Assembly: GCA_035559235.1 (NCBI GenBank)
Contig: DATMBM010000014.1
Location: 1 to 61,148 of the forward strand
Length of the DNA stretch: 61,148 bases
DNA from: Minisyncoccota bacterium
GTDB lineage: Bacteria; Patescibacteriota; Minisyncoccia; Phycocordibacterales; UBA2100
Direction of reading: 5' to 3'
This document shows, piece after piece, positions 1 through 61,148 of the stretch; position 1 is the stretch's first letter; each line of letters begins with the position of its first letter. The position numbers and the translations under genes are program-made. Under the pieces are notes generated by a model. The model did not search any database. It saw only the letters and a program-made list of their open reading frames with translations, and was not told where the DNA came from.

Positions 1-1
1 T

Positions 2-232
2 AGTGTTCAAAACACGGGCACGTCAACCGTTACGACCTTCGAAGGTCCCGGCTTCAAGAACGAAGTCGTCACGTTTTTCGACGGTAAGCAGTATCGCACC
101 TATGCGACCTCATCGCCGCTCAGCGACAGTGATATACGTGCAATGCGCGATGAGATGGAAAAAGAGTTCGACCGTATGAACGAGTTTTTCAGAAGACAAG
201 ACGAACTTTTTCGTTTATTGTGGGAATTTTAA
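2..232 (+). CDS. 3' end of an unidentified protein gene truncated by the window edge
   Basis: Open frame from the window start (...FEGPGFKNEVVTFFDGKQYRTY...RMNEFFRRQDELFRLLWEF*) ending at TAA 230-232. No recognisable domain. Confidence 0.4.
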   Translation, partial: SVQNTGTSTVTTFEGPGFKNEVVTFFDGKQYRTYATSSPLSDSDIRAMRDEMEKEFDRMNEFFRRQDELFRLLWEF

Positions 233-543
233 ACAGGTGTAGCAGTGTCTTCCAGAGGTTGTAGCCAGTAGGCGATTAACGCCAAGATCGACGCACAACG
301 GTGTATCGTTTTCATCGCTCACAAGTAGCGGTCGCGCTTTGCTGACGACCGCATACATGTCCTCATATAAAAAAGTACTAGTCAGCACGCAAGGCCAAGC
401 ATCAGAAAGAAATCCTGTCGGCAGGGCGACGCGCGCGCCATATTATCTCCTATTGCCGTATTCTTTTCGCTTTCCCGACGCTATTGCACAACGCGACACG
501 CGTGCAATACATCGCTTTTCATATGTCGTTGGAAACGGTAATT

Positions 544-1728
544 CTACGCATTCACTAACTCTTTGAACAACGCTTCATACTGATCGGCCATTATTTCGAC
601 CGTGAAATGCTTCTCGATGCGCTCGCGACAGGCACGGCGCATTTTGGCATATTCTTCGTGCGGCATCGCGTATACCCGTTCGACCGCCTCGCACAGCCCT
701 TCGTGCCCAGTTTTCTTGATTGTAAAATCACCGCGGATGTCATCGTCCGACGGATTCACGACAAATCCCGTGGCGCCGTCTTCAACCACTTCAGGTACCG
801 CCCCGCGCGCGTACGCAACAACAGGCGTTCCGCATGCCATCGCTTCAAGCATCACCAACCCGAACGGCTCTTCCCACATAAGCGGCAGCAGCATGAGTTT
901 CGCCTCACCGAGTAGCGCGTTCTTATCCACCGATTCGCTAAAGCCCTGCTCCTTAAATTCAACGTCACTCGACAAAAAAGGCTTAACGGCGCGTTCAAAG
1001 AAAGCAATCTGAGCCGAAGTTTTTTCATACGCTCCTGTGAGGAGCAGATGTTTACCTACCGCAGTCGCGACTTTCGCAGCCTCCCCAGCCCCCTTGTCCG
1101 TTCGCGAATCGATGCGCCCCATCCACACCATTGCGTCGCCGCCCGCGTAGTTTGCGACGAAATCACGGTGATTAATGCCGTGCGGAATTATGTGTTTACG
1201 CTCGTCTGGGATACATACTGCGCGATCAAATTGGAGCCTTGATGGGAATACAATTGTTGCATTGTGCGGCCACCCAAATCGTTCGATATAGAAACGGGTT
1301 GCGATGCCAATAGTATGATGGCCAATTGCAATGACCGGCTTCTCGAATGCGTGAGAATTAAAGGTAAATTCAGGTACCCCCACACTGTCCACGATGACGT
1401 CATAGTGATCCCGCCGCTTAAGAATTTCAACAAGCGCGCGGACATAGGCGGTCGCTGCAAATCTCTCCTCGTAGCGAGCTTGGCGCGTTGGATCGTCCGG
1501 AGGACTGACCGACAAGTATGGCTCCGTATAATAGTCGGCAAGCTGGCGATCGGTAAGTGGAATAAGGTGTACACCGCTCATCGATATCGAACCAGCAGTT
1601 GCGTATAAATCAATACGGTGCTGACGCCGGGCCATTTCAGACGCGAAATTCGCCGTCCACACTTCGGATCCGCCCTTTGCATTCACTGTCGTGACCCTGT
1701 TTATGCGCGAAACGATTGCGAGGTTCAT
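544..1728 (-). CDS. GT-B fold glycosyltransferase, family GT4
   Basis: 394-aa ORF. C-terminal GT4 signature EEPFGLVMLEAMACGTPVVAYARGAVPEVVEDGATGFVV. Confidence 0.85.
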   Translation of the reverse strand: MNLAIVSRINRVTTVNAKGGSEVWTANFASEMARRQHRIDLYATAGSISMSGVHLIPLTDRQLADYYTEPYLSVSPPDDPTRQARYEERFAATAYVRALVEILKRRDHYDVIVDSVGVPEFTFNSHAFEKPVIAIGHHTIGIATRFYIERFGWPHNATIVFPSRLQFDRAVCIPDERKHIIPHGINHRDFVANYAGGDAMVWMGRIDSRTDKGAGEAAKVATAVGKHLLLTGAYEKTSAQIAFFERAVKPFLSSDVEFKEQGFSESVDKNALLGEAKLMLLPLMWEEPFGLVMLEAMACGTPVVAYARGAVPEVVEDGATGFVVNPSDDDIRGDFTIKKTGHEGLCEAVERVYAMPHEEYAKMRRACRERIEKHFTVEIMADQYEALFKELVNA

Positions 1729-1731
1729 AGA

Positions 1732-2511
1732 CTAGACGATACGTCGCGTGTTCATAATTTCATCGTTGAGAATGCGTGCCAAAACGGCGTTGGCAGCAAT
1801 GTGCTCGAGGTTCGTGTAATCATACGATGACATCCCAGGATTGATGACCGTACCTCCCGCCTCTTTTACTAATAATGATCCGGGGGCAAAATCATAATCA
1901 TGACCGAATGGATCCACCGCGATGCGTGCATCGTAGGCACCGCTTGCGACTTGAGCATAATGCCAGCCCGCCAAAGTCGAACGAACCATCGTAGCGCCTG
2001 CGTCGTTTAATCGATTGACTAATTCCCGATTGCGTCCCGCTTCAACCTTTATTTCCCAGAAAATCTTGGCATTCGCTAGACTCTGTTTATTACTGACGGA
2101 AAGGCGCTCTGTATCTCGAAATGCGCCTCTGTTGCGCTCAGCCCAATACATCACGTCGTTCACAAAGTCATAGATCGCAGAGAACACAACGGCTCCGTTG
2201 TTCACAAGCGCCAACATGGAGGTACAGCCCTCTTCGCCCCGCATATACGCTTCCGTGCCATCGATCGGATCCATAAGCCAAAATTGTTGTGCGGTGCGAT
2301 CTCCGGCGGACTCTTCACCCACAAAACCAAAATCGGGAAAAACTGTTCGCAAGCGTTTGGCCATGTAAGTTTCAACAGCCACATCAACGTCAGTAACAGG
2401 GCTGTAATTGCACTCTGATTTAAAGCGAATCGCGGTCGCATTTCCCCACTTTGGAAGAAGAATGTCTCGTAGCTCCCGCATGACCGGAAGCACGGCATCA
2501 GCGTACTCCAT
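1732..2511 (-). CDS. inositol monophosphatase (IMPase/FBPase-like) family sugar phosphatase
   Basis: GFVGEES...WLMDPIDGTEAY metal-binding motifs and C-terminal DYDFAPG (WDxAAG-like). 3 nt from the downstream GT4 gene. Confidence 0.85.
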   Translation of the reverse strand: MEYADAVLPVMRELRDILLPKWGNATAIRFKSECNYSPVTDVDVAVETYMAKRLRTVFPDFGFVGEESAGDRTAQQFWLMDPIDGTEAYMRGEEGCTSMLALVNNGAVVFSAIYDFVNDVMYWAERNRGAFRDTERLSVSNKQSLANAKIFWEIKVEAGRNRELVNRLNDAGATMVRSTLAGWHYAQVASGAYDARIAVDPFGHDYDFAPGSLLVKEAGGTVINPGMSSYDYTNLEHIAANAVLARILNDEIMNTRRIV

Positions 2512-3814
2512 GGTGATCGTGTATCAAGCGCGCGATGCGATTGAGGGTTGATTGCTGATCGGCGCGCATGCTCTCCGCCGTATTCCAATCGAACGGCCCG
2601 CGCACGTAGCGGCGAGTGTCGGTAAAGCTGCTCCCCGGCAGATTTTGCATGCCGATCTCGTCGCCATAGTACAAAATGGGCGCCCCCGGCAGCGAGTACA
2701 ACAGCTCATGGGCCTCTACGATACGTTCCGGCGCGTTTTGAAAAATCGTACCGAGCCGAACCGAGACTCCACAACCTTTGTTAAACAAATACTTCCCCTC
2801 AGGATCTAAAAATTGAATGAGTTCGTACCGATCGTTCTTCTTGATCATCCCGAGGTTGAGGTCGTCGTGATTGCGCAGAAATGTTGCCCATTGCGCCCCG
2901 GTTGGAAGCATCGAAAATGTTTCTTGAACGACGGTGTCTAGTTGGCTCCGGTCGTGGCGCATCATTGAAAGAAACATTTCCGCCGCCAATTGAAAGTGGT
3001 ACACCATTTGACATTCCCGCCCGTCGCCGAAATACTCGACCGCCTCGGCGGCGGGCACGACGACTTCCGCAAGTAACACGATCCTCCCTCCATAGTTGTT
3101 GTCCAAATGCTGACGCAGCGCCGCGATAATCGAATGCGTTGCCGGTAGACCGACCGATGACGTCTCTTCTTGTTCGAACAAGAGCGGCACGGCGTCGAGC
3201 CGAAATCCATCGGTGCCCGCAGCGACCCAAAAATCCATGATGTCCACCATTTCAGCAAACACGATCGGATTCCCCCAGTTGAGGTCAGGTTGTTGCGGAT
3301 AGAACGTTGCGTAATAGTAATCGCCGGTCGCTTCATTCCATATCCAATTTGACGCCTTGAAATCCCTGAACGGATTCGGTGCATCCGCAAGCTCCCTTCC
3401 CGTCGGGCTCCAGATGAAAAAATCTCGCGTCCGGCTTTGTTTCGACGAGCGCGCTTCGACAAACCACTCATGCTTTTCCGAAACATGGTTGAGCACGAAA
3501 TCGATGATGATGCGGATGCCGCGCTTGTGCGCCGCATCAGCAAACGCGCGGAAATCGTCCATCGTGCCTAGCTCCGGACGGATTGTGCGGTAATCAGAGA
3601 CATCGTAGCCGTCGTCGACCATCGGCGACGTGTAGTGCGGTAGAATGTGTAGTGTGTTAATGCCGAGATGAGTGAAATAATCGAGTTTCTCAGTCAGTCC
3701 CTTAAAATCTTCCGCAAATTTATCCACGTACAGCTCGTAAATTTTTGCGTTCATCCACCACGTTGGCTGCTGCATAGGTATGTATAGTGTGTACGTACAA
3801 TCGCCTTTTGTCAC
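2498..3814 (-). CDS. GH13 alpha-amylase-family enzyme, trehalose synthase (TreS)-like catalytic domain, short form
   Basis: Motif series YELYVDKF...DDGYDVSDY, DFVLNHVSEKHEWF, PDLNWGNP, GFRLDAVPLL, LLAEVV, FLRNHDDLNL, ILYYGDEIGM matches TreS-type GH13. The ORF ends soon after the barrel (438 aa). Confidence 0.8.
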   Translation of the reverse strand: MTKGDCTYTLYIPMQQPTWWMNAKIYELYVDKFAEDFKGLTEKLDYFTHLGINTLHILPHYTSPMVDDGYDVSDYRTIRPELGTMDDFRAFADAAHKRGIRIIIDFVLNHVSEKHEWFVEARSSKQSRTRDFFIWSPTGRELADAPNPFRDFKASNWIWNEATGDYYYATFYPQQPDLNWGNPIVFAEMVDIMDFWVAAGTDGFRLDAVPLLFEQEETSSVGLPATHSIIAALRQHLDNNYGGRIVLLAEVVVPAAEAVEYFGDGRECQMVYHFQLAAEMFLSMMRHDRSQLDTVVQETFSMLPTGAQWATFLRNHDDLNLGMIKKNDRYELIQFLDPEGKYLFNKGCGVSVRLGTIFQNAPERIVEAHELLYSLPGAPILYYGDEIGMQNLPGSSFTDTRRYVRGPFDWNTAESMRADQQSTLNRIARLIHDHHGVR

Positions 3815-6036
3815 CCGAGGCTTGCGACGGCCTTGAGAAATTCAGCGGCCCATCGGTAGACGTTGTAGTTCTTGATCGAATTGCGCATCAGCCGCATGCG
3901 TCGGTGCTGTTCTGCCTTCGGCATGGTTAACGCCGTGTGTATAGCGCTGGAAATTTCCTCAAGGCTGTACGGATTGATGATGATTGCTCCCTTCAGGTCG
4001 CGCGACGAGCCAGTAAATTGGCTAAGGATAAGCACGCCGGTTTCGTCGTCACGCGCCGCAGCAAATTCCTTCGAGACAAGGTTCATGCCGTCATGGAGCG
4101 AGGATACGAGACAGAAGTGCACGCTCCGGTACAGCGGATCAAGTTCGGCGTGCGAGTAGTGGCGTTTTTCAAAAACAATTGGCTTCCATCCGTTCGCCTG
4201 GAATTTTTTGTTGATGCGTTCGACTTCGGAACTCACTTCCTCACCGTATTCGCGGTGTTTGGCGGAACCGAGGCGCGTCGGTGCGGAAATCTGCAAAAAG
4301 GTAAAGCGCTCACGATATTCAGGGTGACGGTCGAGGAACCACTCCACGCCGCGTAGACGCTCTAAGACGCCCTTAATGTAGTCCAGCCGGTCGACGCCAA
4401 GACCGACGAACTCGGTCGTAATGCCGAGCTTTCGAAGCGCCTCCTTGTGCTGATCGGAGGCGACCGCGTGCGTGCCGTTTGTAAAGGCGATCGAAATCGG
4501 GAATGTGCGTACCAACGATTCGTGGCCGCTGCGGGTAACGGTAAAGCGCTCGAAATCAATGAGAGATTCGATTTCTTTGCCGACAGTATCGAGAAAGTTG
4601 TTGCAGTACTGCTGCGTGTGAAAACCAACGACGTCGGCGCCGAGAATGCCGTCAAGGATTTCCTTCCGCCACGGACAAATGCTGAACTGCTCCGCCGAAG
4701 GCCACGGGTGGTGCCAAAAGATGCCCACCTGCGCGTCGGGACGCGCCTTCTTGATAAGCCGCGGCAAAAGTGCGAAATGCAGATCCTGTACAAGAATGAT
4801 CGGCTGGTGCACGTGTTTTATTTCCGCGAGGAGCGCTTCGGCAAATTTGCCGTTCACGCGCTTGTAGGTGGTCCAATCTTCTTTGCGAAAAACCGGCCGC
4901 GTGTACGACATGTGGCAGAGCGGAAACAGTGCTTCGTTTGAAAACCCAGTGTAGTGACCCTCAACTTCCCTATCCGTAAGCCAAATGCGCCGTAAGGTGT
5001 ACCGCGGCTCTTCCGGCGGCACGGCGATCTTGTCGTCTTTGTCGACCGTCTCTTTATCGGCGTCGCCACTGCCGTGCGCGAGCCACAAGCCGCCGCATGC
5101 GACCATGACCGATTCCACTGCGGTTACCATGCCGTGCGCCGGCACCGAGTATTCGATTTTCCCGCGACCGCTTTTGAAATGGATGTAGGGCTCGCGATTT
5201 GAGACGACATAGATCGGACGATCCTTCAGGTACACGCGGACGAATTCCTTGAGACGTTCCGCCGTCCAGGGTGAATCAACCTTCTCAAGCCGCATGCGCG
5301 CTTCTTCGCTCGCCGCCGAACGTGCCTGTTGCAGGCTTGTCGTGATTTTCCTGATCTCGTTGGTGAGCGGCGCCCAGAGAAGTCCGTGGCTGATATCGGC
5401 CGGCGGCGCCGCGCCGGTGCGCCACGATTTCAGCGATTCGGTCATGCGCGAAAGCGGCTTTGCAACCGCGAAGCGCACCAGGAGCACCACCGCGCCGACG
5501 AACACCAAAAGCTGAAGGATGAGCCAAAGCGCGTTATTGAGCCACACCTGTCGGATGCCTTCGTTAATATAGGTCGCGTTTTGGATGACGGTCAGCGCCC
5601 CGATAACGCGCGCTTCTTCAGTCGCGCCTCTCAACGGGATTGTGTACACGTACAAGTACTCCCCGCCGAGCGGGACGAATATCCCTTCCGGCTCATTGCT
5701 GTCCATGACGCGCCCGATGTTTGCGCGCATGATCGCTTCCTGTGGCAGATTGTCCGACAGCGCGACCGGGGAGCCGGTGTTGTCGAAAACGGCCAGGCCG
5801 ACAAGGCGCTCGTTGGTCACAAAATTGTTTATTCGCAAATCGACCGTCGTCGTCGCAAAGGAGCGGAACGGCGGGCCGATCGATTCCGCAAGGCTTGCCG
5901 CAAGCAATTGCGCGCGCGATTGCATGCGCGACGAAAGCTCGATTTCCTCCTGGTTCGCCTGGTTGAGCGTAAACCCGCCCACGATCAGGCTGAAGACAAA
6001 AATAGCACCCCCGGTAATGAACCAGATCTGGCGCAT
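3811..6036 (-). CDS. otsA: trehalose-6-phosphate synthase (GT20, OtsA-type) fused to an N-terminal two-TM sensor-like module
   Basis: Residues ~270-741 carry GT20 signatures (VVSNREPY, LWLAHGSGDADKE, GFSNEALFPLCH, LVQDLHFALLP, ISAPTR, LHDGMNLVSKEF). Residues 1-250 are TM, a ~150-aa extracytoplasmic region, TM and a HAMP-like linker. Confidence 0.85.
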   Translation of the reverse strand: MRQIWFITGGAIFVFSLIVGGFTLNQANQEEIELSSRMQSRAQLLAASLAESIGPPFRSFATTTVDLRINNFVTNERLVGLAVFDNTGSPVALSDNLPQEAIMRANIGRVMDSNEPEGIFVPLGGEYLYVYTIPLRGATEEARVIGALTVIQNATYINEGIRQVWLNNALWLILQLLVFVGAVVLLVRFAVAKPLSRMTESLKSWRTGAAPPADISHGLLWAPLTNEIRKITTSLQQARSAASEEARMRLEKVDSPWTAERLKEFVRVYLKDRPIYVVSNREPYIHFKSGRGKIEYSVPAHGMVTAVESVMVACGGLWLAHGSGDADKETVDKDDKIAVPPEEPRYTLRRIWLTDREVEGHYTGFSNEALFPLCHMSYTRPVFRKEDWTTYKRVNGKFAEALLAEIKHVHQPIILVQDLHFALLPRLIKKARPDAQVGIFWHHPWPSAEQFSICPWRKEILDGILGADVVGFHTQQYCNNFLDTVGKEIESLIDFERFTVTRSGHESLVRTFPISIAFTNGTHAVASDQHKEALRKLGITTEFVGLGVDRLDYIKGVLERLRGVEWFLDRHPEYRERFTFLQISAPTRLGSAKHREYGEEVSSEVERINKKFQANGWKPIVFEKRHYSHAELDPLYRSVHFCLVSSLHDGMNLVSKEFAAARDDETGVLILSQFTGSSRDLKGAIIINPYSLEEISSAIHTALTMPKAEQHRRMRLMRNSIKNYNVYRWAAEFLKAVASLG

Positions 6037-6471
6037 AATAGAGCCAATTCTACCAGAAATTCAGGCAAAATCCAGATCGGCAATGTGTCTAAGTTTGCCC
6101 TCAAAAATCACAAATTGAGTATCCGCGCAAGCTCTAGCTCCTGCATGGATATTGATTTATATGCCCTGAGTCATTACAAAAATCGAAGAACACTTGACCT
6201 TCCCGTTAAGCAATCAAGACCTTTAAACCACTTTGAACACATGAAGGGGTGTTTTGAAATCGTGGCCTATGAGCATACGCTCGGCAGTGCAAAACGGGAG
6301 CATTTGTTGAATGCAAAACGAGCGACGCGAACGAAGCGCACGATGCCAGCGACATCCCCATCTTACAGGGTGTGGCGCGTTTTTCGTGCGGAAATGCACT
6401 GCACTGCTGATGTAAATTTGAGCACGCCAATTGCTTTGCGTCCACGCAGAGTGTGAGATAATTGCCGTGTT

Positions 6472-7143
6472 ATGCCCGAAGAGAATCCGCGCAGAAGGAA
6501 ATCTTCGATAGTGACGACCATGCTGGGCGTTGCGATCGTCGCTGCGTTTACGGCCGGCGGATACTATGCCTGGTCAAACTTTTTCCGACCTGAAGCAGCG
6601 CCCGAGCCGACGCCGCAGCCGCAGGAGCCCGTTGTGACGACGAGCACGTATGCGTCATCAACGATGGGTATTTCAGTCACGTATCCGCAAAGTTTTACCG
6701 TACAGGATCCGTACGCGTATACCGCGTTCGAAGGAAAACCGATTAGCGGCATACAATTTCGCGTGCCCGCGTCGATGACCGAAGGAACAAATCTCATAGC
6801 AGACAGCGGCGTTTCGATCGAACAGCTGCCTCGTGCGCGGAATTGCACTGGTGATATTTATCTGCTCGCGAACGTTCGTGCACAGGATGTCACCGACGGC
6901 GGAAGAACGTATTCGCTCGCAACGACAACCTCAACCACGACCGGTAACGTGTACGAGGAATTGGTATATGCAATTCCTGGCAGCTCGCCATGCACGGCAA
7001 TCCGCTACTTCCTCCATTCGAGCCAGATCGCCAATTTCGCGACGGGCACGCGGATGTTCGACCGTGCAGCGGTCATCGCGGCATTTGATGAAATTCGCCG
7101 CTCGCTTGTACTTCAGCCAACCTCGACGCAAACATCACAGTAA
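6472..7143 (+). CDS. membrane-anchored hypothetical protein
   Basis: 223-aa ORF with an N-terminal basic stretch plus TM (IVTTMLGVAIVAAFTAGGYYAW), a Pro-rich linker and a Thr/Ser-rich globular part. Confidence 0.6.
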   Translation: MPEENPRRRKSSIVTTMLGVAIVAAFTAGGYYAWSNFFRPEAAPEPTPQPQEPVVTTSTYASSTMGISVTYPQSFTVQDPYAYTAFEGKPISGIQFRVPASMTEGTNLIADSGVSIEQLPRARNCTGDIYLLANVRAQDVTDGGRTYSLATTTSTTTGNVYEELVYAIPGSSPCTAIRYFLHSSQIANFATGTRMFDRAAVIAAFDEIRRSLVLQPTSTQTSQ

Positions 7144-7241
7144 AAAAAACGGGAAACCCGTACCTCATAACGAGCTGGGGATTACTCAGTTTGCGCACGG
7201 GACAGGCTGTATACTGGGGCTATTACTCTTAGTCTCTTTGT

Positions 7242-7628
7242 ATGGAATTATCGCTCTTTTTAGCGAAGGTGATTGGCGTCGTCCTTATTGCCTTTTCTGC
7301 TGCCGGGCTCGCGCGGCCGCAGATTATTCATGGCGCGCTGCGTGACTTCAATCACGAATCGTTTTCACGCCTGGTCGTCGGCTGCCTCGCGATCGCGCTC
7401 GGCGCGGCGCTCGTCCTTTCCCACAACATCTGGGAGGTAAGCTGGCGCGGCTTGGTGACACTCTTCGGCTGGCTCACACTCGTCAAAGGCGGACTGTATT
7501 TGCTCGCTCCAAAGGCGCTGCACCAGCTCAGCACGTCGATGCTGCGCAACGAATCGCAGACTCGCGTATTTCTCTTCGTGTGCCTCGTTGTCGGTTTGTA
7601 CCTTGCGTACCACGGGTTCGGAATCTAA
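7242..7628 (+). CDS. small integral membrane protein (about 4 TM)
   Basis: 128-aa hydrophobic ORF. TATACT 27 nt upstream and a hairpin plus T5 terminator downstream. Confidence 0.6.
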   Translation: MELSLFLAKVIGVVLIAFSAAGLARPQIIHGALRDFNHESFSRLVVGCLAIALGAALVLSHNIWEVSWRGLVTLFGWLTLVKGGLYLLAPKALHQLSTSMLRNESQTRVFLFVCLVVGLYLAYHGFGI

Positions 7629-7664
7629 GTGTCACGACTGCTCAGGCGACATGGCGTAATACTT

Positions 7665-7692
7665 GTCCGGCACGGTCGATGCCGACGTTTTT
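7665..7692 (+). terminator. intrinsic terminator after the 7242-7628 gene
   Basis: GTCCGGCA...TGCCGAC stem (one bulge) followed by GTTTTT. Confidence 0.55.
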
Positions 7693-7939
7693 GGTGTTCT
7701 TTACATCGAACATATTGTTCATTGAGCTGACTAAATTCTGTGTTGTCGGCCCGTTCGCTTATGCGCCGACTTAGACCGGTAAGCCATCTTTATTCAATTG
7801 TGTGCTTAATTCGACTGACGGCTTTGTCAAGGATATCTCGATTGCACGTTTTTCAATGGTTGAGAGAACGCACCCAAGAAAGGCATGCGTCCAGTATCGG
7901 CACGCGGTGCATTCTGCCCTGCAGTTTGACGTAAAGAAT

Positions 7940-8788
7940 CTACAAACTGCGTGCCGCAAGTAATTCGGCGAGCCGCTTTTTCAGTGCCCCAATTTGCTCC
8001 CGAAGACGTGCTATTTCTTCCTGCTCGGCCTGTGAATAGCCAGTGGTTTCTTCGGAGGAAGAATCCGATGCGGGGGCTGCGGGAGCCGGATCTGATGCGA
8101 CCGGAGCGGAACCTGCCGAGGCAAGCGCGCTGCGGGTCCGCGCGCCTACGTACCCATACCCTGTCGAGTATTCGTCGCCGTCGCAAATGTGTAGCTGAGC
8201 GCATTGGAATTGCCGGACCGCAGCGCGCGTCAGCGCCCCAAACATGGTTGTCTCATTACCGGGCGAGCCGGGACCCTCCGTCGCAACCGTAAACCCGAGT
8301 GTATTCAGGCGCTTTTGCAACACCAGTACCTGCTGATGCTGCATGCCGAGCGACAAGTTGATGTTGATAGAATCACCGTCAATCGACGCAGCGGTGGCCG
8401 CCTCTGCTGATGGCGCAGCCCCCCAACACTGGAATGAGGAGACCCACGGTCGCGTCCCCTCCGTCAAATACAAATGCCTTGCGTACCCAAGATTGCCGTC
8501 AAGCGTGTAGATATCGTAACCGATCGATCGTGCGAAATTCGCGTGCACGTCGGAGTGGATCTGGTAGACGCCGACCATCGCGCCGCCGAGACCGCCGTGC
8601 AAGACATTGCCCGAATCGGTGTATTGCCTGAATTTAGATTCGCAGCGCGCAATGTCCACCATGACGGGTGCATCGGCGAAATGCTCGCGCACCGCCTGTT
8701 CGACATCGACGTTCAGCCCGATCTGCGCAGACGCGAAGCCCGCTGAAGCCAAGAGAACAAGCGCTCCTGCCGCTGCCCCAAGATACAT
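7940..8788 (-). CDS. secreted lysozyme-like/transglycosylase-like protein with peptidoglycan-binding domain and C-terminal coiled coil
   Basis: Signal peptide, IARCESKFRQY (CES transglycosylase-like motif), PG_binding_1-like LVLQKRLNTLGF...ALTRAAVRQFQ, and an EEIARLREQIGALKKRLAELL tail. Confidence 0.7.
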   Translation of the reverse strand: MYLGAAAGALVLLASAGFASAQIGLNVDVEQAVREHFADAPVMVDIARCESKFRQYTDSGNVLHGGLGGAMVGVYQIHSDVHANFARSIGYDIYTLDGNLGYARHLYLTEGTRPWVSSFQCWGAAPSAEAATAASIDGDSININLSLGMQHQQVLVLQKRLNTLGFTVATEGPGSPGNETTMFGALTRAAVRQFQCAQLHICDGDEYSTGYGYVGARTRSALASAGSAPVASDPAPAAPASDSSSEETTGYSQAEQEEIARLREQIGALKKRLAELLAARSL

Positions 8789-8898
8789 GGTGACAGTGTA
8801 CCAAATCGAAGATGAAGATAAGAGTTGTCAATTGACAGCGCCGCGAGAGCTGATTTCATTAAGCGAGCAAATTCACGATCATTTCGGGAGCACAACCG

Positions 8899-9165
8899 AT
8901 GAGTAACGAGTTCGAACAAATGATGCGCGGGTACGGTCTTACGACGGCTGAAATACTGTATCGCATGCCTGACCACCCGTCGCTCTTGCAAACGTATTTG
9001 TGGCAGGACTACGACCTGCATCCGCGGTTTCCGAAGCTCAGGCATTTTCTGGAATTTTGGGAGACATCGCTGGATGGCAAATTGTTTCGCGTGCGTGTGG
9101 CGCACTCGCGGCTCATACGACCGTCTGAAGTACGAATTATTGAAGGAAAATTCCAGATGCATTAA
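8899..9165 (+). CDS. Usg-like family small protein
   Basis: 88 aa. GYGLTTAEILYRMPDHPSLLQTYLWQDYDLHPRFPKLRHFLEFW matches my recollection of the Usg (PF06233-type) family. GGGAG SD 9 nt upstream. Confidence 0.65.
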   Translation: MSNEFEQMMRGYGLTTAEILYRMPDHPSLLQTYLWQDYDLHPRFPKLRHFLEFWETSLDGKLFRVRVAHSRLIRPSEVRIIEGKFQMH

Positions 9166-9174
9166 AGGGGAGCT

Positions 9175-9212
9175 GCCGCGCCTTTGGGCGCGGCGCAGTG
9201 TTTGTGCTTTTC
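9175..9212 (+). terminator. intrinsic terminator after usg-like gene
   Basis: GCCGCGCC-TTTG-GGCGCGGC 8-bp stem followed by a T-rich tract (GTGTTTGTGCTTTTCC). Confidence 0.6.
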
Positions 9213-9238
9213 CGCAAAAGCCGTATGCTCTGTGAGTT

Positions 9239-10384
9239 GTGTTTACATTCAAAATACTCAAGCAGTCGAAAAGAAGCCGCGCCCGCCTCGGCGTGATCCG
9301 TACACCGCACGGAGAAATTGAGACGCCGGCATTCGTCCCCGTCGCAACCCGCGGTACCGTCCGCACGCTCGATTCAGATGAAGTAGCAAACACGGGCTCC
9401 CAGGTCCTCATTTGCAACACGTTCCATTTGCACATCGCGCCGGGAGAAAAGGTCATCAAAAAGGCAGGTGGCTTGCACCGCTACATGCACTGGGGCGGTC
9501 CGCTCATGACCGACAGCGGCGGATTCCAGGTGTATAGCCTCGGTTTCGGAAGCGATCACGGAATCGGCAAGGTGCTCAAGGATGAACAGGAAAAAATACT
9601 GAAAGAGGGTTCGCAACCGCATGCCGTCAAAATAACCGACGACGGCGTGTTCTTCCGTTCCCCCATCGACGGCACACAGCTGTTTTTCTCGCCAAAGGAA
9701 TCGGTGAGGATCCAAGAGGCACTCGGCGCTGATATTATTTTCGCGTTTGACGAATGCCCGTCGCCGCTTGCCGACGAAGCGTACATGCGCACATCGCTCG
9801 AGAAGACGCATCGCTGGGCCGCAGAATCATTGCGCGCTCGCAAAAACGCCGGGAAACAAGCAATGTACGGTATCGTGCAAGGCGGCGTTTTCGCTTCGCT
9901 GCGGCTCGAGAGCGCGCGCGTCATCGGCGGGATGGATTTCGAGGGTTTCGGCTTTGGCGGCGAATTCGGGTACGACAAGCGTACGATGAAAAAAGTCATT
10001 GCCCAGGTAACCGACGAGTTGCCCGCGTACAAGCCGCGACACATCCTCGGTATCGGTCACCCGGAGGATTTTGCAATCATCGCATCGGCAGGCGGCGATA
10101 CATTTGACTGTATCGCACCGACACACTACGCGCGTCGCGGTATCGTCTTCACTTCAAAGGGCCGCATCGATGTACGCCGTGCACGATACGAGAAAGATGT
10201 TCACGTACCGCTCGATCGCTCGTGTCGTTGCGATGTGTGCAAGAACTATAGCCGCGGCTATGTAGCAAGTCTGATTCGAGCTAAAGAGCTGAGCGGCATG
10301 AAGCTTGCGACCTATCATAATCTCCACTACTTCAACACGCTCGCATCCACTATTCGGAAGCGGATAAAAAATGGTGATCTCTAA
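9239..10384 (+). CDS. tgt: queuine tRNA-ribosyltransferase (tRNA-guanine transglycosylase)
   Basis: GTG start. ARLGVIRTPHGEIETPAFVPV, TDSGGFQVYSL, FAFDECP and the Zn motif CRCDVCKNYSRGYV...H. Confidence 0.9.
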   Translation: MFTFKILKQSKRSRARLGVIRTPHGEIETPAFVPVATRGTVRTLDSDEVANTGSQVLICNTFHLHIAPGEKVIKKAGGLHRYMHWGGPLMTDSGGFQVYSLGFGSDHGIGKVLKDEQEKILKEGSQPHAVKITDDGVFFRSPIDGTQLFFSPKESVRIQEALGADIIFAFDECPSPLADEAYMRTSLEKTHRWAAESLRARKNAGKQAMYGIVQGGVFASLRLESARVIGGMDFEGFGFGGEFGYDKRTMKKVIAQVTDELPAYKPRHILGIGHPEDFAIIASAGGDTFDCIAPTHYARRGIVFTSKGRIDVRRARYEKDVHVPLDRSCRCDVCKNYSRGYVASLIRAKELSGMKLATYHNLHYFNTLASTIRKRIKNGDL

Positions 10385-10391
10385 ATAGCGA

Positions 10392-10417
10392 GCGGGCGAG
10401 GCCTCGGCCTCGCCCGC
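10392..10417. terminator. GC-rich palindromic hairpin between convergent tgt and lipoprotein genes
   Basis: GCGGGCGAGGCC-TC-GGCCTCGCCCGC perfect inverted repeat. Confidence 0.5.
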
Positions 10418-10591
10418 AAATCATCTAATGATGGTGGCAGAGCTTACGCTTACGCGACAGTCGTGGCGCCGGCGTCATGCACCGAATTGCGATGCCTTCC
10501 CATTTCGCCGCGCTTGCGGCTGCTTCGTTTCGCGACGCTTCCGCGTGTGCGACTGCAACATGCATCGACGCCACCTTTTCGGTCGCTGTGG

Positions 10592-11170
10592 CTATGTCGA
10601 CATGCAGAGCGGCCAGCTCACCCTCAAGCGAAGCGATTTTTTCTCCGACGCCTGCATTTCAGCCCTTGCTGATACGAGATCAGCACGGAGGACGCTGCAC
10701 GGGTCGACCGAGATCGCAGCCTGCTGCTCTCGATCGTTTGGCCTTCGCACCCCGGCTCGCTCGCGTTCTTTTGCAAGCGCCTTTTCCACCGCACGAAGGC
10801 GCGCAATCACGGTGTTGAGCTCGGCCATGACGGCTTCACGCGCCCGCCTTTCGTTGTCTCGCTCGTTGATGGTCGCTTCCCGAGCAGCCTTTTCATCATC
10901 GCGTTCCTTGACTGCGGTAATTACCTTCCGCGCGAGCTCTCCGTTTGACTTGTACAGTCGATTCAAATTTTCGGCTTGTTCCGTAAGCTCGTGATCCAGA
11001 CGAGCCACTCTCATTTGCAGGTCTGAATTTTCCGCCTCAAGTCTTTCCTGGGTCTTCAGAGCTGTTGCCAGTTTTGTCTCCACCTCGTCGACGGCTACCT
11101 TCATGTGGGACTCAGTGACTAAACAGCCGCTCAGGCTGAGTGCTAGAATGGTGGGCAGCAAAAAGCGCAT
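10592..11170 (-). CDS. coiled-coil lipoprotein
   Basis: Lipobox LALSLSGC, then heptad-rich Glu/Arg/Ala sequence. GGAGGAG SD 8 nt upstream. Confidence 0.6.
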   Translation of the reverse strand: MRFLLPTILALSLSGCLVTESHMKVAVDEVETKLATALKTQERLEAENSDLQMRVARLDHELTEQAENLNRLYKSNGELARKVITAVKERDDEKAAREATINERDNERRAREAVMAELNTVIARLRAVEKALAKERERAGVRRPNDREQQAAISVDPCSVLRADLVSARAEMQASEKKSLRLRVSWPLCMST

Positions 11171-11244
11171 TGACTTCTCCTCCTCGTGAAGGGGCTATCG
11201 CCCACTGCGGCCACTCTAGCGCAGCCGTATCCTTTGCGCAAAAT

Positions 11245-11273
11245 GGACCCCGGGTTCACAGAACCCGGGGTCC
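11245..11273 (-). terminator. intrinsic terminator after the 11283-11603 gene
   Basis: Perfect 13-bp stem GGACCCCGGGTTC-ACA-GAACCCGGGGTCC. A T4 tract follows on the minus strand. Confidence 0.6.
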
Positions 11274-11282
11274 CTATCGCCC

Positions 11283-11603
11283 TTAGGCCGCGTTTGAGCG
11301 CGAAGTCTCTTCCACTTGCTCCGGAGGCTGCGTTGTCTCGCTGCGAGCGCGTGAGGCATTCAAGAACTCGTCGGCGTACTTTTGGAGACGCTCAACGCGT
11401 GCCAGAATTTCTTTCGTCTCGGGATCGGCTTTTTCAATGAGTTCGGCGATTTCATTGACGCGACGCGTCAATGCTTTATCGGCGCGCTCTTGACGCCACA
11501 TTTTGAATGCTCGGAACCAGTGCGGTACGCGATAGGCAATTGCTATCACGCATAAAAGAATACTGATTGCAACGACATCCACTATGGTCGGTAGCAGCGA
11601 CAT
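11283..11603 (-). CDS. small single-TM protein with helical cytoplasmic tail
   Basis: 106 aa. N-terminal TM (LLPTIVDVVAISILLCVIAIAY). GGGAG SD 8 nt upstream. Confidence 0.5.
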   Translation of the reverse strand: MSLLPTIVDVVAISILLCVIAIAYRVPHWFRAFKMWRQERADKALTRRVNEIAELIEKADPETKEILARVERLQKYADEFLNASRARSETTQPPEQVEETSRSNAA

Positions 11604-11668
11604 TTGTTTGCTCCCTAGCTTGTCGAACCGACATCATCCTACGCAACTGCACTAAATGCGCAAGTGAA

Positions 11669-12220
11669 CTATCCACCGAGGAGCGAAATTGATCCGAGAC
11701 CGACAATTGAGTTGAAGAGTGCATTTCCTACAAATACGATCGGTACGACGGAGTGTGAGCGGTACCCCAGGAGCCCCAGTGGAATAAGAACGACTTCGGT
11801 TGGAATCGGCACAAATGCGGCAAAGAGCGCGAGAAGGACTAGTGGCAGCCAGTGTTGCCGTTTCTCCGCTCTTCGCAATATACGGGCGACCACAGTCTGC
11901 GTTTCGGTCAGGTGTACGCGCCCAAGCCTTGCAAGAAAATATGCAGCACAATCAGCGATGGTCATGCCGAGCGAGATCACGGCAATCGCAAAATATGGAT
12001 TGAGACCAGCGGCAACAAGCGCGGGCACGAATGAAGCCGTAACGATCGGTACGACGATATTGAAGCCGTTAATGATTGAAAAGAGAAAAACGCCGAGGTA
12101 CCCTCCGCTCGTTATGAGGTTTTGCACTGCCGCGTTCTCGTTGGCAATTGATCCAAGCCAAAAGGCGGTGGCAAGCGTTGCAGCAAGAAAGACAAGCCGC
12201 AGCAGCGATTTCACTTTCAT
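11669..12220 (-). CDS. DedA/VTT-domain family membrane protein
   Basis: Start moved to MKVKSLL. The longer ORF would overlap the divergent HAD gene. GGYLGVFLFSIINGFNIVVPIV...ISLGMTIADCAAYFLARLG resembles DedA. Confidence 0.65.
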   Translation of the reverse strand: MKVKSLLRLVFLAATLATAFWLGSIANENAAVQNLITSGGYLGVFLFSIINGFNIVVPIVTASFVPALVAAGLNPYFAIAVISLGMTIADCAAYFLARLGRVHLTETQTVVARILRRAEKRQHWLPLVLLALFAAFVPIPTEVVLIPLGLLGYRSHSVVPIVFVGNALFNSIVGLGSISLLGG

Positions 12221-12290
12221 CGCCCTATTGTGCCATATCCAGGGATGCGATAGTGTTGGCTTCGGTGGGTCGATTGAAAAGAGGTTACCT

Positions 12291-12932
12291 ATGAGCACGC
12301 TCAAGCACGCGAAGCTCCTCCTCATCGACTGGAGCGAAGTTATCAGCGATGACCGACTGCCTGTGTACGAGGCCAATTCACGCATGATGGAACATCATGG
12401 GCTGAGACGTCTTCCGTATGGAGAATGGCTCCCGCTTACCGGAAGTATGGATTCATTTCGAAAATTCTTCGCCGATCGAGGTGTTGAATTTGACGAAAAG
12501 AGCCTGTACGAGTTCTATTAGCGAATGCTCGAGACGGTACTCCAGAGCGGCCTACGCCCGAAAATTTATCCGCTCGCTGTTAAATTTCTCGCGAGTATTT
12601 CGTCAAAGCGTACGGTTGTGATTATCAGCAGCCACCCGCAGACATTTCTCGAGCGTGAGTCACTTGGATATGATTTGAACGGACACATCCACCAATTGTG
12701 CGGAAGCGTGTGTGATAAAGCCGGGATCATCACGCAAATGTGCACAGATTACGGACTCGCGCCGTCTTACGCTGTGTATGTGGGAGACATGATATCTGAT
12801 GTACGCGCTGCAAAACACGCCGGCGTTTGTATGGCCGCAATTACGACTGGCTATCATTCGCGCGAGCAGCTCACCGCCGAGAATCCAGACATCGTTGTTG
12901 ACTCGCTCACTGAACTGCTTAAACACCTGTAG
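12291..12932 (+). pseudogene. HAD-superfamily phosphatase interrupted by one in-frame TAG (12519-12521)
   Basis: The N-terminal part (LLLIDWSEVISDD, motif I-like) and the C-terminal part (VIISSHP; DKAG; VGDMISDVRAA) are in the same frame, separated only by TAG. AGAGG SD before ATG 12291. Confidence 0.55.
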
Positions 12933-12964
12933 CACATGGTAGCCGTCGCAGCGAACCGCGACAG

Positions 12965-13927
12965 CTACTTCTTTTGCGCGATTCCATTCAAAATCTTTCT
13001 CACGTGCGCAATTGATTCATCATCAATGACTGAGAGGCTGATTGCATTCTTGTTCAGTTTCTTAAGCTGTCGTAGTTTCGCCGCTGCGTCCTTCTCTCCC
13101 ACCATGTCAGCCTTCGACAGGAGAAGCTGCTCGTCCTTTTCGAGAAGCGCCGGATTATATTTTTTCAGTTCCTCGCGGACAGTCCGGTAATCCCGTACGA
13201 CATCGTCGCTTTCAGCCGACACCAGGTGGAAAATGGCACGTGTCCGCTCGATGTGCCGAAGAAATTTGTCGCCAAGCCCCTTTCCTTCCGATGCACCCTC
13301 GATGAGTCCCGGGATATCCGCGATGATGAGCCCATAATGCGCTCCAAGATTCGGCTCCAGCGTGGTAAAGGCGTAGTTTCCGATCTTTGAATGCGCTCCC
13401 GTGAGTGCGTTCAGGAGCGACGACTTGCCCGCATTGGGGAGGCCGACGAGCCCGACATCGGCAATCATCTTCAATTCCAGGCGGAACGAAAAACTCTCGC
13501 CGGGCTGGCCCTCTTCCGCTTCGGTTGGCGTCGTGTTGGTCGATGCGCGGAAATGGAAATTACCTCTCCCGCGATAACCGCCATGCGCCACCATGATTTG
13601 CTCTCCGACGGAAGTGATTTCGCGCACCTCGCCCGTATCAAGATTCGTCGCGACCGTCCCAACCGGCACCTTCAAAATCAGATCTTTCCCGCGCTCACCG
13701 TCGCGCAATTTCGTCGTCCCGGGCTTCCCGTCGCCGGCCTTGAATTCTTTGTTGAACTTGAATTGTTGGAGCGCAGAAATGTCGTTGACGCCCTCAAGGT
13801 AGACGTCGCCGCCGGGGCCACCGTTGCCGCCAGTCGGCCCCAAATGCATCGGCGTGCGGTTGAAGCCCACGATTCCCGGCCCTCCATCGCCGCCGGAGAG
13901 GCGTACTGTCACGTCATCGACAAGCAT
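12965..13927 (-). CDS. obg: GTPase Obg/CgtA (short form, no C-terminal extension)
   Basis: Obg fold glycine repeats (GGDGGPG, GGNGGPGG), G1 GLPNAGKSSLL, DIPGLIEGA. Confidence 0.9.
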   Translation of the reverse strand: MLVDDVTVRLSGGDGGPGIVGFNRTPMHLGPTGGNGGPGGDVYLEGVNDISALQQFKFNKEFKAGDGKPGTTKLRDGERGKDLILKVPVGTVATNLDTGEVREITSVGEQIMVAHGGYRGRGNFHFRASTNTTPTEAEEGQPGESFSFRLELKMIADVGLVGLPNAGKSSLLNALTGAHSKIGNYAFTTLEPNLGAHYGLIIADIPGLIEGASEGKGLGDKFLRHIERTRAIFHLVSAESDDVVRDYRTVREELKKYNPALLEKDEQLLLSKADMVGEKDAAAKLRQLKKLNKNAISLSVIDDESIAHVRKILNGIAQKK

Positions 13928-13933
13928 CTGCCG

Positions 13934-13942
13934 ATACTAGCA
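13934..13942 (-). promoter_or_regulatory. extended -10 (TGCTAGTAT) 6 nt upstream of the obg ATG; leaderless-type promoter
   Basis: The minus strand reads TGC TAGTAT CGGCAG ATG. No SD. Confidence 0.5.
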
Positions 13943-13953
13943 CACAGGCAATC

Positions 13954-14373
13954 CTATTCGACAATGTTAGCGAGACGGCTCCAGCTGCCGCTCCAGCCAT
14001 GTTCGTGCATCCCCTTGATCTCATCGTTCGCAAACCCGGAGTGCTCAAAAACCATTTCCGTTTTGCCGCCACGGTCCTTGAATTCCACCGTAACGAGCGT
14101 TTCCTTGCCCATGGCGCCGTCAGGTCCGCCCTGTTCCCACTGCCACGTCATGACCAGCCGCGTCGGCCGCTTGATTTCCTTAAAGACGCCGCGAAGCGGG
14201 TGCGTTTCGCCGTTTGGCGCATGCATCGTAAGTCGATATGAACCGCCTTCGCGCGCATCAAATTCGTGGATGGTATTGGTAAAGCCTTCGGGTCCGTGCC
14301 ACTTTTCTGCAAGTTTCGGATCGACCCATGTATTAAACACGTCTTCGACCGGTGCGTTGAACGTCCTGGTCAT
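13954..14373 (-). CDS. SRPBCC/AHSA1 (Aha1-like) domain protein
   Basis: TRTFNAPVEDVFNTWVDPKLAEKWHGPEGFT...VMTWQWE pattern. Sits downstream of an ArsR regulator, a common pairing. Confidence 0.8.
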   Translation of the reverse strand: MTRTFNAPVEDVFNTWVDPKLAEKWHGPEGFTNTIHEFDAREGGSYRLTMHAPNGETHPLRGVFKEIKRPTRLVMTWQWEQGGPDGAMGKETLVTVEFKDRGGKTEMVFEHSGFANDEIKGMHEHGWSGSWSRLANIVE

Positions 14374-14395
14374 CTTAAGTGAAATATCTGTTATA

Positions 14396-14749
14396 TTATT
14401 TTTTCCTTTTATTGAGTAATGCTTCTAATCTGTTAAAGCTCCCTTCCCAGTACGCCCGCTGGGATTGAAGCCATTGCTCTGCCGCATCGAAGCCGTTGCG
14501 GTCGACTGAAAAAAAGCGGGCGCGCCCGAGCTTTTCATGCCTGACGAATCCGCCCCGCTCCAGGATGTGCATGTGCTTGAGTGCCGCCGGAAGAGATATG
14601 CCGTATGGCCGAGCGACTTCGCTGAGTGGCATCCTGCCGTGGCGTGAGAGTCGCTCGATCATGTTGCGGCGAATGGGGGTCCCGAGGGCCCGAAAGATTC
14701 GGTCGGTTTGACTGACCCTGGTGGCGCGACGCGCTGAACTTGTGTTCAT
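14396..14749 (-). CDS. ArsR/SmtB-family winged-helix transcriptional regulator
   Basis: IFRALGTPIRRNMIERLSRHGRMPLSEVARPYGISLPAALKHMHILERGGFV. Start set at MNTSS because a 10-4-10 palindrome abuts this ATG. Confidence 0.8.
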   Translation of the reverse strand: MNTSSARRATRVSQTDRIFRALGTPIRRNMIERLSRHGRMPLSEVARPYGISLPAALKHMHILERGGFVRHEKLGRARFFSVDRNGFDAAEQWLQSQRAYWEGSFNRLEALLNKRKK

Positions 14750-14773
14750 ATACTTAACCATTAGGTTAAGTAT
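14750..14773. promoter_or_regulatory. candidate ArsR operator (perfect 10-4-10 inverted repeat)
   Basis: ATACTTAACC-ATTA-GGTTAAGTAT lies immediately upstream of the arsR-like ATG and contains TATACT on the coding strand. Confidence 0.5.
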
Positions 14774-14881
14774 ATGCAATCGTATGAACGAGCGCAAGGG
14801 CCCTGTGTATAACACAATACATCACGACGTCCGTCGAACGGCCACTGTAATGTTCTGATTGCACCGACGCGAAAAGAGATG

Positions 14882-15922
14882 TTAACTGTCTCGCACCGAT
14901 TCCGCGTATATGGACAAAAGAGCGGCGAGCAGGCTGAGGGAAAGCGGCCCCAGAAAAATACCAATGGGCCCAAACAGTGCGATGCCTCCGAGGACCGCCA
15001 CAAGCACAAGCAGCGGATGCAATTTTATGCCCGAGCCGATGAGCCTCGGCCCGAGAAAATTGTCGACAAGGCCGACCGCGGTGAATCCCCAGACGGTCAG
15101 TCCGAGCGCCGGAATAAATGAACCGGTCAAGAGCATGTATCCGACGATCGGGATAAACACGAGCCCAGTTCCCACTCCCGGCAGCATTGCGCCAAATGCC
15201 GCGAGCGTGCCCCAGAGCGCCGCATACGGGACACCGAAGATACAGAAACCGATGCCGCTCATCGTGCCCTGGATGAGCGCAATCAGTATGTTGCCGCGCA
15301 CGACCGAATTCACCGCGAGGCCAAGACGCTCGAAAATATGCCGGTCATCAATGTCCCGCAACGGGCTGATCTCGATGATCCACCGCCGAAAGCCTTCGCC
15401 GTCCTTTAGGAAGTAGAAGAACGCGATGAGGAAGATAAAAAAGCTCAGGACAAACGAGGCAATGCCGGAAAAGGCGCCGCCGGCATGGCTGATAAACCAG
15501 CTAAGTGCCGTTTCAGCGTACGCCGACAGGTTCGTCGAAAGTGTTCCAGAAAAATTTCGCACGCCAGGCACATAGCGCTGCACCGCCTCTTCAAGCGATT
15601 GGATGGTCGAGGCGATCCATGCCCGCCCTTCGCCGGTGATGAGTGTTGCATACACATCGCGCGCTTCTCCTGCGACATACGTGACGATGAGCGCAATCGG
15701 CATGACGACAAGCATGAGGGTGAGGAGTATCGTCAAGAGCGCCGCAATGCCCCGCCACCGCACGGAGCGCAGCAAGAACTGGTACGCGGGTTGCACGACG
15801 ACCGCACCGATCGCTCCAAGGAGAACTGGGGTCAGGAGCGGCAGCACGATAAAAAATGCAAGCGCAACCATCCCGACAATTAATGCGAGGAGAAAGTATC
15901 GTCCGGCAGGCGTGTCAGTCAT
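14882..15922 (-). CDS. AI-2E family transporter (PerM/UPF0118)
   Basis: Multi-TM ORF with the typical AI-2E layout. Start set at MTDTPAGRYF because TGCTACGCT lies 7 nt upstream and longer versions overlap the upstream gene. Confidence 0.8.
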   Translation of the reverse strand: MTDTPAGRYFLLALIVGMVALAFFIVLPLLTPVLLGAIGAVVVQPAYQFLLRSVRWRGIAALLTILLTLMLVVMPIALIVTYVAGEARDVYATLITGEGRAWIASTIQSLEEAVQRYVPGVRNFSGTLSTNLSAYAETALSWFISHAGGAFSGIASFVLSFFIFLIAFFYFLKDGEGFRRWIIEISPLRDIDDRHIFERLGLAVNSVVRGNILIALIQGTMSGIGFCIFGVPYAALWGTLAAFGAMLPGVGTGLVFIPIVGYMLLTGSFIPALGLTVWGFTAVGLVDNFLGPRLIGSGIKLHPLLVLVAVLGGIALFGPIGIFLGPLSLSLLAALLSIYAESVRDS

Positions 15923-15974
15923 TGCGTGAAGCGTAGCAGGCGCATTCGAAGACGACAAGACCGCATCGGTTTTT

Positions 15975-16637
15975 CTAAAAAGCGTTTTCTTCGAATGGAC
16001 TCTCCGTGCAGAGCTTTTGTAGTCGGACATTGTCGTCCGTCGTGCCTTCGAGCACGTAATATTCACGCGGGATGTTTGCGAGCGAGATCAGCGTCTGAAG
16101 GTCGGCTTTTTGCATGTCCGCGGGTGACGGGAAGTTTTCTTTTGGATTGGTGATCATGACGGGGCTCTCGGGCGAAATTCCGAGACCAGCCTCAGTTCCA
16201 GGACCCAGCGCGATGATCTTTCCGCTCTCCACATTTACCACGGCATGGCTCTGGCAACCGGTGCCGCCCGCCTCGCCTTGACGGCCGAGTCGAGGCGGGC
16301 ATCCCCATTGCGCGACCGCATACTTCCCGGCGAAATTTGGTCCCGCTGCGACGGCCTCATTGATCGCGGTCCTGAAATTCGCGGCCTGCGTCAGTGGAGT
16401 ATTTTCGTAATCCACGTCTGCAATCGGTCCCGTGTACAACTCGCGGTTCTTGGCTTCTTCTGGATGAGCCTCTTCCCATTTCGCGAGCACGCGTTCGCAG
16501 CTTGACCGAGCGTCAAAAACGCTTAGCGTGCTCCCGCCCATCACGTAATTTATATAAAGGCCTTCGGCAAGAACGACTACTGAGCAGACCGCGAGCAGGA
16601 TTTTGGCGCCCGGAGAGAGGTTAAAAAAAGAATGCAT
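15975..16637 (-). CDS. membrane-anchored hypothetical protein
   Basis: 220 aa, N-terminal TM. TAGTAT-GCGGCG-ATG leaderless-type promoter. Confidence 0.6.
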   Translation of the reverse strand: MHSFFNLSPGAKILLAVCSVVVLAEGLYINYVMGGSTLSVFDARSSCERVLAKWEEAHPEEAKNRELYTGPIADVDYENTPLTQAANFRTAINEAVAAGPNFAGKYAVAQWGCPPRLGRQGEAGGTGCQSHAVVNVESGKIIALGPGTEAGLGISPESPVMITNPKENFPSPADMQKADLQTLISLANIPREYYVLEGTTDDNVRLQKLCTESPFEENAF

Positions 16638-16812
16638 CGCCGCATACTACGCTGTGCGACTGGTGCGGTCAATCGGCGACGGTACCGGCGCTGGGACGGG
16701 GTTTCTCGAGGGAGGATCGGCCTCATCCGGGAGGCCGGATGGCTCGTCCTCGCCCAACAGGTCACTGGTCCACATACGGCAATTTTAGCACCCAAACCTG
16801 CGGTACCGCCGC

Positions 16813-17349
16813 CTACCACCCCGTGTGCGTCTTTAAAAATTCCTTCTCTTCGGGCGTGGATTCCCTCCCTAAGACTGCGTTGCGATGCGGGTAGCGACCA
16901 AACCGGTCGATGACGCGCTTGTGTTGGATCTCGTATCGTAGAGCCTCGAAATTGAGGGATTTTAAAAAGAGCCAGAGGGCCTTTCGATGCGCATTCCGCG
17001 ACTCGCTGTGCATAAACGGCATGTACAGAAACTGCCGCATGTGTCGCGGGAGCCGGGCGTCGGCGCCTGCGCGGATCGCTTCTTCAGCGAGTTCCAAAGC
17101 GCGCCCATCGGCCGCGAACGCTTCAGGACTTCCCCGGAACATGTTGCGCGCGAATTGGTCGAGCACGATTATTTCGGCAAGACGCCCTTCAGGAGTGGCG
17201 CGCCACTGCGCGGTCTCCCCCGCGAGGATCGCGCGATAGGTCCCCAAAAATCGGTCGCGGATCGTCGCATCAAACGCCTCATCCTTCGAAAACCGCTGCT
17301 TCGGCGTACTTTCCACAAACCAAAAATTGAGCACTGCCTGGGGCGACAT
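16813..17349 (-). CDS. DUF924 family protein
   Basis: FWF...KDEAFDATIRDRF...LAEIIVLDQFARNMFRGSPEAFA...FLYMPFMHSE matches the DUF924 pattern. Confidence 0.8.
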   Translation of the reverse strand: MSPQAVLNFWFVESTPKQRFSKDEAFDATIRDRFLGTYRAILAGETAQWRATPEGRLAEIIVLDQFARNMFRGSPEAFAADGRALELAEEAIRAGADARLPRHMRQFLYMPFMHSESRNAHRKALWLFLKSLNFEALRYEIQHKRVIDRFGRYPHRNAVLGRESTPEEKEFLKTHTGW

Positions 17350-17596
17350 GCGAATATTGTAGCAAAATGCGCCGCGCGCCTTCTGGCGCGCGGCGATTTT
17401 TTTTACGTTCTGCGTTCCTCATACCGACCGTATATCTGATCGTGTTGCATTGCCCCCAAGCCCCAAGTGCCGCAATAGCGAGACCGGTTATTGCAAGCGT
17501 CCACGCCATGGTATCGCCTGCGAGACCCAATAATGCAAGCACGATGACCCACAAGCCGAGAAGCGCATTAATCCACTGTTGCCACATACGCGTCAT
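17279..17596 (-). CDS. small 2-TM membrane protein; 3' end doubtful
   Basis: MTRMWQQWINALLGLWVIVLALLGLAGDTMAWTLAITGLAIAALGAWG. The annotated frame runs through the terminator hairpin and 71 nt into the DUF924 gene. Confidence 0.35.
   Translation of the reverse strand: MTRMWQQWINALLGLWVIVLALLGLAGDTMAWTLAITGLAIAALGAWGQCNTIRYTVGMRNAERKKNRRAPEGARRILLQYSHVAPGSAQFLVCGKYAEAAVFEG
17356..17364 (-). promoter_or_regulatory. extended -10 (TGCTACAAT) 6 nt upstream of the DUF924 ATG
   Basis: The minus strand reads TGC TACAAT ATTCGC ATG. Confidence 0.5.
17371..17404. terminator. strong bidirectional intrinsic terminator
   Basis: GCCGCGCGCC-TTCT-GGCGCGCGGC 10-bp stem flanked by T8 (plus strand) and an A8/T4 context (minus strand). 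Confidence 0.7.
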
Positions 17597-17714
17597 GCGA
17601 CTAATCGTACTAATCGACCTTTGCAACCAAGGATGCACTGCGCGCGTAAATGCGGGGTGAAGCGCGACGATGCGTATTTCGTAATACAACGTTATCACCA
17701 CGAAAGTTGTTTAA

Positions 17715-17722
17715 TTCATGAA
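17715..17722. promoter_or_regulatory. TTCATGAA palindrome, copy 1 (77 nt upstream of HK1 start)
   Basis: Exact 8-mer. Extended TTCATGAATCATTCA is shared with copy 2. Confidence 0.3.
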
Positions 17723-17791
17723 TCATTCACTTTCGTGATGCACAATCTTGGAAATGCGCATGACCACACCTAACACAGCGACGGACTTGCT

Positions 17792-19846
17792 ATGAATCTT
17801 CTCGGTACTTTCAGATACTCGCGAAGCGATGCGCTTAAAATGGCCGTGCTGTTTATCGCGTTTGTCATCGCGGCGGCGATCGGACGCACGCTCTTTACGA
17901 TGCCGGCGGTCATCCAGCCTGCGGCGGGCGTCGCGTTTGCAGGGCTCGTGCTTGGCGGAATCGCACTCTGGCCGGCCATCGTTGCCGCCAGCATTGTGAA
18001 TAGTCTGATTGTCGGGACTCCGCCGATTGTGACGTTGACCACGGCGGCCGCGCACGCACTGCATGCCATCATTGGCGCGTTTATCCTACGTTCAGGCGGC
18101 TTCGACCCGGTTTTCCGGCGCGTTCGCGACATGTTCCTCTTCATAGCGGTTGCGCTCAGTGTTTCCACAATCCTTCCGACCCTCGGGATTCTGGGCATCA
18201 TGCTCCACAACGCTCTCTTGGATCCTGACTGGCCGATGAGGGCAACCTGGATTTCGTGGTGGGTCGGCACAATGATTGGGGATCTCATTCTCGCATCCGC
18301 TGTCATCCGCTACTTCGCAAAGCCGCATTTCACGCGGACTTCCAAAGAGATAATCGAACTCTCGGTCGCGTTTGCGGCGCTCGGCCTCTTCACCTATCTT
18401 GTCTACTGGGTCGACGTGTCGAGCACAGCTCGTGGCATATACCTACTGCTATATCTCGTTTCGTTCGTGTGGTTTTCGCTGCGTCTTGGAAACCGATTCA
18501 CCCTGATCGCATTTGCGCTTTCAAGCGTCGTCGCTGTGACGGGCACGCTGTATGGAAATGTCCCGTCTGAAGCGGCGCTGCCGCAAAGGATCATTACGCT
18601 CGAATTCTTCCTTGCAACGCTCGCCGTCATCTTCTACCTTTTCACGACGGTCGTCGAGGAGCGCAAGCGCAGCGCCCGGCAGCTGCAAATGCAATTAAAT
18701 CGCGTCAACAATTTGCTCGAAGAATCAAAACGACAAGACAACGCGAAGAGCGAATTTATCGCCGTGTTTGCGCACGAATTGCGCAATCCGCTCGCTCCAA
18801 TCGTGAGTTCCGTCGAGCTGTTGAAATTGCGCTGGGGAGCGCACCCGGAAATCGCACCGATAGTCGAGACGATCGAAGATCGCACGCGGACGATCGTGAG
18901 ACTCCTCGATGATCTACTCGATGTCTCCCGCATTTCCCGCCAGAGCTTCAAGCTAAAGGAGGAGAAATTTGACGTGCGAGAACGCATCGAAGATGCGACG
19001 CGCGCGATGCGTCCGCTCGTCCAGGAACACGGGCTCTCTCTCACCACATCGATGCCAAACCATCCCGTATATCTATTTGCCGATTCAGTTCGCGTTGAGC
19101 AGATCATTGGGAACCTTCTCATGAATGCAATCAAGTACACGCCGTCCGGCGGGCATATCATGCTTGTCGTCCGCGAAGATGGAGACGTGGCGGAAATTCG
19201 CGTGAAAGATACCGGCGTCGGAATACCGAAAAAATTGTTGCGGAAGATTTTTGAGCCGTTTTCGCATCTCGGTGCGGAACGACAACAGCATAGAAAAATC
19301 CGTACAGGACTGGGCATTGGGCTATGGCTCACTGAGAATTTGGTCAACATGCATGGCGGTACGATCACCGCACGTAGTGACGGCCCCATGCTCGGCAGCG
19401 AATTCGTCGTGCGTCTGCCTCGATTATTAGAACAAGTCCCTGGTATGGAAGATTCGGCACAACCGGACGACTCGGCCAATCCGATACGCACCGGTACCCT
19501 CAAGGTCCTCGTCGTCGATGACAACGAAGCGGCGGCAAAAGGTCTTGGCACACTCCTCGAATACAGCGGCAACACAGTCGCGCTTGCGTATGGAGGCGCT
19601 GAGGCCGTCAAGAAATCCCGCGAATTTTCTCCTGATGCGGTCGTCCTCGACATCGGGCTTCCCGACGTGAATGGATACGAAGTTGCGCAGATGCTGCGAG
19701 AAGAAGGATATCGCGGAAAAATCGTCGCGCTCACCGGATACGGCCAGGAAGAAGATAAACGGAAGGCCCGGGAAGCCGGCTTCGATGACCACCTGACGAA
19801 GCCTGTGGGCATCGCCGATTTACAAGCCGTGTTGGTACAGGCGTAA
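17792..19846 (+). CDS. hybrid sensor histidine kinase: MASE1-like membrane domain, HisKA, HATPase_c, receiver
   Basis: ~300 aa polytopic N-terminus, H-box FIAVFAHELRNPLAP, N/G boxes (LLMNAIKYTP; DTGVGIP; GLGIGL), C-terminal REC (VLVVDDNEAA...VLDIGLPDVNG...TKP). Confidence 0.9.
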   Translation: MNLLGTFRYSRSDALKMAVLFIAFVIAAAIGRTLFTMPAVIQPAAGVAFAGLVLGGIALWPAIVAASIVNSLIVGTPPIVTLTTAAAHALHAIIGAFILRSGGFDPVFRRVRDMFLFIAVALSVSTILPTLGILGIMLHNALLDPDWPMRATWISWWVGTMIGDLILASAVIRYFAKPHFTRTSKEIIELSVAFAALGLFTYLVYWVDVSSTARGIYLLLYLVSFVWFSLRLGNRFTLIAFALSSVVAVTGTLYGNVPSEAALPQRIITLEFFLATLAVIFYLFTTVVEERKRSARQLQMQLNRVNNLLEESKRQDNAKSEFIAVFAHELRNPLAPIVSSVELLKLRWGAHPEIAPIVETIEDRTRTIVRLLDDLLDVSRISRQSFKLKEEKFDVRERIEDATRAMRPLVQEHGLSLTTSMPNHPVYLFADSVRVEQIIGNLLMNAIKYTPSGGHIMLVVREDGDVAEIRVKDTGVGIPKKLLRKIFEPFSHLGAERQQHRKIRTGLGIGLWLTENLVNMHGGTITARSDGPMLGSEFVVRLPRLLEQVPGMEDSAQPDDSANPIRTGTLKVLVVDDNEAAAKGLGTLLEYSGNTVALAYGGAEAVKKSREFSPDAVVLDIGLPDVNGYEVAQMLREEGYRGKIVALTGYGQEEDKRKAREAGFDDHLTKPVGIADLQAVLVQA

Positions 19847-19847
19847 C

Positions 19848-20624
19848 CTACGCGTCCACGCGTGACGCGAGGATTGCGGCGCCAACGAGGCCGCCGTTAT
19901 CCCCCAGTTCGGCTATCTGCACTGGTACCGCGGTGAAAAGCTCGCGCACGCGATCAAGCGGAATCGGATTGACGCCGATGATCATCGATCCGCCGATGAC
20001 GAAAACGTCCGGATGCCACTTTGCATATATCTTCTTTAGACCTTCGGCGAGCACATCAGCGAGCTTGGTTCGTTCTTCAAGCGAGTCCAGCTCTTTTGGA
20101 TGGATGCCGAATTTTTTGGTGACTGCCGTACCGGATATGGTGCTTTCAAGGTCGGAATCGCCTACCGGAGTCCAGCCGACGCCGCCAGCTTGATCAATGA
20201 CACCGTCGACGATGCGCGCCCCTCCGACGCCGGTTGAGACCGTGAGGTACGCAACGATGCGATATCCCTTGCCCGCACCGCTTAGCGCTTCCCCGAGACC
20301 GACCGCTCCGGCGTCGTTAACAACCGTCGTCGGAACGCCAAGCGCACTGGAGATCTCCTTTTCGATGTTTATTCCCTCCCAATGTTGCCTGTTCCGCGCG
20401 TCGGAAATCACGCCTGCGGTTACGGTGCCGGGCACGCAGCCTGCCGCAGCGGCGATAAGCGCGCCACCTGACAGTTCCTGTGCAATACCCGAAAGTGTCG
20501 TAACGACATCCACGATGTCATGTGGCGTCGGGACTTTTTTTATTGCACCCAACTCTTCCTGTGTCGCCCACGCGATCCGCATGTTTGTCCCGCCGATGTC
20601 GAAAACGATATACGTGTCAGCCAT
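19848..20624 (-). CDS. ROK-family sugar kinase (glucokinase-like)
   Basis: IVFDIGGTNMRIA, VVNDAGAVGLGE, TVSTGVGGA motifs. Last gene of the sugar operon. Confidence 0.8.
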   Translation of the reverse strand: MADTYIVFDIGGTNMRIAWATQEELGAIKKVPTPHDIVDVVTTLSGIAQELSGGALIAAAAGCVPGTVTAGVISDARNRQHWEGINIEKEISSALGVPTTVVNDAGAVGLGEALSGAGKGYRIVAYLTVSTGVGGARIVDGVIDQAGGVGWTPVGDSDLESTISGTAVTKKFGIHPKELDSLEERTKLADVLAEGLKKIYAKWHPDVFVIGGSMIIGVNPIPLDRVRELFTAVPVQIAELGDNGGLVGAAILASRVDA

Positions 20625-20626
20625 AA

Positions 20627-20977
20627 TTATTCGACGACTCGCAGGCCGTGTTCTCCGAATGCTCCGTACACTTCACTGCGAAATTGCCGAAGAAACGCTT
20701 TTCTGTCTTCATAAGCGGCATCCATAGCCTGGGAGTTACCGTGGAAGGGATGTCCGATACTGCCAGATGATTTCCAGACTTCTTCGTGATACTTGTCTGA
20801 AGCATCAATAAGCGCATCAATGTATTCCTTTGCTCTCGGATCCTTCTCGTGCGCCATTGATCGGATTCGCCGGACAAGCGCTTCAAATCGTGCAACATTA
20901 CGAACGGCCTGTTGCGCTTCCCGCTCAATGTCGGTCTGCGTTCCCCGTTCAGCACGGCGAAATATTCCGAACACCAT
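20627..20977 (-). CDS. small helical hypothetical protein
   Basis: Start set at MVFGIFRR, 5 nt after the stop of the upstream hydrolase. 117 aa, charged and helical. No recognised domain. Confidence 0.45.
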   Translation of the reverse strand: MVFGIFRRAERGTQTDIEREAQQAVRNVARFEALVRRIRSMAHEKDPRAKEYIDALIDASDKYHEEVWKSSGSIGHPFHGNSQAMDAAYEDRKAFLRQFRSEVYGAFGEHGLRVVE

Positions 20978-20981
20978 TGTA

Positions 20982-22001
20982 CTATTGTGCCACAAAAAGC
21001 GGGCGGACCAATTCCCAGTATTCGGTCTGCCCGCGTTCGCGCATGTAGTACCACCATTCGATTCCCCATAAGTACTGGCGGTCGAATGTTGAGGCACGCG
21101 CATAGGCAATGATTTCTTCAACATGAGCGATCGACATGCGCGCGATCTGTTCCTGCAGTGGCACGTCGTTGATATGTGCTGCCAGCCATGGTTCGAGCGA
21201 GAGTTCGGTGAGGATGACGGGCTTGACCCCAAATGCCATCTCCATCAGGTTTGCCTTTATGCGATAGTACGCGGGCGGCAGGATCGTGCGGAATGCGCCG
21301 ATATCCGGCCGCCAGAAGTAGAGATACATGCTGGTGCCAAAGGCGTCGCCGAAGCGGTACGCGCCCATCCACAATCCGAAATTGCCGCCGTCGGTAAGAA
21401 GTACAGGACGCGAATCGAGCGCACGAACCAAGGCGATTTGTTCGCGCAAAAACACCTCATCCAGTTTGCCGCACGCTTCCCTGCCGAAAACCTTTAAAAA
21501 CGGCTCATTCTCCACTTGCCAGTAAACGATCGCAGGCTCGTTCCGGTACCGCTCAATCACGTCCGTCATGTATTCCAAAATTTCGTCCTTTTGCGCCTCC
21601 CACTCCATTTCCTGCGCCCAGGCAGGCGCGTGGCACTCGGGCCAGCGCGGCAAGCGGCGACCGACTGCAAGGATGATGTCTGCGTCACGCGCCGCCGCTT
21701 CGCGGATTTGGTAGTCGAGGTCGGACCAATCGTAGCGGTCGCGCTGCGGTTCGATCGTATTCCAGTATGCGGAGAGCCGCACGTGCCGCACGCCGAGATC
21801 GTCGAGCATTGCTCGATACGCTGCCTTCCAATCGATGCCGATTTCCTCCGCGTACGGCACGCTGAACGAAACGCCGTATGTGATTGTTCGCGCCTCTTCG
21901 CGCTCCTGCAAAATCCACACCAGCGCTGCGGCCGCTCCGACAATCCAGAGGCCGACCGCTAGGTGACCAAGAACTCCGAGGCGGCGACTGGTGAGGTTCA
22001 T
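20982..22001 (-). CDS. membrane-anchored TIM-barrel glycoside hydrolase (clan GH-A; GH5/GH42-like)
   Basis: N-terminal TM. VRLSAYWNTIEPQRDRYDWSDLD and WQVENEP (acid/base NEP motif). Confidence 0.65.
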   Translation of the reverse strand: MNLTSRRLGVLGHLAVGLWIVGAAAALVWILQEREEARTITYGVSFSVPYAEEIGIDWKAAYRAMLDDLGVRHVRLSAYWNTIEPQRDRYDWSDLDYQIREAAARDADIILAVGRRLPRWPECHAPAWAQEMEWEAQKDEILEYMTDVIERYRNEPAIVYWQVENEPFLKVFGREACGKLDEVFLREQIALVRALDSRPVLLTDGGNFGLWMGAYRFGDAFGTSMYLYFWRPDIGAFRTILPPAYYRIKANLMEMAFGVKPVILTELSLEPWLAAHINDVPLQEQIARMSIAHVEEIIAYARASTFDRQYLWGIEWWYYMRERGQTEYWELVRPLFVAQ

Positions 22002-22903
22002 GCGAGATAGAGTGTCGCGAGTCCCGCGACGATAAGGGTGACACCAAAGGCTGTGTGCCAGCCGCCATTATCACCTGTCCTTTCTTCGCTAAAGAACGGT
22101 ATGTGACGCGCAAATAATATCGCAAACAAGAAGAGGAAAACGAATTGCAACCCCGCAAGCGCGTTGACGACCGCGACGGATCCGAGACTGATCGCGAATG
22201 CGGTCAGAATGCTGGCGCTGGAGCCAAGCATCTTGTTGCCGACAACGAGCATTTTCGCGCCCCGCGAAGAACTTTTACCGCCTGAAAATATCGTGCGCCG
22301 CAGCGCGGGAGACAGGAGAAGCGAAAGTGCCGCAAGTGCCGTGAACATGCGGGTCCAGAAAAATCCGTCGATAAACGTCGTTTGCAAGAAAACCAGTTTC
22401 GAGAAGAAGACCGCGAGTCCGAAGCAGATCCCGGCCGCGATCGTGAAAAATACCGCACAGCGCGAAAAATGAAAATGCGAGATAATTGCCGTCCCTCCGG
22501 CGAGCAACAAGACGGGAAACACAAACGCATGCGTCACATCGCCGTCGATCCAGGCGGCGGCGAGAGCGAGCGTCGCGATTGCGGAGACGCCACCGACAAC
22601 AGGTGCCACGTCTGACGCGCGTGCGATCTTGAGCGCGCTGTACAGAAAATAGATGGCGCCAAGAAACGCCGTTGCGTAAAGCACTGAAAGAATCGTGGTG
22701 TATAGATGTGGGAGCGCCACCCCGAACGGTATAAACACGAGCACGAAACCGGATAGGAGCGCCACATAAAAGGCATACACAATCGGTTTTCCGATGTGTG
22801 CGGCACGCGCGACGATATGCTTATCGATGAGGACGGAAATCGCAAACAAAAATTGCGCGAACACTGCGAGCAATAGCCAGGTTTCCATGGTGGGTGGCGC
22901 CAC
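21998..22903 (-). CDS. EamA/DMT-superfamily transporter
   Basis: 301 aa, about 10 TM, two-repeat organisation. Overlaps the downstream gene by 4 nt. Confidence 0.75.
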   Translation of the reverse strand: MAPPTMETWLLLAVFAQFLFAISVLIDKHIVARAAHIGKPIVYAFYVALLSGFVLVFIPFGVALPHLYTTILSVLYATAFLGAIYFLYSALKIARASDVAPVVGGVSAIATLALAAAWIDGDVTHAFVFPVLLLAGGTAIISHFHFSRCAVFFTIAAGICFGLAVFFSKLVFLQTTFIDGFFWTRMFTALAALSLLLSPALRRTIFSGGKSSSRGAKMLVVGNKMLGSSASILTAFAISLGSVAVVNALAGLQFVFLFLFAILFARHIPFFSEERTGDNGGWHTAFGVTLIVAGLATLYLA

Positions 22904-22914
22904 GAGCCGCCCCT

Positions 22915-24141
22915 TTATTCTAGCAAGCCGTTGCGCTCTATTATTTCCTTGTACACATAGGCGCTTGGCCGGATTTTCCGCTCGAGCGTGTCGTAATCGA
23001 TCTCGACAAGGCCGAAGCGCTTGTCAAACCCATGTGCCCACTCATAGTTGTCGAGCAGCGACCAGTACATGTAGCCGCGCACGTCCGCGCCCTCTTGCAT
23101 CGCGACCCACATACATCGGATAAGCCGCGTGATGTACGCAGCGCGCATATCGTCGTCGTGATCAGCGACGCCCGCCTCGGCAACCCACATCGGCTTCCCG
23201 TAGCGCTTTACCATCAGCAATGCGCCGCAGAGGCCTTCGGGATAGACGTCCCAGTTCATGTCCGTTTTCGCGTACGTCGCGGTGTCGCCGAACTTTTTAT
23301 GCAAATAATAATTGATGCCGATCGAATCGCACTTGCGATACACCGCCTTTAAGAAAGAATGCGTCCAAAACCAGTTCATAAACCGCGCCAAAAACAGGTT
23401 GAAAGGATTTCCGTTCGCATGAAAGAAAATGACCTGGTGCACGATGCCAACTTCCGCCCCGAACGCATTTTTCTTGATCTCGTCGTATGCAAGATTGTGC
23501 GCTCTGGCCAAATTTCTCCGGACACGGAAATACAAGAGGATGTTTTTGAGACGCGAATCCTTGCGTATGTCTCGGTGGCCCGGGATGTGCGAAAGGGACC
23601 AGCCGAGGCCAGGCACCTCCTTAAACGGTGGCCAGGAGCCACGGATCCAGCCGTTGGTTACAAACGGCAGAGGCTCGTTGATGGTCGCGAAATGCCTGCA
23701 GTCGTTACCAAGTTTTTTGGCAACGTACCCGCAATACCGCGCAAAAATTTCAGGCGAATCAGAATGTTCGAAGCCGCCCTTGTCCGCAAACCACTGCGGC
23801 AACGTAAAATGCCATATAGTTATGAAGGGCTTGATGCGGCGTGCGCGCAACGCCGCAAGTACTTGCAGATAGTGTTCGATCGCGCTTTCGTCGAACTTCC
23901 CCTCTTCAGGTTCAATGCGCGCCCATTCGACAGAAATCCGATGGCAGTTGTGCCCCAACTCCTTTGCAATGTCAAAATCCGATTCGTAACGATTATAGAA
24001 ATCGCACGCGCGGCCTGCGGGCGGCACTCTCCCATCGCGCGCTGCCTGCGCCCAATCGCAGTTCTCAATGCCACCTTCGACTTGGTACGAGGCGGTCGCG
24101 GCCCCCCAATAAAATCCTTCTGGGAATTTCTTTTCTGCCAT
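22915..24141 (-). CDS. GH1 beta-glucosidase
   Basis: FPEGFYWGAATASYQVEGG, TINEP (acid/base), YxxH...WSLLDNYEW. Putative nucleophile in VAEAG. Confidence 0.9.
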   Translation of the reverse strand: MAEKKFPEGFYWGAATASYQVEGGIENCDWAQAARDGRVPPAGRACDFYNRYESDFDIAKELGHNCHRISVEWARIEPEEGKFDESAIEHYLQVLAALRARRIKPFITIWHFTLPQWFADKGGFEHSDSPEIFARYCGYVAKKLGNDCRHFATINEPLPFVTNGWIRGSWPPFKEVPGLGWSLSHIPGHRDIRKDSRLKNILLYFRVRRNLARAHNLAYDEIKKNAFGAEVGIVHQVIFFHANGNPFNLFLARFMNWFWTHSFLKAVYRKCDSIGINYYLHKKFGDTATYAKTDMNWDVYPEGLCGALLMVKRYGKPMWVAEAGVADHDDDMRAAYITRLIRCMWVAMQEGADVRGYMYWSLLDNYEWAHGFDKRFGLVEIDYDTLERKIRPSAYVYKEIIERNGLLE

Positions 24142-24143
24142 GA

Positions 24144-24731
24144 TCAGGCCTCGACTACCGGTAACCCCCCGAGATCTTCCTTTTGGATTTCCTTGTAGAG
24201 CGGGTTGCGGACGAGCGCCGGAGCACCGTCGCGCTCAACGACATAGTACGCAAAGCCCCGCATTTTTTTGACCATCTCGTAATCCGCATGTCCGGGCATG
24301 GAGACTGGGTCCCGGTCACCAAAATCGACAGGAGAATCATCGAGCGTCACCATGTACGTTTTCCCGGTATTTAAAATAAGATGGCCGTAACCGGGCGGCA
24401 TGTGCTCGCTGTCGCCGCGCCGGACCTTCCGCGCGATAAATTCCGCGACACGATCGGGCTGTGGAGCCCCATTTTCTTCCACAAGTTTTTGCTTCAAAAC
24501 CATACCCTCCCCGAATGCAAACCAATACGTCTCCTGCAGGTCGCCGATGTGATAGTGCCCGTATGTCTTGATGTATTCCCCGCCGACGGTGCCGACTTCC
24601 ATCACGGTCACGTTGCGCATGTCGGTGCCGCCGCGGATCATGTAATAGTGGTCTATCGGCCCCGGGGCGTCCGGATACAAAAGGACGTCTCGCATCTTCT
24701 CATGCGGCCGCGTTGCAAGACGATTTGCCAT
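24144..24731 (-). CDS. cupin-type glucose-6-phosphate isomerase (archaeal cPGI-like)
   Basis: TYGHYH...ETYW, MPPGYGHLILNTG, PGHADY resemble Pyrococcus-type cPGI motifs (TKGHFH...EVY; PPYWAHRTVN). Start set at MANRL, downstream of the terminator and 7 nt after TGCCATAAT. Confidence 0.7.
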   Translation of the reverse strand: MANRLATRPHEKMRDVLLYPDAPGPIDHYYMIRGGTDMRNVTVMEVGTVGGEYIKTYGHYHIGDLQETYWFAFGEGMVLKQKLVEENGAPQPDRVAEFIARKVRRGDSEHMPPGYGHLILNTGKTYMVTLDDSPVDFGDRDPVSMPGHADYEMVKKMRGFAYYVVERDGAPALVRNPLYKEIQKEDLGGLPVVEA

Positions 24732-24745
24732 AGCTGCCATTATGG

Positions 24746-24778
24746 CACAAAAACGGGCGCGATGCGCCCGTTTTTGTG
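24746..24778. terminator. bidirectional intrinsic terminator between the surface-protein gene and the sugar operon
   Basis: Perfect 15-bp stem CACAAAAACGGGCGC-GAT-GCGCCCGTTTTTGTG. Confidence 0.7.
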
Positions 24779-24796
24779 CAGTAGCGTGAACCACGA

Positions 24797-25861
24797 TTAG
24801 ATCACTTTCCTGCGCATCAAGATCGCGAATGCTCCAAATACGAGCACTGCGGATAGCGCAAGAACCGCTACACTGAGTGCGTTTCCGGAGCCGGTGTTCG
24901 GAACGCCAGGAACGGTCGGTGCGGTTACGTTCGAGATCGTTACGGTGCCGGAGGTCGGGCCGGTGCCGCCGCCGACAGCTTGTCCGACAATCGGCGTAAC
25001 CGAAACGCCCGAGCCTGAGACGGTTGCGGGAATGGAACTGGGTGTAAGCGAGAGTCCGATCGTGCCGCCAAGCGGCGCGTTTGCCGCAATGTCACACGTG
25101 ACCGCAAGCGTGACCGTTGAGCTTGAGCCGATCGTAAGCGGAGACGCCAGGCTGAACGTGTTTGTCCCGCTTGCAATTGTTGGAACGGATGTGTTCAAGG
25201 AATTTGCAAGACTGGTCACGTTGCGCACGCGGCAGTCCGAGAGATGCGACGCGGCAACACCGTTGGCAAAGGTCATGCTGACGGGTAGCGATGAAATCTG
25301 TACGGCATTGTTGGTGCCTGCTTGCATGATCACGAGTGCGAGCAACGCATCTGGTGTTCCCGGCGCGATGCGCGGCGTCGCATTTAACGTGACCCCGAGC
25401 GACGTTCCTGACGGCGCCGTTGGAGCCGCCGTCGACGAGAACTGGAATGTCGCGCCAGACGGGATACCTGAAGCAACGTCGCAGCGAAGCGTGAGTGCAG
25501 TCGTCGAATTCGCGCCTGTCGTCACCGCTGAAGTCAGCGTAAAGGTGTTGCTGCCGCTTATCGGCGCGACTGCATTTGTCAGCGCAGTCCCGCTTGCGTT
25601 GTGTAATCGACAGTTTGACAGGCTTGATGCCGCCGCATTTCCACCCAAGGTAAGTGTCAGCGGGACCTGCGACGTCGTGACGGACGTGCTGGTAGTGTTC
25701 TCGATCTCAACATTTGCCAAGGTCATTGCAGTCCCCGCGCTCGGCGTCGACGTCGTGGTGGTCACTGAGACGTTCGTACCGGTCGTCTGTGCAGCCACGA
25801 TTCCCGCGGTTCCGAGCGTGATCGCTACGAGTGTTCCCATAGCCTTTTGAGTCATGGTCAT
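24797..25861 (-). CDS. secreted Thr/Ser/Ala-rich surface protein with two tandem Cys-pair domains and a VPNTG-type C-terminal sorting signal
   Basis: Signal peptide. Internal duplication (…SNCRLHNASG…LTLRCDVASG… / …SDCRVRNVTS…LAVTCDIAAN…). C-terminus is VPNTGSG, a hydrophobic helix, then RRKVI. Confidence 0.7.
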   Translation of the reverse strand: MTMTQKAMGTLVAITLGTAGIVAAQTTGTNVSVTTTTSTPSAGTAMTLANVEIENTTSTSVTTSQVPLTLTLGGNAAASSLSNCRLHNASGTALTNAVAPISGSNTFTLTSAVTTGANSTTALTLRCDVASGIPSGATFQFSSTAAPTAPSGTSLGVTLNATPRIAPGTPDALLALVIMQAGTNNAVQISSLPVSMTFANGVAASHLSDCRVRNVTSLANSLNTSVPTIASGTNTFSLASPLTIGSSSTVTLAVTCDIAANAPLGGTIGLSLTPSSIPATVSGSGVSVTPIVGQAVGGGTGPTSGTVTISNVTAPTVPGVPNTGSGNALSVAVLALSAVLVFGAFAILMRRKVI

Positions 25862-26024
25862 ACGATTATTTTTGAATATGGCTAAACCCGCGCTGAGCGC
25901 GATTACTCCCATTCTCTACGGTGGCGATTAAAGGGGGATGAAGCTATGCGCATGGTGGCACTTACCGCAAATACATTTGGTATACTTACAGTGCGGCCGT
26001 CTAGGGAAGCGGATCAGTGTCGCA

Positions 26025-28091
26025 ATGAGTCAGACAGTACGCGCGTATGCCCTCTTTGCACTCCAGTTCCTGGTAGTGTTTGGGGTTTATTTTTATACAG
26101 CACGTTGGGGTTTGAACCTCAGCGCCATCAATGATTTTGCCGCACTCGTGTGGCCTGCGACCGGTATCGCGATCGCTGCGGTATACGTGCTCGGGTACCG
26201 GATCGCACCGGCGATCGCGCTTGCGGCATTCGCGGTCAATTATCTTATCGGCGCTCCGATTCTTGCCGCGACGGCGATCGGCATCGGCAATTCGCTCGAG
26301 GCGGCGATCGGCGTATGGCTTCTGCGCAGTTTCGGTTTCAATCCGCTGTTCAGCCGGCTCGTTGATAGTTTTGTATTCATCGCGGTCGCGATTTCAGCCA
26401 CCGTCATTAGTGCGACCATTGGAACGACGACGCTTGGCCTCACCGCACTGCTGTCGGCAGCGGATGTGCCGGTGACCTGGCTGGCGTGGTGGGTCGGAGA
26501 CACCATCAGCGCCCTTATCCTTACGCCGTTCCTCATCCGCTGGCTCGCGACCCCGATTACTCGATCGCGACGAACGGTTGCGCAGCTGCTTGAGGGTCTC
26601 GCATTCTTCACAGCGCTGATCGCGCTGACGCTTCTTGTGTTCTGGGATCCGATACCGGGGCTGCACGAAATCATGCACCCGTACATGGTTTTCGTGCCCC
26701 TCACGTGGGGGGCATTGCGTGTAGGGCCTCGCGCAATGACGCTCGCGATTGCGACGGTCGCAGCGCTAGCCACCTTCGGCACCCTTGCCGGAACCGGACC
26801 GTTCGCGTTTATCGACGGCGGCCGGGAGCTGTTCCTGTTCGCCCTCTTCCTCTCCACCGTAGCATTCATCTTCCTGCTCTTCGTAACGGCAGTGGAAGAG
26901 CGCAAAAACGCTTCAAAACGCCTTGAGGAAAATATTGTGTCCCTCCAGGAAGACGTTGAGGAAATATCCGCCGCCGACCAGGCGAAGAACGAATTTATCG
27001 CGACGCTTTCGCACGAGCTGCGCAACCCGCTCGCGCCCATTCTCTCATCGCTTGAAATTATCCGGATGGGGCGCTTGCAAGAGCGCGATGCGAGGCCACT
27101 GATTGAAACGACGTATGAAAACGTCATGCGCATGACACGCCTTCTTGATGACCTCCTCGATGTCGCACGCATTTCCCGTAAGCAGTTCACGCTGCAGATG
27201 AAAACCGCGAGCCTTAAATCAATCGTGCAGCATGCGACAGCGATGGCGCAGCCACTTATGCAAAAGCACGGCCATTCGTTCTCATCCGCGCTGCCACGTG
27301 ACGACATACAATTACACGCCGACCAACTGCGCATCGAGCAGGTTATCGTTAACCTGCTCAATAATGCCGCAAAATATACGCCGCCTGGCGGCACTATTTC
27401 CCTTGCGGCACATGCGTCACGCGACGGTGCAGAAATACGCGTGCGTGACAACGGCATCGGCATTTCAAAGCACTTGCTCGAAAAAATATTTGAGCCGTTT
27501 AAACGATTCGGTAACGGGCAGCGCGTCGCGGAAAGTGCAGGCCTCGGCATCGGCCTCTCGCTGGCGAAACGTCTCGTCGAACTGCACGGCGGCAGAATCG
27601 AGGCGCGAAGCGATGGTCCCGGGAAAGGAAGTGAATTCGTCGTGTGGCTTCCGGTCGCTGATGCCCCGCTCTTATTGCCCACCGCTTCCGAATCGCAAGA
27701 CGTGCGAACCCCCGCTGAGCCGTCCCGCAAAAAAGAGCGGAAACGGGTGCTTATCGTCGATGACAATAAGGACGCCGCCGAAGGCATCGCGCGACTTTTA
27801 AACCACAGCGGCCATGAGGCACATGTCGCGCTCGACGGCGCGCACGCGCTCGCAACACTTGCCAATTTCCGTCCCGACGTCATCTTTCTCGACATCCAGC
27901 TACCGGGCGAGAGCGGCTACGACCTGCTCCGCACGATCAGAAATTACCTCGATCCGGCACCCTATTTCGTCGCGCTCACCGGCTTTGGACAGGAAGAGGA
28001 CAAAGAAAAAGCGCGCGAAGCAGGTTTTGACGGTTTCTTGACAAAGCCGGTTTCCATCGCCGATTTGGAAAAAGTCTTATCCCATTCCTGA
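26025..28091 (+). CDS. hybrid sensor histidine kinase, paralog of 17792-19846 (MASE1-like, HisKA, HATPase_c, receiver)
   Basis: Same architecture. H-box FIATLSHELRNPLAP, REC VLIVDDNKDAA...FLDIQLPGESG...TKP. Start set at MSQTVRAY. Confidence 0.9.
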   Translation: MSQTVRAYALFALQFLVVFGVYFYTARWGLNLSAINDFAALVWPATGIAIAAVYVLGYRIAPAIALAAFAVNYLIGAPILAATAIGIGNSLEAAIGVWLLRSFGFNPLFSRLVDSFVFIAVAISATVISATIGTTTLGLTALLSAADVPVTWLAWWVGDTISALILTPFLIRWLATPITRSRRTVAQLLEGLAFFTALIALTLLVFWDPIPGLHEIMHPYMVFVPLTWGALRVGPRAMTLAIATVAALATFGTLAGTGPFAFIDGGRELFLFALFLSTVAFIFLLFVTAVEERKNASKRLEENIVSLQEDVEEISAADQAKNEFIATLSHELRNPLAPILSSLEIIRMGRLQERDARPLIETTYENVMRMTRLLDDLLDVARISRKQFTLQMKTASLKSIVQHATAMAQPLMQKHGHSFSSALPRDDIQLHADQLRIEQVIVNLLNNAAKYTPPGGTISLAAHASRDGAEIRVRDNGIGISKHLLEKIFEPFKRFGNGQRVAESAGLGIGLSLAKRLVELHGGRIEARSDGPGKGSEFVVWLPVADAPLLLPTASESQDVRTPAEPSRKKERKRVLIVDDNKDAAEGIARLLNHSGHEAHVALDGAHALATLANFRPDVIFLDIQLPGESGYDLLRTIRNYLDPAPYFVALTGFGQEEDKEKAREAGFDGFLTKPVSIADLEKVLSHS

Positions 28092-28104
28092 CCCGTCGAA
28101 TCAC

Positions 28105-28112
28105 TTCATGAA
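28105..28112. promoter_or_regulatory. TTCATGAA palindrome, copy 2 (82 nt upstream of RR start)
   Basis: Exact 8-mer. Extended TTCATGAACCATTCA. Confidence 0.3.
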
Positions 28113-28128
28113 CCATTCATCTCGCCTG

Positions 28129-28146
28129 CGTAGGCTAATACGTAGG
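28129..28146 (+). promoter_or_regulatory. direct repeat CGTAGG-N6-CGTAGG (third degenerate copy CGTTAGG at 28163-28169); candidate response-regulator box
   Basis: Hexamers phased 12 and 22 nt apart, upstream of the -10 of the RR gene. Confidence 0.35.
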
Positions 28147-28174
28147 TGTTCTTCGCATTAGTCGTTAGGCAACC

Positions 28175-28180
28175 TATAAT
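28175..28180 (+). promoter_or_regulatory. -10 box TATAAT 6 nt upstream of the RR ATG (leaderless-type)
   Basis: TATAAT CAATCC ATG. No SD. Confidence 0.5.
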
Positions 28181-28186
28181 CAATCC

Positions 28187-28861
28187 ATGAAAATCCTCAT
28201 CGTTGAAGATGAACAAAAATTAGCTACCGCGCTTGCAAAAGGGCTCCAGCTCAAAGGGTACAGCGTCGACATCGTCGCCGACGGCAAGAAGGCGCTCACG
28301 CGCATGTCGTTGCACCGCAACGATTATGACCTTGTCATTCTCGATCTCATGCTTCCGTCCATGGACGGGCATGAGATCTGCCGGCAAGCGCGCGAGATGG
28401 GTGTCACCACGCCGATCCTTATCCTTACGGCGCGCAGCGAGACTGAAAAGAAAGTTGATCTCTTGCTGAGCGGTGCGGACGATTATCTGATAAAGCCGTT
28501 TTCGTTCGAGGAGCTTTCGGCGCGCGTGCATGCGCTTTTGCGCCGGCCGAACGAGACGGTCCCCGATGTCTTAAAAGTCGATAATATCGAGCTGAATCCC
28601 GTCGAGCGGACGGTGCGGAGAGACGGCGAGGAAATCCCGCTGACGCTGAAGGAATTCGGCCTCCTCGAATACTTCATGCGGCATCCAAACCAAGTCGTGA
28701 ACCGCGAGGATTTATTAAGTCATTTGTGGGATTTCAACTATGAATCGTTTAGCAATGTGGTGGATGTCCATGTCAAGAATCTTCGAAGAAAACTTGGCAC
28801 TCGAGGCGACGCGGGCATTCTGGAAACGGTTCGCGGCATCGGTTACCGCCTTCGCGGATAG
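28187..28861 (+). CDS. OmpR/PhoB-family response regulator
   Basis: REC (ILIVEDE...DLVILDLMLPSMDG...KPF) plus winged-helix trans_reg_C (LTLKEFGLLEYFMRHPNQVV...VRGIGYRL). Confidence 0.9.
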   Translation: MKILIVEDEQKLATALAKGLQLKGYSVDIVADGKKALTRMSLHRNDYDLVILDLMLPSMDGHEICRQAREMGVTTPILILTARSETEKKVDLLLSGADDYLIKPFSFEELSARVHALLRRPNETVPDVLKVDNIELNPVERTVRRDGEEIPLTLKEFGLLEYFMRHPNQVVNREDLLSHLWDFNYESFSNVVDVHVKNLRRKLGTRGDAGILETVRGIGYRLRG

Positions 28862-29933
28862 GTACCGGTACGATCCCTTTCTCCGGACGCAGATCAACGT
28901 GATCGGGATGTTGCTCCTCTTCTCGATCATTATCCTGACGCTTGTCGGCATTCTCATCGACTATCTCTATCGCGATATCGCACTCGCGATCCTGGCCAGT
29001 GTTCGCGATTCCATCGTCTCCGCCGGGGCGGGCTCGTCCCAAACGGTCTCGCTCCCGGCGCTCGAAGACATCCGGACCGAGAACTTCACGGCCATTGTCT
29101 TCATTACCGCCGCCGTGACCGTCGCGTTCGGCTTCTTGCTGACGCGCGTGGCGCTCGGCCCGACCCGCCAAGCGCTTTCCTCCCAGAAGCAGTTCATCGG
29201 CAACATCGCGCACGAACTCCGCACGCCGCTGAGCATCATTAAAACCAATACTGAAGTCCGTCTCATGGACCCAAACATCACGGCCGAGGCGCGCGTGCTG
29301 CACCAGAGCAACATTGAGGAACTCGACCGTCTCTCACAGATCATCAACAACCTGCTCTCGCTCTCGGCATCGGTGCGGCCGGAACGCATTGAATTTGCGC
29401 GCGTGGACGCCGCGGCGGTCGCGACGGAAGTGATGCAGAAATTGGAGGGCCTCGCCAAGCTGCGCAACCTTGATTTCACGATGCGCAAGGGCTATTCGTG
29501 CTTCGTCTGGGGCAACGAATCGGCGCTTGAGCAGATCATCACGAACGTCGTCAAGAATGCGATCAATTTCACGGGCCACGGCGGCCACGTGGCATTGACC
29601 GTCGAAGAGATCGGCGACAGCCATGTCGAAATTGTCGTCCAGGACAGCGGCGCGGGCATCGCGCGATCGGATTTGTTCCATATTTTTGAGCCGTTCTACC
29701 GCGCCGACGCGTCGCGCAACCGGGCACGCGGCGGCTCGGGGCTTGGATTGACGATCGTCTCGGAACTCGTAAAGCTCCATCGAGGAAAAATTACGGTGCG
29801 CAGCGCCGTCGGCCGCGGGACAACCGTCGTCATCTCGCTCCCCGCAGCGCCGGCACCGCATACCGATCCGACGATACGCACGCGCAAGACGCTTGATGAA
29901 GTTGCAGTCGATTTCTCGCACCGGCGGATGTAA
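28740..29933 (+). CDS. intramembrane-sensing histidine kinase (2 TM, ~35-aa loop, no HAMP); start uncertain
   Basis: H-box FIGNIAHELRTPL, N box VVKNAINFT, DSGAGI, GGSGLGL. Upstream ATGs overlap the RR gene by 92 nt or more. In-frame GTG 28899 just before TM1 is an alternative start. Confidence 0.8.
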   Translation: MNRLAMWWMSMSRIFEENLALEATRAFWKRFAASVTAFADRYRYDPFLRTQINVIGMLLLFSIIILTLVGILIDYLYRDIALAILASVRDSIVSAGAGSSQTVSLPALEDIRTENFTAIVFITAAVTVAFGFLLTRVALGPTRQALSSQKQFIGNIAHELRTPLSIIKTNTEVRLMDPNITAEARVLHQSNIEELDRLSQIINNLLSLSASVRPERIEFARVDAAAVATEVMQKLEGLAKLRNLDFTMRKGYSCFVWGNESALEQIITNVVKNAINFTGHGGHVALTVEEIGDSHVEIVVQDSGAGIARSDLFHIFEPFYRADASRNRARGGSGLGLTIVSELVKLHRGKITVRSAVGRGTTVVISLPAAPAPHTDPTIRTRKTLDEVAVDFSHRRM

Positions 29934-29935
29934 GT

Positions 29936-29941
29936 TATACT
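29936..29941 (+). promoter_or_regulatory. -10 box TATACT 7 nt upstream of GTG start 29949
   Basis: TATACT ATCCCGC GTG. Confidence 0.4.
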
Positions 29942-29948
29942 ATCCCGC

Positions 29949-30827
29949 GTGTCCATGCGTTTCCCCCGTGAAATTCCGAGCATATATGTCGCTGTCGGCG
30001 CAGCGATCCTTGTGTTGCTTGGCGGCGGCGCGGCGTATGCGTCGTATTCCAAATATGAAATGCGTGCGGCGGCGGACGCGTTCGAGCGCGACCTCATGAA
30101 CGAGCGTCTCATGGCGACTGAGGCAGAGAACGAGAAACTGCGGACCCTCTTGCAGGAAGAGGCCGCGGAAAACGAAGAATTCGGCAGACGCGTCGCGGAG
30201 CTTTCGAGCACCGTTGGCTATCTCGACAAGCTTTCGAAGACGGACCGTGAATTGCTTCAGAAATATTCGCCGGTGTACTTCTTGAGCGAAAATTTCGTTC
30301 CTGATCCGCTTGCGCCGATAGACGATGAACTGCTTGCGCGGCACGGCAGCAACATGATGATACACGGGCAGGTATTTCCGTTTCTGAAGCGGATGATGGA
30401 AGCAGCGGCAAACAACGGCGTTCCGCTCAAAGTGCTTTCCGCGTACCGCTCGTTCGGTACGCAAAGCGCCCTGAAGGCGAATTACAAGGTCACGTACGGC
30501 GCCGGCACTGCGAACCAATTCTCCGCCGACCAGGGGTATTCCGAGCACCAGCTTGGGTCCACCGTCGACTTCACGACGCCCGAAGCACCCGAAAATCTAG
30601 CGGCCTTCAGGGGTTCGCCGCAATACAACTGGTTGGTAAGCCACGCACATGAATACGGCTTCGTCCTCTCCTATCCTGAAGGCAACAGTTACTTCGTTTT
30701 TGAGCCGTGGCATTGGCGCTTCGTCGGCATCGATCTCGCGACGAGGCTCTATCATGAAAACAAATATTTCTACGACCTCGACCAACGCGAAATCAATCCG
30801 TATCTTGCCCGAATTTTCGACGAATAG
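29949..30827 (+). CDS. VanY-type D-alanyl-D-alanine carboxypeptidase (peptidase M15B), membrane-anchored with coiled coil
   Basis: LSAYRSFGTQ, SEHQLGSTVDF (SxHxxGxAxD) and EPWHWRFVG (ExxH) zinc motifs. N-terminal TM. Confidence 0.85.
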   Translation: MSMRFPREIPSIYVAVGAAILVLLGGGAAYASYSKYEMRAAADAFERDLMNERLMATEAENEKLRTLLQEEAAENEEFGRRVAELSSTVGYLDKLSKTDRELLQKYSPVYFLSENFVPDPLAPIDDELLARHGSNMMIHGQVFPFLKRMMEAAANNGVPLKVLSAYRSFGTQSALKANYKVTYGAGTANQFSADQGYSEHQLGSTVDFTTPEAPENLAAFRGSPQYNWLVSHAHEYGFVLSYPEGNSYFVFEPWHWRFVGIDLATRLYHENKYFYDLDQREINPYLARIFDE

Positions 30828-30856
30828 CGTCGCGCTGCGTTTTTTCACTGAGGCTT

Positions 30857-30899
30857 CACCGCCGTTTTGTAGCATGCGATACAGATGGCGGTCTTTTTG
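30857..30899 (+). terminator. intrinsic terminator after the VanY-like gene
   Basis: ACCGCC...GGCGGT stem with an internally paired loop, followed by CTTTTT. Confidence 0.5.
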
Positions 30900-30905
30900 A
30901 TACAT

Positions 30906-30933
30906 CGCGCTTGCGCTCTCGTGCGCAAGCGCG
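30906..30933. other. perfect 11-bp GC hairpin, followed by CCCC-GAAA-GGGG-TTT
   Basis: CGCGCTTGCGC-TCTCGT-GCGCAAGCGCG, in the 357-bp spacer upstream of the polysaccharide locus. Confidence 0.5.
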
Positions 30934-31039
30934 CCCCGAAAGGGGTTTAGCAGCTACGAACAACAATCGGTTGCAAGAGAGTATGGTACAACGTGGAAAT
31001 GGGTTCGGCACCGTGCCGAATCCGAATGTTAGGCAATGC

Positions 31040-31082
31040 GCCGGGAGGGCTGTACGCACATAACTGCGACGGCCCTCCCGGC
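31040..31082. other. perfect 11-bp GC hairpin with 21-nt loop in the leader region of the dehydrogenase gene
   Basis: GCCGGGAGGGC-N21-GCCCTCCCGGC, about 100 nt upstream of ATG 31185. No T tract follows. Confidence 0.5.
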
Positions 31083-31108
31083 ATATATGGCCTCGCCCTC
31101 CGACAACA

Positions 31109-31116
31109 TTCATGAA
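31109..31116. promoter_or_regulatory. TTCATGAA palindrome, copy 3 (76 nt upstream of ATG 31185)
   Basis: Exact 8-mer. Confidence 0.3.
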
Positions 31117-31184
31117 GTAACGCGCTTCCCTTCGCTTCGTCTCCACACATACGGGCCGGACATTATCACGTATGCGTTCTTCCT

Positions 31185-32546
31185 ATGTCACACGAACATC
31201 TACAAACCCATCCGCTTGGCGTCGTGCACACGGATGCAATTCCTAACCAGCGGCAACCGCGCGACACCCACGAAGTCGCCGTCATCGGCCTGGGATACGT
31301 TGGCCTTCCGCTTGCGCTCCTCGTGGCGGAAAAAGGACACACGGTCACCGGATTCGACATCGATGCGGCGAAAATTAGTGCGATTACAAAGGGTGAGGCC
31401 TCGCACGTAGGCGCGCGGGACCGAGCTCATCTCACATCACTCCGTACGTTCTCCGCAACGACGGATCCCGATACGATCGGCGCGGCCGATACGTATATCA
31501 TCTGTGTTCCAACACCCGTTTCCGACGGCCACGAACCCGATCTCGAACCGTTGAAAAGCGCCTGCCGCACCGTCGCGCAACTCCTGAAGCGCCATGCCCT
31601 CGTCGTCATCGAATCAACAATCAACCCCGGAGTGTGCGAAGAAGTCGTAGTGCCGATCCTTGAGCGCAGCGGGCTTGCCGTTGAAAGGGATTTCTACCTT
31701 GCCCACTGTCCTGAGCGCATCAATCCGGGAGATTCTCGTTGGGGCGTACGATCGATCCCGCGCGTGCTTGGTGCGGCCGGTCCTGAATCCTTGGCGCGGG
31801 CGCACGCGCTCTACAGCGGACTGATAGACGCCGAGATTACACCGATGCGCTCACTCAAAGAAGCGGAGGCCGTCAAAATGGTGGAGAATGCATTTCGCGA
31901 CGTGAACATCGCGTTCGTCAACGAGCTCGCAATGTCATTCGACAGGGCGGGCATCAACCTGCTCAACGTCATCCGCGGCGCATCGACGAAACCGTTCGGG
32001 TTCCTTCCGCACTACCCTGGCGCCGGCGTCGGGGGGCATTGCATCCCGGTCGATCCTTATTACCTGATCCGCTACGGCGAAAAAAACGGATTTGAACATC
32101 GCTTTCTCAAAACGGCGCGCACGATCAACAACAAAATGCCCTCCTACACGGTGTCGCTCCTCGCACAGGCGCTCCGCAAAAAACGAAAGCAGCTCTCGCG
32201 CTCGACAGTCGCACTCCTCGGTCTCGCGTACAAGCGCGACGTCCCGGACGAACGCGAATCACCGGCGCTTCGCATCCGCGAACTGCTTGAAAAACGCGGC
32301 ACCGTCGTACGGACATTCGATCCGTACGTCCCAGACCATTCCTCCGCATCGTCGTTAGATGTCGCATTGCAGGATGCCGATGCCGCCGTGATCGCAACGG
32401 ACCACACGCTCTTCCGCACGCTCACGCCCTTCCACTTCATGCGCGCCGGAGTCAACGTCGTCGTCGACGGTCGCAATTGCTTGCGCAAGGAGGACTTCCA
32501 AGAAAGCGGCATTCTTTACTCCGGCATCGGCCGCGCGGATGCATAA
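31185..32546 (+). CDS. UDP-sugar 6-dehydrogenase (UDP-glucose/GDP-mannose dehydrogenase family; WecC/Cap5O/TviB-like pattern)
   Basis: Rossmann VAVIGLGYVGLPLAL, ESTINPG, catalytic GGHCIPVDP, C-terminal UDP-binding domain LGLAYKRDVPDERESP. Confidence 0.85.
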   Translation: MSHEHLQTHPLGVVHTDAIPNQRQPRDTHEVAVIGLGYVGLPLALLVAEKGHTVTGFDIDAAKISAITKGEASHVGARDRAHLTSLRTFSATTDPDTIGAADTYIICVPTPVSDGHEPDLEPLKSACRTVAQLLKRHALVVIESTINPGVCEEVVVPILERSGLAVERDFYLAHCPERINPGDSRWGVRSIPRVLGAAGPESLARAHALYSGLIDAEITPMRSLKEAEAVKMVENAFRDVNIAFVNELAMSFDRAGINLLNVIRGASTKPFGFLPHYPGAGVGGHCIPVDPYYLIRYGEKNGFEHRFLKTARTINNKMPSYTVSLLAQALRKKRKQLSRSTVALLGLAYKRDVPDERESPALRIRELLEKRGTVVRTFDPYVPDHSSASSLDVALQDADAAVIATDHTLFRTLTPFHFMRAGVNVVVDGRNCLRKEDFQESGILYSGIGRADA

Positions 32547-32561
32547 CGGCGTATATGACGT

Positions 32562-34013
32562 ATGAACACATCAAATGCACTTACATTCCCCGACGAGCAT
32601 GCGACGAACGCACGGCGCATCGGTAACGAAATATGGTTCCGTCGCAAGGCGGCGGAACACGAGCACCAGCCCGCAGCCGCGCCGTCGCGCGACATCTGGT
32701 TCAACGTCATACTGTTCGCCTGCGCGCTCGGCCTGCTTATCGTCCTTATCTTCTTGAAAGCGAAGACGGTCGCGACCGTGACCGTGGACCCGGCGCTCGT
32801 GGCATACACCTCCTTTGTGACGCTCTTCCAACTCTCGCGCCTCGTCACGTCCCTCATGTACCGCCGCTCTTACAAGGCGGCGCTCGAAGAAGAGGCGCCG
32901 TCCGCATCAAAGGACCTCCCGAAAATCTCGTTCGTGATCCCATGCATGAACGAAGAGAACGAGATCAAAAACACGATCAGCGCGTGCTTCGCCGCTACAT
33001 ACCCGCGGCATCTCCTCGAAGTCATCGTCATCAACGACGCCTCGACCGACTCGACGCAGCTGAAGATTTTTGAAATGAAAGACATCCATCCGGACCTCGT
33101 GATCATCGATTGGTCGGAAAACCGCGGTAAACGCCATGGGATGGCCGAAGGATTCCGCCGCGCGACGGGCGAAATCGTGATCCAGCTCGACAGCGACAGC
33201 CGTATCGAGCCGACCGACGTGCCGAAGCTCGCCGAGCTTTTCCGAAATCCGAAAGTCGGCGCGGTCTCGTTCCATACCGATCCGGCGAACGCCGACGAAA
33301 ACCTTGTCACCAGGTTGCAGGCCGCCTACTACTTCCTCTCTTTCCGCATTCTCAAGGCCGCGGAGTCGACGTTCCGTGTCGTGTTCTGCTGCAGCGGCTG
33401 CGCTTCCGCATACCGCCGCTCCGTCGTCCTGCCAGTCATCGATGAGTGGTTGAAGGAAAAATTCCTCGGAAAGCCGGTGACGTGGGGCGACGACCGCGCG
33501 CTTACGAATCGTGTCATCAAGCAAGGGTACGAGACGATGTACAGCGACCGCGTCCGCGCATACACGATCGTGCCGGACACCTTCTTCAAATTCATCAAGC
33601 AACAGATCCGCTGGAAGAAGGGCTGGCTTGTGAACTCGATCTTTGCCGCGAAGTTCATCATCAAGCGCGATCCGTTTGTCGCGTTCACCTACTTCTTCCC
33701 GCTTGTGCTCGTGACGACGCTTGCGCCCTTCATGGCGGCGCGCGCCTTCCTCTACACGCCGATCGCCCACGGATACTCATCGACGCTCTTATATGTTCTT
33801 GGCGTCCTTGCGATTGCAGGATGCATCGCGGTCGTCTATCGCTTCTACTCGCGATCAAACCGGTATTGGCCGTACGTCTTTTTCTGGGCGCTTTTCAACA
33901 TGTTCATCCTCTCGTACCTCCTCCTCGTCGCGATCGCGACCATCCAAAACCGCTCATGGGGCACGCGGTCTGTGTCGGCATCGCGGCCGTCAGCCGCGCC
34001 GGTACGAGCATAA
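32562..34013 (+). CDS. class I hyaluronan synthase (HasA)-like processive GT2 polysaccharide synthase
   Basis: Collinear with recalled S. pyogenes HasA motifs: NRGKRHGMAEGF (NKGKRHAQAWAF), IQLDSDS (LTVDSDT), CCSGCASAYRR (CSGPLSIYRR), GDDRALTN (GDDRCLTN), KQQIRWKKGW (KQQNRWNKSF), NRSWGTR (NTEWGTR). Flanking TM helices. Confidence 0.85.
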   Translation: MNTSNALTFPDEHATNARRIGNEIWFRRKAAEHEHQPAAAPSRDIWFNVILFACALGLLIVLIFLKAKTVATVTVDPALVAYTSFVTLFQLSRLVTSLMYRRSYKAALEEEAPSASKDLPKISFVIPCMNEENEIKNTISACFAATYPRHLLEVIVINDASTDSTQLKIFEMKDIHPDLVIIDWSENRGKRHGMAEGFRRATGEIVIQLDSDSRIEPTDVPKLAELFRNPKVGAVSFHTDPANADENLVTRLQAAYYFLSFRILKAAESTFRVVFCCSGCASAYRRSVVLPVIDEWLKEKFLGKPVTWGDDRALTNRVIKQGYETMYSDRVRAYTIVPDTFFKFIKQQIRWKKGWLVNSIFAAKFIIKRDPFVAFTYFFPLVLVTTLAPFMAARAFLYTPIAHGYSSTLLYVLGVLAIAGCIAVVYRFYSRSNRYWPYVFFWALFNMFILSYLLLVAIATIQNRSWGTRSVSASRPSAAPVRA

Positions 34014-34015
34014 GT

Positions 34016-35605
34016 ATGAGAGTAATGCCCGCTACTCCACAGGCTCTTCGGGCGCGAACTCAGTCGCTCCTGCGTGTACTCCTTTTGGGGGCGATAGTGA
34101 CGCTGGCAGCGCTCATCGCGGGCGGCGTCGTGTATATCCAGCGCAATCCTGCCCTTTCCACGTACGCCCTCATGGCGTTGGCACGGGAACCATTTCTCCG
34201 AATGGAGTTTGCCGGGATTGCCGAAGCCGCTCCCACGGGCAGAAACGCAGACTCAATCCCGGTCCTTACGTACCACCGTATCGTTTCCGACTCGAGCGAC
34301 GTGAATAATGTCTCGTATTCCAACTTCAAGGACCAGATGGCGACACTGAAGCGCGCCGGGTGGGAAACGGTGACGCTGGAAGAGTTCGAAGCATTTGTCC
34401 TCGGAGAAAAACAATTGCCGGAAAAGTCGTTTGTTCTCACCTTTGACGACGGAGCAAAAGAAAGCTTCTACCCCGTCGACCCGATCCTCAAAATCCTCGG
34501 ATATGAGGCTGTCAATTTCATCATCGTCGAGTCATCGCATATTCCGCACACGACCTACTACCTGACGCCGCGCGAGATCGAACGGATGCTTGAAACCGGC
34601 CGCTGGTCGATCGGCTCACATTCCTTTGACGGCCACCACCCGTATCCGACGGACGGGCACGGGGGAACCGGTATTTTCTTTGCCGATCGCATCTGGAAGG
34701 CTGACGAGGGCCGGCTCGAAACGCCTGAAGAATTCCGGGAGCGCGTTCGTGACGACCTCGTGCGCTCGAAAATGTCGCTCGAGGCCGCATATGATGTACC
34801 AATCAATAGTTTTGCCTTCCCGCTCGGGAACGAAACCGGCATCAACGGCGCCAACAATTTTCCGGAAGGCGCAATCGTGACCGAGGAAGAGGCCCGCGCA
34901 AACTATTCGTTCGGGCACTTGCAGCTCGCCAACCAGCACTTCACCACAAATTTCCCGCGCACGTCATCCAATCCCCCGCATGCGACGCCGGCTGAGGATT
35001 TCCGGGTCTGGCGCATCCATGTCGACTTCGACTGGGACGGAAAACGCGTGCTTCAGATCCTTGAAAATGGCCGCTCAAAAGAGCTGCCCTTTGAAGACGA
35101 TTTCTCGGAAAACCGCGGGTGGATTCCCGCGTGGGGCGAACTGGGAATGGGGCGCAATAATTTTGTGCTGCGCGCAACACCGGATACCAGCGCCGCATCG
35201 GCGTTTCTCGACGGGACCGCGATGTGGGACAACTACTCGTTTGACGCGGCCGTCAACTGGCAGCGCGGTCACGCGATCGTGCTTGCGGATGTCGTACACT
35301 CGAGCACCTATCACTCATGCGTCTTTTCACCCGGTAGCGTCCGCATACAGCGCACGATCGACGGAGTCACTGAGACGCTTGTGGAGCGCGCAGATCCACG
35401 GATCCAGTACGGCGAAGTGCGCGTCGGCGTCCGTGTGCGCGGATCGGTCATTGAATGTACGTGGAACTTCGCATCGATGGTCGAGAACTACTCCCGCGAT
35501 TTTACCGGGGGCGTCGGGTTGCAAACGTGGGACGAGGCGCTTGGCAACGCGGAATTGCGCGTTTCGTCTGTCATCGCGCGACCGTTTAACGGTATGGATG
35601 AATGA
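34016..35605 (+). CDS. polysaccharide deacetylase (CE4/NodB) with C-terminal ConA/LamG-like jelly-roll domain, N-terminal TM anchor
   Basis: Start at MRVMPAT, 3 nt after the synthase stop. IPVLTYHRI, FVLTFDDGAKE, GSHSFDGHH. C-terminal W...G.W...Y.F...GGVGLQTW pattern. Confidence 0.8.
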   Translation: MRVMPATPQALRARTQSLLRVLLLGAIVTLAALIAGGVVYIQRNPALSTYALMALAREPFLRMEFAGIAEAAPTGRNADSIPVLTYHRIVSDSSDVNNVSYSNFKDQMATLKRAGWETVTLEEFEAFVLGEKQLPEKSFVLTFDDGAKESFYPVDPILKILGYEAVNFIIVESSHIPHTTYYLTPREIERMLETGRWSIGSHSFDGHHPYPTDGHGGTGIFFADRIWKADEGRLETPEEFRERVRDDLVRSKMSLEAAYDVPINSFAFPLGNETGINGANNFPEGAIVTEEEARANYSFGHLQLANQHFTTNFPRTSSNPPHATPAEDFRVWRIHVDFDWDGKRVLQILENGRSKELPFEDDFSENRGWIPAWGELGMGRNNFVLRATPDTSAASAFLDGTAMWDNYSFDAAVNWQRGHAIVLADVVHSSTYHSCVFSPGSVRIQRTIDGVTETLVERADPRIQYGEVRVGVRVRGSVIECTWNFASMVENYSRDFTGGVGLQTWDEALGNAELRVSSVIARPFNGMDE

Positions 35606-35620
35606 CGTGCCGTGCGTTCC

Positions 35621-35628
35621 TTCATGAA
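35621..35628. promoter_or_regulatory. TTCATGAA palindrome, copy 4
   Basis: Exact 8-mer in the spacer before the first ConA-like gene. Confidence 0.3.
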
Positions 35629-35757
35629 AAAGTAGTTAAACCACAAAAAAATATTTGAACGTCAGATGAAGACCTCTACGATTGGTTATTGAGAAACGTG
35701 CGCACCGCTTGAGAATTCTCGTGCGTGCGATTCTCGATACCAGTTAACGATCATCAC

Positions 35758-36603
35758 ATGCATCCATACCGTATGCCGCGAAAGACGCGCTCTTTCGCCC
35801 TTACGACAGTTGTTCTTTCTGTGTTACTCATAGCGGCGCTCATGCCCTGGTCGACGCACGCGATCGCCGCGCTCAAGCTCTCGTCGCTTGATTATCAGTT
35901 CAAAGTCGACGGGACGCTCCGCGAAACCGGTTCGATGAACGAAAGCTCATCACCGTATTGGTGGCTCAATTCAGGCGGCGCACTCATCCTCGACAACGGG
36001 ATTGGTATGACGTACCAGGGCACGGTGCCGACAATCGATCGGTGGCGCGGCCTTTACGCGAACAACAACCCAACGGACACCGACAACGGCACGCATCCGC
36101 AAAACCTCTTCCGCCTGGTGTCGCGCTCGACATGGGAAAACGTCCGCGCCGAGGCGTCGTACAAGATCACGCGCGACAACTTCTCGTCCTCGCCGAATCG
36201 GAATGCCTCCAACGGGCTCCTGCTCATGTCACGGTACAAGGACGGAAACACGCTCTACTACGCCGGCGTGCGCGTGGATGGCACGGCCGTCATCAAGAAA
36301 AAGCACAACGGCACGTACACCACCCTCGCGCAAAAGAAACTCTATGCCGGTAGTTATTCGGACGGCGGCACGACGAACCTCTTACCCCACGGTTCATGGT
36401 TGAGCCTGCGATCAGAGACGGTGACCAACGGTGACGGCTCCGTCACAGTGCGCCTCTATGTGAAGAACCCTGGGGAATCGTCGTTCTCGAAGGTTCTTGA
36501 GGCACGCGACAGTTCGAACCCGATAACGGGAAGCGGACACATCGGCATCCGCACTGACTTCATGGACGTGCAGTTCGACAACGTCAAAGCGACGAAAATC
36601 TAA
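35758..36603 (+). CDS. secreted ConA-like/LamG-type jelly-roll protein, paralog 1
   Basis: Signal/TM then SSSPYWWLNSGG...HPQNLFRL...NGLLLMSRYKDGNTLYYAGVRVDG...GHIGIRTDFMDVQFDNVKATKI. Could start at GTG 35725. Confidence 0.6.
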   Translation: MHPYRMPRKTRSFALTTVVLSVLLIAALMPWSTHAIAALKLSSLDYQFKVDGTLRETGSMNESSSPYWWLNSGGALILDNGIGMTYQGTVPTIDRWRGLYANNNPTDTDNGTHPQNLFRLVSRSTWENVRAEASYKITRDNFSSSPNRNASNGLLLMSRYKDGNTLYYAGVRVDGTAVIKKKHNGTYTTLAQKKLYAGSYSDGGTTNLLPHGSWLSLRSETVTNGDGSVTVRLYVKNPGESSFSKVLEARDSSNPITGSGHIGIRTDFMDVQFDNVKATKI

Positions 36604-36612
36604 CGCAGCTTC

Positions 36613-37521
36613 ATGAGTTATTTAGGGGGCCGGCGGCATAGTGTACCTATGCAGCCGGTCCTCAAGCATCGTTGGGGCGCCATAGCGCGCGCCGTTTTTC
36701 TCGCCGTTGTAGCCATCACCGCATTCGGCCTCCTCGCTCGCACATTCATCGCGCCGCCGACGCAAGAACCGGTGCCCGAGACGGAAGTTCCTTCCCCGTT
36801 CCACTACGCATTCGACGTCGAAGGGATTTTACACGAGAGCGCATCAGCCGATGAAAGCTCTTCACCGTACTGGTGGCTTGATTCGGGCGGCGAAGTCATT
36901 CTTGAGGGCGGTCGCGGCAAGACTATGCAAGGCGCCGCACCTGAGATCATGTGGCGCACCCGCTATGCGCTTGCCAATGCGCTCGACACCGACGACGGGC
37001 GCTACCCACAAAACCTGTTCCGGCTCCTCACGCGTTCGCACTGGGAGAACGTGCGCGCAGAGATGTCGTTCCGCATCATCCGTGACAATTTCATCGATTC
37101 GCCAAACCGCAATGAATCCAACGGCCTCCTTCTCATGTCGCGCTACCGCGACGGCGACAACTTGTACTACGCGGGCATCCGCGTCGATGGACACGCGGTC
37201 ATCAAGAAAAAGTACGACGGAACCTATTACACAATGGCCGAGAAGCCAATTTTCCCCGGCGAATACGAAAGCGTAGACAAAAAGAACCTACTTCCTCACC
37301 GCGAATGGTTGCACCTGCGTATGGAAACGCGTTCCATCGGCAACGAAGTGCGGATTTCCCTCTCATACAAAAACGGTGACGGTGAATGGCAAGAGCTTCT
37401 GAGCGCGCGCGACAGTGGTGAATACGCCGGCACGCCGCCAATCCTCGGCTCGTACCCCCTGGGTATCAGGACAGATTTTATGGACGTCGAGTTCGACGAC
37501 TTCCGGGCGAAGAGGATATAA
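36613..37521 (+). CDS. secreted ConA-like/LamG-type jelly-roll protein, paralog 2
   Basis: Collinear with paralog 1 (SSSPYWWLDSGG...YPQNLFRL...NGLLLMSRYRDGDNLYYAGIRVDG...LGIRTDFMDVEFDDFRAKRI). Confidence 0.6.
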   Translation: MSYLGGRRHSVPMQPVLKHRWGAIARAVFLAVVAITAFGLLARTFIAPPTQEPVPETEVPSPFHYAFDVEGILHESASADESSSPYWWLDSGGEVILEGGRGKTMQGAAPEIMWRTRYALANALDTDDGRYPQNLFRLLTRSHWENVRAEMSFRIIRDNFIDSPNRNESNGLLLMSRYRDGDNLYYAGIRVDGHAVIKKKYDGTYYTMAEKPIFPGEYESVDKKNLLPHREWLHLRMETRSIGNEVRISLSYKNGDGEWQELLSARDSGEYAGTPPILGSYPLGIRTDFMDVEFDDFRAKRI

Positions 37522-37526
37522 AGCAG

Positions 37527-37557
37527 ATGTGGCCAAACAAAAAGCGTTTGGCCACAT
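37527..37557. terminator. bidirectional terminator between convergent genes
   Basis: Perfect 12-bp stem ATGTGGCCAAAC-AAAAAGC-GTTTGGCCACAT. Confidence 0.65.
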
Positions 37558-37561
37558 GCGC

Positions 37562-38320
37562 TCATTCTGAGATGTTTAGCATATACCCACGACCCCAGAC
37601 GGTATCAATTCGGACTCGTCTGAGTGGAGCTATTTTCTTCCGCACTTTACAAATGCACACGTCGATGATCTTTTGCGCAGGCTCAGTCTTTCCCGCGTAC
37701 AAGTGCTCTAGAATCATCTCGCGCGTCACAACCTGTTCAACGTGACGCACAAGTAGCTCCAAAATCTGGAACTCCTGTTTGGTAAGCGCCACTGAGATGC
37801 CGCCCGACGCGACCTGTGCTGATTCGATATTGAGCGTAATGTTGCGATATTCGATGACCTGACTTGCGGCTTCTGCCGCCTGTTCGGGTATGTCCGCAGT
37901 CTGCGGAGTCGTTTCAGGCTGCTCAGACACCTCCTCTGACCCTTGGGTTGCCTCGGTCTGTGTTTCGCTCATGCTGCGATACTCCTGAATGCGCGTCGCC
38001 CGGAGCGCGAGCACGCCGCCAGCCTTTAGCCGCGCTTCCCACTGCAGAAATTCCTCCGGTCGGATCGAATAGCGGGTCGAAATTTCATCGAGGGTGATCA
38101 ACCCGCCGCGCACGAGCGCAATCACAACAGTCTTCCAACGGTACACCCACCGACGCACGGGTGGCGTCGGCAAATCCTTCAAGGTCAGCAATTCTCCGTG
38201 CATACCTCTCACGGCGACAGGGAGTGTCTCACATACGCCATTATGTCGATTGATCGCGTCAATCCGCATATCCGGCAGAACGTGAACTGGCTTCCCGAAA
38301 TCCGGGTGTCGCGATGTCAT
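37562..38320 (-). CDS. receiver-less regulator: DUF1153-like HTH N-domain, acidic linker, OmpR-type winged-helix DNA-binding domain
   Basis: N-terminus LPTPPVRRWVYRWKTVVIALVRGGLITLDEISTRYSIRPEEFLQWE...LRATRIQEYR. C-terminus LTKQEFQILELLVRHVEQVVTRE...VWGRGYML. GGAAGGAG SD. Confidence 0.7.
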   Translation of the reverse strand: MTSRHPDFGKPVHVLPDMRIDAINRHNGVCETLPVAVRGMHGELLTLKDLPTPPVRRWVYRWKTVVIALVRGGLITLDEISTRYSIRPEEFLQWEARLKAGGVLALRATRIQEYRSMSETQTEATQGSEEVSEQPETTPQTADIPEQAAEAASQVIEYRNITLNIESAQVASGGISVALTKQEFQILELLVRHVEQVVTREMILEHLYAGKTEPAQKIIDVCICKVRKKIAPLRRVRIDTVWGRGYMLNISE

Positions 38321-38592
38321 GGTTCATCTCCTTCCGTCTCTGGCTCTCTGTCAAACCTGGCGATTTTTAACGACTAAAAACAGCGTGAAGTCATGCGGCA
38401 GCTTCGTCGCCGTCCGGCCGGGGTGATCTGGCGCCATGTCTCGCGTTCCTGCATGTTACGTCGGGCGCATGTGGGCCACAGGCTTTAAATACCTCACAAC
38501 CGCAAATTAAATACGTCAAGAAAGTTCGGAGGCTCTCATTTCGTCTTCATATGCGAGGGCGAGGGGTTTAGCTATAAGAAGCTCTCAAAATT

Positions 38593-39342
38593 ATGACACA
38601 GGCACATGGCAGTGATGCAATTCGTGCGCATTATTGGCTTAGCGTCGTTATCCTCATGGTAGCGTTTCTGCAACTCACAGGAATTGCGCATGCGGACAGC
38701 GATAAGAAAAGCGGCGTTTCCGCCGGAACGGGAGTCGAGGTGAACATCGGCTCGAACGGTAACGTCCTCGTGCGGGGAGCAAAGGTGACGAGCGTGTCGG
38801 ATTCGACGATCAACGCGAATACGTCCCTGGGTTCGTCCGTCCTTTCGTGGGTCGTAAAGACAGATTCAAACACGGACTTTTCAGCGCACAAGAACGGCGC
38901 CGAAGGTCTCGCGAATATCGCGGTCGGCGATATCGTCTCGTTCCGCGGCACGATTGACCAGGCGGTGACCGGTCTCACGGTCAACGCCCGCCAGGTAAAG
39001 GATTGGTCGTCCGTCGAGACCAAAGCAAAGCTTGAGGGCATCGTGACGTCCATCAACGCGACGCTCGGCTCGTTTACGGTCTCGAAGAGGAACGCGACAA
39101 CGACGGTGCAGACATCGTCTTCCACGAAATTCACCGAAGATGGTGATACGGCATCTTTCGCGGACATCTTCTTGAACGCGAAGGTGAAAATTCAAGGTTT
39201 CTTCAACGCGTCAACGTCCGTCTTCACCGCAAGCTCGGTAGAAATCGACGAAGATCACGACGACGGGTGGGATAAGGACGACCGAAAGCAGTGGCGCGAT
39301 TGGATCCGCTCCAAAGTCTGGCTGAAATTCTGGAACGATTAG
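38593..39342 (+). CDS. secreted DUF5666-repeat protein
   Basis: Signal peptide. Repeated beta-rich V.V.G..VTS....I.V modules. Asp/Trp-rich tail. Typical neighbour of ECF/DUF5667 pairs. Confidence 0.65.
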   Translation: MTQAHGSDAIRAHYWLSVVILMVAFLQLTGIAHADSDKKSGVSAGTGVEVNIGSNGNVLVRGAKVTSVSDSTINANTSLGSSVLSWVVKTDSNTDFSAHKNGAEGLANIAVGDIVSFRGTIDQAVTGLTVNARQVKDWSSVETKAKLEGIVTSINATLGSFTVSKRNATTTVQTSSSTKFTEDGDTASFADIFLNAKVKIQGFFNASTSVFTASSVEIDEDHDDGWDKDDRKQWRDWIRSKVWLKFWND

Positions 39343-39351
39343 GCATCAACA

Positions 39352-39387
39352 AAAAGCCGCCCATTTTCTAGAAAATGGGCGGCTTTT
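39352..39387. terminator. perfectly palindromic intrinsic terminator
   Basis: AAAAGCCGCCCATTTT-CTAG-AAAATGGGCGGCTTTT (16-bp arms). Confidence 0.75.
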
Positions 39388-39456
39388 CGAGTACAATACG
39401 GGGGCGATTTGAGCAATTCATCAAGGGTAAGGCATGGCCCGGCGAATCGTCTATGT

Positions 39457-40002
39457 ATGACAGACACCCGCGCGACACAAGAAGCGGCATTTCTCGAAGC
39501 ATTCAACATGTACTCTGATGCCCTATTCAGACATGCGGCGTTCCGGATCTCGAATCGGGAACGCGCGCTCGACCTCACCCAAGACGCCTACCTGAAGGCG
39601 TGGGATTACTTGCAGCAGGGCGGCGAAGTACGGGAATTCAAGAGCTTCTTGTACCGCATTCTCAACAACCTCATCATCGACGAGTACCGCAGAAGCAAAT
39701 CGTCGTCGTTGGATGAGATGCTTGAGAACGACACGGGTGCAATGGAGGTGCGGCTCTCCGAAGGCAGCGTGCGCGAAGCCGAAGAGACCATCGACGAATC
39801 GAAACTGATCGACACAATCCATTCGCGCATCCCGCTCCTTCCCGAAACCTACCGTGAAGTGATAACCTTGCGGTACGTGGACGGATTCAGCCCGAAAGAA
39901 ATCGCAGAAATGATCGGCGTCTCGGAAAACGTCGTCTCAGTACGGATACACCGCGGCACGCAAAAACTGCGTGCACTGTGCGCCGAAGAACACCATGACT
40001 AA
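39457..40002 (+). CDS. ECF-type RNA polymerase sigma-70 family factor
   Basis: Region 2 (DLTQDAYLKAWDYL...FKSFLYRILNNLIIDEYRR) and region 4 (VITLRYVDGFSPKEIAEMIGVSENVVSVRIHRGTQKLR). TTG 39409 is an alternative start. Confidence 0.85.
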   Translation: MTDTRATQEAAFLEAFNMYSDALFRHAAFRISNRERALDLTQDAYLKAWDYLQQGGEVREFKSFLYRILNNLIIDEYRRSKSSSLDEMLENDTGAMEVRLSEGSVREAEETIDESKLIDTIHSRIPLLPETYREVITLRYVDGFSPKEIAEMIGVSENVVSVRIHRGTQKLRALCAEEHHD

Positions 40003-41434
40003 TTTCGAAAAACATATCAAGAAGGCGGCCGAGGACTATTCCCTCTCGGATGCGGAAAAAGCGCGCATGGAACGCGTGCTCAAAAGCTACATGCGCTTTA
40101 AGCCGGTCCGCTCCGCACATGTCACGCACATTTCGACGTGGAGTTGGATCGCCTACCTGCATCGACCGATCGCAGCCGCCCTTATTTTCGTCCTCGTGAC
40201 ATCTGGCGGCATCACGTATGCCGCCGAAGGCGCGCTCCCCGGCGATGTGTTGTACGCGGTAAAAACGGTTGTGAACGAGCCCGTACGCGTTGCGCTTGCG
40301 GCCGACGTTGAAGCGAAGGCGGAAGTACAGATGGAAATCGCCGAGCGCCGTATCGAAGAAGCGACGACGCTTGCGGCTGAAGGCCGACTCGACGACACAA
40401 CGCAAGACGAACTCGCCGCCTCTTTTAAATCATATGCCGCCGCGGCAACTGAAAGTATTGCGAAAGCGAACACGGAAGAAGGCGCTGCGATCGAACTTGC
40501 CGCGCGATTTGAAACCCGTCTCGTCGCGCACGAAAGCGTCCTCGCGGAAGTCGAAATGGAATCAATGGAATCAGATGACGACGGGACGCTTCGCTCTCAC
40601 CGCCTGACTGAAGCCGTGCGCGAGACGAGCGAGCGCCTTTCCGAAGAGCGACACTCTCGCGCCATCGCGCTCAATATCAACGTCGCGGCGCCAATGGCCG
40701 CCACGGTTTCCGAAGATGTGATCGCCACAGATGCCGCGACAACCATGACGATGAGTCTTGTCGTCGACGATGCCGCAACCGCGACGGAAAGCGCAAGCGC
40801 AAAGCTCCAGGTCGCATCCGAAACTACACCCACGGAGCCGCCCGCGCCGACGTCTGCACCAAGCGAAAAAACAATTTCACGCATGAAGAGCGCGGCGGAA
40901 AAAAGTCTCACAAAAGCTGAAAAGACGCTCCGTGGCGCCCGCTCGCTCTCGGCCGAGGCGCGGGCGCGCGCTGAAGCCGATATCACGTATGCTGGTGAAC
41001 TGGTCGGCAGCGGTAAAGACTATCTCGGGGATGATCTCCGCGCCGAGGCGTTTGCCGCGTTTGAAGAATCGCTCCGTGTTTCCGAACAAGCAGTCGTGTA
41101 CATCAAGGCGGCGCCAAAACTTGAAAAGGCCCGGGCACGCAACGCCTCGCGCAATAGCGACGCAGGCTCCGGATCGTCCAAAGGTCCGACGATCGAAATC
41201 TCCCTTCCCGGAATTTCCGTGAATGCGACCGTGACGCCGACATCGACGGCGCAGCACGCCACGTCTTCCACCAGCACAGACGAGCGAAAAGATGATCGGG
41301 ACGAAGAAAATTCCGACGGAAACGATAAAGCGGACCACGATGATAAAGACGAAATACGCGATGAAAGCGACGGCCACGACGATTCCGGCGGATCAGGACT
41401 TAACATACTGCAGCGCTTGAACATCTCCCTCTAA
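39995..41434 (+). CDS. anti-sigma-like single-pass membrane protein with DUF5667-like helical ectodomain and acidic tail
   Basis: The ATG overlaps the sigma stop by 8 nt. Short cytoplasmic N-terminus, TM (IAAALIFVLVTSGGITYAA), Ala/Glu-rich helical repeats, C-terminal DERKDDRDEENSDGNDKADHDDKDE. Confidence 0.6.
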   Translation: MTNFEKHIKKAAEDYSLSDAEKARMERVLKSYMRFKPVRSAHVTHISTWSWIAYLHRPIAAALIFVLVTSGGITYAAEGALPGDVLYAVKTVVNEPVRVALAADVEAKAEVQMEIAERRIEEATTLAAEGRLDDTTQDELAASFKSYAAAATESIAKANTEEGAAIELAARFETRLVAHESVLAEVEMESMESDDDGTLRSHRLTEAVRETSERLSEERHSRAIALNINVAAPMAATVSEDVIATDAATTMTMSLVVDDAATATESASAKLQVASETTPTEPPAPTSAPSEKTISRMKSAAEKSLTKAEKTLRGARSLSAEARARAEADITYAGELVGSGKDYLGDDLRAEAFAAFEESLRVSEQAVVYIKAAPKLEKARARNASRNSDAGSGSSKGPTIEISLPGISVNATVTPTSTAQHATSSTSTDERKDDRDEENSDGNDKADHDDKDEIRDESDGHDDSGGSGLNILQRLNISL

Positions 41435-41445
41435 CGCCGGGCCTG

Positions 41446-41454
41446 TGCTAGGAT
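41446..41454 (+). promoter_or_regulatory. extended -10 (TGCTAGGAT) 6 nt upstream of ATG 41461
   Basis: TGC TAGGAT GCGGCG ATG. Confidence 0.5.
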
Positions 41455-41460
41455 GCGGCG

Positions 41461-42183
41461 ATGCCGAAACATTTCTTCTTCGATCTCGACAAGACTCTCA
41501 CGGTCAGTCGTTCGCCGATGGCACTTCCCCATCAGGAGATTTTCGACCATCTATGCAATACGAGGGACGTCGTTGTTGTCACCGGTGGCACCGTCGAACA
41601 GATCCGCGAACAGGTAACGCCGCGATTCGAAGGTAAATATTACGCGCTCGCGCAAAGCGGCAATCACGCAATCGATATAAGCGGAGCAGAACTGTGGCGC
41701 GAAGCCATCAATGAGGCGCAAAGCGACGCCGTACACGCGTTTATTGAAAAACTTAAACGGCATTTTGATCTTACGGTAAAAGACGAGAATGACCTCGTGG
41801 AACACCGCGGCGCGCAGATTAGCTATAGCGTCATCGGATTCCATGAGGACGTTGAAAAAAAATATGCGTTCGACCCCGACGAAAAGAAGCGCGCCGCGGC
41901 ACTTGCGATGCTTTCCGAAGACGTGAAGCGACTCAATGATGTCGGTATTGAAGTAACGCCCGCCGGCACCACGACATACAATTTCATACTGCTCGGCAAA
42001 CATAAGGGATACAACGTCAAACGCCTCGCCGACCTCAAGGAGTGGAACCAAGACGACTGCGTGTACGTCGGGGACGCGCTTTTTCCCGGCGGCAACGATG
42101 AGAGCGTCATCGGCGTGCTCCCAACAAAGGCCGTGACGAACCCGGAAGATACGTTTCAGTATCTGGCGGGTCTTTTGGTATAA
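41461..42183 (+). CDS. HAD-IIB family phosphatase/phosphomutase-like protein
   Basis: Motif I FFFDLDKTLT, VVVTGG, C-terminal GDALFPGGNDE. Confidence 0.75.
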   Translation: MPKHFFFDLDKTLTVSRSPMALPHQEIFDHLCNTRDVVVVTGGTVEQIREQVTPRFEGKYYALAQSGNHAIDISGAELWREAINEAQSDAVHAFIEKLKRHFDLTVKDENDLVEHRGAQISYSVIGFHEDVEKKYAFDPDEKKRAAALAMLSEDVKRLNDVGIEVTPAGTTTYNFILLGKHKGYNVKRLADLKEWNQDDCVYVGDALFPGGNDESVIGVLPTKAVTNPEDTFQYLAGLLV

Positions 42184-42192
42184 TGCGCTCCC

Positions 42193-42957
42193 ATGTCCGT
42201 CCCCGCGCTCGAAATCACAAATCTCAAAAAGCGATACGCCTCCGGCACCGAGGCGCTCAAAGGCGTCTCGTTGACCGTGCCGGCGGGAGACTTTTACGCG
42301 CTCCTTGGTCCGAATGGCGCGGGGAAAACGACGATCATTGGGATCTCGACCGGGCTCGTCAACAAGACCGAAGGCTCCGTAAAGGTATTCGGCTACGATA
42401 TCGACGATGACCCGGAAATGGCGAAGACGCAGATCGGACTCGTTGGACAAGAGATCAATTTCAATCCGTTCGAGAAGCCGATTGATATCGTCGCCAATCA
42501 GGGCGGCTACTACGGTATCCCGCGTTCAGAAACGATTCCGCGCGCAGAACAGCTGCTCAAGGACCTTGGGCTTGGCGAAAAGATGACAAACCGTGCAATG
42601 GAGCTCTCTGGCGGCATGAAGCGTCGTCTCATGATCGCGCGCGCCCTCATCCACAAGCCGCGCTTCCTCGTGCTCGATGAACCGACGGCCGGTGTCGATG
42701 TCGAACTACGACGCGGCATGTGGGACTACTTACGCAAGCTGACATCAGAGGGCCTCACAATTCTTCTCACGACGCACTATCTTGAAGAGGCCGAGCAGCT
42801 CGCGAAACACGTCGCGATCATCAACAATGGGCTCATTGTGGCGGAAGGCCCGATGGAAAAGATCCTCTCGATGCATGATGAAAGTGGACAAACAAAAGAA
42901 GGCTATCGTGGTGGCCGGCTTGAAGAGGTCTTTTTGAAACTCGTCAAAGAAAAATAA
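42193..42957 (+). CDS. ABC transporter ATP-binding protein (ABC-2 exporter type)
   Basis: Walker A GPNGAGKTT, signature LSGGMKRRL, Walker B FLVLDEPT. Confidence 0.9.
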   Translation: MSVPALEITNLKKRYASGTEALKGVSLTVPAGDFYALLGPNGAGKTTIIGISTGLVNKTEGSVKVFGYDIDDDPEMAKTQIGLVGQEINFNPFEKPIDIVANQGGYYGIPRSETIPRAEQLLKDLGLGEKMTNRAMELSGGMKRRLMIARALIHKPRFLVLDEPTAGVDVELRRGMWDYLRKLTSEGLTILLTTHYLEEAEQLAKHVAIINNGLIVAEGPMEKILSMHDESGQTKEGYRGGRLEEVFLKLVKEK

Positions 42958-43088
42958 TCTGCCATGGACACTTTCTTTATAAACATAAGCGAGCAAGGTG
43001 TGTGTTTTGAGAACCCTCGGAAGTCGCGGCTGGCGGCGGACGGAGGAAAATTTCAGCAGAAATTTTTCGTGGTTCGAAAAACACATAC

Positions 43089-43886
43089 TTGCGAGCACTC
43101 CCTATGACACCCTATCAAAAATGGATTTCTTTCTATACGATGATCCGCAAAGACGTGGTGCGGATGTTCCGCATCTGGGTGCAGACGTTCCTGCCGAGCG
43201 TTATCACATCCGTGCTTTACTTCCTTGTCTTTGGCACCGTTCTTGGCAGTCGCATTGGCGAGATGCAGGGAGTCGATTACATGGTATTCGTCGTCCCCGG
43301 CCTCGTGATGCTCGCGATCGTGACGACCGCCTACGCGAACACTTCGTTTACCTTCTTTACGTCAAAATTCTTCGCTCGCTCAATCGATGAGATCCTGGTC
43401 TCGCCGACACCCCCCTGGCTCATGATCGCGGGATTCGTCGGAGGAGGCGTCGTGCGCGGCGTCCTTACCGGCGCGCTCGTGCTTATCGTTTCCGTCTTCT
43501 TCACCGGCCTTTCGCTCGCCATACACAACGTCTTGATTATCTTCGGCTTTGCGATACTTACATCGCTCATCTTTGCGCTCGCGGGGCTCGTCAACGGCAT
43601 CTATGCGAAGACAATCGACGGCATCAACATTGTGCCAACGTTCGTGCTGACACCGCTCGTCTACCTCGGCGGCATTTTCTACTCGGTGCACGCGCTCCCC
43701 GATTGGTGGCAGGCGATAACGTACGCGAATCCCCTCTTCTACCTCATCAACGGTTTCCGCTACGGCTTCCTCGGCATCACCGACGTTTCGCTCTCCATCT
43801 CGATCGGCGTCCTCGCCGCCATGATCGTCGCGCTTGTCGGTATCAATTGGTATCTCATCCGTACAGGGCTTGGTTTGAAGCAATAA
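43089..43886 (+). CDS. ABC-2 type transporter permease
   Basis: 265 aa, 6 TM, follows the ATPase gene. Confidence 0.85.
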   Translation: MRALPMTPYQKWISFYTMIRKDVVRMFRIWVQTFLPSVITSVLYFLVFGTVLGSRIGEMQGVDYMVFVVPGLVMLAIVTTAYANTSFTFFTSKFFARSIDEILVSPTPPWLMIAGFVGGGVVRGVLTGALVLIVSVFFTGLSLAIHNVLIIFGFAILTSLIFALAGLVNGIYAKTIDGINIVPTFVLTPLVYLGGIFYSVHALPDWWQAITYANPLFYLINGFRYGFLGITDVSLSISIGVLAAMIVALVGINWYLIRTGLGLKQ

Positions 43887-43888
43887 GA

Positions 43889-43919
43889 ATCCCGTGGGCA
43901 GCGTTGCCGCCCATGGGAT
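43889..43919. terminator. hairpin between convergent permease and PurM-like genes
   Basis: ATCCCGTGGGC...GCCCATGGGAT (11 bp, one G-U). Confidence 0.5.
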
Positions 43920-43923
43920 GTGT

Positions 43924-45054
43924 CTACCGCACTTGCAGTTCGCGTTTGTCGTATTTCTCGCCAATCGGCGAAATAACGACCTTGCTCCGCTCGCTCGCAA
44001 AGATCGTGCCCGCACGAATACCTCCGAAGGGATGCTCTCCCGTTTCGAGAAGCAATAGTGCGTCATCTACGTGCCGCTCCGGAACAAAGAGCGCGAACCC
44101 GCCGCCCATGTTGAAATCTGCATACATGTGGCGCAACGAGACGCCGCCGTGTTCGGCGATGAATTCCAGCGCCGTCGGCACCTGAGGTACCGTATCGATC
44201 GCATATGTAAACTTCTCCGGCGCCCGCATCAATTTCCGACAACCGTGGCCGGTGATGTTGACGCAGTAATGGATTTCGATGCCGCGCTCCAAGCACTCTC
44301 CGATGTAACGCACGTAGATGTGCGTCGGATCGAGCAGCGCCTCGCCGTACATCCGCCCGTCAGGCATCTTTGTCAGGTACCCATTCGGAAGTTTGTTGGC
44401 GATATCCCGAGCTAGTGTGAGGCCGTTGGCATGGATGCCCGAGCTTTCGAGGAGGATGATGATGGCATCACCATGTTGAATGTTCCGCTTGATGAGACGC
44501 TCCTTCGGCATGATGATCCCGTCGGCCGATCCAGAGATAACGGCCTTCCCGGGCACGATCAAATCCCGCAGCGCAGGAGTTTCGCCACCGCCCCAGCACG
44601 TACCGGCGAGATCACAGGCGCGTCTCCAACCTTCGATCAGTTCTTTGTTCCGTTTCTCCCATTTGAACCAGTCCGATTGCGCGACCACGAGGTGCATCAT
44701 CATGGTAACCGGCAACACGCCGAGCGTGATCATGTCGTTGAAGACCATGGCCGCGCAGCATTGTGCGACATTGTCGTACTTCGGGGTTGATAGTGATTTT
44801 CCGACTTCCTCTACCGTACGCAAAGCCTCTGCAAATCTGTCCGCCGCGTCATTTTTCGTACCCAGGTTCTCATTCACCTGCCCGTGAAAATGATCCGAGT
44901 ATTCGACGAGAAACACGCTCTCTCCTTGCGTCCACTCGACAACCTTCAAGCCGAGCCTCGCGATGTTGCGATCGGTCTCCTGGGCTTTCGCAAGCGCGAG
45001 CCGCTTGAAAGCGTCCAGCGTCCCATACCCAACGTCGTAGCGATTGGTCGTCAT
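43924..45054 (-). CDS. PurM/AIR-synthase-related superfamily protein (divergent)
   Basis: Start at MTTNRYD (GGAG SD 9 nt upstream). GGGETPAL...SGSADGII...ESSGIHANGLTLARDI resembles PurM-type N and C domains. Confidence 0.65.
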   Translation of the reverse strand: MTTNRYDVGYGTLDAFKRLALAKAQETDRNIARLGLKVVEWTQGESVFLVEYSDHFHGQVNENLGTKNDAADRFAEALRTVEEVGKSLSTPKYDNVAQCCAAMVFNDMITLGVLPVTMMMHLVVAQSDWFKWEKRNKELIEGWRRACDLAGTCWGGGETPALRDLIVPGKAVISGSADGIIMPKERLIKRNIQHGDAIIILLESSGIHANGLTLARDIANKLPNGYLTKMPDGRMYGEALLDPTHIYVRYIGECLERGIEIHYCVNITGHGCRKLMRAPEKFTYAIDTVPQVPTALEFIAEHGGVSLRHMYADFNMGGGFALFVPERHVDDALLLLETGEHPFGGIRAGTIFASERSKVVISPIGEKYDKRELQVR

Positions 45055-45118
45055 CACTTTTTCTCCAATGAACAAAAACCAGAGGTGTGTCCCCTGGCCT
45101 AGGGGTAAGAATACCCGT

Positions 45119-45604
45119 TTATCGTTGCAAATCTACCCAGCGGTACGGCAGTCCTTCGTAGGCACGCTCCTCCTCAAATACCTTTTTTTTGAACTGGTCG
45201 TACGGCGGGAAAAAAGAGTCGGCGTCTTTGGCATCGTCGATAAGCGTCAAGTACAGCTTGTCCGTGTATGGAAGGCCGAGCTCGTAGATTTGCCCTCCGC
45301 CTATGATAAAAATTTCTTCGTTTCCCGGCTTAATCCGCGCCAGCTCGAGCGCCTCCTCCATCGACGCAACGGCGAGAGTGCCTTCGGCCGACCACCCTCT
45401 GTCACGGGTAATCACGATGTTTGTTCGATCGGGCAACGGCCGCCCGATTGACTCGTATGTTTTCCTCCCCATGATGACGGGATGTCCTTTCGTGATGCCT
45501 CGAAACCGCTTCAGGTCATCGGGGATTTTCCACAGGAGGTCGTTTCCCTTCCCCAGCTCGCGGTTGCGCCCGATCGCCGCGATCATGCTGATGCAACGCT
45601 GCAT
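45119..45604 (-). CDS. folA: dihydrofolate reductase
   Basis: ISMIAAIGRNRELGKGNDLLWKIPDDLKRFRGITKGHPVIMGRKTYESIGRPLPDRTNIVITRD. The start abuts the stop of the CofE-like gene. Confidence 0.85.
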   Translation of the reverse strand: MQRCISMIAAIGRNRELGKGNDLLWKIPDDLKRFRGITKGHPVIMGRKTYESIGRPLPDRTNIVITRDRGWSAEGTLAVASMEEALELARIKPGNEEIFIIGGGQIYELGLPYTDKLYLTLIDDAKDADSFFPPYDQFKKKVFEEERAYEGLPYRWVDLQR

Positions 45605-45605
45605 A

Positions 45606-46295
45606 CTAGTTGAGTGTATCAAACAACGGCCGATACAGATCATCCTCGATGTCGATATGGAGTTCCGTTCGGTCGATCGTGTCCACGAACTCAACAGGCG
45701 CGTCTTCGATGATGCACAGGGGCCGTTGCTCCGCACCCTCTCCCATTTCAAGAACGGCCGCTGTCGCCAGGCTATCGGCAACATCCGTTCGGGCAAGTTT
45801 TAGAATGCGCCCGAAAATATCGGGTGTTCCGCGATAGTCGCGTACGCCCTTGATTCCCGCATACCCAAGCGCCACCCCGACAATCCCCGCGCGAAGTGGT
45901 AAAACACGGCTATCAGTGATCACGACCCCGAATTTTGTTAGGCCGAAACGGCGCACAAGTGCGCTTCGCAATGCCTCGGCGGCGGCAAAACTGTCTTTCG
46001 GCAGGAGCACGAGTTTGCCGTCCGCATTTGATTCGTCCACTCCCGCCGATGACATAACAGTCCCGTCCTTAATGGTAAGCCATGTGTATTTTGTGCGTAT
46101 TGCGACGTCGCTTTCCTGTTTGATGATCTCGTCGCGACGCGCCACATCGGCAGTGCGCTTTTCCGATAGTGCGACGATTTTCGACGTGACGACCAGAATT
46201 GTCGCATCAGAAATTGCCGGAACATGTTCAACAACGAACGACTCGAGGTTCTCGCCTTCTTTAAAAATCCGCGTGTGGATGGGCTTCACCTGCAT
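45606..46295 (-). CDS. CofE-like gamma-glutamyl ligase family protein (F420-0:glutamate ligase fold)
   Basis: VKPIHTRIF..GENL..FV....I.D.TILVVTSKIVALSEKR...GVDESNADGKLVLLP pattern typical of the CofE family. Confidence 0.7.
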   Translation of the reverse strand: MQVKPIHTRIFKEGENLESFVVEHVPAISDATILVVTSKIVALSEKRTADVARRDEIIKQESDVAIRTKYTWLTIKDGTVMSSAGVDESNADGKLVLLPKDSFAAAEALRSALVRRFGLTKFGVVITDSRVLPLRAGIVGVALGYAGIKGVRDYRGTPDIFGRILKLARTDVADSLATAAVLEMGEGAEQRPLCIIEDAPVEFVDTIDRTELHIDIEDDLYRPLFDTLN

Positions 46296-46302
46296 CGCGG
46301 GG

Positions 46303-46311
46303 ACTATAGCA
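46303..46311 (-). promoter_or_regulatory. extended -10 (TGCTATAGT) 7 nt upstream of the CofE-like ATG
   Basis: The minus strand reads TGC TATAGT CCCCGCG ATG. Confidence 0.5.
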
Positions 46312-46320
46312 TAAAAGACA

Positions 46321-46345
46321 AGCGGCCGGACGAACCGACCGCTTT
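46321..46345 (-). terminator. intrinsic terminator after the 33-codon ORF
   Basis: AGCGGTCGG-TTCG-TCCGGCCGCT on the minus strand (one mismatch), followed by TGTCTTTTAT. Confidence 0.45.
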
Positions 46346-46362
46346 ACTCTGTTGAGCACACG

Positions 46363-46464
46363 TCAAATAACGTTAAAGATGATTAGGACGATGAGGGTGA
46401 ATGAACCGATCACCATCCCGAGGTGAAAGATCCACCGTTGCAAATGAAGCCTCCGCGACGTCAT
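46363..46464 (-). CDS. 33-aa hydrophobic small protein (not in the ORF track)
   Basis: GGGAGG-N5-ATG. MTSRRLHLQRWIFHLGMVIGSFTLIVLIIFNVI* (basic N-terminus plus one TM). Own terminator. Confidence 0.4.
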   Translation of the reverse strand: MTSRRLHLQRWIFHLGMVIGSFTLIVLIIFNVI

Positions 46465-46625
46465 GCGAACCTCCCGTGTGTGACGGACTGTGCCTCTGGG
46501 GGCACCCAGCGCGGCATCCTGACATGCCCTTACCCGGTGTCTAGCCCAGCGTCAAAAAAGGGCTCAGCACAGTCATTTTGCCCGCAACAGGCCACGAGTA
46601 GAAGCCTGCGTCAACAATACGATGC

Positions 46626-47258
46626 CTAGCCCGCCTTGTAGCTGGACTTCAACTTCCGAATATCCCCGCTGAAAACCAGCTTCATCTCCTTCGCCTTTTC
46701 CCTTGCCCCTTTCTCCACGACGTCCTTCATATGCCATCGACTCTTTCTCGCTTCTATCGGGTGGGTCAGCTGCTCAAACACGATTTGGCAGATGCGCTCC
46801 CCCGGATGCAGTTCGATGACTTGTGAATGGGTGTTATTCCGGATAGGCAACGTCAGCGGTCCTTCATAGCCGGAATCAATGATTCCGGTAAGGTCCACTG
46901 AGAGCCCCTTGCGATTGACGGATGACCGAGGATACAAAACGGCCATTAAATCGGCGGGTACTTTAATGGTCTCGTATGTCGAGACGAGCACATATTCGTG
47001 GGGCAGCAAATCGAACGACTGTCCTTGCTCAAGCTCGATGACGTCGAAGTACTCCGGTCCATGGTCGCGCAGCGGATCGATCATCATCGCCTCCCGGCCG
47101 CGCGCCGTCATCTGCCATGCTTTCGGAATTAAAAACGTAAACCCCAGCCGCAGGTCAACCGCATGCGCCTGCAACTGAAACGTGTCCAGCCCGGGCGTAA
47201 AAACAATCTCCTTGTCCTTCACCCGCTGCACAATCTCATCCTTCGTGAGTACTGCCAT
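46626..47258 (-). CDS. dCTP deaminase/dUTPase-fold (Dcd/Dut superfamily) protein, atypical active site
   Basis: AVDLRLG, YPRSSVNRKGL, GIIDSGYEGPLTLPIRNN, PGERICQIVF. A basic C-terminal extension. Confidence 0.75.
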   Translation of the reverse strand: MAVLTKDEIVQRVKDKEIVFTPGLDTFQLQAHAVDLRLGFTFLIPKAWQMTARGREAMMIDPLRDHGPEYFDVIELEQGQSFDLLPHEYVLVSTYETIKVPADLMAVLYPRSSVNRKGLSVDLTGIIDSGYEGPLTLPIRNNTHSQVIELHPGERICQIVFEQLTHPIEARKSRWHMKDVVEKGAREKAKEMKLVFSGDIRKLKSSYKAG

Positions 47259-47264
47259 ATGACT

Positions 47265-47270
47265 ATTCTA
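47265..47270 (-). promoter_or_regulatory. -10 box TAGAAT (uses the ThyA-like stop codon) 6 nt upstream of the Dcd-like ATG
   Basis: The minus strand reads TTG TAGAAT AGTCAT ATG. Confidence 0.45.
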
Positions 47271-48104
47271 CAAGACAATTTGTAATCCCTTGATCGCATC
47301 CTGCGGCTTGTATTGGCCGGTAAATGCGGCGACGATCTGCTCCACAAGCTTTACGTCTTTTTTTTCCGCCCGATCAAAGGAGTTTTTTGGGAGCGTAACC
47401 CTGATGGGCTTATGCGTCGCCTTACGCTTCAACATCTCCCGGACGGCTGCATACTGGTTGTCATAGACGTGCGCATTGGAGATCGAGTGGCTGTAAACCC
47501 CCGGCTTGACGCCGAGTTTCTGTGCCAGCATGAGTTGGAGCAGAGCGAATCCGGCCACGTCCGCGGGGAATCCCAAAACCATATCATTCGAGCGAACGAT
47601 ATTGTGGAGATTCAGACGCCCGTTGATGATGTTGACGGTGAATGAATACGGACACGGCACGTTTTTCCGGTTAGTGACGCCAAGGCCGTCACCCGCGGGA
47701 TCCCATGTGATGATGACGCCGTGCCGAGACGTCGGATCTTGCTTCAAGTGCTTCACCAAAAGCCCGAGCTGGTCGCGTCCGAAGTGCTTGCGCCAGCGAT
47801 AGCCGTACGCAACGGTGACAACGTCCGCAGGATTCGTGAAGACATCCCAGATCTTCGTGTATTCGCGCAAAAAATCGGCCGGTTTTCTCGCGCCGGAAAC
47901 AAACCAGATCTGCTCTGCCACAAACATTTTCACCGGCAATTTCCGCAACGTAAGCAGTGGAAAACCTTCCTTTTCGATATCGAGTGAGAAATGCATCCCG
48001 GGAATCGCTTTTACTTCGTGTCCCGTTCGCTTGTTAACTTCGGCAACTCCGTCTTTGACAATACGCCTTAACATGTCTTGATAGACGGAATCGAAACGCG
48101 CCAT
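47268..48104 (-). CDS. thymidylate synthase (ThyA, PF00303-type) family enzyme with Asp at the Asn177-equivalent position; possible dCMP methylase/hydroxymethylase
   Basis: KRTGHEV, GFPLLTLRK, EQIWFVSG, YGYRWR, DPTSRHGVIITWD, VPCPYSF, RSNDMVLGFPADVAGFALL, NAHVY. Collinear with E. coli ThyA. Confidence 0.85.
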   Translation of the reverse strand: MARFDSVYQDMLRRIVKDGVAEVNKRTGHEVKAIPGMHFSLDIEKEGFPLLTLRKLPVKMFVAEQIWFVSGARKPADFLREYTKIWDVFTNPADVVTVAYGYRWRKHFGRDQLGLLVKHLKQDPTSRHGVIITWDPAGDGLGVTNRKNVPCPYSFTVNIINGRLNLHNIVRSNDMVLGFPADVAGFALLQLMLAQKLGVKPGVYSHSISNAHVYDNQYAAVREMLKRKATHKPIRVTLPKNSFDRAEKKDVKLVEQIVAAFTGQYKPQDAIKGLQIVL

Positions 48105-48172
48105 AGTGGGGAGATTATATACTGCCGCTTCGACGTGGTATACACTATCTGGGCAATAGAAGGTACAACACC

Positions 48173-48655
48173 ATGACTTCGATTACGTATCCATACCTGC
48201 CTGGGAACCGCCAGTTCCGCTATGTACCGGAAGACAACGAGTATATGCTCGAGGCGCGATCGTACGCTCTCGCGCACTCGCTCGACGACGCGGTCAAAAC
48301 CGGATCAATTATCGTCAAGGACGGCGTCATCATCGGCCGCGGCGCCAACGGAAGTGACTACCACAAGACCCACCAATGCGAACGCGTGAGGCGCGGCATC
48401 CCGACTGGACAGGGCTATGAACTCTGCGAAGGGTGCCACCCGAAAAACCACAGCGAGCCACGCGCCATTGCCGATGCGCTAAAGAACGACGGCGATACTC
48501 GCGGTGCCGACCTCTACTTGTGGGGACACTGGTGGGCATGCGAGCCCTGCTGGAAAGCCATTACTGAAGCGGGCATCTCGAACGTCTACCTGATGGAGGG
48601 TAGCGAGCGGCTTTTTAACAGGGAGCATCCGGAAAACGTCCTCGGAAAATGGTGA
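48173..48655 (+). CDS. deoxycytidylate (dCMP) deaminase, zinc-dependent CDA fold
   Basis: CERVRRGIPTGQGYELCEGCHPKNHSEPRAI (HxE) and WACEPCWKAI (PCxxC-like). Confidence 0.85.
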   Translation: MTSITYPYLPGNRQFRYVPEDNEYMLEARSYALAHSLDDAVKTGSIIVKDGVIIGRGANGSDYHKTHQCERVRRGIPTGQGYELCEGCHPKNHSEPRAIADALKNDGDTRGADLYLWGHWWACEPCWKAITEAGISNVYLMEGSERLFNREHPENVLGKW

Positions 48656-48659
48656 TTCG

Positions 48660-48700
48660 ACGCCCTGCAGTTTGACGAAAACTGCGGGGCGTTCTCTTTT
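48660..48700 (+). terminator. intrinsic terminator after the dCMP deaminase gene
   Basis: ACGCCCTGCAGTTT-GACGA-AAACTGCGGGGCGT (one G-U), then TCTCTTTTC. Confidence 0.6.
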
Positions 48701-48734
48701 CAGATACCGAGCGCGAGCCGCTACGTACAAGCGG

Positions 48735-48740
48735 TATACT
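48735..48740 (+). promoter_or_regulatory. -10 box TATACT 6 nt upstream of the MazG-like ATG
   Basis: TATACT TAGTGC ATG. Confidence 0.5.
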
Positions 48741-48746
48741 TAGTGC

Positions 48747-49082
48747 ATGGACTTTGACGAGTACGAGAACGTAGCACGCGGGACCGCAACGTTCGATACA
48801 AAACCATTTGAGTACCAACTGATGTATCTCGCTCTCGGCATCGCGGGGGAAAGCGGAGAGATCGCGGAAAAAGTAAAAAAGATCATGCGCAACGACAACG
48901 GAACGGTTTCCGACGAAAAAAGAGAATTGCTCAAGGCTGAGATTGGCGATGTCCTGTGGTACCTTTCCCAACTTTCCCGCGTTCTCGGTTTTTCATTTTC
49001 CGAGACCGCGCGCGCAAACATCGATAAGCTCAAGGACCGCGCCGAACGCGGCGTGATAAAAAGCGCCGGGGATAATCGATAG
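48747..49082 (+). CDS. MazG-like all-alpha nucleoside triphosphate pyrophosphohydrolase
   Basis: LALGIAGESGEIAEKVKK...LKAEIGDVLWYLSQL (EExxE/D metal motifs of the MazG family). Confidence 0.8.
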   Translation: MDFDEYENVARGTATFDTKPFEYQLMYLALGIAGESGEIAEKVKKIMRNDNGTVSDEKRELLKAEIGDVLWYLSQLSRVLGFSFSETARANIDKLKDRAERGVIKSAGDNR

Positions 49083-49134
49083 GTATGATTTAGCTTCCCT
49101 ACAGCCCATACCCTATTCCCTAAAACCTATCTCT

Positions 49135-50403
49135 ATGGAACTCTACCCATACGTCAAAAAACAAGACAAGCAGGTGTACCAAGCGCTTATCGGCGAGGAA
49201 AAGCGTCAGGCGGAAGGACTTGAACTGATCCCTTCTGAAAATTACGTCTCGCGCGCCGTCCGTGAGGCGAATTTCTCCAATCTCACCAATAAATATTCCG
49301 AAGGATACCCCGGAAAGCGCTACTACGGCGGCCAGCACTACACGGATATCGTCGAAAATATCGCGCGTGATCGCGCGAAGAAACTTTTTGGCGCGAAATT
49401 CGCAAACGTCCAGCCGCATGCCGGCGCTCCAGCGAATGTCGCGATGTATTTCGCGCTCCTTGAGCCGGGCGACACGATTCTCGGCATGGATCTTTCGCAC
49501 GGCGGCCATCTCACGCACGGCCACCCCGTCACGTACCTCACGAAAATCTTCAAATTCGTCCGATACAAGATGAAAAATGCCGAAACCGGCGAGATGGATT
49601 ACGACGAAATGCGCGAGGTCGCGCTGCGTGAAAAGCCGAAAATCATCCTTGCCGGCTATAGCGCATATCCACGCGAACTCGATTACGGGAAGATGGTCGA
49701 AATCGCGCGCGAAGTCGGCGCACTTGCGGTGATGGATATCGCGCACATCGCAGGCCTTATTGCGGGGAAAGTGGTGAAGAACCCGTTCGATTATGGCTTC
49801 GACATCATGACCACGACAACGCATAAGACGCTGCGCGGCCCACGCGGCGGCATGATCCTCACGCGCGACAATGAGGAGATCGCACGCAAAATCGACAAGG
49901 CTGTCTTCCCGGGCTTCCAGGGCGGTCCATTAATGAATGCGATTGCCGCGAAGGCTGTTTGCTTCGGCGAGGCATTGAAGCCCTCATTCAAAACCTACGC
50001 AAAGCAGGTTCTTAAGAACGCCAAAGTGATGGAGGCGGTATTTAAAAAACACGGGGTCCGCATGATTACGGGCGGCACCAGCAATCACCTTATCCTCGCC
50101 GACGTGTATGGCTCGCTTGGGATCACGGGCCATGAGGCGGAGACCGTTCTCGACAAAGTCGGCATCACGCTCAATAAAAACGCGATTGCTGATGATCCGC
50201 GCAAGCCGATGGATCCAAGCGGCATCCGCTTTGGCACGCCGGCCATCACGACGCGAAAATTCAAGGAAAAAGAGTGCGCAAAGGTGGCGGAATGGATGAT
50301 CGCCGCGCTGAAGAACAAGGACAACAAAAAGGAATTGAAAAACATACGAGCGGAGGTCCAAAAGCTTTGCAAACGTTTTCCCATCCCGCCTCGATTCGTG
50401 TAG
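49135..50403 (+). CDS. glyA: serine hydroxymethyltransferase
   Basis: LELIPSENY, YPGKRYYGG, SHGGHLTHG, TTTTHKTLRGPRGG (PLP lysine). Confidence 0.95.
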   Translation: MELYPYVKKQDKQVYQALIGEEKRQAEGLELIPSENYVSRAVREANFSNLTNKYSEGYPGKRYYGGQHYTDIVENIARDRAKKLFGAKFANVQPHAGAPANVAMYFALLEPGDTILGMDLSHGGHLTHGHPVTYLTKIFKFVRYKMKNAETGEMDYDEMREVALREKPKIILAGYSAYPRELDYGKMVEIAREVGALAVMDIAHIAGLIAGKVVKNPFDYGFDIMTTTTHKTLRGPRGGMILTRDNEEIARKIDKAVFPGFQGGPLMNAIAAKAVCFGEALKPSFKTYAKQVLKNAKVMEAVFKKHGVRMITGGTSNHLILADVYGSLGITGHEAETVLDKVGITLNKNAIADDPRKPMDPSGIRFGTPAITTRKFKEKECAKVAEWMIAALKNKDNKKELKNIRAEVQKLCKRFPIPPRFV

Positions 50404-50412
50404 GATTACAGG

Positions 50413-51780
50413 ATGTTCTTCGGCTTCGATCTCACGCAGGCAATCGAAGTCCTCGGATACCCGGGGATTTTTGCGATCATTCTTGCCGAATCCGGCATCT
50501 TCTTCGGCGTCTCGCTGCCGGGCGGCTCCCTCCTCTTTACCGCCGGACTTCTCGCATCGCAGGGATTCCTCAACATCTACATTTTGCTTGCCGTCGTCAT
50601 CGTTGCGGCAGTCCTCGGCGATTCGATCGGTTACTGGTTCGGTGCATGGGTTGGTCCCGCGCTCTGGCGCCGACCGGACGGCCGGTTTTACAAAAAGCGC
50701 TATTTGGAACAGACGCGAGTCTTTTTCGACCAGCATGGCGCGCGCACCATCTTTCTCGCGCGCTTCATCCCGATCATCCGCACGTTCGCCCCGATCCTCG
50801 CCGGCGTCGCGAAAATGGAGTATCGCACGTTCTTCTTCTACAACATGCTCGGTGCCTTCGTTTGGGGCGGCGGTTTCGTACTCGCCGGTTATCTGCTTGG
50901 CGAAGCGATACCCGGGATCAAGGAATACTTGGAATACGCGATTCTCGCTATCATCGTTGTCACGACAATCCCCTTTCTTCTCCATATGAGGGCTGCGCAG
51001 CAAGTTGCGAGCGCCGGAAAGGTCCTGCCGCGGGCCGTCATTTTCGATCTCGACGATACGCTCGCTGAAAGCTACACGCCTCCGCGCGAGGAGATTCTTG
51101 GAAAACTCGCGGCACTCTCGCGCTCGACCGTTGTCGCGATCATGACGGGGGCGGCATACGACCGGGTCGAGCGAGATTTGATGCAGCGCTTCAAGGGAAC
51201 CCGTGGCGGCAACATGTACGTGTTTTCGGACAGCGCCGCACGCTGCTACACGTTTGAAAAGGACGATTGGCGCGAGGTTTACAATTTCTCGCTCGCGCCC
51301 GAAGACCGGCAGCGCATCGTCGCCGCAATCAGAGACGCCGTCCGTACGACCGGGATTTTCGACGGAGGCGAGGATCATTCGCGCATCATCGACCGCGAGA
51401 CGTCGGTCGCCTTCGCGGCGCTTGCTCCCGATGCGAGCCAGGAAGACAAGCGTGCGTGGGACCCAGACGGTTCAAAGCGGATGAAGCTGATCGATGAGTT
51501 GCGGGCCCGGGTTCCCGAATTTGAAATTTTTATCGGCGGCAAATCGACTATCGACGTGACGCGGGAAGGCATAACAAAAGAATACGGCGTGAAATGGCTT
51601 TCGAAGGAACTCAGCGTCGAGGCGCGTGATATGCTCTTTGTCGGCGACGGTTTTTACGAGGGCGGCAATGATGCGGTCGTGATCCCGACGGGCATCCAGA
51701 CTCGGGAAACGACGGGTCCTGCGGAAACGCTCCGCATCATCGATGAGTTGCTGGAGCAGTTCGGCTCAAAAGAGGCCTAG
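50413..51780 (+). CDS. fusion protein: DedA/VTT membrane domain (N) plus HAD-IIB phosphatase-like domain (C)
   Basis: N-terminus GYPGIFAIILAESGIFFGVSLPGGSLLFTAG...LARFIPIIRTFAPILAG. C-terminus VIFDLDDTLAES...FVGDGFYEGGNDAVV. The C-domain is paralogous to 41461-42183. Confidence 0.75.
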   Translation: MFFGFDLTQAIEVLGYPGIFAIILAESGIFFGVSLPGGSLLFTAGLLASQGFLNIYILLAVVIVAAVLGDSIGYWFGAWVGPALWRRPDGRFYKKRYLEQTRVFFDQHGARTIFLARFIPIIRTFAPILAGVAKMEYRTFFFYNMLGAFVWGGGFVLAGYLLGEAIPGIKEYLEYAILAIIVVTTIPFLLHMRAAQQVASAGKVLPRAVIFDLDDTLAESYTPPREEILGKLAALSRSTVVAIMTGAAYDRVERDLMQRFKGTRGGNMYVFSDSAARCYTFEKDDWREVYNFSLAPEDRQRIVAAIRDAVRTTGIFDGGEDHSRIIDRETSVAFAALAPDASQEDKRAWDPDGSKRMKLIDELRARVPEFEIFIGGKSTIDVTREGITKEYGVKWLSKELSVEARDMLFVGDGFYEGGNDAVVIPTGIQTRETTGPAETLRIIDELLEQFGSKEA

Positions 51781-52386
51781 GATGTCTTTCGCAGGTATCG
51801 CACCCTCGCGCAAAATCGAAGGGTGACCGGACACCACGTTTACGACGGTTGACGGTTCTTTCAGCGGCGCGTCTCCCGCATCAATCGCGAGGTCGATCTG
51901 ACTTGTGCCGAGCTGCGCGAGAACTTTTTTAAACGCGATTTCCGGCTCAACGTCCGCGAGATTCGCGCTGGTCGTTGTGTAAGGTCTTCCGAACGAACGC
52001 GCAAGTTCGATGCAGAAGTCGTTATTCGGAATTCTGATGCCGATCGTTTCCATCCCCCTCGCGATACCGCCGGAAATGTCCGCTTTCTTTTTCACAACGA
52101 GCGTCAACGGTCCCGGCAGGAACGCTTCCGCCAGCGTCCGCGCGGCGTCGTTTATCTCGCCGTACTCTTCCGCCATCGCAAGGTCGGTGACAATGCAGTG
52201 GATTGGCTTGTCCGCCTGTCGCCCCTTGATCGCGTACACGGTGTCCACCGCTTGATCCGAAAACGCGTCGGCACCAAGCCCATAGAGCGTATCGGTTGGA
52301 TACAGGATGACGCCGCCTGCGCGCAGAACCCCAGCGGCGCGCATGATAGCGGTGCCGAAATCAGCGTTAAGCTGCAACGTTTCCAT
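51766..52386 (-). CDS. tsaC: L-threonylcarbamoyladenylate synthase (TsaC/YrdC/Sua5 family)
   Basis: GGVILYPTDTLYGLGADA, KGRQADKPI, GPLTLVV, SANL. Confidence 0.85.
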   Translation of the reverse strand: METLQLNADFGTAIMRAAGVLRAGGVILYPTDTLYGLGADAFSDQAVDTVYAIKGRQADKPIHCIVTDLAMAEEYGEINDAARTLAEAFLPGPLTLVVKKKADISGGIARGMETIGIRIPNNDFCIELARSFGRPYTTTSANLADVEPEIAFKKVLAQLGTSQIDLAIDAGDAPLKEPSTVVNVVSGHPSILREGAIPAKDILGLF

Positions 52387-52389
52387 CTG

Positions 52390-52462
52390 TGCGCGCTGTA
52401 GGACTTGAACCTACGGCCCTCGTCACGTCAAGACGATGCTCTACCAACTGAGCTAAGCGCGC
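52390..52462 (-). tRNA. tRNA-Val (anticodon GAC), no encoded CCA
   Basis: Manual cloverleaf: acceptor GCGCGCT/AGCGCGC, D arm GCTC AGTTGGTA GAGC, anticodon arm TCGTC TTGACGT GACGA, T arm GTAGG TTCAAGT CCTAC. Confidence 0.9.
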
Positions 52463-52470
52463 GTGCCAAT

Positions 52471-52479
52471 AATATAGCA
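52471..52479 (-). promoter_or_regulatory. extended -10 (TGCTATATT) 8 nt upstream of the tRNA-Val 5' end
   Basis: The minus strand reads TGC TATATT ATTGGCAC then G+1 of the tRNA. Confidence 0.45.
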
Positions 52480-52502
52480 GAAATATTCACTTTTTGAAGC
52501 AC

Positions 52503-53489
52503 TCATGGAATGCGCTCTACCGCCGAGCGCGCATACGTGAGATAGCGGAGATTTTGCGCACTCAGGAGCGCGAAAAAGACGTTCAGTGCGACAAGCGCGA
52601 CGCCAAGAAACGCCAGCAAATCGACGCCGATATTGGTTGCCAGATACAGCAGAAGATCAACAAACGGGGTGTCGGGATCTGAGCGCAGCGTGTCGGCGTA
52701 CAGCTCGCGGACGAAATTCGCGGGACCGCTGTATGCGGCCACGAGAAAAATCGCGCCAAGAAACGCACCGGAAAGCGCGCCGACGGTGTTGGCGAGCGCA
52801 ATGCGCCCCGTGCGAACGCTCCGCGGCACCTCCGCGAATTGCAGCCGCACTTGCGCAAGGACGACTTCAGCGCCCATCTGCACACGCGCCCGTACGCCCC
52901 TCCACAGACCGTACTTTCGCTCCTTGATCGTCTGCCTTAGGCCGCTGACGACCTTGTACTGGAATCCCCGACCCCAGTATTTTGCATAAAAATTCAGCGC
53001 CGTTTCGACCATGAAGCGTTCCCGGTACCGATCCGGCACGATGTCCCATAGCGTCCGCGCCACGGCGCGCTGTCCTCCAAGGATTGGAATGATGGAAAGG
53101 ACGTATCCTGCCCAGTACATCCGCGCATTGCGCATCGCAATCACCATATCGGTCTCTCCCGCGACGACCGGCGCAAGAATGTCGTCAAGCAAATCGTGAG
53201 AAAAGCCACGCATGTCGGCATCGCAAAAAAACAGAATATCCGCATCAGTCGCGTCGACGCCGCTCTGCATTGCCGCGCCTTTTCCCAGGTTTCGCTCGTG
53301 CCGAATCAGCCGCACGGGAAATGTCGCCGCGATTTGCGCCGTGGCATCTGCCGAGCCGTCGTCGACGACGATAACCTCGTTGAATCGACGATATGACGAC
53401 AGCTCTCGCAACACCCCCGCGATATCGCGCTCTTCGTCGTAAGCAGGAACTATCGCGACTATTCGTTTGTGACCCGTCTGGTCAGCCAT
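52503..53489 (-). CDS. GT2 glycosyltransferase with C-terminal membrane domain (polyprenyl-phosphate glycosyltransferase-like)
   Basis: IVAIVPAYDEERDI, VIVVDDGSADAT, NLGKGAAM, FCDADM. Start set at MADQTGHK (CATAGT-N6-ATG). Confidence 0.8.
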   Translation of the reverse strand: MADQTGHKRIVAIVPAYDEERDIAGVLRELSSYRRFNEVIVVDDGSADATAQIAATFPVRLIRHERNLGKGAAMQSGVDATDADILFFCDADMRGFSHDLLDDILAPVVAGETDMVIAMRNARMYWAGYVLSIIPILGGQRAVARTLWDIVPDRYRERFMVETALNFYAKYWGRGFQYKVVSGLRQTIKERKYGLWRGVRARVQMGAEVVLAQVRLQFAEVPRSVRTGRIALANTVGALSGAFLGAIFLVAAYSGPANFVRELYADTLRSDPDTPFVDLLLYLATNIGVDLLAFLGVALVALNVFFALLSAQNLRYLTYARSAVERIP

Positions 53490-54034
53490 ACGGTAACTAT
53501 GCGCATGATGACGGCACTTATGATGAACACGACAATGGCCGTCTGAATAACCCCGGAATCCGGCAGCGCCGCACCGAGTCCTTTCCCGGCAAAATACCCG
53601 AGCGGGAAAAAGATCGCGAGCCAAACCAGGATGCCGACGGAATTATACAGGCTGAAGAGGTGGAACGGGATCCGACGCGCCGCGGTGTACAGGATCATCG
53701 CGATACGCGTCCCGTACAGAAATTTCACGAGAATAAGCGCGTACAGCGGGTTCCTGCCGGTAAGCTTCTGCACGAGCGCCGACGCCTTTTCGCGCTCTCG
53801 CAGCAGAAATGTGCTTGACGCAAAGCGTCTGGAGAGCACGACGCCGCCGAGAAACCACAGCGTATCCGCGGCTGCCGTCCCCAAAAACGCAGCGAGAAAA
53901 ATCGGAAGGGGCTGCCATCCAAGCTGGCCCGCAAGGTAGGCAGCGGTCAGGATAACGCTATCTCCAAAGAAAAACGCGCCCCAAAAGACGGTTGGCAACT
54001 GGTACGCATTGAGAAGCGCGACGATCGTTTCCAT
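53459..54034 (-). CDS. DedA/VTT-domain family membrane protein
   Basis: FWGAFFFGDSVILTAAYLAG...LILVKFLYGTRIAMILY pattern. 191 aa. Confidence 0.8.
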   Translation of the reverse strand: METIVALLNAYQLPTVFWGAFFFGDSVILTAAYLAGQLGWQPLPIFLAAFLGTAAADTLWFLGGVVLSRRFASSTFLLREREKASALVQKLTGRNPLYALILVKFLYGTRIAMILYTAARRIPFHLFSLYNSVGILVWLAIFFPLGYFAGKGLGAALPDSGVIQTAIVVFIISAVIMRIVTVWLTRRVTNE

Positions 54035-54094
54035 TTGTCCACAAGTCTATCACGCATGCCTTGCGAGACCCTGAAAAGCGGTCATACTTGCCGA

Positions 54095-54283
54095 ATGAAA
54101 GCCGAAAAGCCAATCTTTATCGCCGCCTCGCTCCTGATGGCGTCGTTCGTGCTCGACTCGTTCGTCAAAATGTACGCGCTTCCAGCTTCGGAATCCGCGA
54201 TGATTAGCTGGATCGCGTGGATCTGCGGCATGGCCGGCATCATCATGTTCTTCTCCGCAATCCTCACGCAGTCGAAACGCTAA
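54095..54283 (+). CDS. possible small 2-TM protein
   Basis: MKAEKPIFIAASLLMASFVLDSF...ISWIAWICGMAGIIMFFSAIL. Squeezed between divergent and convergent genes. Weak support. Confidence 0.3.
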   Translation: MKAEKPIFIAASLLMASFVLDSFVKMYALPASESAMISWIAWICGMAGIIMFFSAILTQSKR

Positions 54284-54285
54284 CG

Positions 54286-56055
54286 CTACGCATCTTGGAG
54301 GAAGCCGCCGGCTTGGTGGCTCCACAAGCGCCAATACAGCCCTTTCTTTTGCAGCAGTTCCTGATGGGTTCCTTCTTCGATGATTTCACCGCTTTGGAGC
54401 GCGATGATGCGGTCCATCCGCATGATCGTGGAGAGCCGGTGCGCGATGACGATAACAGTCTTCCCCCTCATCAAACGAGCAAGCGCCTGCTGGATTAGCA
54501 ATTCGGATTCCGAATCGAGGCTTGACGTTGCTTCATCGAGAATCAAGATTGGTGCGTTTTTAAGGATCGCTCGCGCGATCGCGACGCGCTGGCGCTCACC
54601 GCCGGATAATTTCACGCCGCGCTCGCCGACAAACGTATCGTATCCGTTAGGAAGTTTTGAAATGAATTCATGGCAGTGCGCCTGTTTCGCCGCTTCTATT
54701 ACCTCCTCGTCAGTCGCGTCGCGCTTGCCGTACCGGATATTCTCCATGAGCGTGCGGTGGAAGAGGATCGGTTCCTGCGGGACGAACGAAATTGCGTCGC
54801 GCAGGCTCTCCTGCGTCACCTCGGCGATGTTCTGTCCGTCGATCTCAATGCTTCCGCCTTTGACATCGTAGAGTCGCAACAAAAGTTTCGTGATCGTCGT
54901 CTTGCCTGCGCCGGAAGGTCCGACGAGCGCGACTTTCTCTCCGGGATGGATGAGTAGATTGAAGTTCTTGAAGACCCCCTTCTCGGCATGGAAGTGAAAA
55001 TCGACATTGGTAAATTCGATTTTCCCGGCAGAAACGGCAAGCGGTTTGGCGCCCGGGCTATCCGCAACCTCGTGCAACGTATTCAAAATCTCGACCATTT
55101 CGTTTGAATCGCTATACGCTTCACTGACACGGCGTAAATCTCGATTGATCGATTCCAAGCGCTCGAAGGCGGCAAACAGGTAGGCCTGCACGAGCACGAA
55201 GTCGCCGAGCGTGAAAAGGCCGAGCCTCCAATAGTACACTCCCCCGTAGAGAAGCGCGGATTGAATGATGATCACAAATAAACCGATCCCCGCCCAGATC
55301 CAGGCGTCTGCGCTCCACGAACGCACGGTCGCCGCACGCCAATTGGCGACGGTGTCGGAAAATTGCGATATCTCGAAGCGTTTTCCTGAAAACAAGAGTA
55401 CCGTCGCTTGATTTGAAATCGCATCGGCAAGATTCGCCGTCACCTTGGTTTCCGCCGCGGCGCGCGCAATGCGCGCCGGCTGCCGCGCTCGAGCGACATA
55501 CACCTGGAAAATGATGAAACAGACGGTCCATACGGCGAGCGTAAGGCCGAGCACGGCGTTGCGCATGAACAAAACGACGATCGCGCCTGTGATGAAGAGG
55601 AATGTCGGAATGAATTGCACGACGACGCTGTCAAAGAGTATTTCGTACGCGCGCGAAAACCGATTCACGCGATGCGTGAGCGAGCCGGCAAACTGAGAGA
55701 TGAAGAAATTGTACGAATGCCCGATAAGGTATTCGAACGAACGTCGCAGGAGGTCCGACATCACCTTCGATTCAAGGTAGACAACACTGAAGTAGCGTGT
55801 TCGCTGTGCCGCCCAATCGATAAGCCAAATTACGATGATAGTGCCGAGAATGCCGATGACGGCTGCGAATGCTTCGTCGCCGCCTTCTGCAAGCGTGTTG
55901 ATGAACGAACGAAGGTAGATCGGCACCGCAAGCGTCGTTCCTTGCGCGATGACGCTCGATACCATGACGGCGGCAAAGAGGAGCGGATACCGGAGTGTGT
56001 GCCGCGCATAAATGGTAAGGACGCTCAAGCGCTTCGTGTTTTGAGGAACACTCAT
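54286..56055 (-). CDS. ABC exporter, fused permease/ATPase (MsbA/ABCB-type)
   Basis: 6-TM domain. Walker A GPSGAGKTT, signature LSGGERQRV, Walker B ILILDEATS. Start at MSVPQNT (TATGGT-N7-ATG). Confidence 0.9.
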   Translation of the reverse strand: MSVPQNTKRLSVLTIYARHTLRYPLLFAAVMVSSVIAQGTTLAVPIYLRSFINTLAEGGDEAFAAVIGILGTIIVIWLIDWAAQRTRYFSVVYLESKVMSDLLRRSFEYLIGHSYNFFISQFAGSLTHRVNRFSRAYEILFDSVVVQFIPTFLFITGAIVVLFMRNAVLGLTLAVWTVCFIIFQVYVARARQPARIARAAAETKVTANLADAISNQATVLLFSGKRFEISQFSDTVANWRAATVRSWSADAWIWAGIGLFVIIIQSALLYGGVYYWRLGLFTLGDFVLVQAYLFAAFERLESINRDLRRVSEAYSDSNEMVEILNTLHEVADSPGAKPLAVSAGKIEFTNVDFHFHAEKGVFKNFNLLIHPGEKVALVGPSGAGKTTITKLLLRLYDVKGGSIEIDGQNIAEVTQESLRDAISFVPQEPILFHRTLMENIRYGKRDATDEEVIEAAKQAHCHEFISKLPNGYDTFVGERGVKLSGGERQRVAIARAILKNAPILILDEATSSLDSESELLIQQALARLMRGKTVIVIAHRLSTIMRMDRIIALQSGEIIEEGTHQELLQKKGLYWRLWSHQAGGFLQDA

Positions 56056-56062
56056 TTGACCA

Positions 56063-56084
56063 ACCATACAACGTTTGTTTAGAT
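56063..56084. promoter_or_regulatory. back-to-back divergent -10 boxes in the 35-bp spacer (TATGGT for the exporter, TGTTTAGAT for tsaD)
   Basis: Minus strand: TATGGT TGGTCAA ATG. Plus strand: TGT TTAGAT GCGGCA ATG. Confidence 0.45.
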
Positions 56085-56090
56085 GCGGCA

Positions 56091-57242
56091 ATGCGCATTT
56101 TGGGGATCGAGACGTCCGCCGACGAAACCGGCGTCTCGTTAATCGAGGCAGACGGCGCCTTTGGCGCCGATTTCTCCTTCAAGACGCTGGGGAATTCGCT
56201 TGCGTCGCAAACGGAAACGCATGCACGCTTTGGCGGCATCTTCCCCAACATGGCTGCACGCGAGCATCAGAAGAACCTCGTGCCGCTCCTCCATTCAACG
56301 CTGGAACAAGCTGGCTTGCTGCATCCCGGCTCATGTGCACACGACATTTCAGGTATTCTCGTGCGCGAGTCCGATCTCGCGGCTGCGCTCGACGAATTCC
56401 TCGCACATCACACGCGTCCTGACATTGATTGCATTGCCGTGACCCACGGCCCGGGGCTCGAGCCGACGCTCTGGGTCGGCATCAATTGTGCGAAGGCGCT
56501 GGCAAGCGCGTGGCGCGTACCGTTGGTGCCGGTAAATCACATGGAAGGACACATTCTGATATCAGCCGTTACCAACGGCGCGTTGTCGCGCTTCTCTTTT
56601 CCCCTCCTCTCCCTCCTTATTTCCGGCGGACACACTGAGTTGGTGCTTTCGGAGGAATGGATGCGGTACAAATTGCTCGGGCAAACGCGCGATGATGCGG
56701 TCGGCGAAGCGTTTGACAAGGTGGCGCGACTCTTCGGACTTCCCTATCCGGGCGGACCACAGATTTCGCGTCTCGCGACGGAATTGCGGCGGCGGAATGT
56801 CGCTCCCAACATTTCCTTGCCCCGTCCGATGATCGATTCCGACGATTACGACTTCTCATTTGCCGGCCTCAAAACCGCCGTCCGGCGGATTGTCGAAGCG
56901 AACCAACCTCTTTCTGAAAACATGAAAAAAGAAATTGCGCTCGAATTCGAAAACGCCTGCGCGGACGTGCTCATTGCAAAAACGATGCGTGCAATAGAGG
57001 AGTATGGCGCTGAAACGGTCCTCATTGGCGGTGGCGTCTCAGCGAATGTTCATATCCGCGCGCACCTTGCCGAAACGATTGCGAACTACGGGACCGGTAC
57101 GAAACTACTGGTGCCTCCTCCCGAACTGGCAACCGATAATGCGCTCATGATCGCGCTCGCCGGTTACTTTCGAGCCCAAAAAAATAAATACGCGGAACCC
57201 GCATCGATCCGCGCAGACGGAACGCTCTCTCTTGCGACGTAG
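56091..57242 (+). CDS. tsaD: tRNA N6-adenosine threonylcarbamoyltransferase
   Basis: MRILGIETSADETGVSLIE, NHMEGH, SGGHTEL, GLPYPGGP. Confidence 0.9.
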   Translation: MRILGIETSADETGVSLIEADGAFGADFSFKTLGNSLASQTETHARFGGIFPNMAAREHQKNLVPLLHSTLEQAGLLHPGSCAHDISGILVRESDLAAALDEFLAHHTRPDIDCIAVTHGPGLEPTLWVGINCAKALASAWRVPLVPVNHMEGHILISAVTNGALSRFSFPLLSLLISGGHTELVLSEEWMRYKLLGQTRDDAVGEAFDKVARLFGLPYPGGPQISRLATELRRRNVAPNISLPRPMIDSDDYDFSFAGLKTAVRRIVEANQPLSENMKKEIALEFENACADVLIAKTMRAIEEYGAETVLIGGGVSANVHIRAHLAETIANYGTGTKLLVPPPELATDNALMIALAGYFRAQKNKYAEPASIRADGTLSLAT

Positions 57243-57403
57243 GTCTAACAGGGTCGCGCGAAGGGAGTAACCCGACGCGCGACCCCAACCCCGCTTCCCG
57301 CTGTGACGGTTCGTACAGCAATCCTCCCTAGACCCGGGCCGCGGGGCGATCGGCACCTTGTAACATGGATCTCTGAAGCGCAGGTGAAGAAAGAGACAGT
57401 TAG

Positions 57404-57412
57404 TGCTAGGAT
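57404..57412 (+). promoter_or_regulatory. extended -10 (TGCTAGGAT) 6 nt upstream of the valS ATG
   Basis: TGC TAGGAT GGCTGT ATG. Confidence 0.5.
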
Positions 57413-57418
57413 GGCTGT

Positions 57419-59662
57419 ATGGAGCCAAAACGAGACGTCCCTACAGAATTCCTCAAACCGTACAACCCGGCCGAGTCTGAGCCGGAAATTATCGCATTGT
57501 GGGATAAAAGCGGATATACGAACCCTGACACGATGGTGCGAGACGGTCTCACGAAGCCGGATGCGGAAGCGTTTTCGATCGTCCTGCCTCCTCCGAACGT
57601 CACCGGGACGCTCCACATGGGGCACGCGGCGATGCTCGCCGTCGAAGACATCCTCGTGCGCTACGCCCGGATGAACGGCAAACGGACACTCTGGGTCCCC
57701 GGCACCGACAGCGCAGCGATCGCAACGCAGTCGAAAGTGGAAGGAGAAATCTACAAGAAAGAAAAGAAGACGCGCTACGACCTCGGCCGCGACGAACTCA
57801 TGAAGCGCATCGATGCGTTCGTCGAAGAAAGCAAGAACACCATCATCAACCAGGTGCGCGCGATGGGTGCAAGTCTCGACTGGAGTCGCTACGCCTACAC
57901 GATGGACGAGCCACGCTACCACGCTGTCATGACAGCATTTGTGCGCATGTATGAAGCGGGCCTCATCTATCGAGGCGACCGCATCGTCAACTGGGACCCG
58001 AATCTGCAAACCACCGTCTCAGACGACGAAATCGAGTGGAAAGAAGAGACCCGTCCGTTTTATTACCTGAAGTATGGCCCATTCGTCATCGGCACCGCCC
58101 GGCCGGAAACAAAATTTGGCGATAAATACGTCGTGATGCATCCGGACGACGAGCGATACAAGGGATACGCGCATGGGCAGAAGCTCGAGCTGGAATGGAT
58201 CAACGGCCCGATTACGGCGACAGTCATCAAGGATGAGGCTGTTGACATGGAATTCGGAACCGGCGTCATGACGATAACACCATGGCACGACGCAACTGAT
58301 TTCGATATCGCGGAACGGCATAAGCTCGAAAAGGAACAAGTTATCGACGATAAGGGCATATTGCTTCCGATCGCGGGTGAATTTGCCGGCATGCACATCA
58401 AAAAAGCGCGTCCGGCGATCGTGGAAAAACTCAAGCACAAAGGGTTGATTGACCACATCGACGAGACATACGTTGGGAGGATCGCCACCAATAGTCGCGG
58501 TAACGGAATCATCGAGCCGCAGATCAAGAAGCAGTGGTTTATTGCCGTAAACAAAAAGGTGAAATTCCCTTACCCGCCTCGCCCGACGAGCGGACGAGTC
58601 GAGGCGGGCGGGACGGAGCGGACGCTCAAAGAGTGGATGCGCGAAGCGGTGGAAAGCGGCCGCGTGAAGATCACGCCCGAGCGGTTCGAGAAGATCTACT
58701 ACCACTGGATCGACAACCTCCGCGACTGGTGCATTTCGCGTCAAATTTGGTTTGGCCATCGCATTCCGGTGTGGTATCGAGGAGACCCGTCTCGCCACGG
58801 CGAAGCCGGGGCGGTTGAAGTGCATTGTTCAGTCGAGGGCCCCAACGACAACACGTGGGAGCGTGATCCCGATACGCTCGATACGTGGTTCTCGTCCGGA
58901 TTGTGGACGTTTTCGACGCTGGGCTGGCCCGAAGAAACAGCTGATCTGAAGACCTACCACCCGACGAGCGTCTTGGAAACCGGCTATGACATCCTCTTCT
59001 TCTGGGTTGCGCGTATGGTGCTGATGTCAGGGTTTCTCTTGGGCGACGTACCGTTCAGGCGAGTCTACCTTCACGGCCTTGTGCGCGACGGCCAGGGCCG
59101 CAAAATGTCGAAATCGCTCGGCAACATCATCGATCCCTTGGATATGATAAAAAAATACGGTGCCGATGCGACGCGCCTCTCGCTGATCATCGGCGCACAG
59201 CCCGGTAATGACCTCAAACTTTCCGAAGACCGCGTGCGCGGCTACAAGCATTTTGCGAACAAGCTCTGGAACATATCGCGCTTCGTGCTTGAGAACACGA
59301 CGGACGTCGAAATGGGAGAACTGAACGATGCCGATCGTGCGCTTTTCAAGGAGGCGCAGGATCTCGCCGTGCAGGCCTCGAAAAATATCGACCACTTCCG
59401 GCTCGACTTGGCAGCGGATTCGATATACCACTTCGTCTGGGACCGGTTCGCCGCGGAGATTATCGAAGAATCAAAACCGATCATGAAAAGCGACGATGCG
59501 TCGGCAAAGGCGTCTCGCGCCCGCCTGCTCTATGAATTGCTCACCCTTTCGCTCAAGCTGCTCCACCCCTTCATGCCGTTCGTGACTGAAGCGATCTGGC
59601 AGCGTCTGCCTCAGAAGGACGCCAAATTGTTGATGGTCGCGCGGTGGCCGGTAAACGGCTGA
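57419..59662 (+). CDS. valS: valine--tRNA ligase (short form lacking the C-terminal coiled coil)
   Basis: PPPNVTGTLHMGHA (HIGH), DWCISRQIWFGHRIPVWY, KMSKSLGN. 747 aa. Confidence 0.9.
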   Translation: MEPKRDVPTEFLKPYNPAESEPEIIALWDKSGYTNPDTMVRDGLTKPDAEAFSIVLPPPNVTGTLHMGHAAMLAVEDILVRYARMNGKRTLWVPGTDSAAIATQSKVEGEIYKKEKKTRYDLGRDELMKRIDAFVEESKNTIINQVRAMGASLDWSRYAYTMDEPRYHAVMTAFVRMYEAGLIYRGDRIVNWDPNLQTTVSDDEIEWKEETRPFYYLKYGPFVIGTARPETKFGDKYVVMHPDDERYKGYAHGQKLELEWINGPITATVIKDEAVDMEFGTGVMTITPWHDATDFDIAERHKLEKEQVIDDKGILLPIAGEFAGMHIKKARPAIVEKLKHKGLIDHIDETYVGRIATNSRGNGIIEPQIKKQWFIAVNKKVKFPYPPRPTSGRVEAGGTERTLKEWMREAVESGRVKITPERFEKIYYHWIDNLRDWCISRQIWFGHRIPVWYRGDPSRHGEAGAVEVHCSVEGPNDNTWERDPDTLDTWFSSGLWTFSTLGWPEETADLKTYHPTSVLETGYDILFFWVARMVLMSGFLLGDVPFRRVYLHGLVRDGQGRKMSKSLGNIIDPLDMIKKYGADATRLSLIIGAQPGNDLKLSEDRVRGYKHFANKLWNISRFVLENTTDVEMGELNDADRALFKEAQDLAVQASKNIDHFRLDLAADSIYHFVWDRFAAEIIEESKPIMKSDDASAKASRARLLYELLTLSLKLLHPFMPFVTEAIWQRLPQKDAKLLMVARWPVNG

Positions 59663-59675
59663 TACAATAGGGTGA

Positions 59676-60380
59676 ATGTTTGACGCGTCGCTTGAAGGCT
59701 ACGCCCTCGCCATCGCTGCGGGGATCTTCCCTGCGCTTGCGTGGCTGTGGTTCTGGCTAAAGGAAGATTCGCGCCATCCGGAGCCTCGCCGTCTCATTGC
59801 ACTCGCATTTATCGCCGGCATGCTCACCGTCGTGATCGTGATTCCTATCCAGAAGTATGTCGTGCAGTTTCTGGCGACTCAGACGATGATTTTCGCCGCC
59901 TGGTCGATGATCGAAGAGTTCGCCAAGTACCTCGTCGCCTGGGTGACGGTGCTCCACAGACGCGAAAACGACGAACCGATCGATGCGGTGGTCTACCTAG
60001 TCGCCGTGGCATTAGGCTTCGCGGGGCTTGAAAACGCCCTATTCCTCCTCTCGCCGCTTGCCGGCGACACGGTGGCGCAGACCGTCATGACGGGGAATCT
60101 GCGGTTCATAGGCGCGACGCTCCTGCATGTGTTCTCCTCGGCAATCGTCGGCATCATGCTTGCATATTCATTTTATAAACCGGTTCTCGTGCGAGAATGG
60201 TACGCGGCAGTCGGAGTTATCCTCGCTGCCCTTTTGCACTCTGTGTTCAACTTCCTTATACTGAACACGGCAGATGAGCACTTGCTGAGCACATTTGCCG
60301 GGGTCTGGATCGGCGTCATTGCCGTCCTCGCCGCCCTAGAATTCGTTAAACGAATTCGCCCTCGTCTTTCGGGGCGATAG
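59676..60380 (+). CDS. PrsW-family intramembrane metalloprotease
   Basis: FPALAWLWFWLKEDSRHPEP, MIEEFAKYL, GFAGLENALF, LLHVFSSAIVG, LLHSVFNF. Confidence 0.8.
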   Translation: MFDASLEGYALAIAAGIFPALAWLWFWLKEDSRHPEPRRLIALAFIAGMLTVVIVIPIQKYVVQFLATQTMIFAAWSMIEEFAKYLVAWVTVLHRRENDEPIDAVVYLVAVALGFAGLENALFLLSPLAGDTVAQTVMTGNLRFIGATLLHVFSSAIVGIMLAYSFYKPVLVREWYAAVGVILAALLHSVFNFLILNTADEHLLSTFAGVWIGVIAVLAALEFVKRIRPRLSGR

Positions 60381-60395
60381 TGTATACTTTGTACC

Positions 60396-60899
60396 ATGAA
60401 TAGACAATCGTTCTTTTCCCGGCTCACCGGCCAAAGCAGCCCCGACCAGTACGACGATTTCCTTGACGACCCGCAAGCCCACCGAGTGCCGTTTACCGGC
60501 TCCGGGCGGGAGCGCACGGCGCATATTACGCCTAAAAGCGAGCCTGAAGAGTGGCAACAGGCCGAGGGCGAGGGAGAACTTGCCGTCGACGTCTACCAGA
60601 CGCCCGATAGCATTGTCGTAAAGGCGCTTGTCGCAGGCGTGCAGCCGCAAACAATCGATATTTCCCTGACGCGCGAGATGCTCACGGTCTCCGGCATTCG
60701 CCAAGACGAGCGTGAAGTCGAGGAAGAAAACTATTTCCAGCGGGAGCTCTATTGGGGCTCATTCTCCCGCACCATCCTTTTGCCTGAAGAAGTCGACGTG
60801 GAGCGCGCCGAAGCGAGCGAAAAACATGGGGTTTTAATGATACGACTCCCGAAAATCAACAAAAAACGCGAGACGAAATTGAAAGTGCGGATGCGGTAA
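60396..60899 (+). CDS. Hsp20/alpha-crystallin small heat-shock protein
   Basis: LAVDVYQTPDSIVVKALVAGV...LTVSG...GSFSRTILLPEEVD...ASEKHGVLMIRLPK. Confidence 0.9.
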   Translation: MNRQSFFSRLTGQSSPDQYDDFLDDPQAHRVPFTGSGRERTAHITPKSEPEEWQQAEGEGELAVDVYQTPDSIVVKALVAGVQPQTIDISLTREMLTVSGIRQDEREVEEENYFQRELYWGSFSRTILLPEEVDVERAEASEKHGVLMIRLPKINKKRETKLKVRMR

Positions 60900-60904
60900 G
60901 ATAA

Positions 60905-60913
60905 TGGTATAGT
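60905..60913 (+). promoter_or_regulatory. extended -10 (TGGTATAGT) 9 nt upstream of the tRNA-Phe 5' end
   Basis: TGG TATAGT GCCGTCGAA then G+1 of the tRNA. Confidence 0.45.
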
Positions 60914-60922
60914 GCCGTCGAA

Positions 60923-60995
60923 GCTTGGGTAGCTCAGTTGGTAGAGCGTCCGCCTGAAGAGCGGTAGGTCGCCGGTTCGATCCCGGCCCCAAGCA
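60923..60995 (+). tRNA. tRNA-Phe (anticodon GAA), no encoded CCA
   Basis: Manual cloverleaf: acceptor GCTTGGG/CCCAAGC, D arm GCTC AGTTGGTA GAGC, anticodon loop CTGAAGA, T arm GCCGG TTCGATC CCGGC. Confidence 0.9.
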
Positions 60996-61019
60996 CCGTT
61001 TATTGCCCGCCTCGCCGCC

Positions 61020-61038
61020 GTGCCGCAGAAAGCGGCAC
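61020..61038 (+). terminator. hairpin downstream of tRNA-Phe
   Basis: GTGCCGC-AGAAA-GCGGCAC 7-bp stem. A T7 run follows about 17 nt later. Confidence 0.35.
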
Positions 61039-61148
61039 TGCCTCGCAGAAAAACTTTTTTTACAATTCTGATTTTGCGCGCGCCACCAAAAAATTCCTCT
61101 AAAAAAAGGAAAAGAAAGTTTTTCTGCTCGGTTCCGCGCTCTCGCGCG

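Follow-up and report, generated by a model that had tools for sequence, protein, structure and literature searches.

The window analyzed here, a 61,148-nucleotide stretch from a Minisyncoccota bacterium, carries five co-directional genes on the forward strand (31185-37521), whose ORFs were found where a sequence-only reading of this DNA had placed them. They encode a nucleotide-sugar 6-dehydrogenase (31185..32546, 453 aa), a membrane GT2 synthase (32562..34013, 483 aa), a two-domain CE4 deacetylase (34016..35605, 529 aa) whose ATG lies 2 nt past the synthase stop codon, and two paralogs, D (35725..36603, starting at GTG 35725 or ATG 35758) and E (36613..37521, with an alternative start, ATG 36649, that fits a 290-aa database entry). 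The spacing is tight, with intergenic gaps of 15, 2, 119, and 9 nt. A hairpin with a 13-bp stem (37527..37557) separates the stop codon of E from that of a convergent gene; we tentatively take it for a probable bidirectional terminator at the end of the operon, in a region where the count of terminator-like sites is not above that in shuffles. Just 5' of the five genes lies a VanY peptidase gene. Further upstream on the same strand, the translations point to a response regulator of the OmpR type (28187-28861) together with a histidine kinase (28740-29933 for the longest ORF). The closest relatives (loci L001, L003, L008, and L011) have this pair immediately 5' of their dehydrogenase gene, and a response regulator is present in the retrieved flanking sequence (up to 6-8 kb per side) in 15 of the 82 related loci of our survey, which covers CPR, DPANN, and a small number of other genomes, with per-gene denominators of 79, 71, or 70. 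As a weaker assignment, the pair may regulate the operon.

The synthase had been described as collinear with hyaluronan synthases (HAS), motif for motif, and the alignment bears this out: RGKRH (residues 188-192), DSDS (210-213), FCCSGCASAYRR (275-286), WGDDRALTN (308-316), QQIRWKKGW (347-355), and WGTR (466-469) are all invariant among 23 homologs. Like the class I HAS (streptococcal and Bacillus HasA, CvHAS, and the vertebrate enzymes), it is a single-polypeptide membrane GT2, and the class I motifs GKR, DSD, C-SG..YR, GDDR.LTN, QQ.RW.K, and terminal WGTR follow in the same order. GDDR and WGTR are identical in Bacillus anthracis HasA, chlorovirus HAS, and Xenopus HAS1, whereas NodC has GEDR and WLSR at these positions; the CCSGC...YRR region resembles the CCCGP...YRR of NodC. 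One clear N-terminal and three C-terminal transmembrane (TM) segments are predicted, the latter ending in WGTR, with a cytosolic GT-A domain in between.

Profile searches return the GT2 and Chitin_synth_2 Pfam domains. The best NCBIfam model is NodC, matched end-to-end at 182 bits for a cutoff of 550, while the PgaC model yields 125 bits for a cutoff of 422; by profile score, HAS and NodC are both closer than PgaC. Among solved structures, the best-scoring relatives belong to the class I HAS, namely Xenopus HAS1 and chlorovirus HAS. Neighbor-joining trees (278-280 columns, with partial HAS sequences and PgaC as the outgroup) place the synthase, with good support, in a clade of its own next to the HAS/NodC group, in the company of a GT2 from a Paenibacillus plasmid and one metagenomic contig. 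Its identification as a true HAS was rejected, since it falls outside the clade of bacterial, viral, and vertebrate HAS. On sequence grounds, the protein is best described as a hyaluronan-synthase-like, membrane-embedded member of the HAS/NodC/chitin-synthase-like group, but not a HAS.

The dehydrogenase displays the Rossmann motif GLGYVGLP and the catalytic-cysteine motif GGHCIPVDP, and matches all three UDPG_MGDP_dh Pfam domains. It scores 402.7 against TIGR03026 (cutoff, 189.8) but stays below the cutoff of every NCBIfam equivalog model, so that its substrate cannot be assigned in this way. Its best PDB relatives are the UDP-ManNAc dehydrogenase 4r16 (281 bits) and Cap5O (232 bits), far above the UDP-glucose dehydrogenases, which reach at most 141 bits. 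These scores agree with the earlier impression of a UDP-N-acetylhexosamine (GlcNAc or ManNAc) type and speak for an enzyme that is not hasB-like. Of 70 related loci, only 25 have a homolog directly 5' of the synthase, and synthases with and without an adjoining dehydrogenase are interspersed in the tree. Across the family, the dehydrogenase is thus an accessory gene of the cluster, and the core polymer cannot on this basis be said to contain uronic acid. Since the gene is missing in about two-thirds of the loci and the tree is intermixed, its product may feed another pathway; alternatively, the gene may sit elsewhere in genomes without an adjacent copy.

These data bear on whether the locus could be a true hasA/hasB-type operon for hyaluronan, whose synthase would alternate UDP-GlcA and UDP-GlcNAc. 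A sugar dehydrogenase directly 5' of a synthase related to class I HAS, with GDDR and WGTR signatures like those of HAS and unlike NodC, is what such an operon would contain, and the JGI automatic annotation labels the synthase homologs "hyaluronan synthase". We nevertheless consider this very improbable. The dehydrogenase groups with the UDP-HexNAc enzymes and is absent next to the synthase in most related loci, the synthase branches outside the HAS clade, and a deacetylase is its near-obligatory partner (77 of 79 loci), whereas we know of no role for a deacetylase in the known hyaluronan systems.

The deacetylase comprises a TM anchor predicted by hydropathy scan (residues 21-39; 34076..34132, forward strand), in a region that AlphaFold2 (AF2) models as a long N-terminal helix; a CE4 catalytic domain delimited by PgaB alignment and Foldseek (residues ~78-300; 34247..34915, forward strand); and a C-terminal CBM66/DUF1080-like β-sandwich found by Foldseek (residues ~330-525; 35003..35590, forward strand). 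The Pfam match is Polysacc_deac_1 (PF01522, 48 bits), and the best matches by sequence are PgaB N-domains, with which the DD pair, the H-x4-H pair, and an upstream His are conserved; H87, D144, D145, H202, and H207 are the candidate catalytic or metal-binding residues. The AF2 model (pLDDT, 93) consists of a PgaB/IcaB-type CE4 domain followed by the sandwich, and its Foldseek matches are PgaB, IcaB, and CBM66, the C-domain aligning to the CBM66 structures 4azz and 4b1m with TM scores of 0.72-0.79. The sandwich is tandemly duplicated in some homologs, and PF06439 is weakly matched in 3 of 40. The membrane-anchored CE4 enzyme with a DUF1080-like C-domain proposed earlier is hence recovered in all its parts. 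In the 77 loci with a deacetylase directly 3' of the synthase, it is a CE4 enzyme in 68 and a DUF2334-type enzyme in 9 DPANN loci, the latter looking like a non-orthologous replacement.

The kinship with PgaB, BpsB, and IcaB, in both sequence and fold, raises the question of a poly-β-1,6-GlcNAc (PNAG) system of the PgaCB/IcaAB type, which likewise combines a membrane GT2 with an extracytoplasmic CE4 enzyme of the same motif arrangement, and whose PgaC model is also matched by the synthase. Several features make this unlikely. PgaC scores far under its cutoff, and the synthase lies closer to HAS and NodC than to PgaC, the outgroup of the trees. Moreover, unlike PgaABCD/IcaADBC, the window operon has no evident gene for a PgaD/IcaD-like small membrane protein and no PgaA porin, and its CE4 enzyme bears a CBM66-like sandwich in place of the GH153 C-domain of PgaB. 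The synthase-deacetylase pairing is also reminiscent of nodBC. Short, partly deacetylated chitooligosaccharides, serving as signals or primers rather than as a long surface polymer, would suit the end-to-end match to NodC, the best curated model, and the NodC-like CCSGC...YRR region. We consider a NodC/NodB-type system improbable all the same, given a score far under the NodC cutoff, GDDR and WGTR motifs that differ from those of NodC, and the lack of NodA. Furthermore, the PgaB-like character of the deacetylase, its TM anchor, and its fusion to a CBM-like module imply that it acts on an exported chain.

Paralogs D and E share 50% identity. Pfam and NCBIfam searches with D gave no matches, and E has about 1480 homologs, all "hypothetical" and none with a Pfam domain; no PDB sequence relative of E was found up to E = 10, and PF06439 is weakly matched in 5 of 39 of its homologs. 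A TM segment is predicted in D (residues 23-41). The AF2 model of E (pLDDT, 90) is a ConA-like sandwich whose best Foldseek matches are CBM66, GH16 glucanases, and legume lectins, as the jelly-roll assignment in the sequence-only reading had led us to expect. Both proteins are thus predicted to begin with a hydrophobic anchor or signal at the N-terminus and to continue as a ConA-like sandwich; the family shows neither a recognizable catalytic motif nor informative domain fusions. The shared jelly-roll signature that had linked them to the deacetylase holds for the fold but is marginal in sequence, BLASTP between the deacetylase C-domain and D/E finding nothing and hhalign giving 16% probability. 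They have in common a fold and weak PF06439 matches, not clear homology. For both, the best fold match is the CBM66/PF06439 superfamily (DUF1080, 3-keto-disaccharide hydrolase); unlike its members, the sandwiches of the window proteins have no Pfam match of their own and no PDB sequence relative.

The locus is not the unusual one-off it had seemed. Many lineages of CPR and DPANN, archaea included, keep the gene order at identities of 45-80%, and its recurrence in dozens of independent genomes puts the cluster far beyond chance. Since the deacetylase accompanies the synthase almost always, members of the D/E family occur in 53 of 71 loci, and a dehydrogenase adjoins in the minority given above, the core of the cluster is the synthase plus the extracellular deacetylase. 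On the Paenibacillus plasmid, which represents a sister lineage, the GT2 is flanked by CE4 genes and a gene of the chitinase family GH18. Contig L094, likewise a sister lineage, has the same order of dehydrogenase, GT2, CE4, and D/E-like genes, at only 27-37% identity. That the genes are mere neighbors without a common product, the GT2 acting, for instance, on a lipid carrier or protein and the CE4 enzyme on peptidoglycan, a frequent substrate of such enzymes, could draw on the adjacent VanY gene, but VanY occurs in only 2 related loci, the order persists in archaea, which lack peptidoglycan, and the synthase has the QxxRW motif and TM-bundle architecture of polymer-translocating GT2s. We give this reading very little credence.

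The window has the look of Patescibacteria DNA, close to Kaiserbacteria. We think it probable, with some reservation, that the five genes form a synthase-dependent cell-surface polysaccharide operon of this Patescibacteria (CPR) bacterium. The product would most likely be a partly de-N-acetylated HexNAc polymer, following a chitin/chitosan or PNAG logic, with HexNAc-uronic acid as a possible further component in loci that have the dehydrogenase. What the analysis shows is which domains are present, that catalytic motifs and gene order are conserved, and which folds are predicted; from this we infer substrates, linkage, polymer length, topology, and paralog role along the following lines. The membrane GT2 would polymerize a UDP-N-acetylhexosamine, most likely UDP-GlcNAc, at the cytosolic face and thread the chain outward through the TM bundle at its own C-terminus, in the manner of HAS, NodC, and chitin synthases. 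In this genome, the dehydrogenase would oxidize UDP-N-acetylhexosamine to UDP-GlcNAcA or UDP-ManNAcA, a possible second GT2 substrate that would yield an acidic HexNAc/HexNAcA polymer. Outside the membrane, the anchored CE4 enzyme could use its CBM66-like module to grip the growing chain while stripping some N-acetyl groups, much as PgaB and IcaB remove them from PNAG. The anchored or secreted ConA-like paralogs may then bind, tether, or trim the polymer, taking the slot of the glycanases or lectin-like proteins of other synthase-dependent systems. Polymer length is not fixed by this scheme, because NodC, a close relative of the synthase, yields only pentamers. A membrane synthase with de-N-acetylation and binding or trimming outside the cell had already been put forward, and all the evidence on the synthase, the PgaB-like CE4 enzyme, and the paralogs fits it.

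The combination had also been called foreign to textbook systems. Our literature search found no paper on the prokaryotic cluster, but clusters of UDP-GlcNAc 6-dehydrogenase (UNGD), a CHS-like enzyme, and a deacetylase are known from the genomes of chloroviruses and some fungi (PMC4059230, PMC5122149). By published description, the UNGD, CV class/CHS8, and deacetylase trio comprises the same three functions (PMC4059230, PMC5122149, PMC7053769); the CBM66-like fusion and the D/E family are additions of the prokaryotic cluster. Giant-virus contigs also show a dehydrogenase adjoining a HAS-like GT2, and the sampled viral GT2s of this kind fall in the HAS-side clade of the neighbor-joining tree, apart from the synthase family. 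Since the operon is conserved in many ultra-small symbionts, both CPR bacteria and DPANN archaea, the polymer may be a common cell-surface feature of these organisms.

Five co-directional ORFs, designated A to E, occupy positions 31185-37521 of the window on the plus strand, with spacers of 15, 2, 119 and 9 nt. They encode a nucleotide-sugar dehydrogenase (A, 31185-32546, 453 aa), a GT2 synthase (B, 32562-34013, 483 aa), a CE4 deacetylase (C, 34016-35605, 529 aa) and two paralogs, D (from a GTG at 35725 or an ATG at 35758 to 36603) and E (from 36613, or 36649, to 37521). From sequence comparisons and structural models, this operon is predicted to be a synthase-dependent exopolysaccharide system that combines a GT2 enzyme carrying a transmembrane (TM) bundle with a putative extracytoplasmic polymer-modifying enzyme. 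The sequence-only reading had described a hyaluronan-synthase-like locus with a deacetylase and jelly-roll domains, and this observation is confirmed. Its interpretation, an exported polymer of uronic acid and N-acetylhexosamine (HexNAc) that is partly de-N-acetylated and then bound or trimmed outside the cell, is supported in part.

Gene B matches the Pfam GT2 models and Chitin_synth_2, and its hydropathy profile shows one strong N-terminal TM segment and three C-terminal ones. When aligned to B. anthracis HasA, CvHAS and XlHAS1, it displays the GT2 catalytic and channel motifs DxD, GDD, QxxRW and a C-terminal WGT[R/S]. All of the synthase motifs named from the sequence alone are present in B and invariant across 23 homologs. 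Class I hyaluronan synthases (HAS) clearly top the ranking of B among solved structures, both with the single sequence (Xenopus HAS1, 1.8e-28; chlorovirus HAS, 7e-24) and with the family profile (HAS, 138 and 106 bits; BcsA, 41; chitin synthase, 27). The same profile scores the GT2 of a Paenibacillus plasmid at 342 bits, HasA at 192, the chitooligosaccharide synthase NodC at 162 and PgaC at 132. B shares GDDR.LTN and the terminal WGTR with HAS, whereas NodC has GEDR and WLSR at these places; its CCSGC..YRR stretch, in contrast, bears the closer likeness to NodC. Among curated models, NodC (TIGR04242) is the best match, end to end, at 182.5 bits versus a cutoff of 550.

The phylogeny with HasA, NodC and PgaC that had been proposed as a check places B in a separate clade beside HAS and NodC. 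Our neighbor-joining (NJ) trees were built from 278-280 shared columns with 100 bootstraps and PgaC as the outgroup, the references being B. anthracis pXO1 HasA, two NodC, two PgaC, the Paenibacillus plasmid GT2 and those parts of CvHAS and XlHAS1 that could be aligned. The synthases of ultra-small bacteria (CPR) and archaea (DPANN) form one clade with 97-98% support, which joins the Paenibacillus GT2 and, in the extended tree, the metagenomic contig L094 with 100% support. The clade of bacterial HasA, viral and vertebrate HAS and NodC stands apart, with 87% and 69% support in the two trees. We therefore describe B as a putative synthase that is HAS-like by architecture and motifs and lies outside the HAS clade, the deep branching being provisional in NJ trees that include partial HAS sequences.

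The dehydrogenase also bears on the hyaluronan alternative. A contains the three UDPG_MGDP_dh domains and passes the nucleotide-sugar dehydrogenase subfamily model TIGR03026 (402.7 bits versus a cutoff of 189.8). Its best match in the PDB is the UDP-ManNAc dehydrogenase 4r16 (281 bits), followed by Cap5O (232 bits) and then by CalS8 and an NDP-GalNAcA dehydrogenase, while UDP-glucose dehydrogenases reach at most 141 bits. The earlier impression that A is of the N-acetylhexosamine type and not a hasB is supported. A fails every equivalog cutoff, including those for archaeal and bacterial UDP-ManNAc dehydrogenase, TviB, AglM and TuaD; for the WecC (UDP-ManNAc) and TviB/WbpA (UDP-GlcNAc) models the scores and cutoffs are 333/750, 243/459 and 239/592, and the TuaD and Ugd models score it far under their cutoffs. 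A is accordingly predicted to be a dehydrogenase of the UDP-N-acetylhexosamine branch, an assignment at class level that singles out no one substrate. None of the 43 ORFs of the window that were scanned with Pfam matched Epimerase_2 (UDP-GlcNAc 2-epimerase). A true hyaluronan operon, in which a HAS would alternate UDP-GlcNAc with UDP-GlcA supplied by a UDP-glucose 6-dehydrogenase partner (hasB), is rejected as a membership, since both the tree placement and the partner fail; despite the conserved motifs, we give this explanation lower weight.

Gene C carries a predicted TM anchor at residues 21-39 and matches PF01522 (Polysacc_deac_1) with 48.1 bits versus a gathering score of 23.1, its closest matches being PgaB N-domains, BpsB and IcaB. 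Residues H87, D144/D145, H202 and H207 align to H55, D114/D115, H184 and H189 of PgaB; across 40 homologs, all of these but H207 are invariant, and H207 itself varies little. In the AlphaFold2 (AF2) model (pLDDT 93, pTM 0.89), the N-domain superposes on PgaB, IcaB and PplD with TM scores of about 0.8 by Foldseek. C would thus be a CE4 polysaccharide deacetylase of the PgaB/IcaB type, with its activity predicted from sequence and model. Its C-domain model matches CBM66 (Foldseek probability 1.0; target-normalised TM 0.72-0.79, rmsd 2.5-2.8 Å), then GH16 glucanases and GH43 accessory domains. Some C homologs carry two copies of this domain, a duplication typical of a binding module.

The pairing of a GT2 with a PgaB-like deacetylase is also what a PNAG system would show. 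However, B scores 125.3 bits versus a cutoff of 422.3 with the PgaC/IcaA model (TIGR03937), and C scores 90.4 bits versus 321.9 with the PgaB equivalog (TIGR03938), over model positions 4-213 only; the GH153 domain of PgaB is absent from C, where the models show the CBM66-like sandwich instead. With both equivalog cutoffs missed, a PNAG operon is rejected as a membership and given lower weight. The same holds for a Nod-like operon making an oligosaccharide: NodC is the best curated model for B, but its cutoff is missed, the nodA and nodB partners are missing (no NodA-like gene is adjacent), and the neighbouring deacetylase is PgaB-like and TM-anchored.

The paralogs D and E share 50% identity; both carry a hydrophobic segment near the N-terminus, and neither has a Pfam or NCBIfam match. 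Database searches link E to about 1,480 relatives, none of them named or carrying a Pfam domain. The fold check suggested for the paralogs, run on E, returned a ConA-like sandwich (AF2 pLDDT 90) whose best Foldseek match is again CBM66 (probability 1.0; target-normalised TM 0.60-0.72, from a predicted model as for C), followed by GH16 lichenases, a GH43 accessory domain and legume lectins. Weak matches to PF06439 (DUF1080/3-keto-disaccharide hydrolase) occur in 5 of 39 D/E homologs (best E-value 0.0018) and in 3 of 40 deacetylase homologs (best E-value 0.00089); in the window, D, E and the C-domain of C give no hit at the Pfam gathering score. Since BLASTP between D/E and this C-domain gave nothing and hhalign gave a probability of 16%, they appear to share a common fold only, without convincing homology. 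The D/E profile has no match among PDB sequences even at E = 10, and longer homologs show no fusion to a catalytic partner, only tandem duplications of their own sandwich domains. The family is unusually conserved, with 35 invariant columns that include E75, Q133, N134, R137, N170, R190, D192, K199, K200, R286, D288 and D291. This conservation is compatible with a lectin role and with an enzymatic role alike.

Relatives of the synthase number more than 1,000, most of them in Patescibacteria MAGs, where the JGI automatic name is "hyaluronan synthase". A search of genomes with the single sequence returned unrelated GT2s only, while our alignment-based scan of one-genome-per-species contigs yielded 80 loci. 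Their CPR sources are Paceibacterota and MAGs labelled Kaiser-, Moran-, Doudna-, Levyi-, Wildermuth-, Giovannoni- and Saccharibacteria, and their DPANN sources Woese-, Pace-, Nano- and Micrarchaeota, labels that may be imperfect; a few contigs come from Actinomycetes and Anaerolineales. Gene content was assessed by tblastn against these loci and two database contigs. A deacetylase lies directly 3' of the synthase on the same strand in 77 of the 79 loci with enough flank, being CE4 in 68 and of predicted DUF2334 type, overlapping the synthase stop, in 9 DPANN loci; the C-domain is present in 63 of the 77. One to three D/E copies occur in 53 of 71 loci and a dehydrogenase directly 5' of the synthase in 25 of 70, synthases with and without this neighbour being intermixed in the NJ tree. 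It is with this gene content in view that we give lower weight to the explanation that the five genes are unrelated neighbours without a shared product.

Among the DPANN loci L073-L086, the DUF2334-type gene (e.g., L073:8155-9048 and L081:8275-9285; overlap with the synthase stop, about 16 nt) occupies the place of the CE4 and CBM fusion, apparently as a non-orthologous gene that has taken over its function. In the woesearchaeal locus L084, by contrast, dehydrogenase, GT2, CE4 and D/E are all retained, as in the bacteria. The nearest named homologs of C and E are found in Candidatus Kaiserbacteria and other Patescibacteria MAGs, which points to a CPR bacterium as the source of the window.

Outside CPR and DPANN, the nearest synthase homolog in a cultured organism is a 625-aa GT2, 36% identical to B, on the Paenibacillus cellulositrophicus plasmid NZ_CP045296.1 (L087:2547-10177), where the gene order is CE4, GT2, CE4, GH18; this makes it a tractable model of the sister lineage. 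At 4592-10389 of L094, a 66.7-kb contig with 59% G+C that IMG/VR lists as viral (UViG), a dehydrogenase gene is followed by GT2, CE4 and D/E-like genes as in the window (identities of 35, 37, 33 and 27%, in that order), so that the four-gene architecture exists outside the CPR/DPANN clade. A scan of viral contigs with family-specific patterns found nothing, and the broader HAS-wide alignment found 41 loci. A dehydrogenase adjoins HAS-like GT2s in giant-virus contigs, and in the NJ tree these GT2s group with HAS rather than with the CPR family. A pair of UDP-GlcNAc 6-dehydrogenase and chitin-synthase-like genes has been described from chloroviruses, phaeoviruses and fungi, often with a polysaccharide deacetylase as the third gene (Chen et al. 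2014, PMC4059230; Goncalves et al. 2016, PMC5122149), and the fungal enzyme has been termed a chitin/hyaluronan synthase of unknown product (Kappel et al. 2020, PMC7053769). Full-text literature searches combining hyaluronan or chitin synthase with CPR/DPANN terms returned no description of the cluster.

The window has a G+C content of about 56%, and the 43 ORFs scanned with Pfam (the remaining ones are all shorter than 270 aa) make up ordinary chromosomal content, including a tRNA synthetase, TsaD, TGT, thymidylate synthase, trehalose genes, MASE1 kinases and an ECF sigma factor with DUF5667/DUF5666. A hairpin with a 13-bp stem (37527-37557) separates E from the convergent gene, and a terminator-like site lies 3' of the upstream VanY gene; the promoter and terminator scan of this region gave site counts not above those of shuffles. 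The VanY-type D-Ala-D-Ala carboxypeptidase (29949-30827, plus strand) has a TM segment at its N-terminus and a region resembling a coiled coil. Its gene, located between a two-component system and the operon, probably does not belong to the polysaccharide system, as it is present in only 2 related loci. The convergent gene (37562-38320, minus strand) encodes a DUF1153 fused to an OmpR-type winged-helix DNA-binding domain without a receiver domain, which is an unusual regulator architecture. An OmpR-type regulator is present in 15 of 82 loci within the fetched flanks (up to 6-8 kb on each side), directly upstream in the closest relatives. Immediately downstream, 38593-41434 (plus strand) carries a DUF5666 protein, an ECF-type sigma factor and a DUF5667 protein, and the relative L003 also has a downstream DUF5666 gene. 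An N-terminal MASE1 membrane sensor domain is found in two hybrid histidine kinases of the window (17792-19846 and 25938-28091, both plus strand), and several related loci, e.g., L001, L008, L026 and L043, also have a MASE1 kinase near the operon.

Two sugar-related clusters lie on the minus strand. The first (544-6036) encodes a GT4 glycosyltransferase, inositol-monophosphatase and alpha-amylase family members and a 741-aa trehalose-6-phosphate synthase-like GT20 protein whose N-terminal extension of about 275 residues has no assigned domain. The second (19848-25912), notable given the reduced CPR genome, is a carbohydrate-utilisation run of ROK family, GH5/GH42-like, GH1 and cupin-type glucose-6-phosphate isomerase proteins with two proteins lacking a Pfam match. 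A member of the F420-0:gamma-glutamyl ligase family (PF01996; 45606-46295, minus strand) may serve another function, because the organism is unlikely to make F420.

The constant pairing of a predicted channel-forming GT2 with an extracytoplasmic de-N-acetylase follows the same principle as PNAG (PgaC/PgaB), chitin-to-chitosan conversion and NodC/NodB, which leads us to propose that the product is a HexNAc polymer made in a synthase-dependent manner. Pfam scans of the operon detected neither a c-di-GMP receptor (PilZ or similar) nor an outer-membrane porin with a TPR scaffold; such a porin would be unexpected if the cell has a single membrane. Once exported, the polymer would be partly de-N-acetylated by C, whose CBM66-like module may grip the chain, and the D/E proteins could bind, tether or trim it. 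The dehydrogenase, here and in about a third of relatives, probably provides a UDP-HexNAc-uronic acid as an extra substrate. By analogy with the GH18 of the sister Paenibacillus locus and from the NodC/HAS affinity, we favour a beta-1,4 (chitin-like) linkage over beta-1,6.

[quoted passage not shown] Judged by sequence and models, the interest of this operon lies in its breadth over both radiations, its distinct synthase clade, the putative CE4 and CBM66-like fusion and the conserved, unannotated partner family. A further, rather improbable reading is that the locus represents an unrecognised glycan system, common to and exchanged between CPR and DPANN, whose partly de-N-acetylated HexNAc/HexNAc-uronic acid polymer, potentially zwitterionic, serves as an episymbiont coat or host-attachment matrix, with D and E forming a new family of polymer-specific lectins or glycanases. 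The retention of a multi-gene glycan operon at 45-80% identity in many lineages of CPR and DPANN alike makes it a strong candidate for a core structure of the cell surface. The D/E family, with about 1,500 members and neither annotation nor a solved relative, offers a clean target for structural and functional work. Since the synthase clade lies between HAS and NodC, knowing its product would throw light on the evolution of substrate choice and chain length in this enzyme superfamily, and could also clarify the chloroviral and fungal clusters that combine a dehydrogenase, a CHS-like gene and a deacetylase.

Follow-up and report, generated by a model that had tools for sequence, protein, structure and literature searches.

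The window, a 61,148-nucleotide stretch of DNA, carries a cluster that appears to serve thymidylate synthesis in a Parcubacteria/Paceibacterota-type CPR bacterium, with a cytosine-specific ThyA homologue at its centre and a route from dCMP through 5-methyl-dCMP to dTMP, or with the deamination taking place on the triphosphate instead; we put the probability of this reading at about 0.55. The Asp-type ThyA homologue, ThyA(D), would convert dCMP and 5,10-methylene-THF to 5-methyl-dCMP and DHF, a reductive methyl transfer like that of phage Xp12, after which DHFR would recycle the DHF, SHMT would regenerate 5,10-methylene-THF, and a CofE-like ligase may add glutamates to the folate. The divergent Zn deaminase is proposed to convert the 5-methyl-dC nucleotide to a dT nucleotide by stripping its 4-amino group, yielding dTMP or, should its substrate be 5-methyl-dCTP as for the phage enzymes, dTTP; dTMP would be passed on by Tmk, which is cluster-encoded in most relatives. 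A Dcd-fold protein lacking the catalytic Glu and the alternating MazG or Dut would act as dNTP pyrophosphatases, supplying dCMP and/or clearing dUTP or 5-methyl-dCTP. Methylation and deamination would occur in the reverse of the textbook order, with the same net chemistry but a methyl acceptor that is not dUMP. If true, this suggests that a whole class of tiny CPR bacteria, which appears to carry the Asp-type enzyme instead of an ordinary thymidylate synthase, makes thymidine nucleotides via 5-methyl-dC nucleotides and not via dUMP. For phages such a methylate-then-deaminate route has been published; for cells we found none described in the literature.

All seven genes that the initial annotation had named between positions 45119 and 50403, ThyA(D) included, were recovered by profile searches (Table 1), as was the divergent arrangement it described, with the ThyA(D) and deaminase genes starting at 48104 and 48173. 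The true start of DHFR is probably the ATG at 45604, 1 base past the stop of the CofE-like gene. The latter, a candidate folate polyglutamylation enzyme, has as its top NCBIfam match TIGR04132 (“putative folate metabolism gamma-glutamate ligase”), at 198.5 bits, under the cut-off of 350.

Table 1. Features of the ThyA(D) cluster in the window, with strand and supporting profile matches.
Feature	Positions	Strand	Evidence
Terminator-like hairpin, beside DHFR	45100-45076		
DHFR (folA-type)	ORF 45119-45796; probable gene 45119-45604	-	PF00186, 165.8 bits, ORF residues 69-210
CofE-like gamma-glutamyl ligase	45606-46295	-	PF01996, 130.7 bits
Dcd/Dut-fold protein	46626-47258	-	PF22769, 121 bits; TIGR02274, 114 bits (cut-off 92.8 passed)
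ThyA homologue, ThyA(D)	47268-48104	-	PF00303, 183 bits
Divergent intergenic region, ThyA(D)/deaminase	48105-48172	.	68 bp, read from sequence
Zn-dependent CDA-fold deaminase, dCMP-deaminase type	48173-48655	+	PF00383, 41.8 bits
Terminator-like hairpin, after deaminase gene	48659-48693		
Small single-domain MazG-type NTP pyrophosphohydrolase	48747-49082	+	PF03819, 44 bits
SHMT	49135-50403	+	PF00464, 496 bits; NF000586, 570 bits

Alignment with E. coli ThyA and T4 gp42 placed an Asp at the position of E. coli Asn177 in the window protein and in all of its 120 closest database homologues (120/120), as the designation Asp-type had implied. Its signature is F83/N143/P147/V165/D177, of which positions 83, 143, 147 and 177 are common to Xp12 and RcRudolph; position 165 is hydrophobic there too, but Leu instead of Val. 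Among the nearest 50%-cluster representatives, 126 of 150 are Asp-type, and canonical W83/L143/H147/N177 proteins occur only at E values above about 1e-36. Among phage proteins, the window protein is closest to those of Xp12-like 5mC phages, with identities of 36-40% and E values from 1e-44 to 4e-53; T4-like td reaches 31% identity and 5e-27. Membership of an Asp-type, Xp12-like clade is thus supported at the sequence level. The AF2 model (pLDDT 95) shows a complete TS fold, with TM scores of 0.82-0.86 to solved thymidylate synthases, and the protein shares with canonical ThyA (E. coli/L. casei, EC 2.1.1.45) the catalytic Cys146, E58, W80, Y94, R166, S167, D169, H207, Y209, the C-terminal tail and the same folate-recycling partners. 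It differs in that N177D, H147P, Q165V, W83F, L143N and R127H are fixed in enzymes of the window type, and its predicted methyl acceptor is dCMP in place of dUMP. The exchange N177D/N229D turns TS into a dCMP methylase, as cited in PMC8670742. We infer the substrate specificity from this single key residue and the changes correlated with it, and the central enzyme of the cluster is predicted to be a dCMP C5-methyltransferase of the Xp12 type.

The deaminase carries the invariant motifs H93-x-E95 and C123-x2-C126 and a second set resembling a metal site (H64/C69/C85/C88). Its AF2 model (pLDDT 82) gave the T4 dCMP deaminase 1VQ2, S-TIM5, PBCV-1 and human DCTD as top Foldseek matches. It is supported as the tightest partner gene of ThyA(D): 75 of 80 related loci keep the two divergent and adjacent, homologues of the CPR-type deaminase lie next to the closest non-CPR ThyA(D) genes, and on four phage-like contigs such homologues (31-39% identity) adjoin ThyA(D). 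Among IMG/VR viral contigs, 12 of 13 loci of the Asp type have an in-cis deaminase, compared with 2 of 48 of the Asn type (p = 6.5e-10), and fusion proteins of deaminase with ThyA(D), as well as of PRA-PH with ThyA(D), were found.

The module known from Xp12, PaMx74 and RcRudolph comprises an Asp-type ThyA, a DCTD-like 5mC-selective deaminase, DHFR and a MazG/PRA-PH-like pyrophosphatase; of seven Asp-type enzymes that have a deaminase in cis, five gave 5mdC in vivo and two gave none, and the phage deaminase mSCD-B5 converts 5mdCTP to dTTP (bioRxiv 10.1101/2024.12.05.627091). DCTD enzymes deaminate 5-methyl-dCMP, and Xp12 DCTD converts 5mdCTP to dTTP (PMC12088426). The CPR cluster resembles this module in its ThyA signature (F83/N143/P147/D177), in having deaminase and DHFR in cis as in Xp12 and RcRudolph, and in its proposed logic, whereby a dC nucleotide would be methylated and part of the pool deaminated to a dT nucleotide. 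Unlike the module, it is cellular rather than viral, occurring in at least 247 species-level genomes, and adds SHMT, Tmk and the Glu-less Dcd-fold protein, and at some loci also Dut or the CofE-like ligase. Neither the deaminase nor the MazG of the window is closely related to its counterpart in Xp12 and RcRudolph, and the CPR cell, unlike phages of this type, presumably retains unmodified C in its DNA.

We compared 81 related loci, 80 from GTDB species-representative MAGs, titled mostly as Parcubacteria/Paceibacterota lineages, and one further contig. The co-occurrence that the initial annotation had proposed to look for holds in these relatives, with the core of divergent deaminase and ThyA(D)-DcdL-DHFR nearly invariant and SHMT and Tmk usually adjoining it. 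The clustering is not due to chance: of the 81 loci, 80 have the deaminase, 78 the Dcd-like gene, 69 DHFR and 63 SHMT. Tmk is found in 46. The CofE-like gene, although present in the window, proved to be an occasional member (10 loci) and not a regular part of the set. The window contains no second ThyA and no ThyX, and neither turned up within 10 kb at the 80 loci. Complete genomes, e.g. CP066682.1, also carry the cluster.

The Dcd/Dut-fold protein, which had been listed as completing the set, is no bystander: it is nearly universal and has lost the deaminase Glu. In 74 of 75 cluster homologues a Pro stands at the position of E. coli Glu138, with R110, S111, R115 and D128 retained; because Pro replaces the catalytic Glu, the protein is not a dCTP deaminase but probably a dNTP pyrophosphatase (dCTPase or dUTPase). 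It is like dCTP deaminases, DCD-DUT and archaeal-virus Dcd-like dUTPases in fold, in these four residues and in passing TIGR02274, whereas the SIRV1, PhiF1 and HVTV-1 homologues and all aligned solved Dcd/DCD-DUT structures keep Glu138. The gene lies directly downstream of ThyA(D) in most loci and after DHFR in the rest, and on one phage-like contig (L088) a homologue with the same Pro adjoins ThyA(D) and the deaminase. The suggestion that MazG supplies dCMP from dCTP fared less well. Only 25 of the 81 loci have MazG, and in others a canonical trimeric Dut takes its place: among 55 loci with at least 4 kb upstream, 18 have MazG only, 11 Dut only and none both. A profile from 18 MazG homologues matches YpjD 2GTA (4e-7) and DCTPP1/RS21-C6 (3e-5). 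Because of this alternation, MazG is probably an analogue of the Dut that relatives have at the same position rather than a dCTPase. The expected absence of dut from related genomes was not borne out either, as a canonical Dut lies within the cluster in about 15 loci; for this reason, and because the Dcd-fold protein without its Glu may be a dUTPase as well, these cells probably make dUMP.

What favours the dCMP-centred reading is the active-site signature of ThyA(D) together with the phage relatives; the neighbourhood alone, from which the initial annotation had drawn that reading, fits the canonical dUMP pathway equally well. In a canonical operon, ThyA(D) would methylate dUMP, or dUMP and dCMP, despite the Asp, with dUMP coming from dCMP through the deaminase and from dUTP through the Dcd-fold protein, Dut or MazG. 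All neighbours (dCMP deaminase, Dut-like protein, DHFR, SHMT and Tmk) fit this textbook route, as do the in-cluster Dut genes alternating with MazG and the TS-like fold and C-terminal tail of ThyA(D), which passes TIGR03284 (122.7 versus 108.35 bits) and whose relatives are named thymidylate synthase in databases. However, other NCBIfam ThyA equivalog models are widely missed (e.g. 146 versus 327 bits), the Asp and the changes at F83/N143/P147/V165 are invariant, and the set at 83/143/147/177 is common to experimentally verified dCMP methylases. The nearest relatives, moreover, lie on phage-like contigs with the same deaminase, and no Asp-type member from nature is known to use dUMP. Together with the push of TS towards dCMP by N177D (PMC8670742), these points make a canonical operon rather unlikely, if still a serious competitor.

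We regard as improbable that the cluster supplies 5-methyl-dCTP, with 5mC built in at replication, the genome partly or fully substituted as in Xp12, and dTMP made in a side branch or supplied by another source. Asp-type ThyA, deaminase, DHFR and NTP pyrophosphatase do form the module of phages in which 5mC replaces C, and 5mC is invisible to short-read assemblies, but neither a dedicated 5-methyl-dCMP kinase nor dCTP-exclusion machinery is evident, Tmk and the near-universal deaminase point to a dT product, and a literature search found no report of pre-replicative 5mC in any cell. A dCMP (or CMP) hydroxymethylase like T4 gp42 (EC 2.1.2.8) or MilA, making 5-hydroxymethyl-(d)CMP for DNA modification or a nucleoside natural product, shares Asp177, the base-specifying residue, and the predicted base, cytosine, yet is disfavoured to the point of being very improbable. 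Hydroxymethylases are proposed to be marked by an Asp/Glu 3 residues ahead of the catalytic Cys, and T4 D145N is inactive; ThyA(D) has Asn in place of this water-activating residue and Val instead of the Ser/Thr partner 2 residues before Tyr. As the initial annotation had argued, reductive methylation is favoured over hydroxymethylation, since this T4 signature is absent and DHFR and SHMT are linked, the in-cis DHFR implying DHF as product. All top 50 structural matches of ThyA(D) are thymidylate synthases (50/50), and it retains the TS C-terminal tail together with S167 and R126, which are typical of deoxyribo-specific enzymes.

The cluster at 45119-50403 consists of two divergent gene groups, one on the minus and one on the plus strand, and every detail of the initial annotation's description of it (the genes, their coordinates, their divergence and the 68-bp spacing) was borne out. 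The mechanically called DHFR ORF is 64 codons too long at its 5' end and runs into the CofE-like gene; translation probably begins at the ATG one base past the CofE-like stop, and this spacing suggests that DHFR is translationally coupled to the CofE-like gene. Besides the hairpin in the non-coding gap, a strong terminator-like hairpin was found 3' of the deaminase gene. No Rfam riboswitch match was obtained in the cluster or in the gap, and a promoter scan gave matches no better than those in shuffled controls. Outside the cluster, the genes are ordinary cellular ones (for glycosyltransferases, TGT, histidine kinases, TsaD, a tRNA synthetase, and two tRNAs), and the GC content is level throughout the window, which identifies the stretch as chromosome and not phage. 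A prophage or recent phage island is thereby ruled out; the ribosomal and tRNA-synthetase neighbours found in relatives and the 66-87% identity across 80 species-representative genomes also argue against it.

Features of the window, and occurrence of the genes in the 81 loci analysed (ORFs called in each locus and then searched using the window proteins)
Feature	Position	Strand	Remark	Loci
ThyA homologue, ThyA(D)	47268-48104	-	PF00303, 183 bits	
Dcd-fold (Dcd-like) protein	46626-47258	-		78/81
Non-coding gap	46296-46625		330 bp, between Dcd-like and CofE-like genes	
Terminator-like hairpin in gap	46344-46320	-		
CofE-like ligase	45606-46295	-	best NCBIfam match TIGR04132, "putative folate metabolism gamma-glutamate ligase"	10/81
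DHFR	45119-45796 (mechanical ORF)	-	likely ATG start 45604	69/81
Zn deaminase	48173-48655	+	start 68 bp from ThyA start	80/81
MazG	48747-49082	+	PF03819, 44 bits	25/81
SHMT	49135-50403	+		63/81
Tmk				46/81
Canonical Dut				15/81
PurM-like protein	43924-45075	-	AIR-synthase-related	14/81
Histidine kinases (two hybrid MASE1 and a third)	17792-19846, 25938-28091, 28740-29933	+		
Phosphomannomutase-like HAD protein	41461-42183	+		
Phosphomannomutase-like HAD protein	50413-51780	+	fused to N-terminal DedA/VTT membrane domain	

Alignment with E. coli ThyA and T4 gp42 showed that ThyA(D) keeps Cys146, E58, W80, Y94, R166, S167, D169, H207, and Y209 together with a TS-like C-terminal tail (ending ...LQIVL), and that it differs from the E. 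coli enzyme by Asn177Asp, His147Pro, Gln165Val, Trp83Phe, Leu143Asn, and Arg127His. In the reference sequences used (E. coli ThyA, Dcd, and Dut; T4 gp42 and cd), the key residues checked by numbering (ThyA N177/C146, gp42 D179/C148, and Dcd S111/R115/D128/E138) fall at their literature positions, and cd agrees with printed T4 cd fragments. Asp occupies position 177 in all of the closest homologues (120/120). When 1.84 billion cluster representatives were searched exhaustively and the nearest 150 families examined, 126 of these proved to be Asp-type, almost all with the F83/N143/P147 combination; canonical W83/L143/H147/Q165/N177 proteins appear among these 150 only at E > ~1e-36. The AF2 model (pLDDT 95.2) matches solved thymidylate synthases with TM 0.82-0.86, and T4 dCMP hydroxymethylase is absent from its top 50 structural matches. 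ThyA(D) shares with dUMP-specific ThyA (EC 2.1.1.45) the TS fold, Cys146, and the folate-closing C-terminal tail, and has D177, P147, and V165 in place of Asn177 and the uracil-selecting H147/Q165 network. It scores 122.7 bits against NCBIfam TIGR03284 (cut-off 108.35) and 146 against NF002497 (cut-off 327), and is likewise far under the cut-offs of the other PRK01827 models.

The best annotated-phage matches of ThyA(D) are Xp12 and its relatives (36-40% identity, E 1e-44 to 4e-53), classic phages in whose DNA 5-methylcytosine replaces cytosine; T4-type td matches at only 31% (5e-27). ThyA(D) carries the signature of the Xp12-type dCMP 5-methyltransferase (EC 2.1.1.54), D177 with F83/N143/P147, and the corresponding FNCPD string is identical in the window protein, Xp12, RcRudolph, and 13 IMG/VR loci. 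The CDA-fold deaminase and DHFR expected in cis of an Xp12-type enzyme are both present, the former 68 bp away and the latter within the cluster. On this signature, the predicted product of ThyA(D) is 5-methyl-dCMP with DHF as co-product, as for the Xp12-type enzyme. The substitutions N177D (E. coli) and N229D (L. casei) are cited in PMC8670742 as converting TS into a dCMP methylase. According to a 2024 preprint, 70% of dCMP-deaminase genes in viral contigs with modified cytosine lie ≤3 kb from a thymidylate synthase homologue, mostly of the Asp type; of the seven Asp-type enzymes assayed there, five yielded 5mdC in vivo, one of the partner deaminases turned 5mdCTP, though not the monophosphate, into dTTP, and the authors proposed that dUMP-dependent TS is bypassed in Xp12-like phages (10.1101/2024.12.05.627091). 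A literature search on cellular Asp-type ThyA, CPR thymidylate metabolism, and 5-methyl-dCMP found the route for phages only, with no cellular report.

Three hydroxymethylase signatures were proposed from the T4 dCH ternary complex: an acidic residue (Asp/Glu) at the third position ahead of the catalytic Cys (D145N is inactive), Ser/Thr at the second position ahead of the catalytic Tyr, and a missing C-terminal tail (PMC6400193). ThyA(D) reads N-V-P-C and V-A-Y at these positions and has an intact tail, and so lacks all three marks of a T4-type dCMP hydroxymethylase (EC 2.1.2.8). The Xp12 enzyme has, as the window cluster does, Asn three residues before the Cys and a DHFR in cis, the latter being required by the methylating reaction only (PMC6400193). 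Taken together, the Asn, the Val, the intact tail, the linked DHFR, and the likeness to Xp12 make reductive methylation the better-supported chemistry for ThyA(D). The initial annotation had also favoured methylation, and with the signature residues against it, the idea that ThyA(D) is a hydroxymethylase is very improbable.

The deaminase possesses the HxE/(P)CxxC zinc motifs of dCMP deaminase (EC 3.5.4.12) as invariant H93-x-E95 and C123-x2-C126, and has a second Zn-like site, as the T4 enzyme does. Its AF2 model (pLDDT 82) is nearest to the T4, S-TIM5, PBCV-1, and human dCMP deaminases (top Foldseek matches 1VQ2, 4P9E, 7FH4, and 2W4L), with a TM of only ~0.5-0.55. It reads G-A-N-G where DCTD/ComEB enzymes have the allosteric G(Y/W)N(A/G) motif (PMC12088426) and scores 29.8 bits against the curated ComEB model TIGR02571 (cut-off 219). 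DCTDs are active on 5-methyl-dCMP, and the Xp12 DCTD converts 5mdCTP to dTTP (PMC12088426); substrates within the dCMP-deaminase family are mono-, di-, or triphosphates.

Coupling between deaminase and ThyA(D) extends to viruses. Among 61 IMG/VR loci retrieved using the window ThyA(D), 13 bear the FNCPD signature; in 12 of these a CDA-fold deaminase gene lies at most 7 kb away, and in 11 there is a MazG-like gene, whereas the remaining 48 (L107-L154), which carry (F/Y)83-D143-C146-N147-N177, have a deaminase nearby in only two (12/13 vs. 2/48, Fisher's exact p = 6.5e-10). Because they combine the hydroxymethylase Asp with a uracil-type Asn, these (F/Y)DCNN proteins are probably dUMP hydroxymethylases of 5hmdU phages. 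Fusions also occur among Asp-type representatives, joining ThyA(D) to a deaminase (P0141), a PRA-PH/MazG-like domain (P0160), or an HNH nuclease (P0147).

With each GTDB species represented by a single genome, a scan gave 247 relatives, and the best 80 (66-87% identity) were taken. These are MAGs titled mostly as Parcubacteria/Paceibacterota lineages (Kaiserbacteria, Adlerbacteria, Nomurabacteria, Taylorbacteria, and others), with one complete chromosome among them (CP066682.1); many of them bear the generic TPA label "uncultured Candidatus Saccharibacteria," and close homologues are found in MAGs titled Kaiserbacteria, Parcubacteria, or Paceibacterota. The co-occurrence of Asp-type ThyA with this neighbourhood, proposed as a check in the initial annotation, holds across these loci for deaminase, Dcd-like, DHFR, and SHMT genes (see table). 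The deaminase is adjacent and divergent to ThyA(D) in 75/80 loci, the commonest order being SHMT< (MazG or Dut)< Tmk< Deaminase< ThyA(D)> Dcd-like> DHFR>. No further ThyA or ThyX copy was found in the window or in the +/-10 kb loci using ThyX and E. coli ThyA queries.

Although the Dcd-fold protein exceeds the NCBIfam TIGR02274 (dCTP deaminase) cut-off and retains R110, S111, R115, and D128, the catalytic Glu138 that acts with Ser111 and Arg115 in dCTP deaminase Dcd (EC 3.5.4.13) is replaced by Pro, as in 74/75 cluster homologues. The Glu is retained, in contrast, in every solved Dcd and DCD-DUT structure aligned and in the SIRV1, PhiF1, and HVTV-1 Dcd-like proteins. Judged from this residue, the window's Dcd-fold protein is no deaminase, and its likeliest function is that of a dNTP pyrophosphatase, with dCTP, dUTP, or 5-methyl-dCTP as candidate substrates. 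Its earlier assignment needs revision, and the database name "dCTP deaminase" is probably wrong for the whole clade (the window protein and its L003-L084 homologues). Three PDB entries of 155-156 aa also titled "dCTP deaminase" (9ln0, 9ln3, and 8y1w) carry Met where the catalytic Glu would be (…LTLMLYN), which suggests that these proteins, too, may not be deaminases.

MazG is a single-domain protein with invariant acidic metal-binding residues (E35, E38, E65, and D68), as expected of the MazG/DCTPP1 type; its profile matches are to YpjD (4e-7) and DCTPP1 (3e-5), the kinship to DCTPP1 being only distant. MazG and canonical trimeric Dut occupy the same slot upstream of ThyA(D): of the 55 loci whose flank reaches at least 4 kb, 18 have MazG only, 11 Dut only, and 26 neither, and none has both, while L082, a locus with a short flank, carries the two together. 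Given this alternation, a role as Dut analogue is more likely for MazG than that of the dCTP -> dCMP supplier first suggested, and its candidacy as a dCTPase or 5mdCTPase was downgraded accordingly. The CofE-like ligase falls under the cut-off of its best match, TIGR04132 (198.5 bits vs. 350). Since Dcd-like and DHFR genes are directly adjacent in most relatives, the CofE-like gene looks like an insertion between them.

ThyA(D) has its closest non-CPR relatives (43-54% identity) on viral (IMG/VR) or phage-like contigs (L085-L088, L094, and L095; GC 35-59% as measured for L085-L088). A deaminase adjoins ThyA(D) on all of them and is of the CPR type on L085-L088 and L095; phage-contig homologues of the CPR-type deaminase show 31-39% identity (E 1e-18 to 1e-30). 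These contigs also carry Dut or a Dcd-like gene with the Pro substitution, the latter being present on one phage-like contig. They may be CPR phages, or a source or sink of the module.

The cluster is a cellular variant of a type of system that phages are known to have. In the best-supported explanation, which rests on the ThyA(D) signature and retains the dCMP-centred route of the initial annotation, dTMP would be made only via 5-methyl-dC nucleotides, and dUMP would not be the methyl acceptor in this whole bacterial class (probability about 0.55). ThyA(D) would convert dCMP and CH2-THF to 5-methyl-dCMP and DHF, DHFR and SHMT would return DHF to THF and CH2-THF by the standard reactions of their families, and the deaminase, going by its linkage and the phage precedent, would turn a 5-methyl-dC nucleotide into a dT nucleotide at the mono- or triphosphate level, with Tmk then phosphorylating dTMP. 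The pyrophosphatases might, speculatively, supply dCMP and/or clear dUTP or 5-methyl-dCTP.

The neighbourhood alone fits the canonical route equally well, and the initial annotation leaned on it too heavily; that ThyA(D) uses dUMP or is promiscuous is nevertheless unlikely given the D177/P147/V165 replacements. The presence of Tmk in the cluster suggests a dT nucleotide as its output, and we consider it improbable that the cluster instead supplies 5mC nucleotides for DNA. It is slightly less probable still that 5-methyl-dCTP from the cluster is fed into replication so that chromosomal C is partly or wholly pre-replicative 5-methylcytosine, which would be a first in a cellular organism.

To our knowledge, every cellular organism studied so far makes thymidylate by methylating dUMP via ThyA or ThyX, and dCMP methylation followed by deamination is documented only in phages. 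If ThyA(D) is the thymidylate synthase of these CPR bacteria, a large bacterial class would use a third, order-reversed route whose reactive intermediates are 5-methyl-dC nucleotides instead of dUMP, with a bearing on uracil and 5mC misincorporation and on phage-host exchange of nucleotide modules. Sensitivity to antifolates and nucleoside analogues might differ, thousands of Patescibacteria entries named "thymidylate synthase" or "dCTP deaminase" would be mis-assigned, and the family would offer new 5mC-active deaminases of the type now used in methylome sequencing.

The PurM-like protein scores 140 bits against a purM cut-off of 236; in the loci that have it, its gene is found downstream of the cluster at a distance of a few kb. 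Elsewhere in the window, three histidine kinases, two of them MASE1-HisKA-HATPase-receiver hybrids, fall within 12 kb, which is much signalling for a small CPR genome. Of the two phosphomannomutase-like HAD proteins, the one with the DedA/VTT fusion has an unusual architecture.

What the first reader, a model, noticed from the sequence alone, without database searches (positions are those of the whole stretch)
47268..48104. ThyA-family enzyme carries Asp where thymidylate synthase has the uracil-reading Asn177: predicted cytosine-nucleotide C5 methylase or hydroxymethylase
The ORF aligns without gaps to E. coli ThyA (recalled from memory) across the catalytic core: ORF LNLHNIVRSNDMVLGFPADVAGFALL versus ThyA [26 protein letters not shown]. 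The nucleophile Cys151 (VPC), Arg171, Asp174, the folate/phosphate-binding Arg residues and the H-x-Y motif (AHVY) are kept. Residue 182 (codon GAC, 47559-47561) is Asp where TS has Asn177. Also, RSCD becomes RSND and PCH becomes PCP. RSND...D is the pattern I recall for phage T4 dCMP hydroxymethylase (RSNDVVFGFRNDYAW, Asp179). Established knowledge: the single Asn-to-Asp change (L. casei N229D, E. coli N177D) converts TS into a dCMP methylase. Cytosine-specific ThyA homologues (T4 gp42, MilA, BcmA) use a carboxylate there. So this housekeeping-looking gene probably does not make dTMP from dUMP.
Basis: partly seen in the sequence, partly recalled or inferred. Interest (0 to 1): 0.85.

Follow-up and report, generated by a model that had tools for sequence, protein, structure and literature searches.

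The report
Bacterial "thymidylate synthase" that methylates dCMP
A gene annotated as ordinary thymidylate synthase in a large group of ultra-small (CPR/Patescibacteria) bacteria has the active-site signature of the phage enzymes that methylate dCMP rather than dUMP. Its fixed neighbours suggest that these cells make thymidylate by an unreported detour, dCMP to 5-methyl-dCMP to dTMP.

Summary
The 278-aa ORF (47268-48104, minus strand) is a ThyA-family protein. Asp182 (GAC, 47559-47561) lies exactly where TS has Asn177. H147 is Pro, W83 is Phe and L143 is Asn.

This signature is invariant in 81 species-level orthologues, all from Patescibacteria. It matches a large clade that contains the phage Xp12 enzyme, which a preprint shows makes 5-methyl-dCMP. 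The ORF scores 167-191 bits against Xp12-type enzymes, 99 against E. coli ThyA and 45 against T4 dCMP hydroxymethylase. It lacks the published hydroxymethylase signature and the CMP (ribo) signature. It keeps a TS-like C-terminal tail and sits beside DHFR and SHMT. It is therefore most likely a DHF-producing dCMP methylase.

The neighbours are fixed: a divergently transcribed dCMP-deaminase-family gene (80/81 loci) and a dCTP-deaminase-like gene whose catalytic Glu is Pro (78/81). DHFR, SHMT and thymidylate kinase are common nearby.

Best reading (inferred, untested): dCTP to dCMP to 5-methyl-dCMP to dTMP, as proposed for 5mC phages but here as a cellular housekeeping route.

Rivals are a true dUMP synthase despite the Asp, or 5mC-substituted DNA. 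I could not test whether these genomes lack a second thymidylate synthase.

The parts
47268..48104 (-). ThyA-family enzyme (278 aa) with the D177/P147/F83/N143 signature. Predicted CH2-THF-dependent, DHF-producing dCMP C5-methyltransferase.
   Evidence: PF00303 183 bits. Alignments. Placement in the Xp12 clade. Discriminating positions.
47559..47561 (-). Codon GAC = Asp182, at the position of E. coli ThyA Asn177 (pyrimidine-specificity residue).
   Evidence: Invariant in 81/81 orthologues.
47649..47663 (-). Catalytic-loop motif N148-V-P-C151-P152. Cys151 is the nucleophile, Pro152 replaces His147, and Asn148 replaces Leu143 (T4 dCH has Asp145 at this position).
   Evidence: (NVPCP in 79/81).
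47838..47840 (-). Phe89 at the position of E. coli Trp83 (folate-site gate).
46626..47258 (-). dCTP-deaminase-family protein (210 aa), 9 nt downstream of thyA. Its catalytic Glu is replaced by Pro138 (46845-46847). Predicted to be inactive as a deaminase and to act as a dNTP pyrophosphatase; dCTP to dCMP is inferred.
   Evidence: PF22769/TIGR02274. 'TLPIRN' versus 'TLELxN'. Pro in all scorable orthologues and gene present in 78/81 loci. The same Pro-type gene lies next to a deaminase-ThyA-D fusion in L116.
48173..48655 (+). dCMP-deaminase-family protein (160 aa), transcribed divergently from thyA across a 68-bp spacer. The catalytic HSE (48449-48457) and CEPC (48539-48550) motifs are intact. 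Predicted to convert 5-methyl-dCMP to dTMP.
   Evidence: PF00383. Adjacent in 80/81 loci. Motifs. Nearest solved structures are phage dCMP deaminases. Phage precedent.
48747..49082 (+). MazG-like NTP pyrophosphatase (111 aa). Its role is not resolved: it may remove dUTP or 5-methyl-dCTP, or supply dCMP.
   Evidence: PF03819. phrog_229. Within 5 kb in 24/81 loci and replaced by a classical dUTPase in some. A MazG-like gene lies upstream of ThyA-D in Xp12-like viral contigs.
49135..50403 (+). Serine hydroxymethyltransferase, which regenerates CH2-THF.
   Evidence: PF00464 496 bits. Within 5 kb in 62/81 loci.
45119..45604 (-). Dihydrofolate reductase (start inferred at ATG 45604). It recycles the DHF that only a reductive methylation produces.
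   Evidence: PF00186 166 bits. Start. Within 5 kb in 59/81 loci.
45606..46295 (-). F420-ligase-family 'putative folate metabolism gamma-glutamate ligase'. A likely accessory of the folate cycle.
   Evidence: PF01996 and TIGR04132 at 198 bits, below its 350-bit cut-off. Within 5 kb in 8/81 loci.

Best explanation
The ORF encodes a ThyA-fold enzyme that methylates dCMP, not dUMP, at C5. It uses 5,10-methylene-THF as both carbon and hydride donor and produces 5-methyl-dCMP plus dihydrofolate.

It is the central step of a conserved chromosomal module in Paceibacteria-type CPR bacteria:
1. The Glu-less dCTP-deaminase-like protein hydrolyses dCTP to dCMP (inferred).
2. ThyA-D converts dCMP to 5-methyl-dCMP (inferred from signature residues and from membership of the clade that contains the experimentally validated Xp12 enzyme).
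3. The divergently transcribed dCMP-deaminase-family enzyme deaminates 5-methyl-dCMP to dTMP (inferred from strict adjacency, gene fusions and phage precedent).
4. Thymidylate kinase takes dTMP onward.
5. DHFR and SHMT close the folate cycle.

The module therefore still makes thymidylate, but without dUMP as the intermediate.

Shown directly: the residues, the clade placement, the conservation of gene order and the fusions. Inferred: every enzymatic activity of the bacterial proteins.
For: - Asp at N177, with no gaps in the alignment. D is invariant in 81/81 orthologues and PCP is present in 80/81.
- Positions 177, 143, 147 and 83 are the top discriminators between the D and N clades. Positions 177 and 147 are the ones MetaGPA found to separate C-modified from unmodified phage contigs.
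- BLASTP bit scores: RcRudolph 191, Xp12 167, E. coli ThyA 99, T4 gp42 45. In an NJ tree the query falls inside the D clade with Xp12.
- The Xp12 enzyme and 5 of 7 metagenomic D-type homologues made 5mdC when expressed in E. coli. The deaminases linked to them in cis are 5mC-selective and were proposed to supply thymidylate.
- Methylase rather than hydroxymethylase: Asn148 at Cys-3 (the T4 dCH D145N mutant is inactive), Val98 rather than Ser/Thr, and a C-terminal tail is present. DHFR lies within 5 kb in 59/81 loci and SHMT in 62/81.
- Deoxyribose specificity: Ser172 and Arg127.
- Deaminase adjacent in 80/81 loci, DCD-like gene in 78/81, Tmk in 34/81. Tmk keeps the L(Y/F)xAxR and DRY/F motifs.
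- The DCD-like protein has Pro where E. coli DCD, Mtb DCD-DUT and SIRV dUTPase have Glu.
- Fusion evidence: a PF00383 deaminase fused to ThyA-D (P0141) and a PRA-PH/MazG domain fused to ThyA-D (P0160). The P0141 fusion lies next to a Pro-type DCD-like gene in an unrelated phage-like contig.
- The setting is cellular: tRNA synthetases, L11/NusG/SecE and sensor kinases flank the module. There are 208 GTDB species genomes with the gene, including a complete 859-kb chromosome.
Against: - There is no biochemical data for any CPR protein.
- Apart from the ThyA residues, the module looks exactly like a textbook dUMP route (deaminase, dUTPase-family protein, TS, DHFR, SHMT, Tmk).
- TIGR03284 (thymidylate synthase equivalog) is passed at 122.7 against a cut-off of 108.35.
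- The DCD-like protein's nearest characterised relatives include archaeal-virus dUTPases, so it could hydrolyse dUTP rather than dCTP.
- The CPR deaminase belongs to a different PF00383 subtype from the Xp12 and mSCD-B5 deaminases, and B5 acts on the triphosphate, not on 5mdCMP.
- I could not check whether the same genomes also carry thyX or an Asn-type thyA.
- The AF2 model has low confidence in the catalytic loops, so it gives no structural confirmation of the pocket.
Confidence: 0.55

Rival explanations
1. It is a genuine dUMP-to-dTMP thymidylate synthase despite the Asp, for example with a protonated Asp or compensating changes. The neighbours would then do their textbook jobs: the deaminase makes dUMP from dCMP, the DCD-like protein acts as a dUTPase, and DHFR and SHMT recycle folate.
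For: The operon composition fits canonical dTMP synthesis, including Tmk and in some genomes a classical Dut. The protein passes the TIGR03284 cut-off. All other catalytic residues are conserved. Archaeal-type dUTPases belong to the DCD family.
Against: The Asn-to-Asp change alone switches TS to dCMP; this is established mutagenesis (Hardy & Nalivaika 1992; Liu & Santi 1992) as cited. The query shares the whole D/P/F/N signature with enzymes shown to make 5mdC. It is far closer to them than to any Asn-type TS. Asp is invariant across 81 species. Several loci carry a separate Dut or MazG as well as the DCD-like gene, so a plain dUTPase role for the latter would be redundant in sub-megabase genomes.
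Confidence: 0.17
2. The module makes 5-methyl-dCTP for DNA. As in phage Xp12, these bacteria would replace much or all of their genomic cytosine with 5-methylcytosine before replication, and the deaminase would divert part of the pool to thymidylate.
For: The core module (NTP pyrophosphatase, D-type ThyA, PF00383 deaminase, DHFR) is the same as in Xp12-like phages, whose DNA is fully 5mC. A dCTP-hydrolysing DCD-like protein would also deplete dCTP, as T4 gp56 does (my own knowledge).
Against: No dedicated 5-methyl-dCMP kinase is visible in the cluster, and the linked kinase has ordinary thymidylate-kinase motifs. In E. coli, 5mdC reached DNA only when the promiscuous T4 gp1 kinase was co-expressed. 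MazG-like pyrophosphatases, whose human relative DCTPP1 removes 5-methyl-dCTP (abstracts), occur in a third of the clusters. Many genomes of this group have been assembled without any report of global modification in the searched library. That last point is weak negative evidence.
Confidence: 0.18
3. It is a dCMP (or CMP) hydroxymethylase like T4 gp42 or MilA, making 5-hydroxymethyl-(d)CMP.
For: It shares Asp at the 177 position and the RSND motif with T4 gp42.
Against: Only 45 bits to gp42. Asn, not Asp/Glu, at Cys-3, and D145N abolishes T4 dCH activity. There is no Ser/Thr at Tyr-2 and a TS-type C-terminal tail is present. DHFR linkage implies DHF production. Ser172 and Arg127, not Ala and Lys, exclude the MilA-type ribo preference.
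Confidence: 0.03

Closest known systems
Xanthomonas phage Xp12 deoxycytidylate methyltransferase (ThyA homologue) and its deaminase-DHFR-MazG module, with related metagenomic phage modules (mSCD-B5 study)
   Same: The active-site signature is the same (D177, P147, F83, N143). It is the best-scoring characterised relative (39% identity, 167 bits; RcRudolph 191 bits) and falls in the same NJ clade. The partner set is the same: a PF00383 deaminase next door, DHFR, and an NTP pyrophosphatase.
   Different: Here the module is chromosomal, vertically conserved and flanked by housekeeping genes in more than 200 bacterial species. The deaminase is a different PF00383 subtype and is transcribed divergently. 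A Glu-less DCD-family protein takes the position that MazG holds in phages. SHMT and thymidylate kinase are added. The likely product is dTMP for normal DNA rather than 5mC DNA.
Engineered TS N177D (E. coli) and N229D (L. casei) dCMP methylases
   Same: Same fold, same single specificity change from Asn to Asp, and the same predicted reaction (dCMP to 5-methyl-dCMP with DHF formation), as cited.
   Different: This is a natural enzyme with additional co-varying changes (H147P, W83F, L143N, R127H) that the point mutants lack.
Canonical thymidylate synthase ThyA (EC 2.1.1.45)
   Same: PF00303 fold. Catalytic Cys, Glu58, Tyr94, phosphate-binding Arg residues, Asp169, His207/Tyr209 and the C-terminal tail are kept. 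It is linked to DHFR and SHMT.
   Different: Asn177, His147, Trp83 and Leu143 are all replaced. Scores are only 99 bits to E. coli ThyA and at most 126 bits to any solved TS.
Phage T4 gp42 dCMP hydroxymethylase
   Same: Asp at the base-reading position, the RSND motif and deoxyribose specificity.
   Different: Lacks the hydroxymethylase signature (Asp/Glu at Cys-3 and Ser/Thr at Tyr-2). It has the C-terminal tail that gp42 lacks. The sequences are very distant, at 45 bits.
MilA / BcmA CMP hydroxymethylases (nucleoside-antibiotic biosynthesis)
   Same: Cytosine-reading carboxylate at the equivalent position.
   Different: MilA has Ala176 and Lys133 for ribose, whereas the query has Ser172 and Arg127 as in the deoxy-specific enzymes. 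There is no antibiotic-cluster context.

Membership tests
ThyA/TS superfamily (PF00303) | Significant match to the Pfam Thymidylat_synt profile over the whole domain | tested here: met
   183.2 bits against a cut-off of 24.3, residues 7-254. Foldseek top hits are all TS, with TM 0.6-0.7.
ThyA/TS superfamily (PF00303) | Catalytic Cys, Glu58, Tyr94, Arg21/126/166, Asp169, His207/Tyr209 | tested here: met
   C151, E64, Y100, R26, R127, R171, D174, H212/Y214.
Canonical thymidylate synthase (dUMP to dTMP) | Asn at position 177, reading uracil O4/N3-H | tested here: not met
   Asp182. Invariant D in 81/81 orthologues.
Canonical thymidylate synthase (dUMP to dTMP) | His147, Trp83 and Leu143 (at least 89-94% conserved in the Asn clade sampled) | tested here: not met
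   Pro152, Phe89, Asn148.
Canonical thymidylate synthase (dUMP to dTMP) | Score above the NCBIfam equivalog cut-offs | tested here: inconclusive
   TIGR03284 is passed (122.7 against 108.35). All the NF0024xx equivalogs are far below cut-off, for example 146 against 327.
Canonical thymidylate synthase (dUMP to dTMP) | dUMP-dependent dTMP formation, or complementation of a thyA mutant | not testable with these tools
   Needs an enzyme assay or genetics.
Xp12-type dCMP C5-methyltransferase clade | Asp177 together with Pro (or a small aliphatic residue) at 147, Phe83 and Asn143 | tested here: met
   The query signature is identical to that of Xp12 and RcRudolph.
Xp12-type dCMP C5-methyltransferase clade | Closer to the validated members than to Asn-type TS | tested here: met
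   191 and 167 bits against 99. NJ tree placement. About the first 79 of the 50%-cluster representatives are D-type.
Xp12-type dCMP C5-methyltransferase clade | Linkage to a PF00383 deaminase and to DHFR | tested here: met
   80/81 and 59/81 loci. The pattern in phages is shown.
Xp12-type dCMP C5-methyltransferase clade | Formation of 5-methyl-dCMP from dCMP and CH2-THF | not testable with these tools
   Shown for Xp12 and five phage homologues only.
dCMP hydroxymethylase (T4 gp42 type) | Asp/Glu three residues before the catalytic Cys (water activation) | tested here: not met
   Asn148. The T4 D145N mutant is inactive.
dCMP hydroxymethylase (T4 gp42 type) | Ser/Thr two residues before the catalytic Tyr, and no C-terminal tail | tested here: not met
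   Val98-Ala99-Tyr100. The tail ...IKGLQIVL aligns with E. coli ...IKAPVAI.
CMP hydroxymethylase (MilA/BcmA) | Ala at the TS Ser167 position and Lys at the TS Arg126 position (ribose preference) | tested here: not met
   Ser172 and Arg127.
dCTP deaminase (neighbour gene 46626-47258) | Catalytic Glu (E. coli E138) in the 'TLE' motif | tested here: not met
   Pro138 in the window and in all scorable orthologues, although TIGR02274 is passed at 114 against 92.8.

The most novel reading that the evidence does not exclude
Paceibacteria-type CPR bacteria use this phage-like module to fill their dNTP pool with 5-methyl-dCTP, and so carry genomes in which cytosine is largely or wholly replaced by 5-methylcytosine before replication. 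That state is so far known only in viruses. A more modest version, and my best explanation, is that they are the first cells found to make thymidylate without dUMP, through 5-methyl-dCMP deamination. That would be a third cellular thymidylate route besides ThyA and ThyX.
Probability: 0.13. Interest if true: 0.95.

Novelty: new variant of a known kind. Interest (0 to 1): 0.74.

Why it matters
Thymidylate synthesis is taken to proceed from dUMP in all cells, through ThyA or ThyX. If a whole bacterial class instead methylates dCMP and then deaminates the product, several things follow.

- It would be a third cellular route to dTMP, one that avoids a dUMP/dUTP pool.
- Hundreds of 'thymidylate synthase' and 'dCTP deaminase' annotations would be wrong.
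- It would show exchange of a nucleotide-modification module between phages and cells.
- It would provide new dCMP methylases, 5mC-nucleotide deaminases and a Glu-less DCD-family pyrophosphatase, all of possible use as tools.
- It would make the question of whether any cell has pool-derived 5mC DNA directly testable.

Tried and rejected
- **AlphaFold2 model** from a shallow alignment (24 sequences, at least 74% identical): mean pLDDT 75, but below 50 across residues 90-108 and 132-151, which include the catalytic loop. I did not use it for the active site. Foldseek against the PDB returned only ordinary TS structures and did not discriminate. No D-clade structure turned up in the PDB searches.
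I repeated it with 7 closer sequences. That used the only genome-contig scan, so I could not test for thyX or Asn-type thyA in the same genomes, including the complete chromosome CP066682.1.
- **IMG/VR scan with the DCD-like protein** found no relative.
- **Literature searches** for CPR/Patescibacteria together with thymidylate synthase, dCMP deaminase or 5-methyl-dCMP found no report of this feature. One paper treats a Patescibacteria thyA as an ordinary TS.
- **Archaeal-type dUTPase reading of the DCD-like protein.** SIRV1 dUTPase keeps the Glu, so loss of the Glu does not by itself distinguish dUTPase from dCTPase. The substrate remains an inference from context.
- **Dinucleotide statistics** as a test for 5mC DNA: CpG o/e is 1.46 and GC is 55.8%. 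I judged these uninformative, because global replacement would not be context-specific.
- **Prophage or island origin of the module** rejected. It is flanked by tRNA synthetases, ribosomal and NusG/SecE genes, and is conserved across more than 200 species.
Full report
**What is there.** The window is a chromosomal fragment of a CPR/Patescibacteria bacterium. It carries valyl-tRNA synthetase, tRNA-Val and tRNA-Phe, sensor kinases and cell-envelope glycosyltransferases. The closest relatives of the target protein come from Kaiserbacteria, Paceibacterota and Parcubacteria MAGs.

The ORF at 47268-48104 (minus strand, 278 aa) matches Pfam Thymidylat_synt at 183 bits. It narrowly passes one NCBIfam thymidylate-synthase equivalog (TIGR03284, 122.7 against 108.35) and misses the others by a wide margin. 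This explains why public records name its orthologues 'thymidylate synthase'.

**The observation.** phmmer alignments to solved TS structures and a MAFFT alignment with E. coli ThyA agree, with no gaps in the core. They place Asp182 (GAC, 47559-47561) on Asn177.

- The nucleophile Cys151, Glu64, Tyr100, the phosphate-binding arginines, Asp174 and His212/Tyr214 are conserved.
- His147 is Pro152, Trp83 is Phe89, Leu143 is Asn148 and Arg127 is His128.

**This is a family trait, not a quirk.**
- Asp is present in 119 of the 120 nearest database proteins.
- It is present in 81/81 species-level orthologues recovered from GTDB genomes, and the PCP motif is present in 80/81.
- An exhaustive HMMER search of 50%-identity cluster representatives returned 134 clusters at E ≤ 1e-30. 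About 125 of the best 150 carry D177 with P (or V/L/I) at 147 and F83. Canonical N177/H147/W83 proteins appear only from about rank 80.
- A differential-conservation count between 109 D-type and 18 N-type representatives puts positions 177, 143, 147 and 83 at the top.
- Positions 177 and 147 are the two that the MetaGPA study found to separate phage contigs with modified cytosine from unmodified ones.

**Which known enzymes it resembles.** Against phage genomes the best matches are not thymidylate synthases of T4 type. They are the ThyA homologues of Xanthomonas phage Xp12 and its relatives, and of Rhodobacter phages (37-40% identity, E 1e-44 to 1e-53).

| Comparison (BLASTP) | Bits |
|---|---|
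| RcRudolph | 191 |
| Xp12 | 167 |
| E. coli ThyA | 99 |
| T4 dCMP hydroxymethylase | 45 |

In a neighbour-joining tree the query lies inside the D clade with Xp12, and the Asn clade is separate.

Xp12 DNA has all cytosine replaced by 5-methylcytosine. A 2024 preprint reports that the Xp12 ThyA homologue and five of seven metagenomic D-type homologues produce 5mdC when expressed in E. coli with T4 dNMP kinase.

**Methylase or hydroxymethylase; dCMP or CMP.**
- The T4 dCH ternary-complex paper defines a hydroxymethylase signature: Asp/Glu three residues before the catalytic Cys (D145; D145N is inactive), Ser/Thr two residues before the catalytic Tyr, and no TS C-terminal tail. The query has Asn148, Val98 and a tail (…IKGLQIVL) that aligns with E. 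coli …IKAPVAI.
- Only a reductive methylation produces dihydrofolate. DHFR lies within 5 kb in 59/81 loci and SHMT in 62/81.
- The MilA paper assigns ribose preference to Ala/Lys at TS Ser167/Arg126. The query has Ser172/Arg127, as the deoxy-specific enzymes do.

The most likely reaction is therefore dCMP + CH2-THF → 5-methyl-dCMP + DHF.

**The neighbourhood.** Across 81 loci the gene order is almost fixed.

| Neighbour | Loci with it within 5 kb (of 81) |
|---|---|
| PF00383 dCMP-deaminase-family gene, transcribed divergently, about 70 bp spacer | 80 |
| DCD (dCTP-deaminase) family gene immediately downstream | 78 |
| SHMT | 62 |
| DHFR | 59 |
| Thymidylate kinase | 34 |
| MazG | 24 |
| Classical dUTPase | 8 |

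- The one locus without the deaminase, and at least one of the three without the DCD-like gene, are cut by a contig end.
- The deaminase keeps its catalytic H(A/S)E and CxxC motifs. Its nearest solved relatives are phage dCMP deaminases.
- The kinase has normal thymidylate-kinase motifs.
- The DCD-family protein passes the dCTP-deaminase equivalog cut-off. However, it has Pro138 where E. coli DCD, M. tuberculosis DCD-DUT, a Bacillus DCD and the SIRV1 dUTPase all have the Glu of the 'TLE' motif. The Pro is present in every scorable orthologue. It cannot deaminate by the known mechanism and is most simply a dNTP pyrophosphatase.

**Links to the phage module.**
- In Xp12 the order is ThyA-D, deaminase, DHFR. 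In RcRudolph it is MazG, ThyA-D, deaminase, DHFR.
- About 20 IMG/VR contigs repeat MazG, ThyA-D, deaminase, with or without DHFR.
- The preprint found that 70% of deaminases on C-modified contigs lie within 3 kb of a ThyA homologue, against 6% on unmodified contigs. It also found that many of these deaminases prefer 5mC substrates, and it proposed that they supply thymidylate from the 5-methyl-dC pool.
- Among D-type representatives I found gene fusions of a PF00383 deaminase with ThyA-D (P0141) and of a PRA-PH/MazG domain with ThyA-D (P0160).
- The P0141 fusion sits next to a DCD-family gene that is 38% identical to the window's. It also has Pro at the Glu position, and it lies on an unrelated phage-like contig.
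- The nearest viral relative of the CPR enzyme (55% identity) also has a deaminase directly upstream.

The triad of pyrophosphatase, D-type ThyA and deaminase is therefore a recurring functional unit. In a deaminase–ThyA-D fusion the deaminase cannot sensibly act first, because its product dUMP would not suit an Asp enzyme.

**Most likely mechanism.** dCTP is hydrolysed to dCMP, by the Pro-type DCD-like protein or by MazG where present. dCMP is then methylated to 5-methyl-dCMP by ThyA-D, which produces DHF that DHFR and SHMT recycle. The adjacent deaminase converts 5-methyl-dCMP to dTMP, and thymidylate kinase phosphorylates it. Dut or MazG keeps dUTP, and perhaps 5-methyl-dCTP, out of DNA.

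The sequence features, clade membership, synteny and fusions are shown here. Every activity of the bacterial proteins is inferred. I put about 0.75 on 'dCMP methylase' and about 0.55 on the whole pathway.

**Rivals.**
- (a) A true dUMP synthase. The operon otherwise looks textbook, and the DCD-like protein could be a dUTPase. Against it stand the mutagenesis literature, the full four-residue signature, the clade placement and the redundancy with Dut or MazG (about 0.17).
- (b) 5mC-substituted DNA as in Xp12. This is possible and would be remarkable. However, no 5-methyl-dCMP kinase is evident, and 5mdC reached E. coli DNA only with T4 gp1 (about 0.18; partly compatible with the best explanation).
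- (c) A hydroxymethylase (about 0.03).

**Limits.**
- The AF2 model is unreliable in the catalytic loops.
- The substrate of the DCD-like protein is not determined.
- I found no paper in the searchable library that notes this feature in CPR bacteria. That is not proof of novelty.

**Verdict.** As an enzyme it is a new cellular member of the Xp12-type family. As a housekeeping thymidylate route in a bacterial class it is a new variant of a system so far described only in phages.

Noticed in passing
window 46626-47258 (-); Pro138 codon 46845-46847: A dCTP-deaminase-family protein that passes the NCBIfam dCTP_deam cut-off but has Pro in place of the catalytic Glu. It also has a conserved C-terminal extension of about 40 aa (…SRWHxKDVVxKG…EMKLVFSGD). 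The Pro is conserved in all scorable CPR orthologues and in a phage-like contig (L116 9335-9973). Public annotations as 'dCTP deaminase' are probably wrong.
   Followed up: partly
L116 8001-9302 (protein P0141, 433 aa): A natural fusion of a PF00383 dCMP-deaminase domain to a D177-type ThyA. It lies on a phage-like contig (RNR, VanY-type lysin) next to a Pro-type DCD-like gene. It is a candidate single-polypeptide dCMP-to-dTMP enzyme.
   Followed up: partly
protein P0160 (424 aa), from the representative search: A fusion of a PRA-PH/MazG-like pyrophosphatase domain to a D177-type ThyA. This suggests channelling from dCTP to dCMP to 5-methyl-dCMP.
   Followed up: no
proteins P0147 (432 aa) and P0269 (501 aa): P0147 has an HNH endonuclease domain N-terminal to a D-type ThyA; this may be a homing-endonuclease remnant or a mis-called gene. 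P0269 has a guanylate-kinase-like domain fused to a canonical Asn-type TS.
   Followed up: no
L117 8001-9401 (protein P0123, 466 aa): A CPR-type ThyA-D (49% identity, RSND/PCP/D signature) with an Arg/Ala-rich N-terminal extension of 190 aa and unknown function. Its 47-kb contig also carries a MurD-like ligase, so it may be a non-CPR cellular host of the D-type enzyme.
   Followed up: no
window 45606-46295 (-): An F420-ligase-family protein matching TIGR04132 ('putative folate metabolism gamma-glutamate ligase') at 198 bits, below its 350-bit cut-off. It is wedged between the DCD-like gene and DHFR, and is present near the module in only 8 of 81 loci.
   Followed up: no
window 43924-45075 (-): An AIR-synthase-related (PurM/ThiL/SelD-like) protein just downstream of DHFR, with weak AIRS and AIRS_C matches. 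It recurs 3-8 kb from thyA in a few other loci. Its function is unknown.
   Followed up: no
window 17792-19846 (+) and 25938-28091 (+): Two paralogous hybrid sensor kinases (MASE1-HisKA-HATPase-REC). A similar one sits right after DHFR in locus L005. These are unusually elaborate signalling proteins for a reduced CPR genome.
   Followed up: no
window 50413-51780 (+); also L005 4657-6018: A fusion of a DedA/VTT membrane domain with a HAD/phosphomannomutase-like domain (455 aa). Its position next to SHMT is conserved in at least two genomes.
   Followed up: no
L089 (IMGVR_UViG_3300025858_000007) 5616-7250: The closest viral relative of the CPR ThyA-D (55% identity) lies in a deaminase, ThyA-D, HAD operon with YqaJ recombinase, RNA ligase and dUTPase genes. 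It may be a phage of CPR bacteria, or the donor or recipient of the module.
   Followed up: partly
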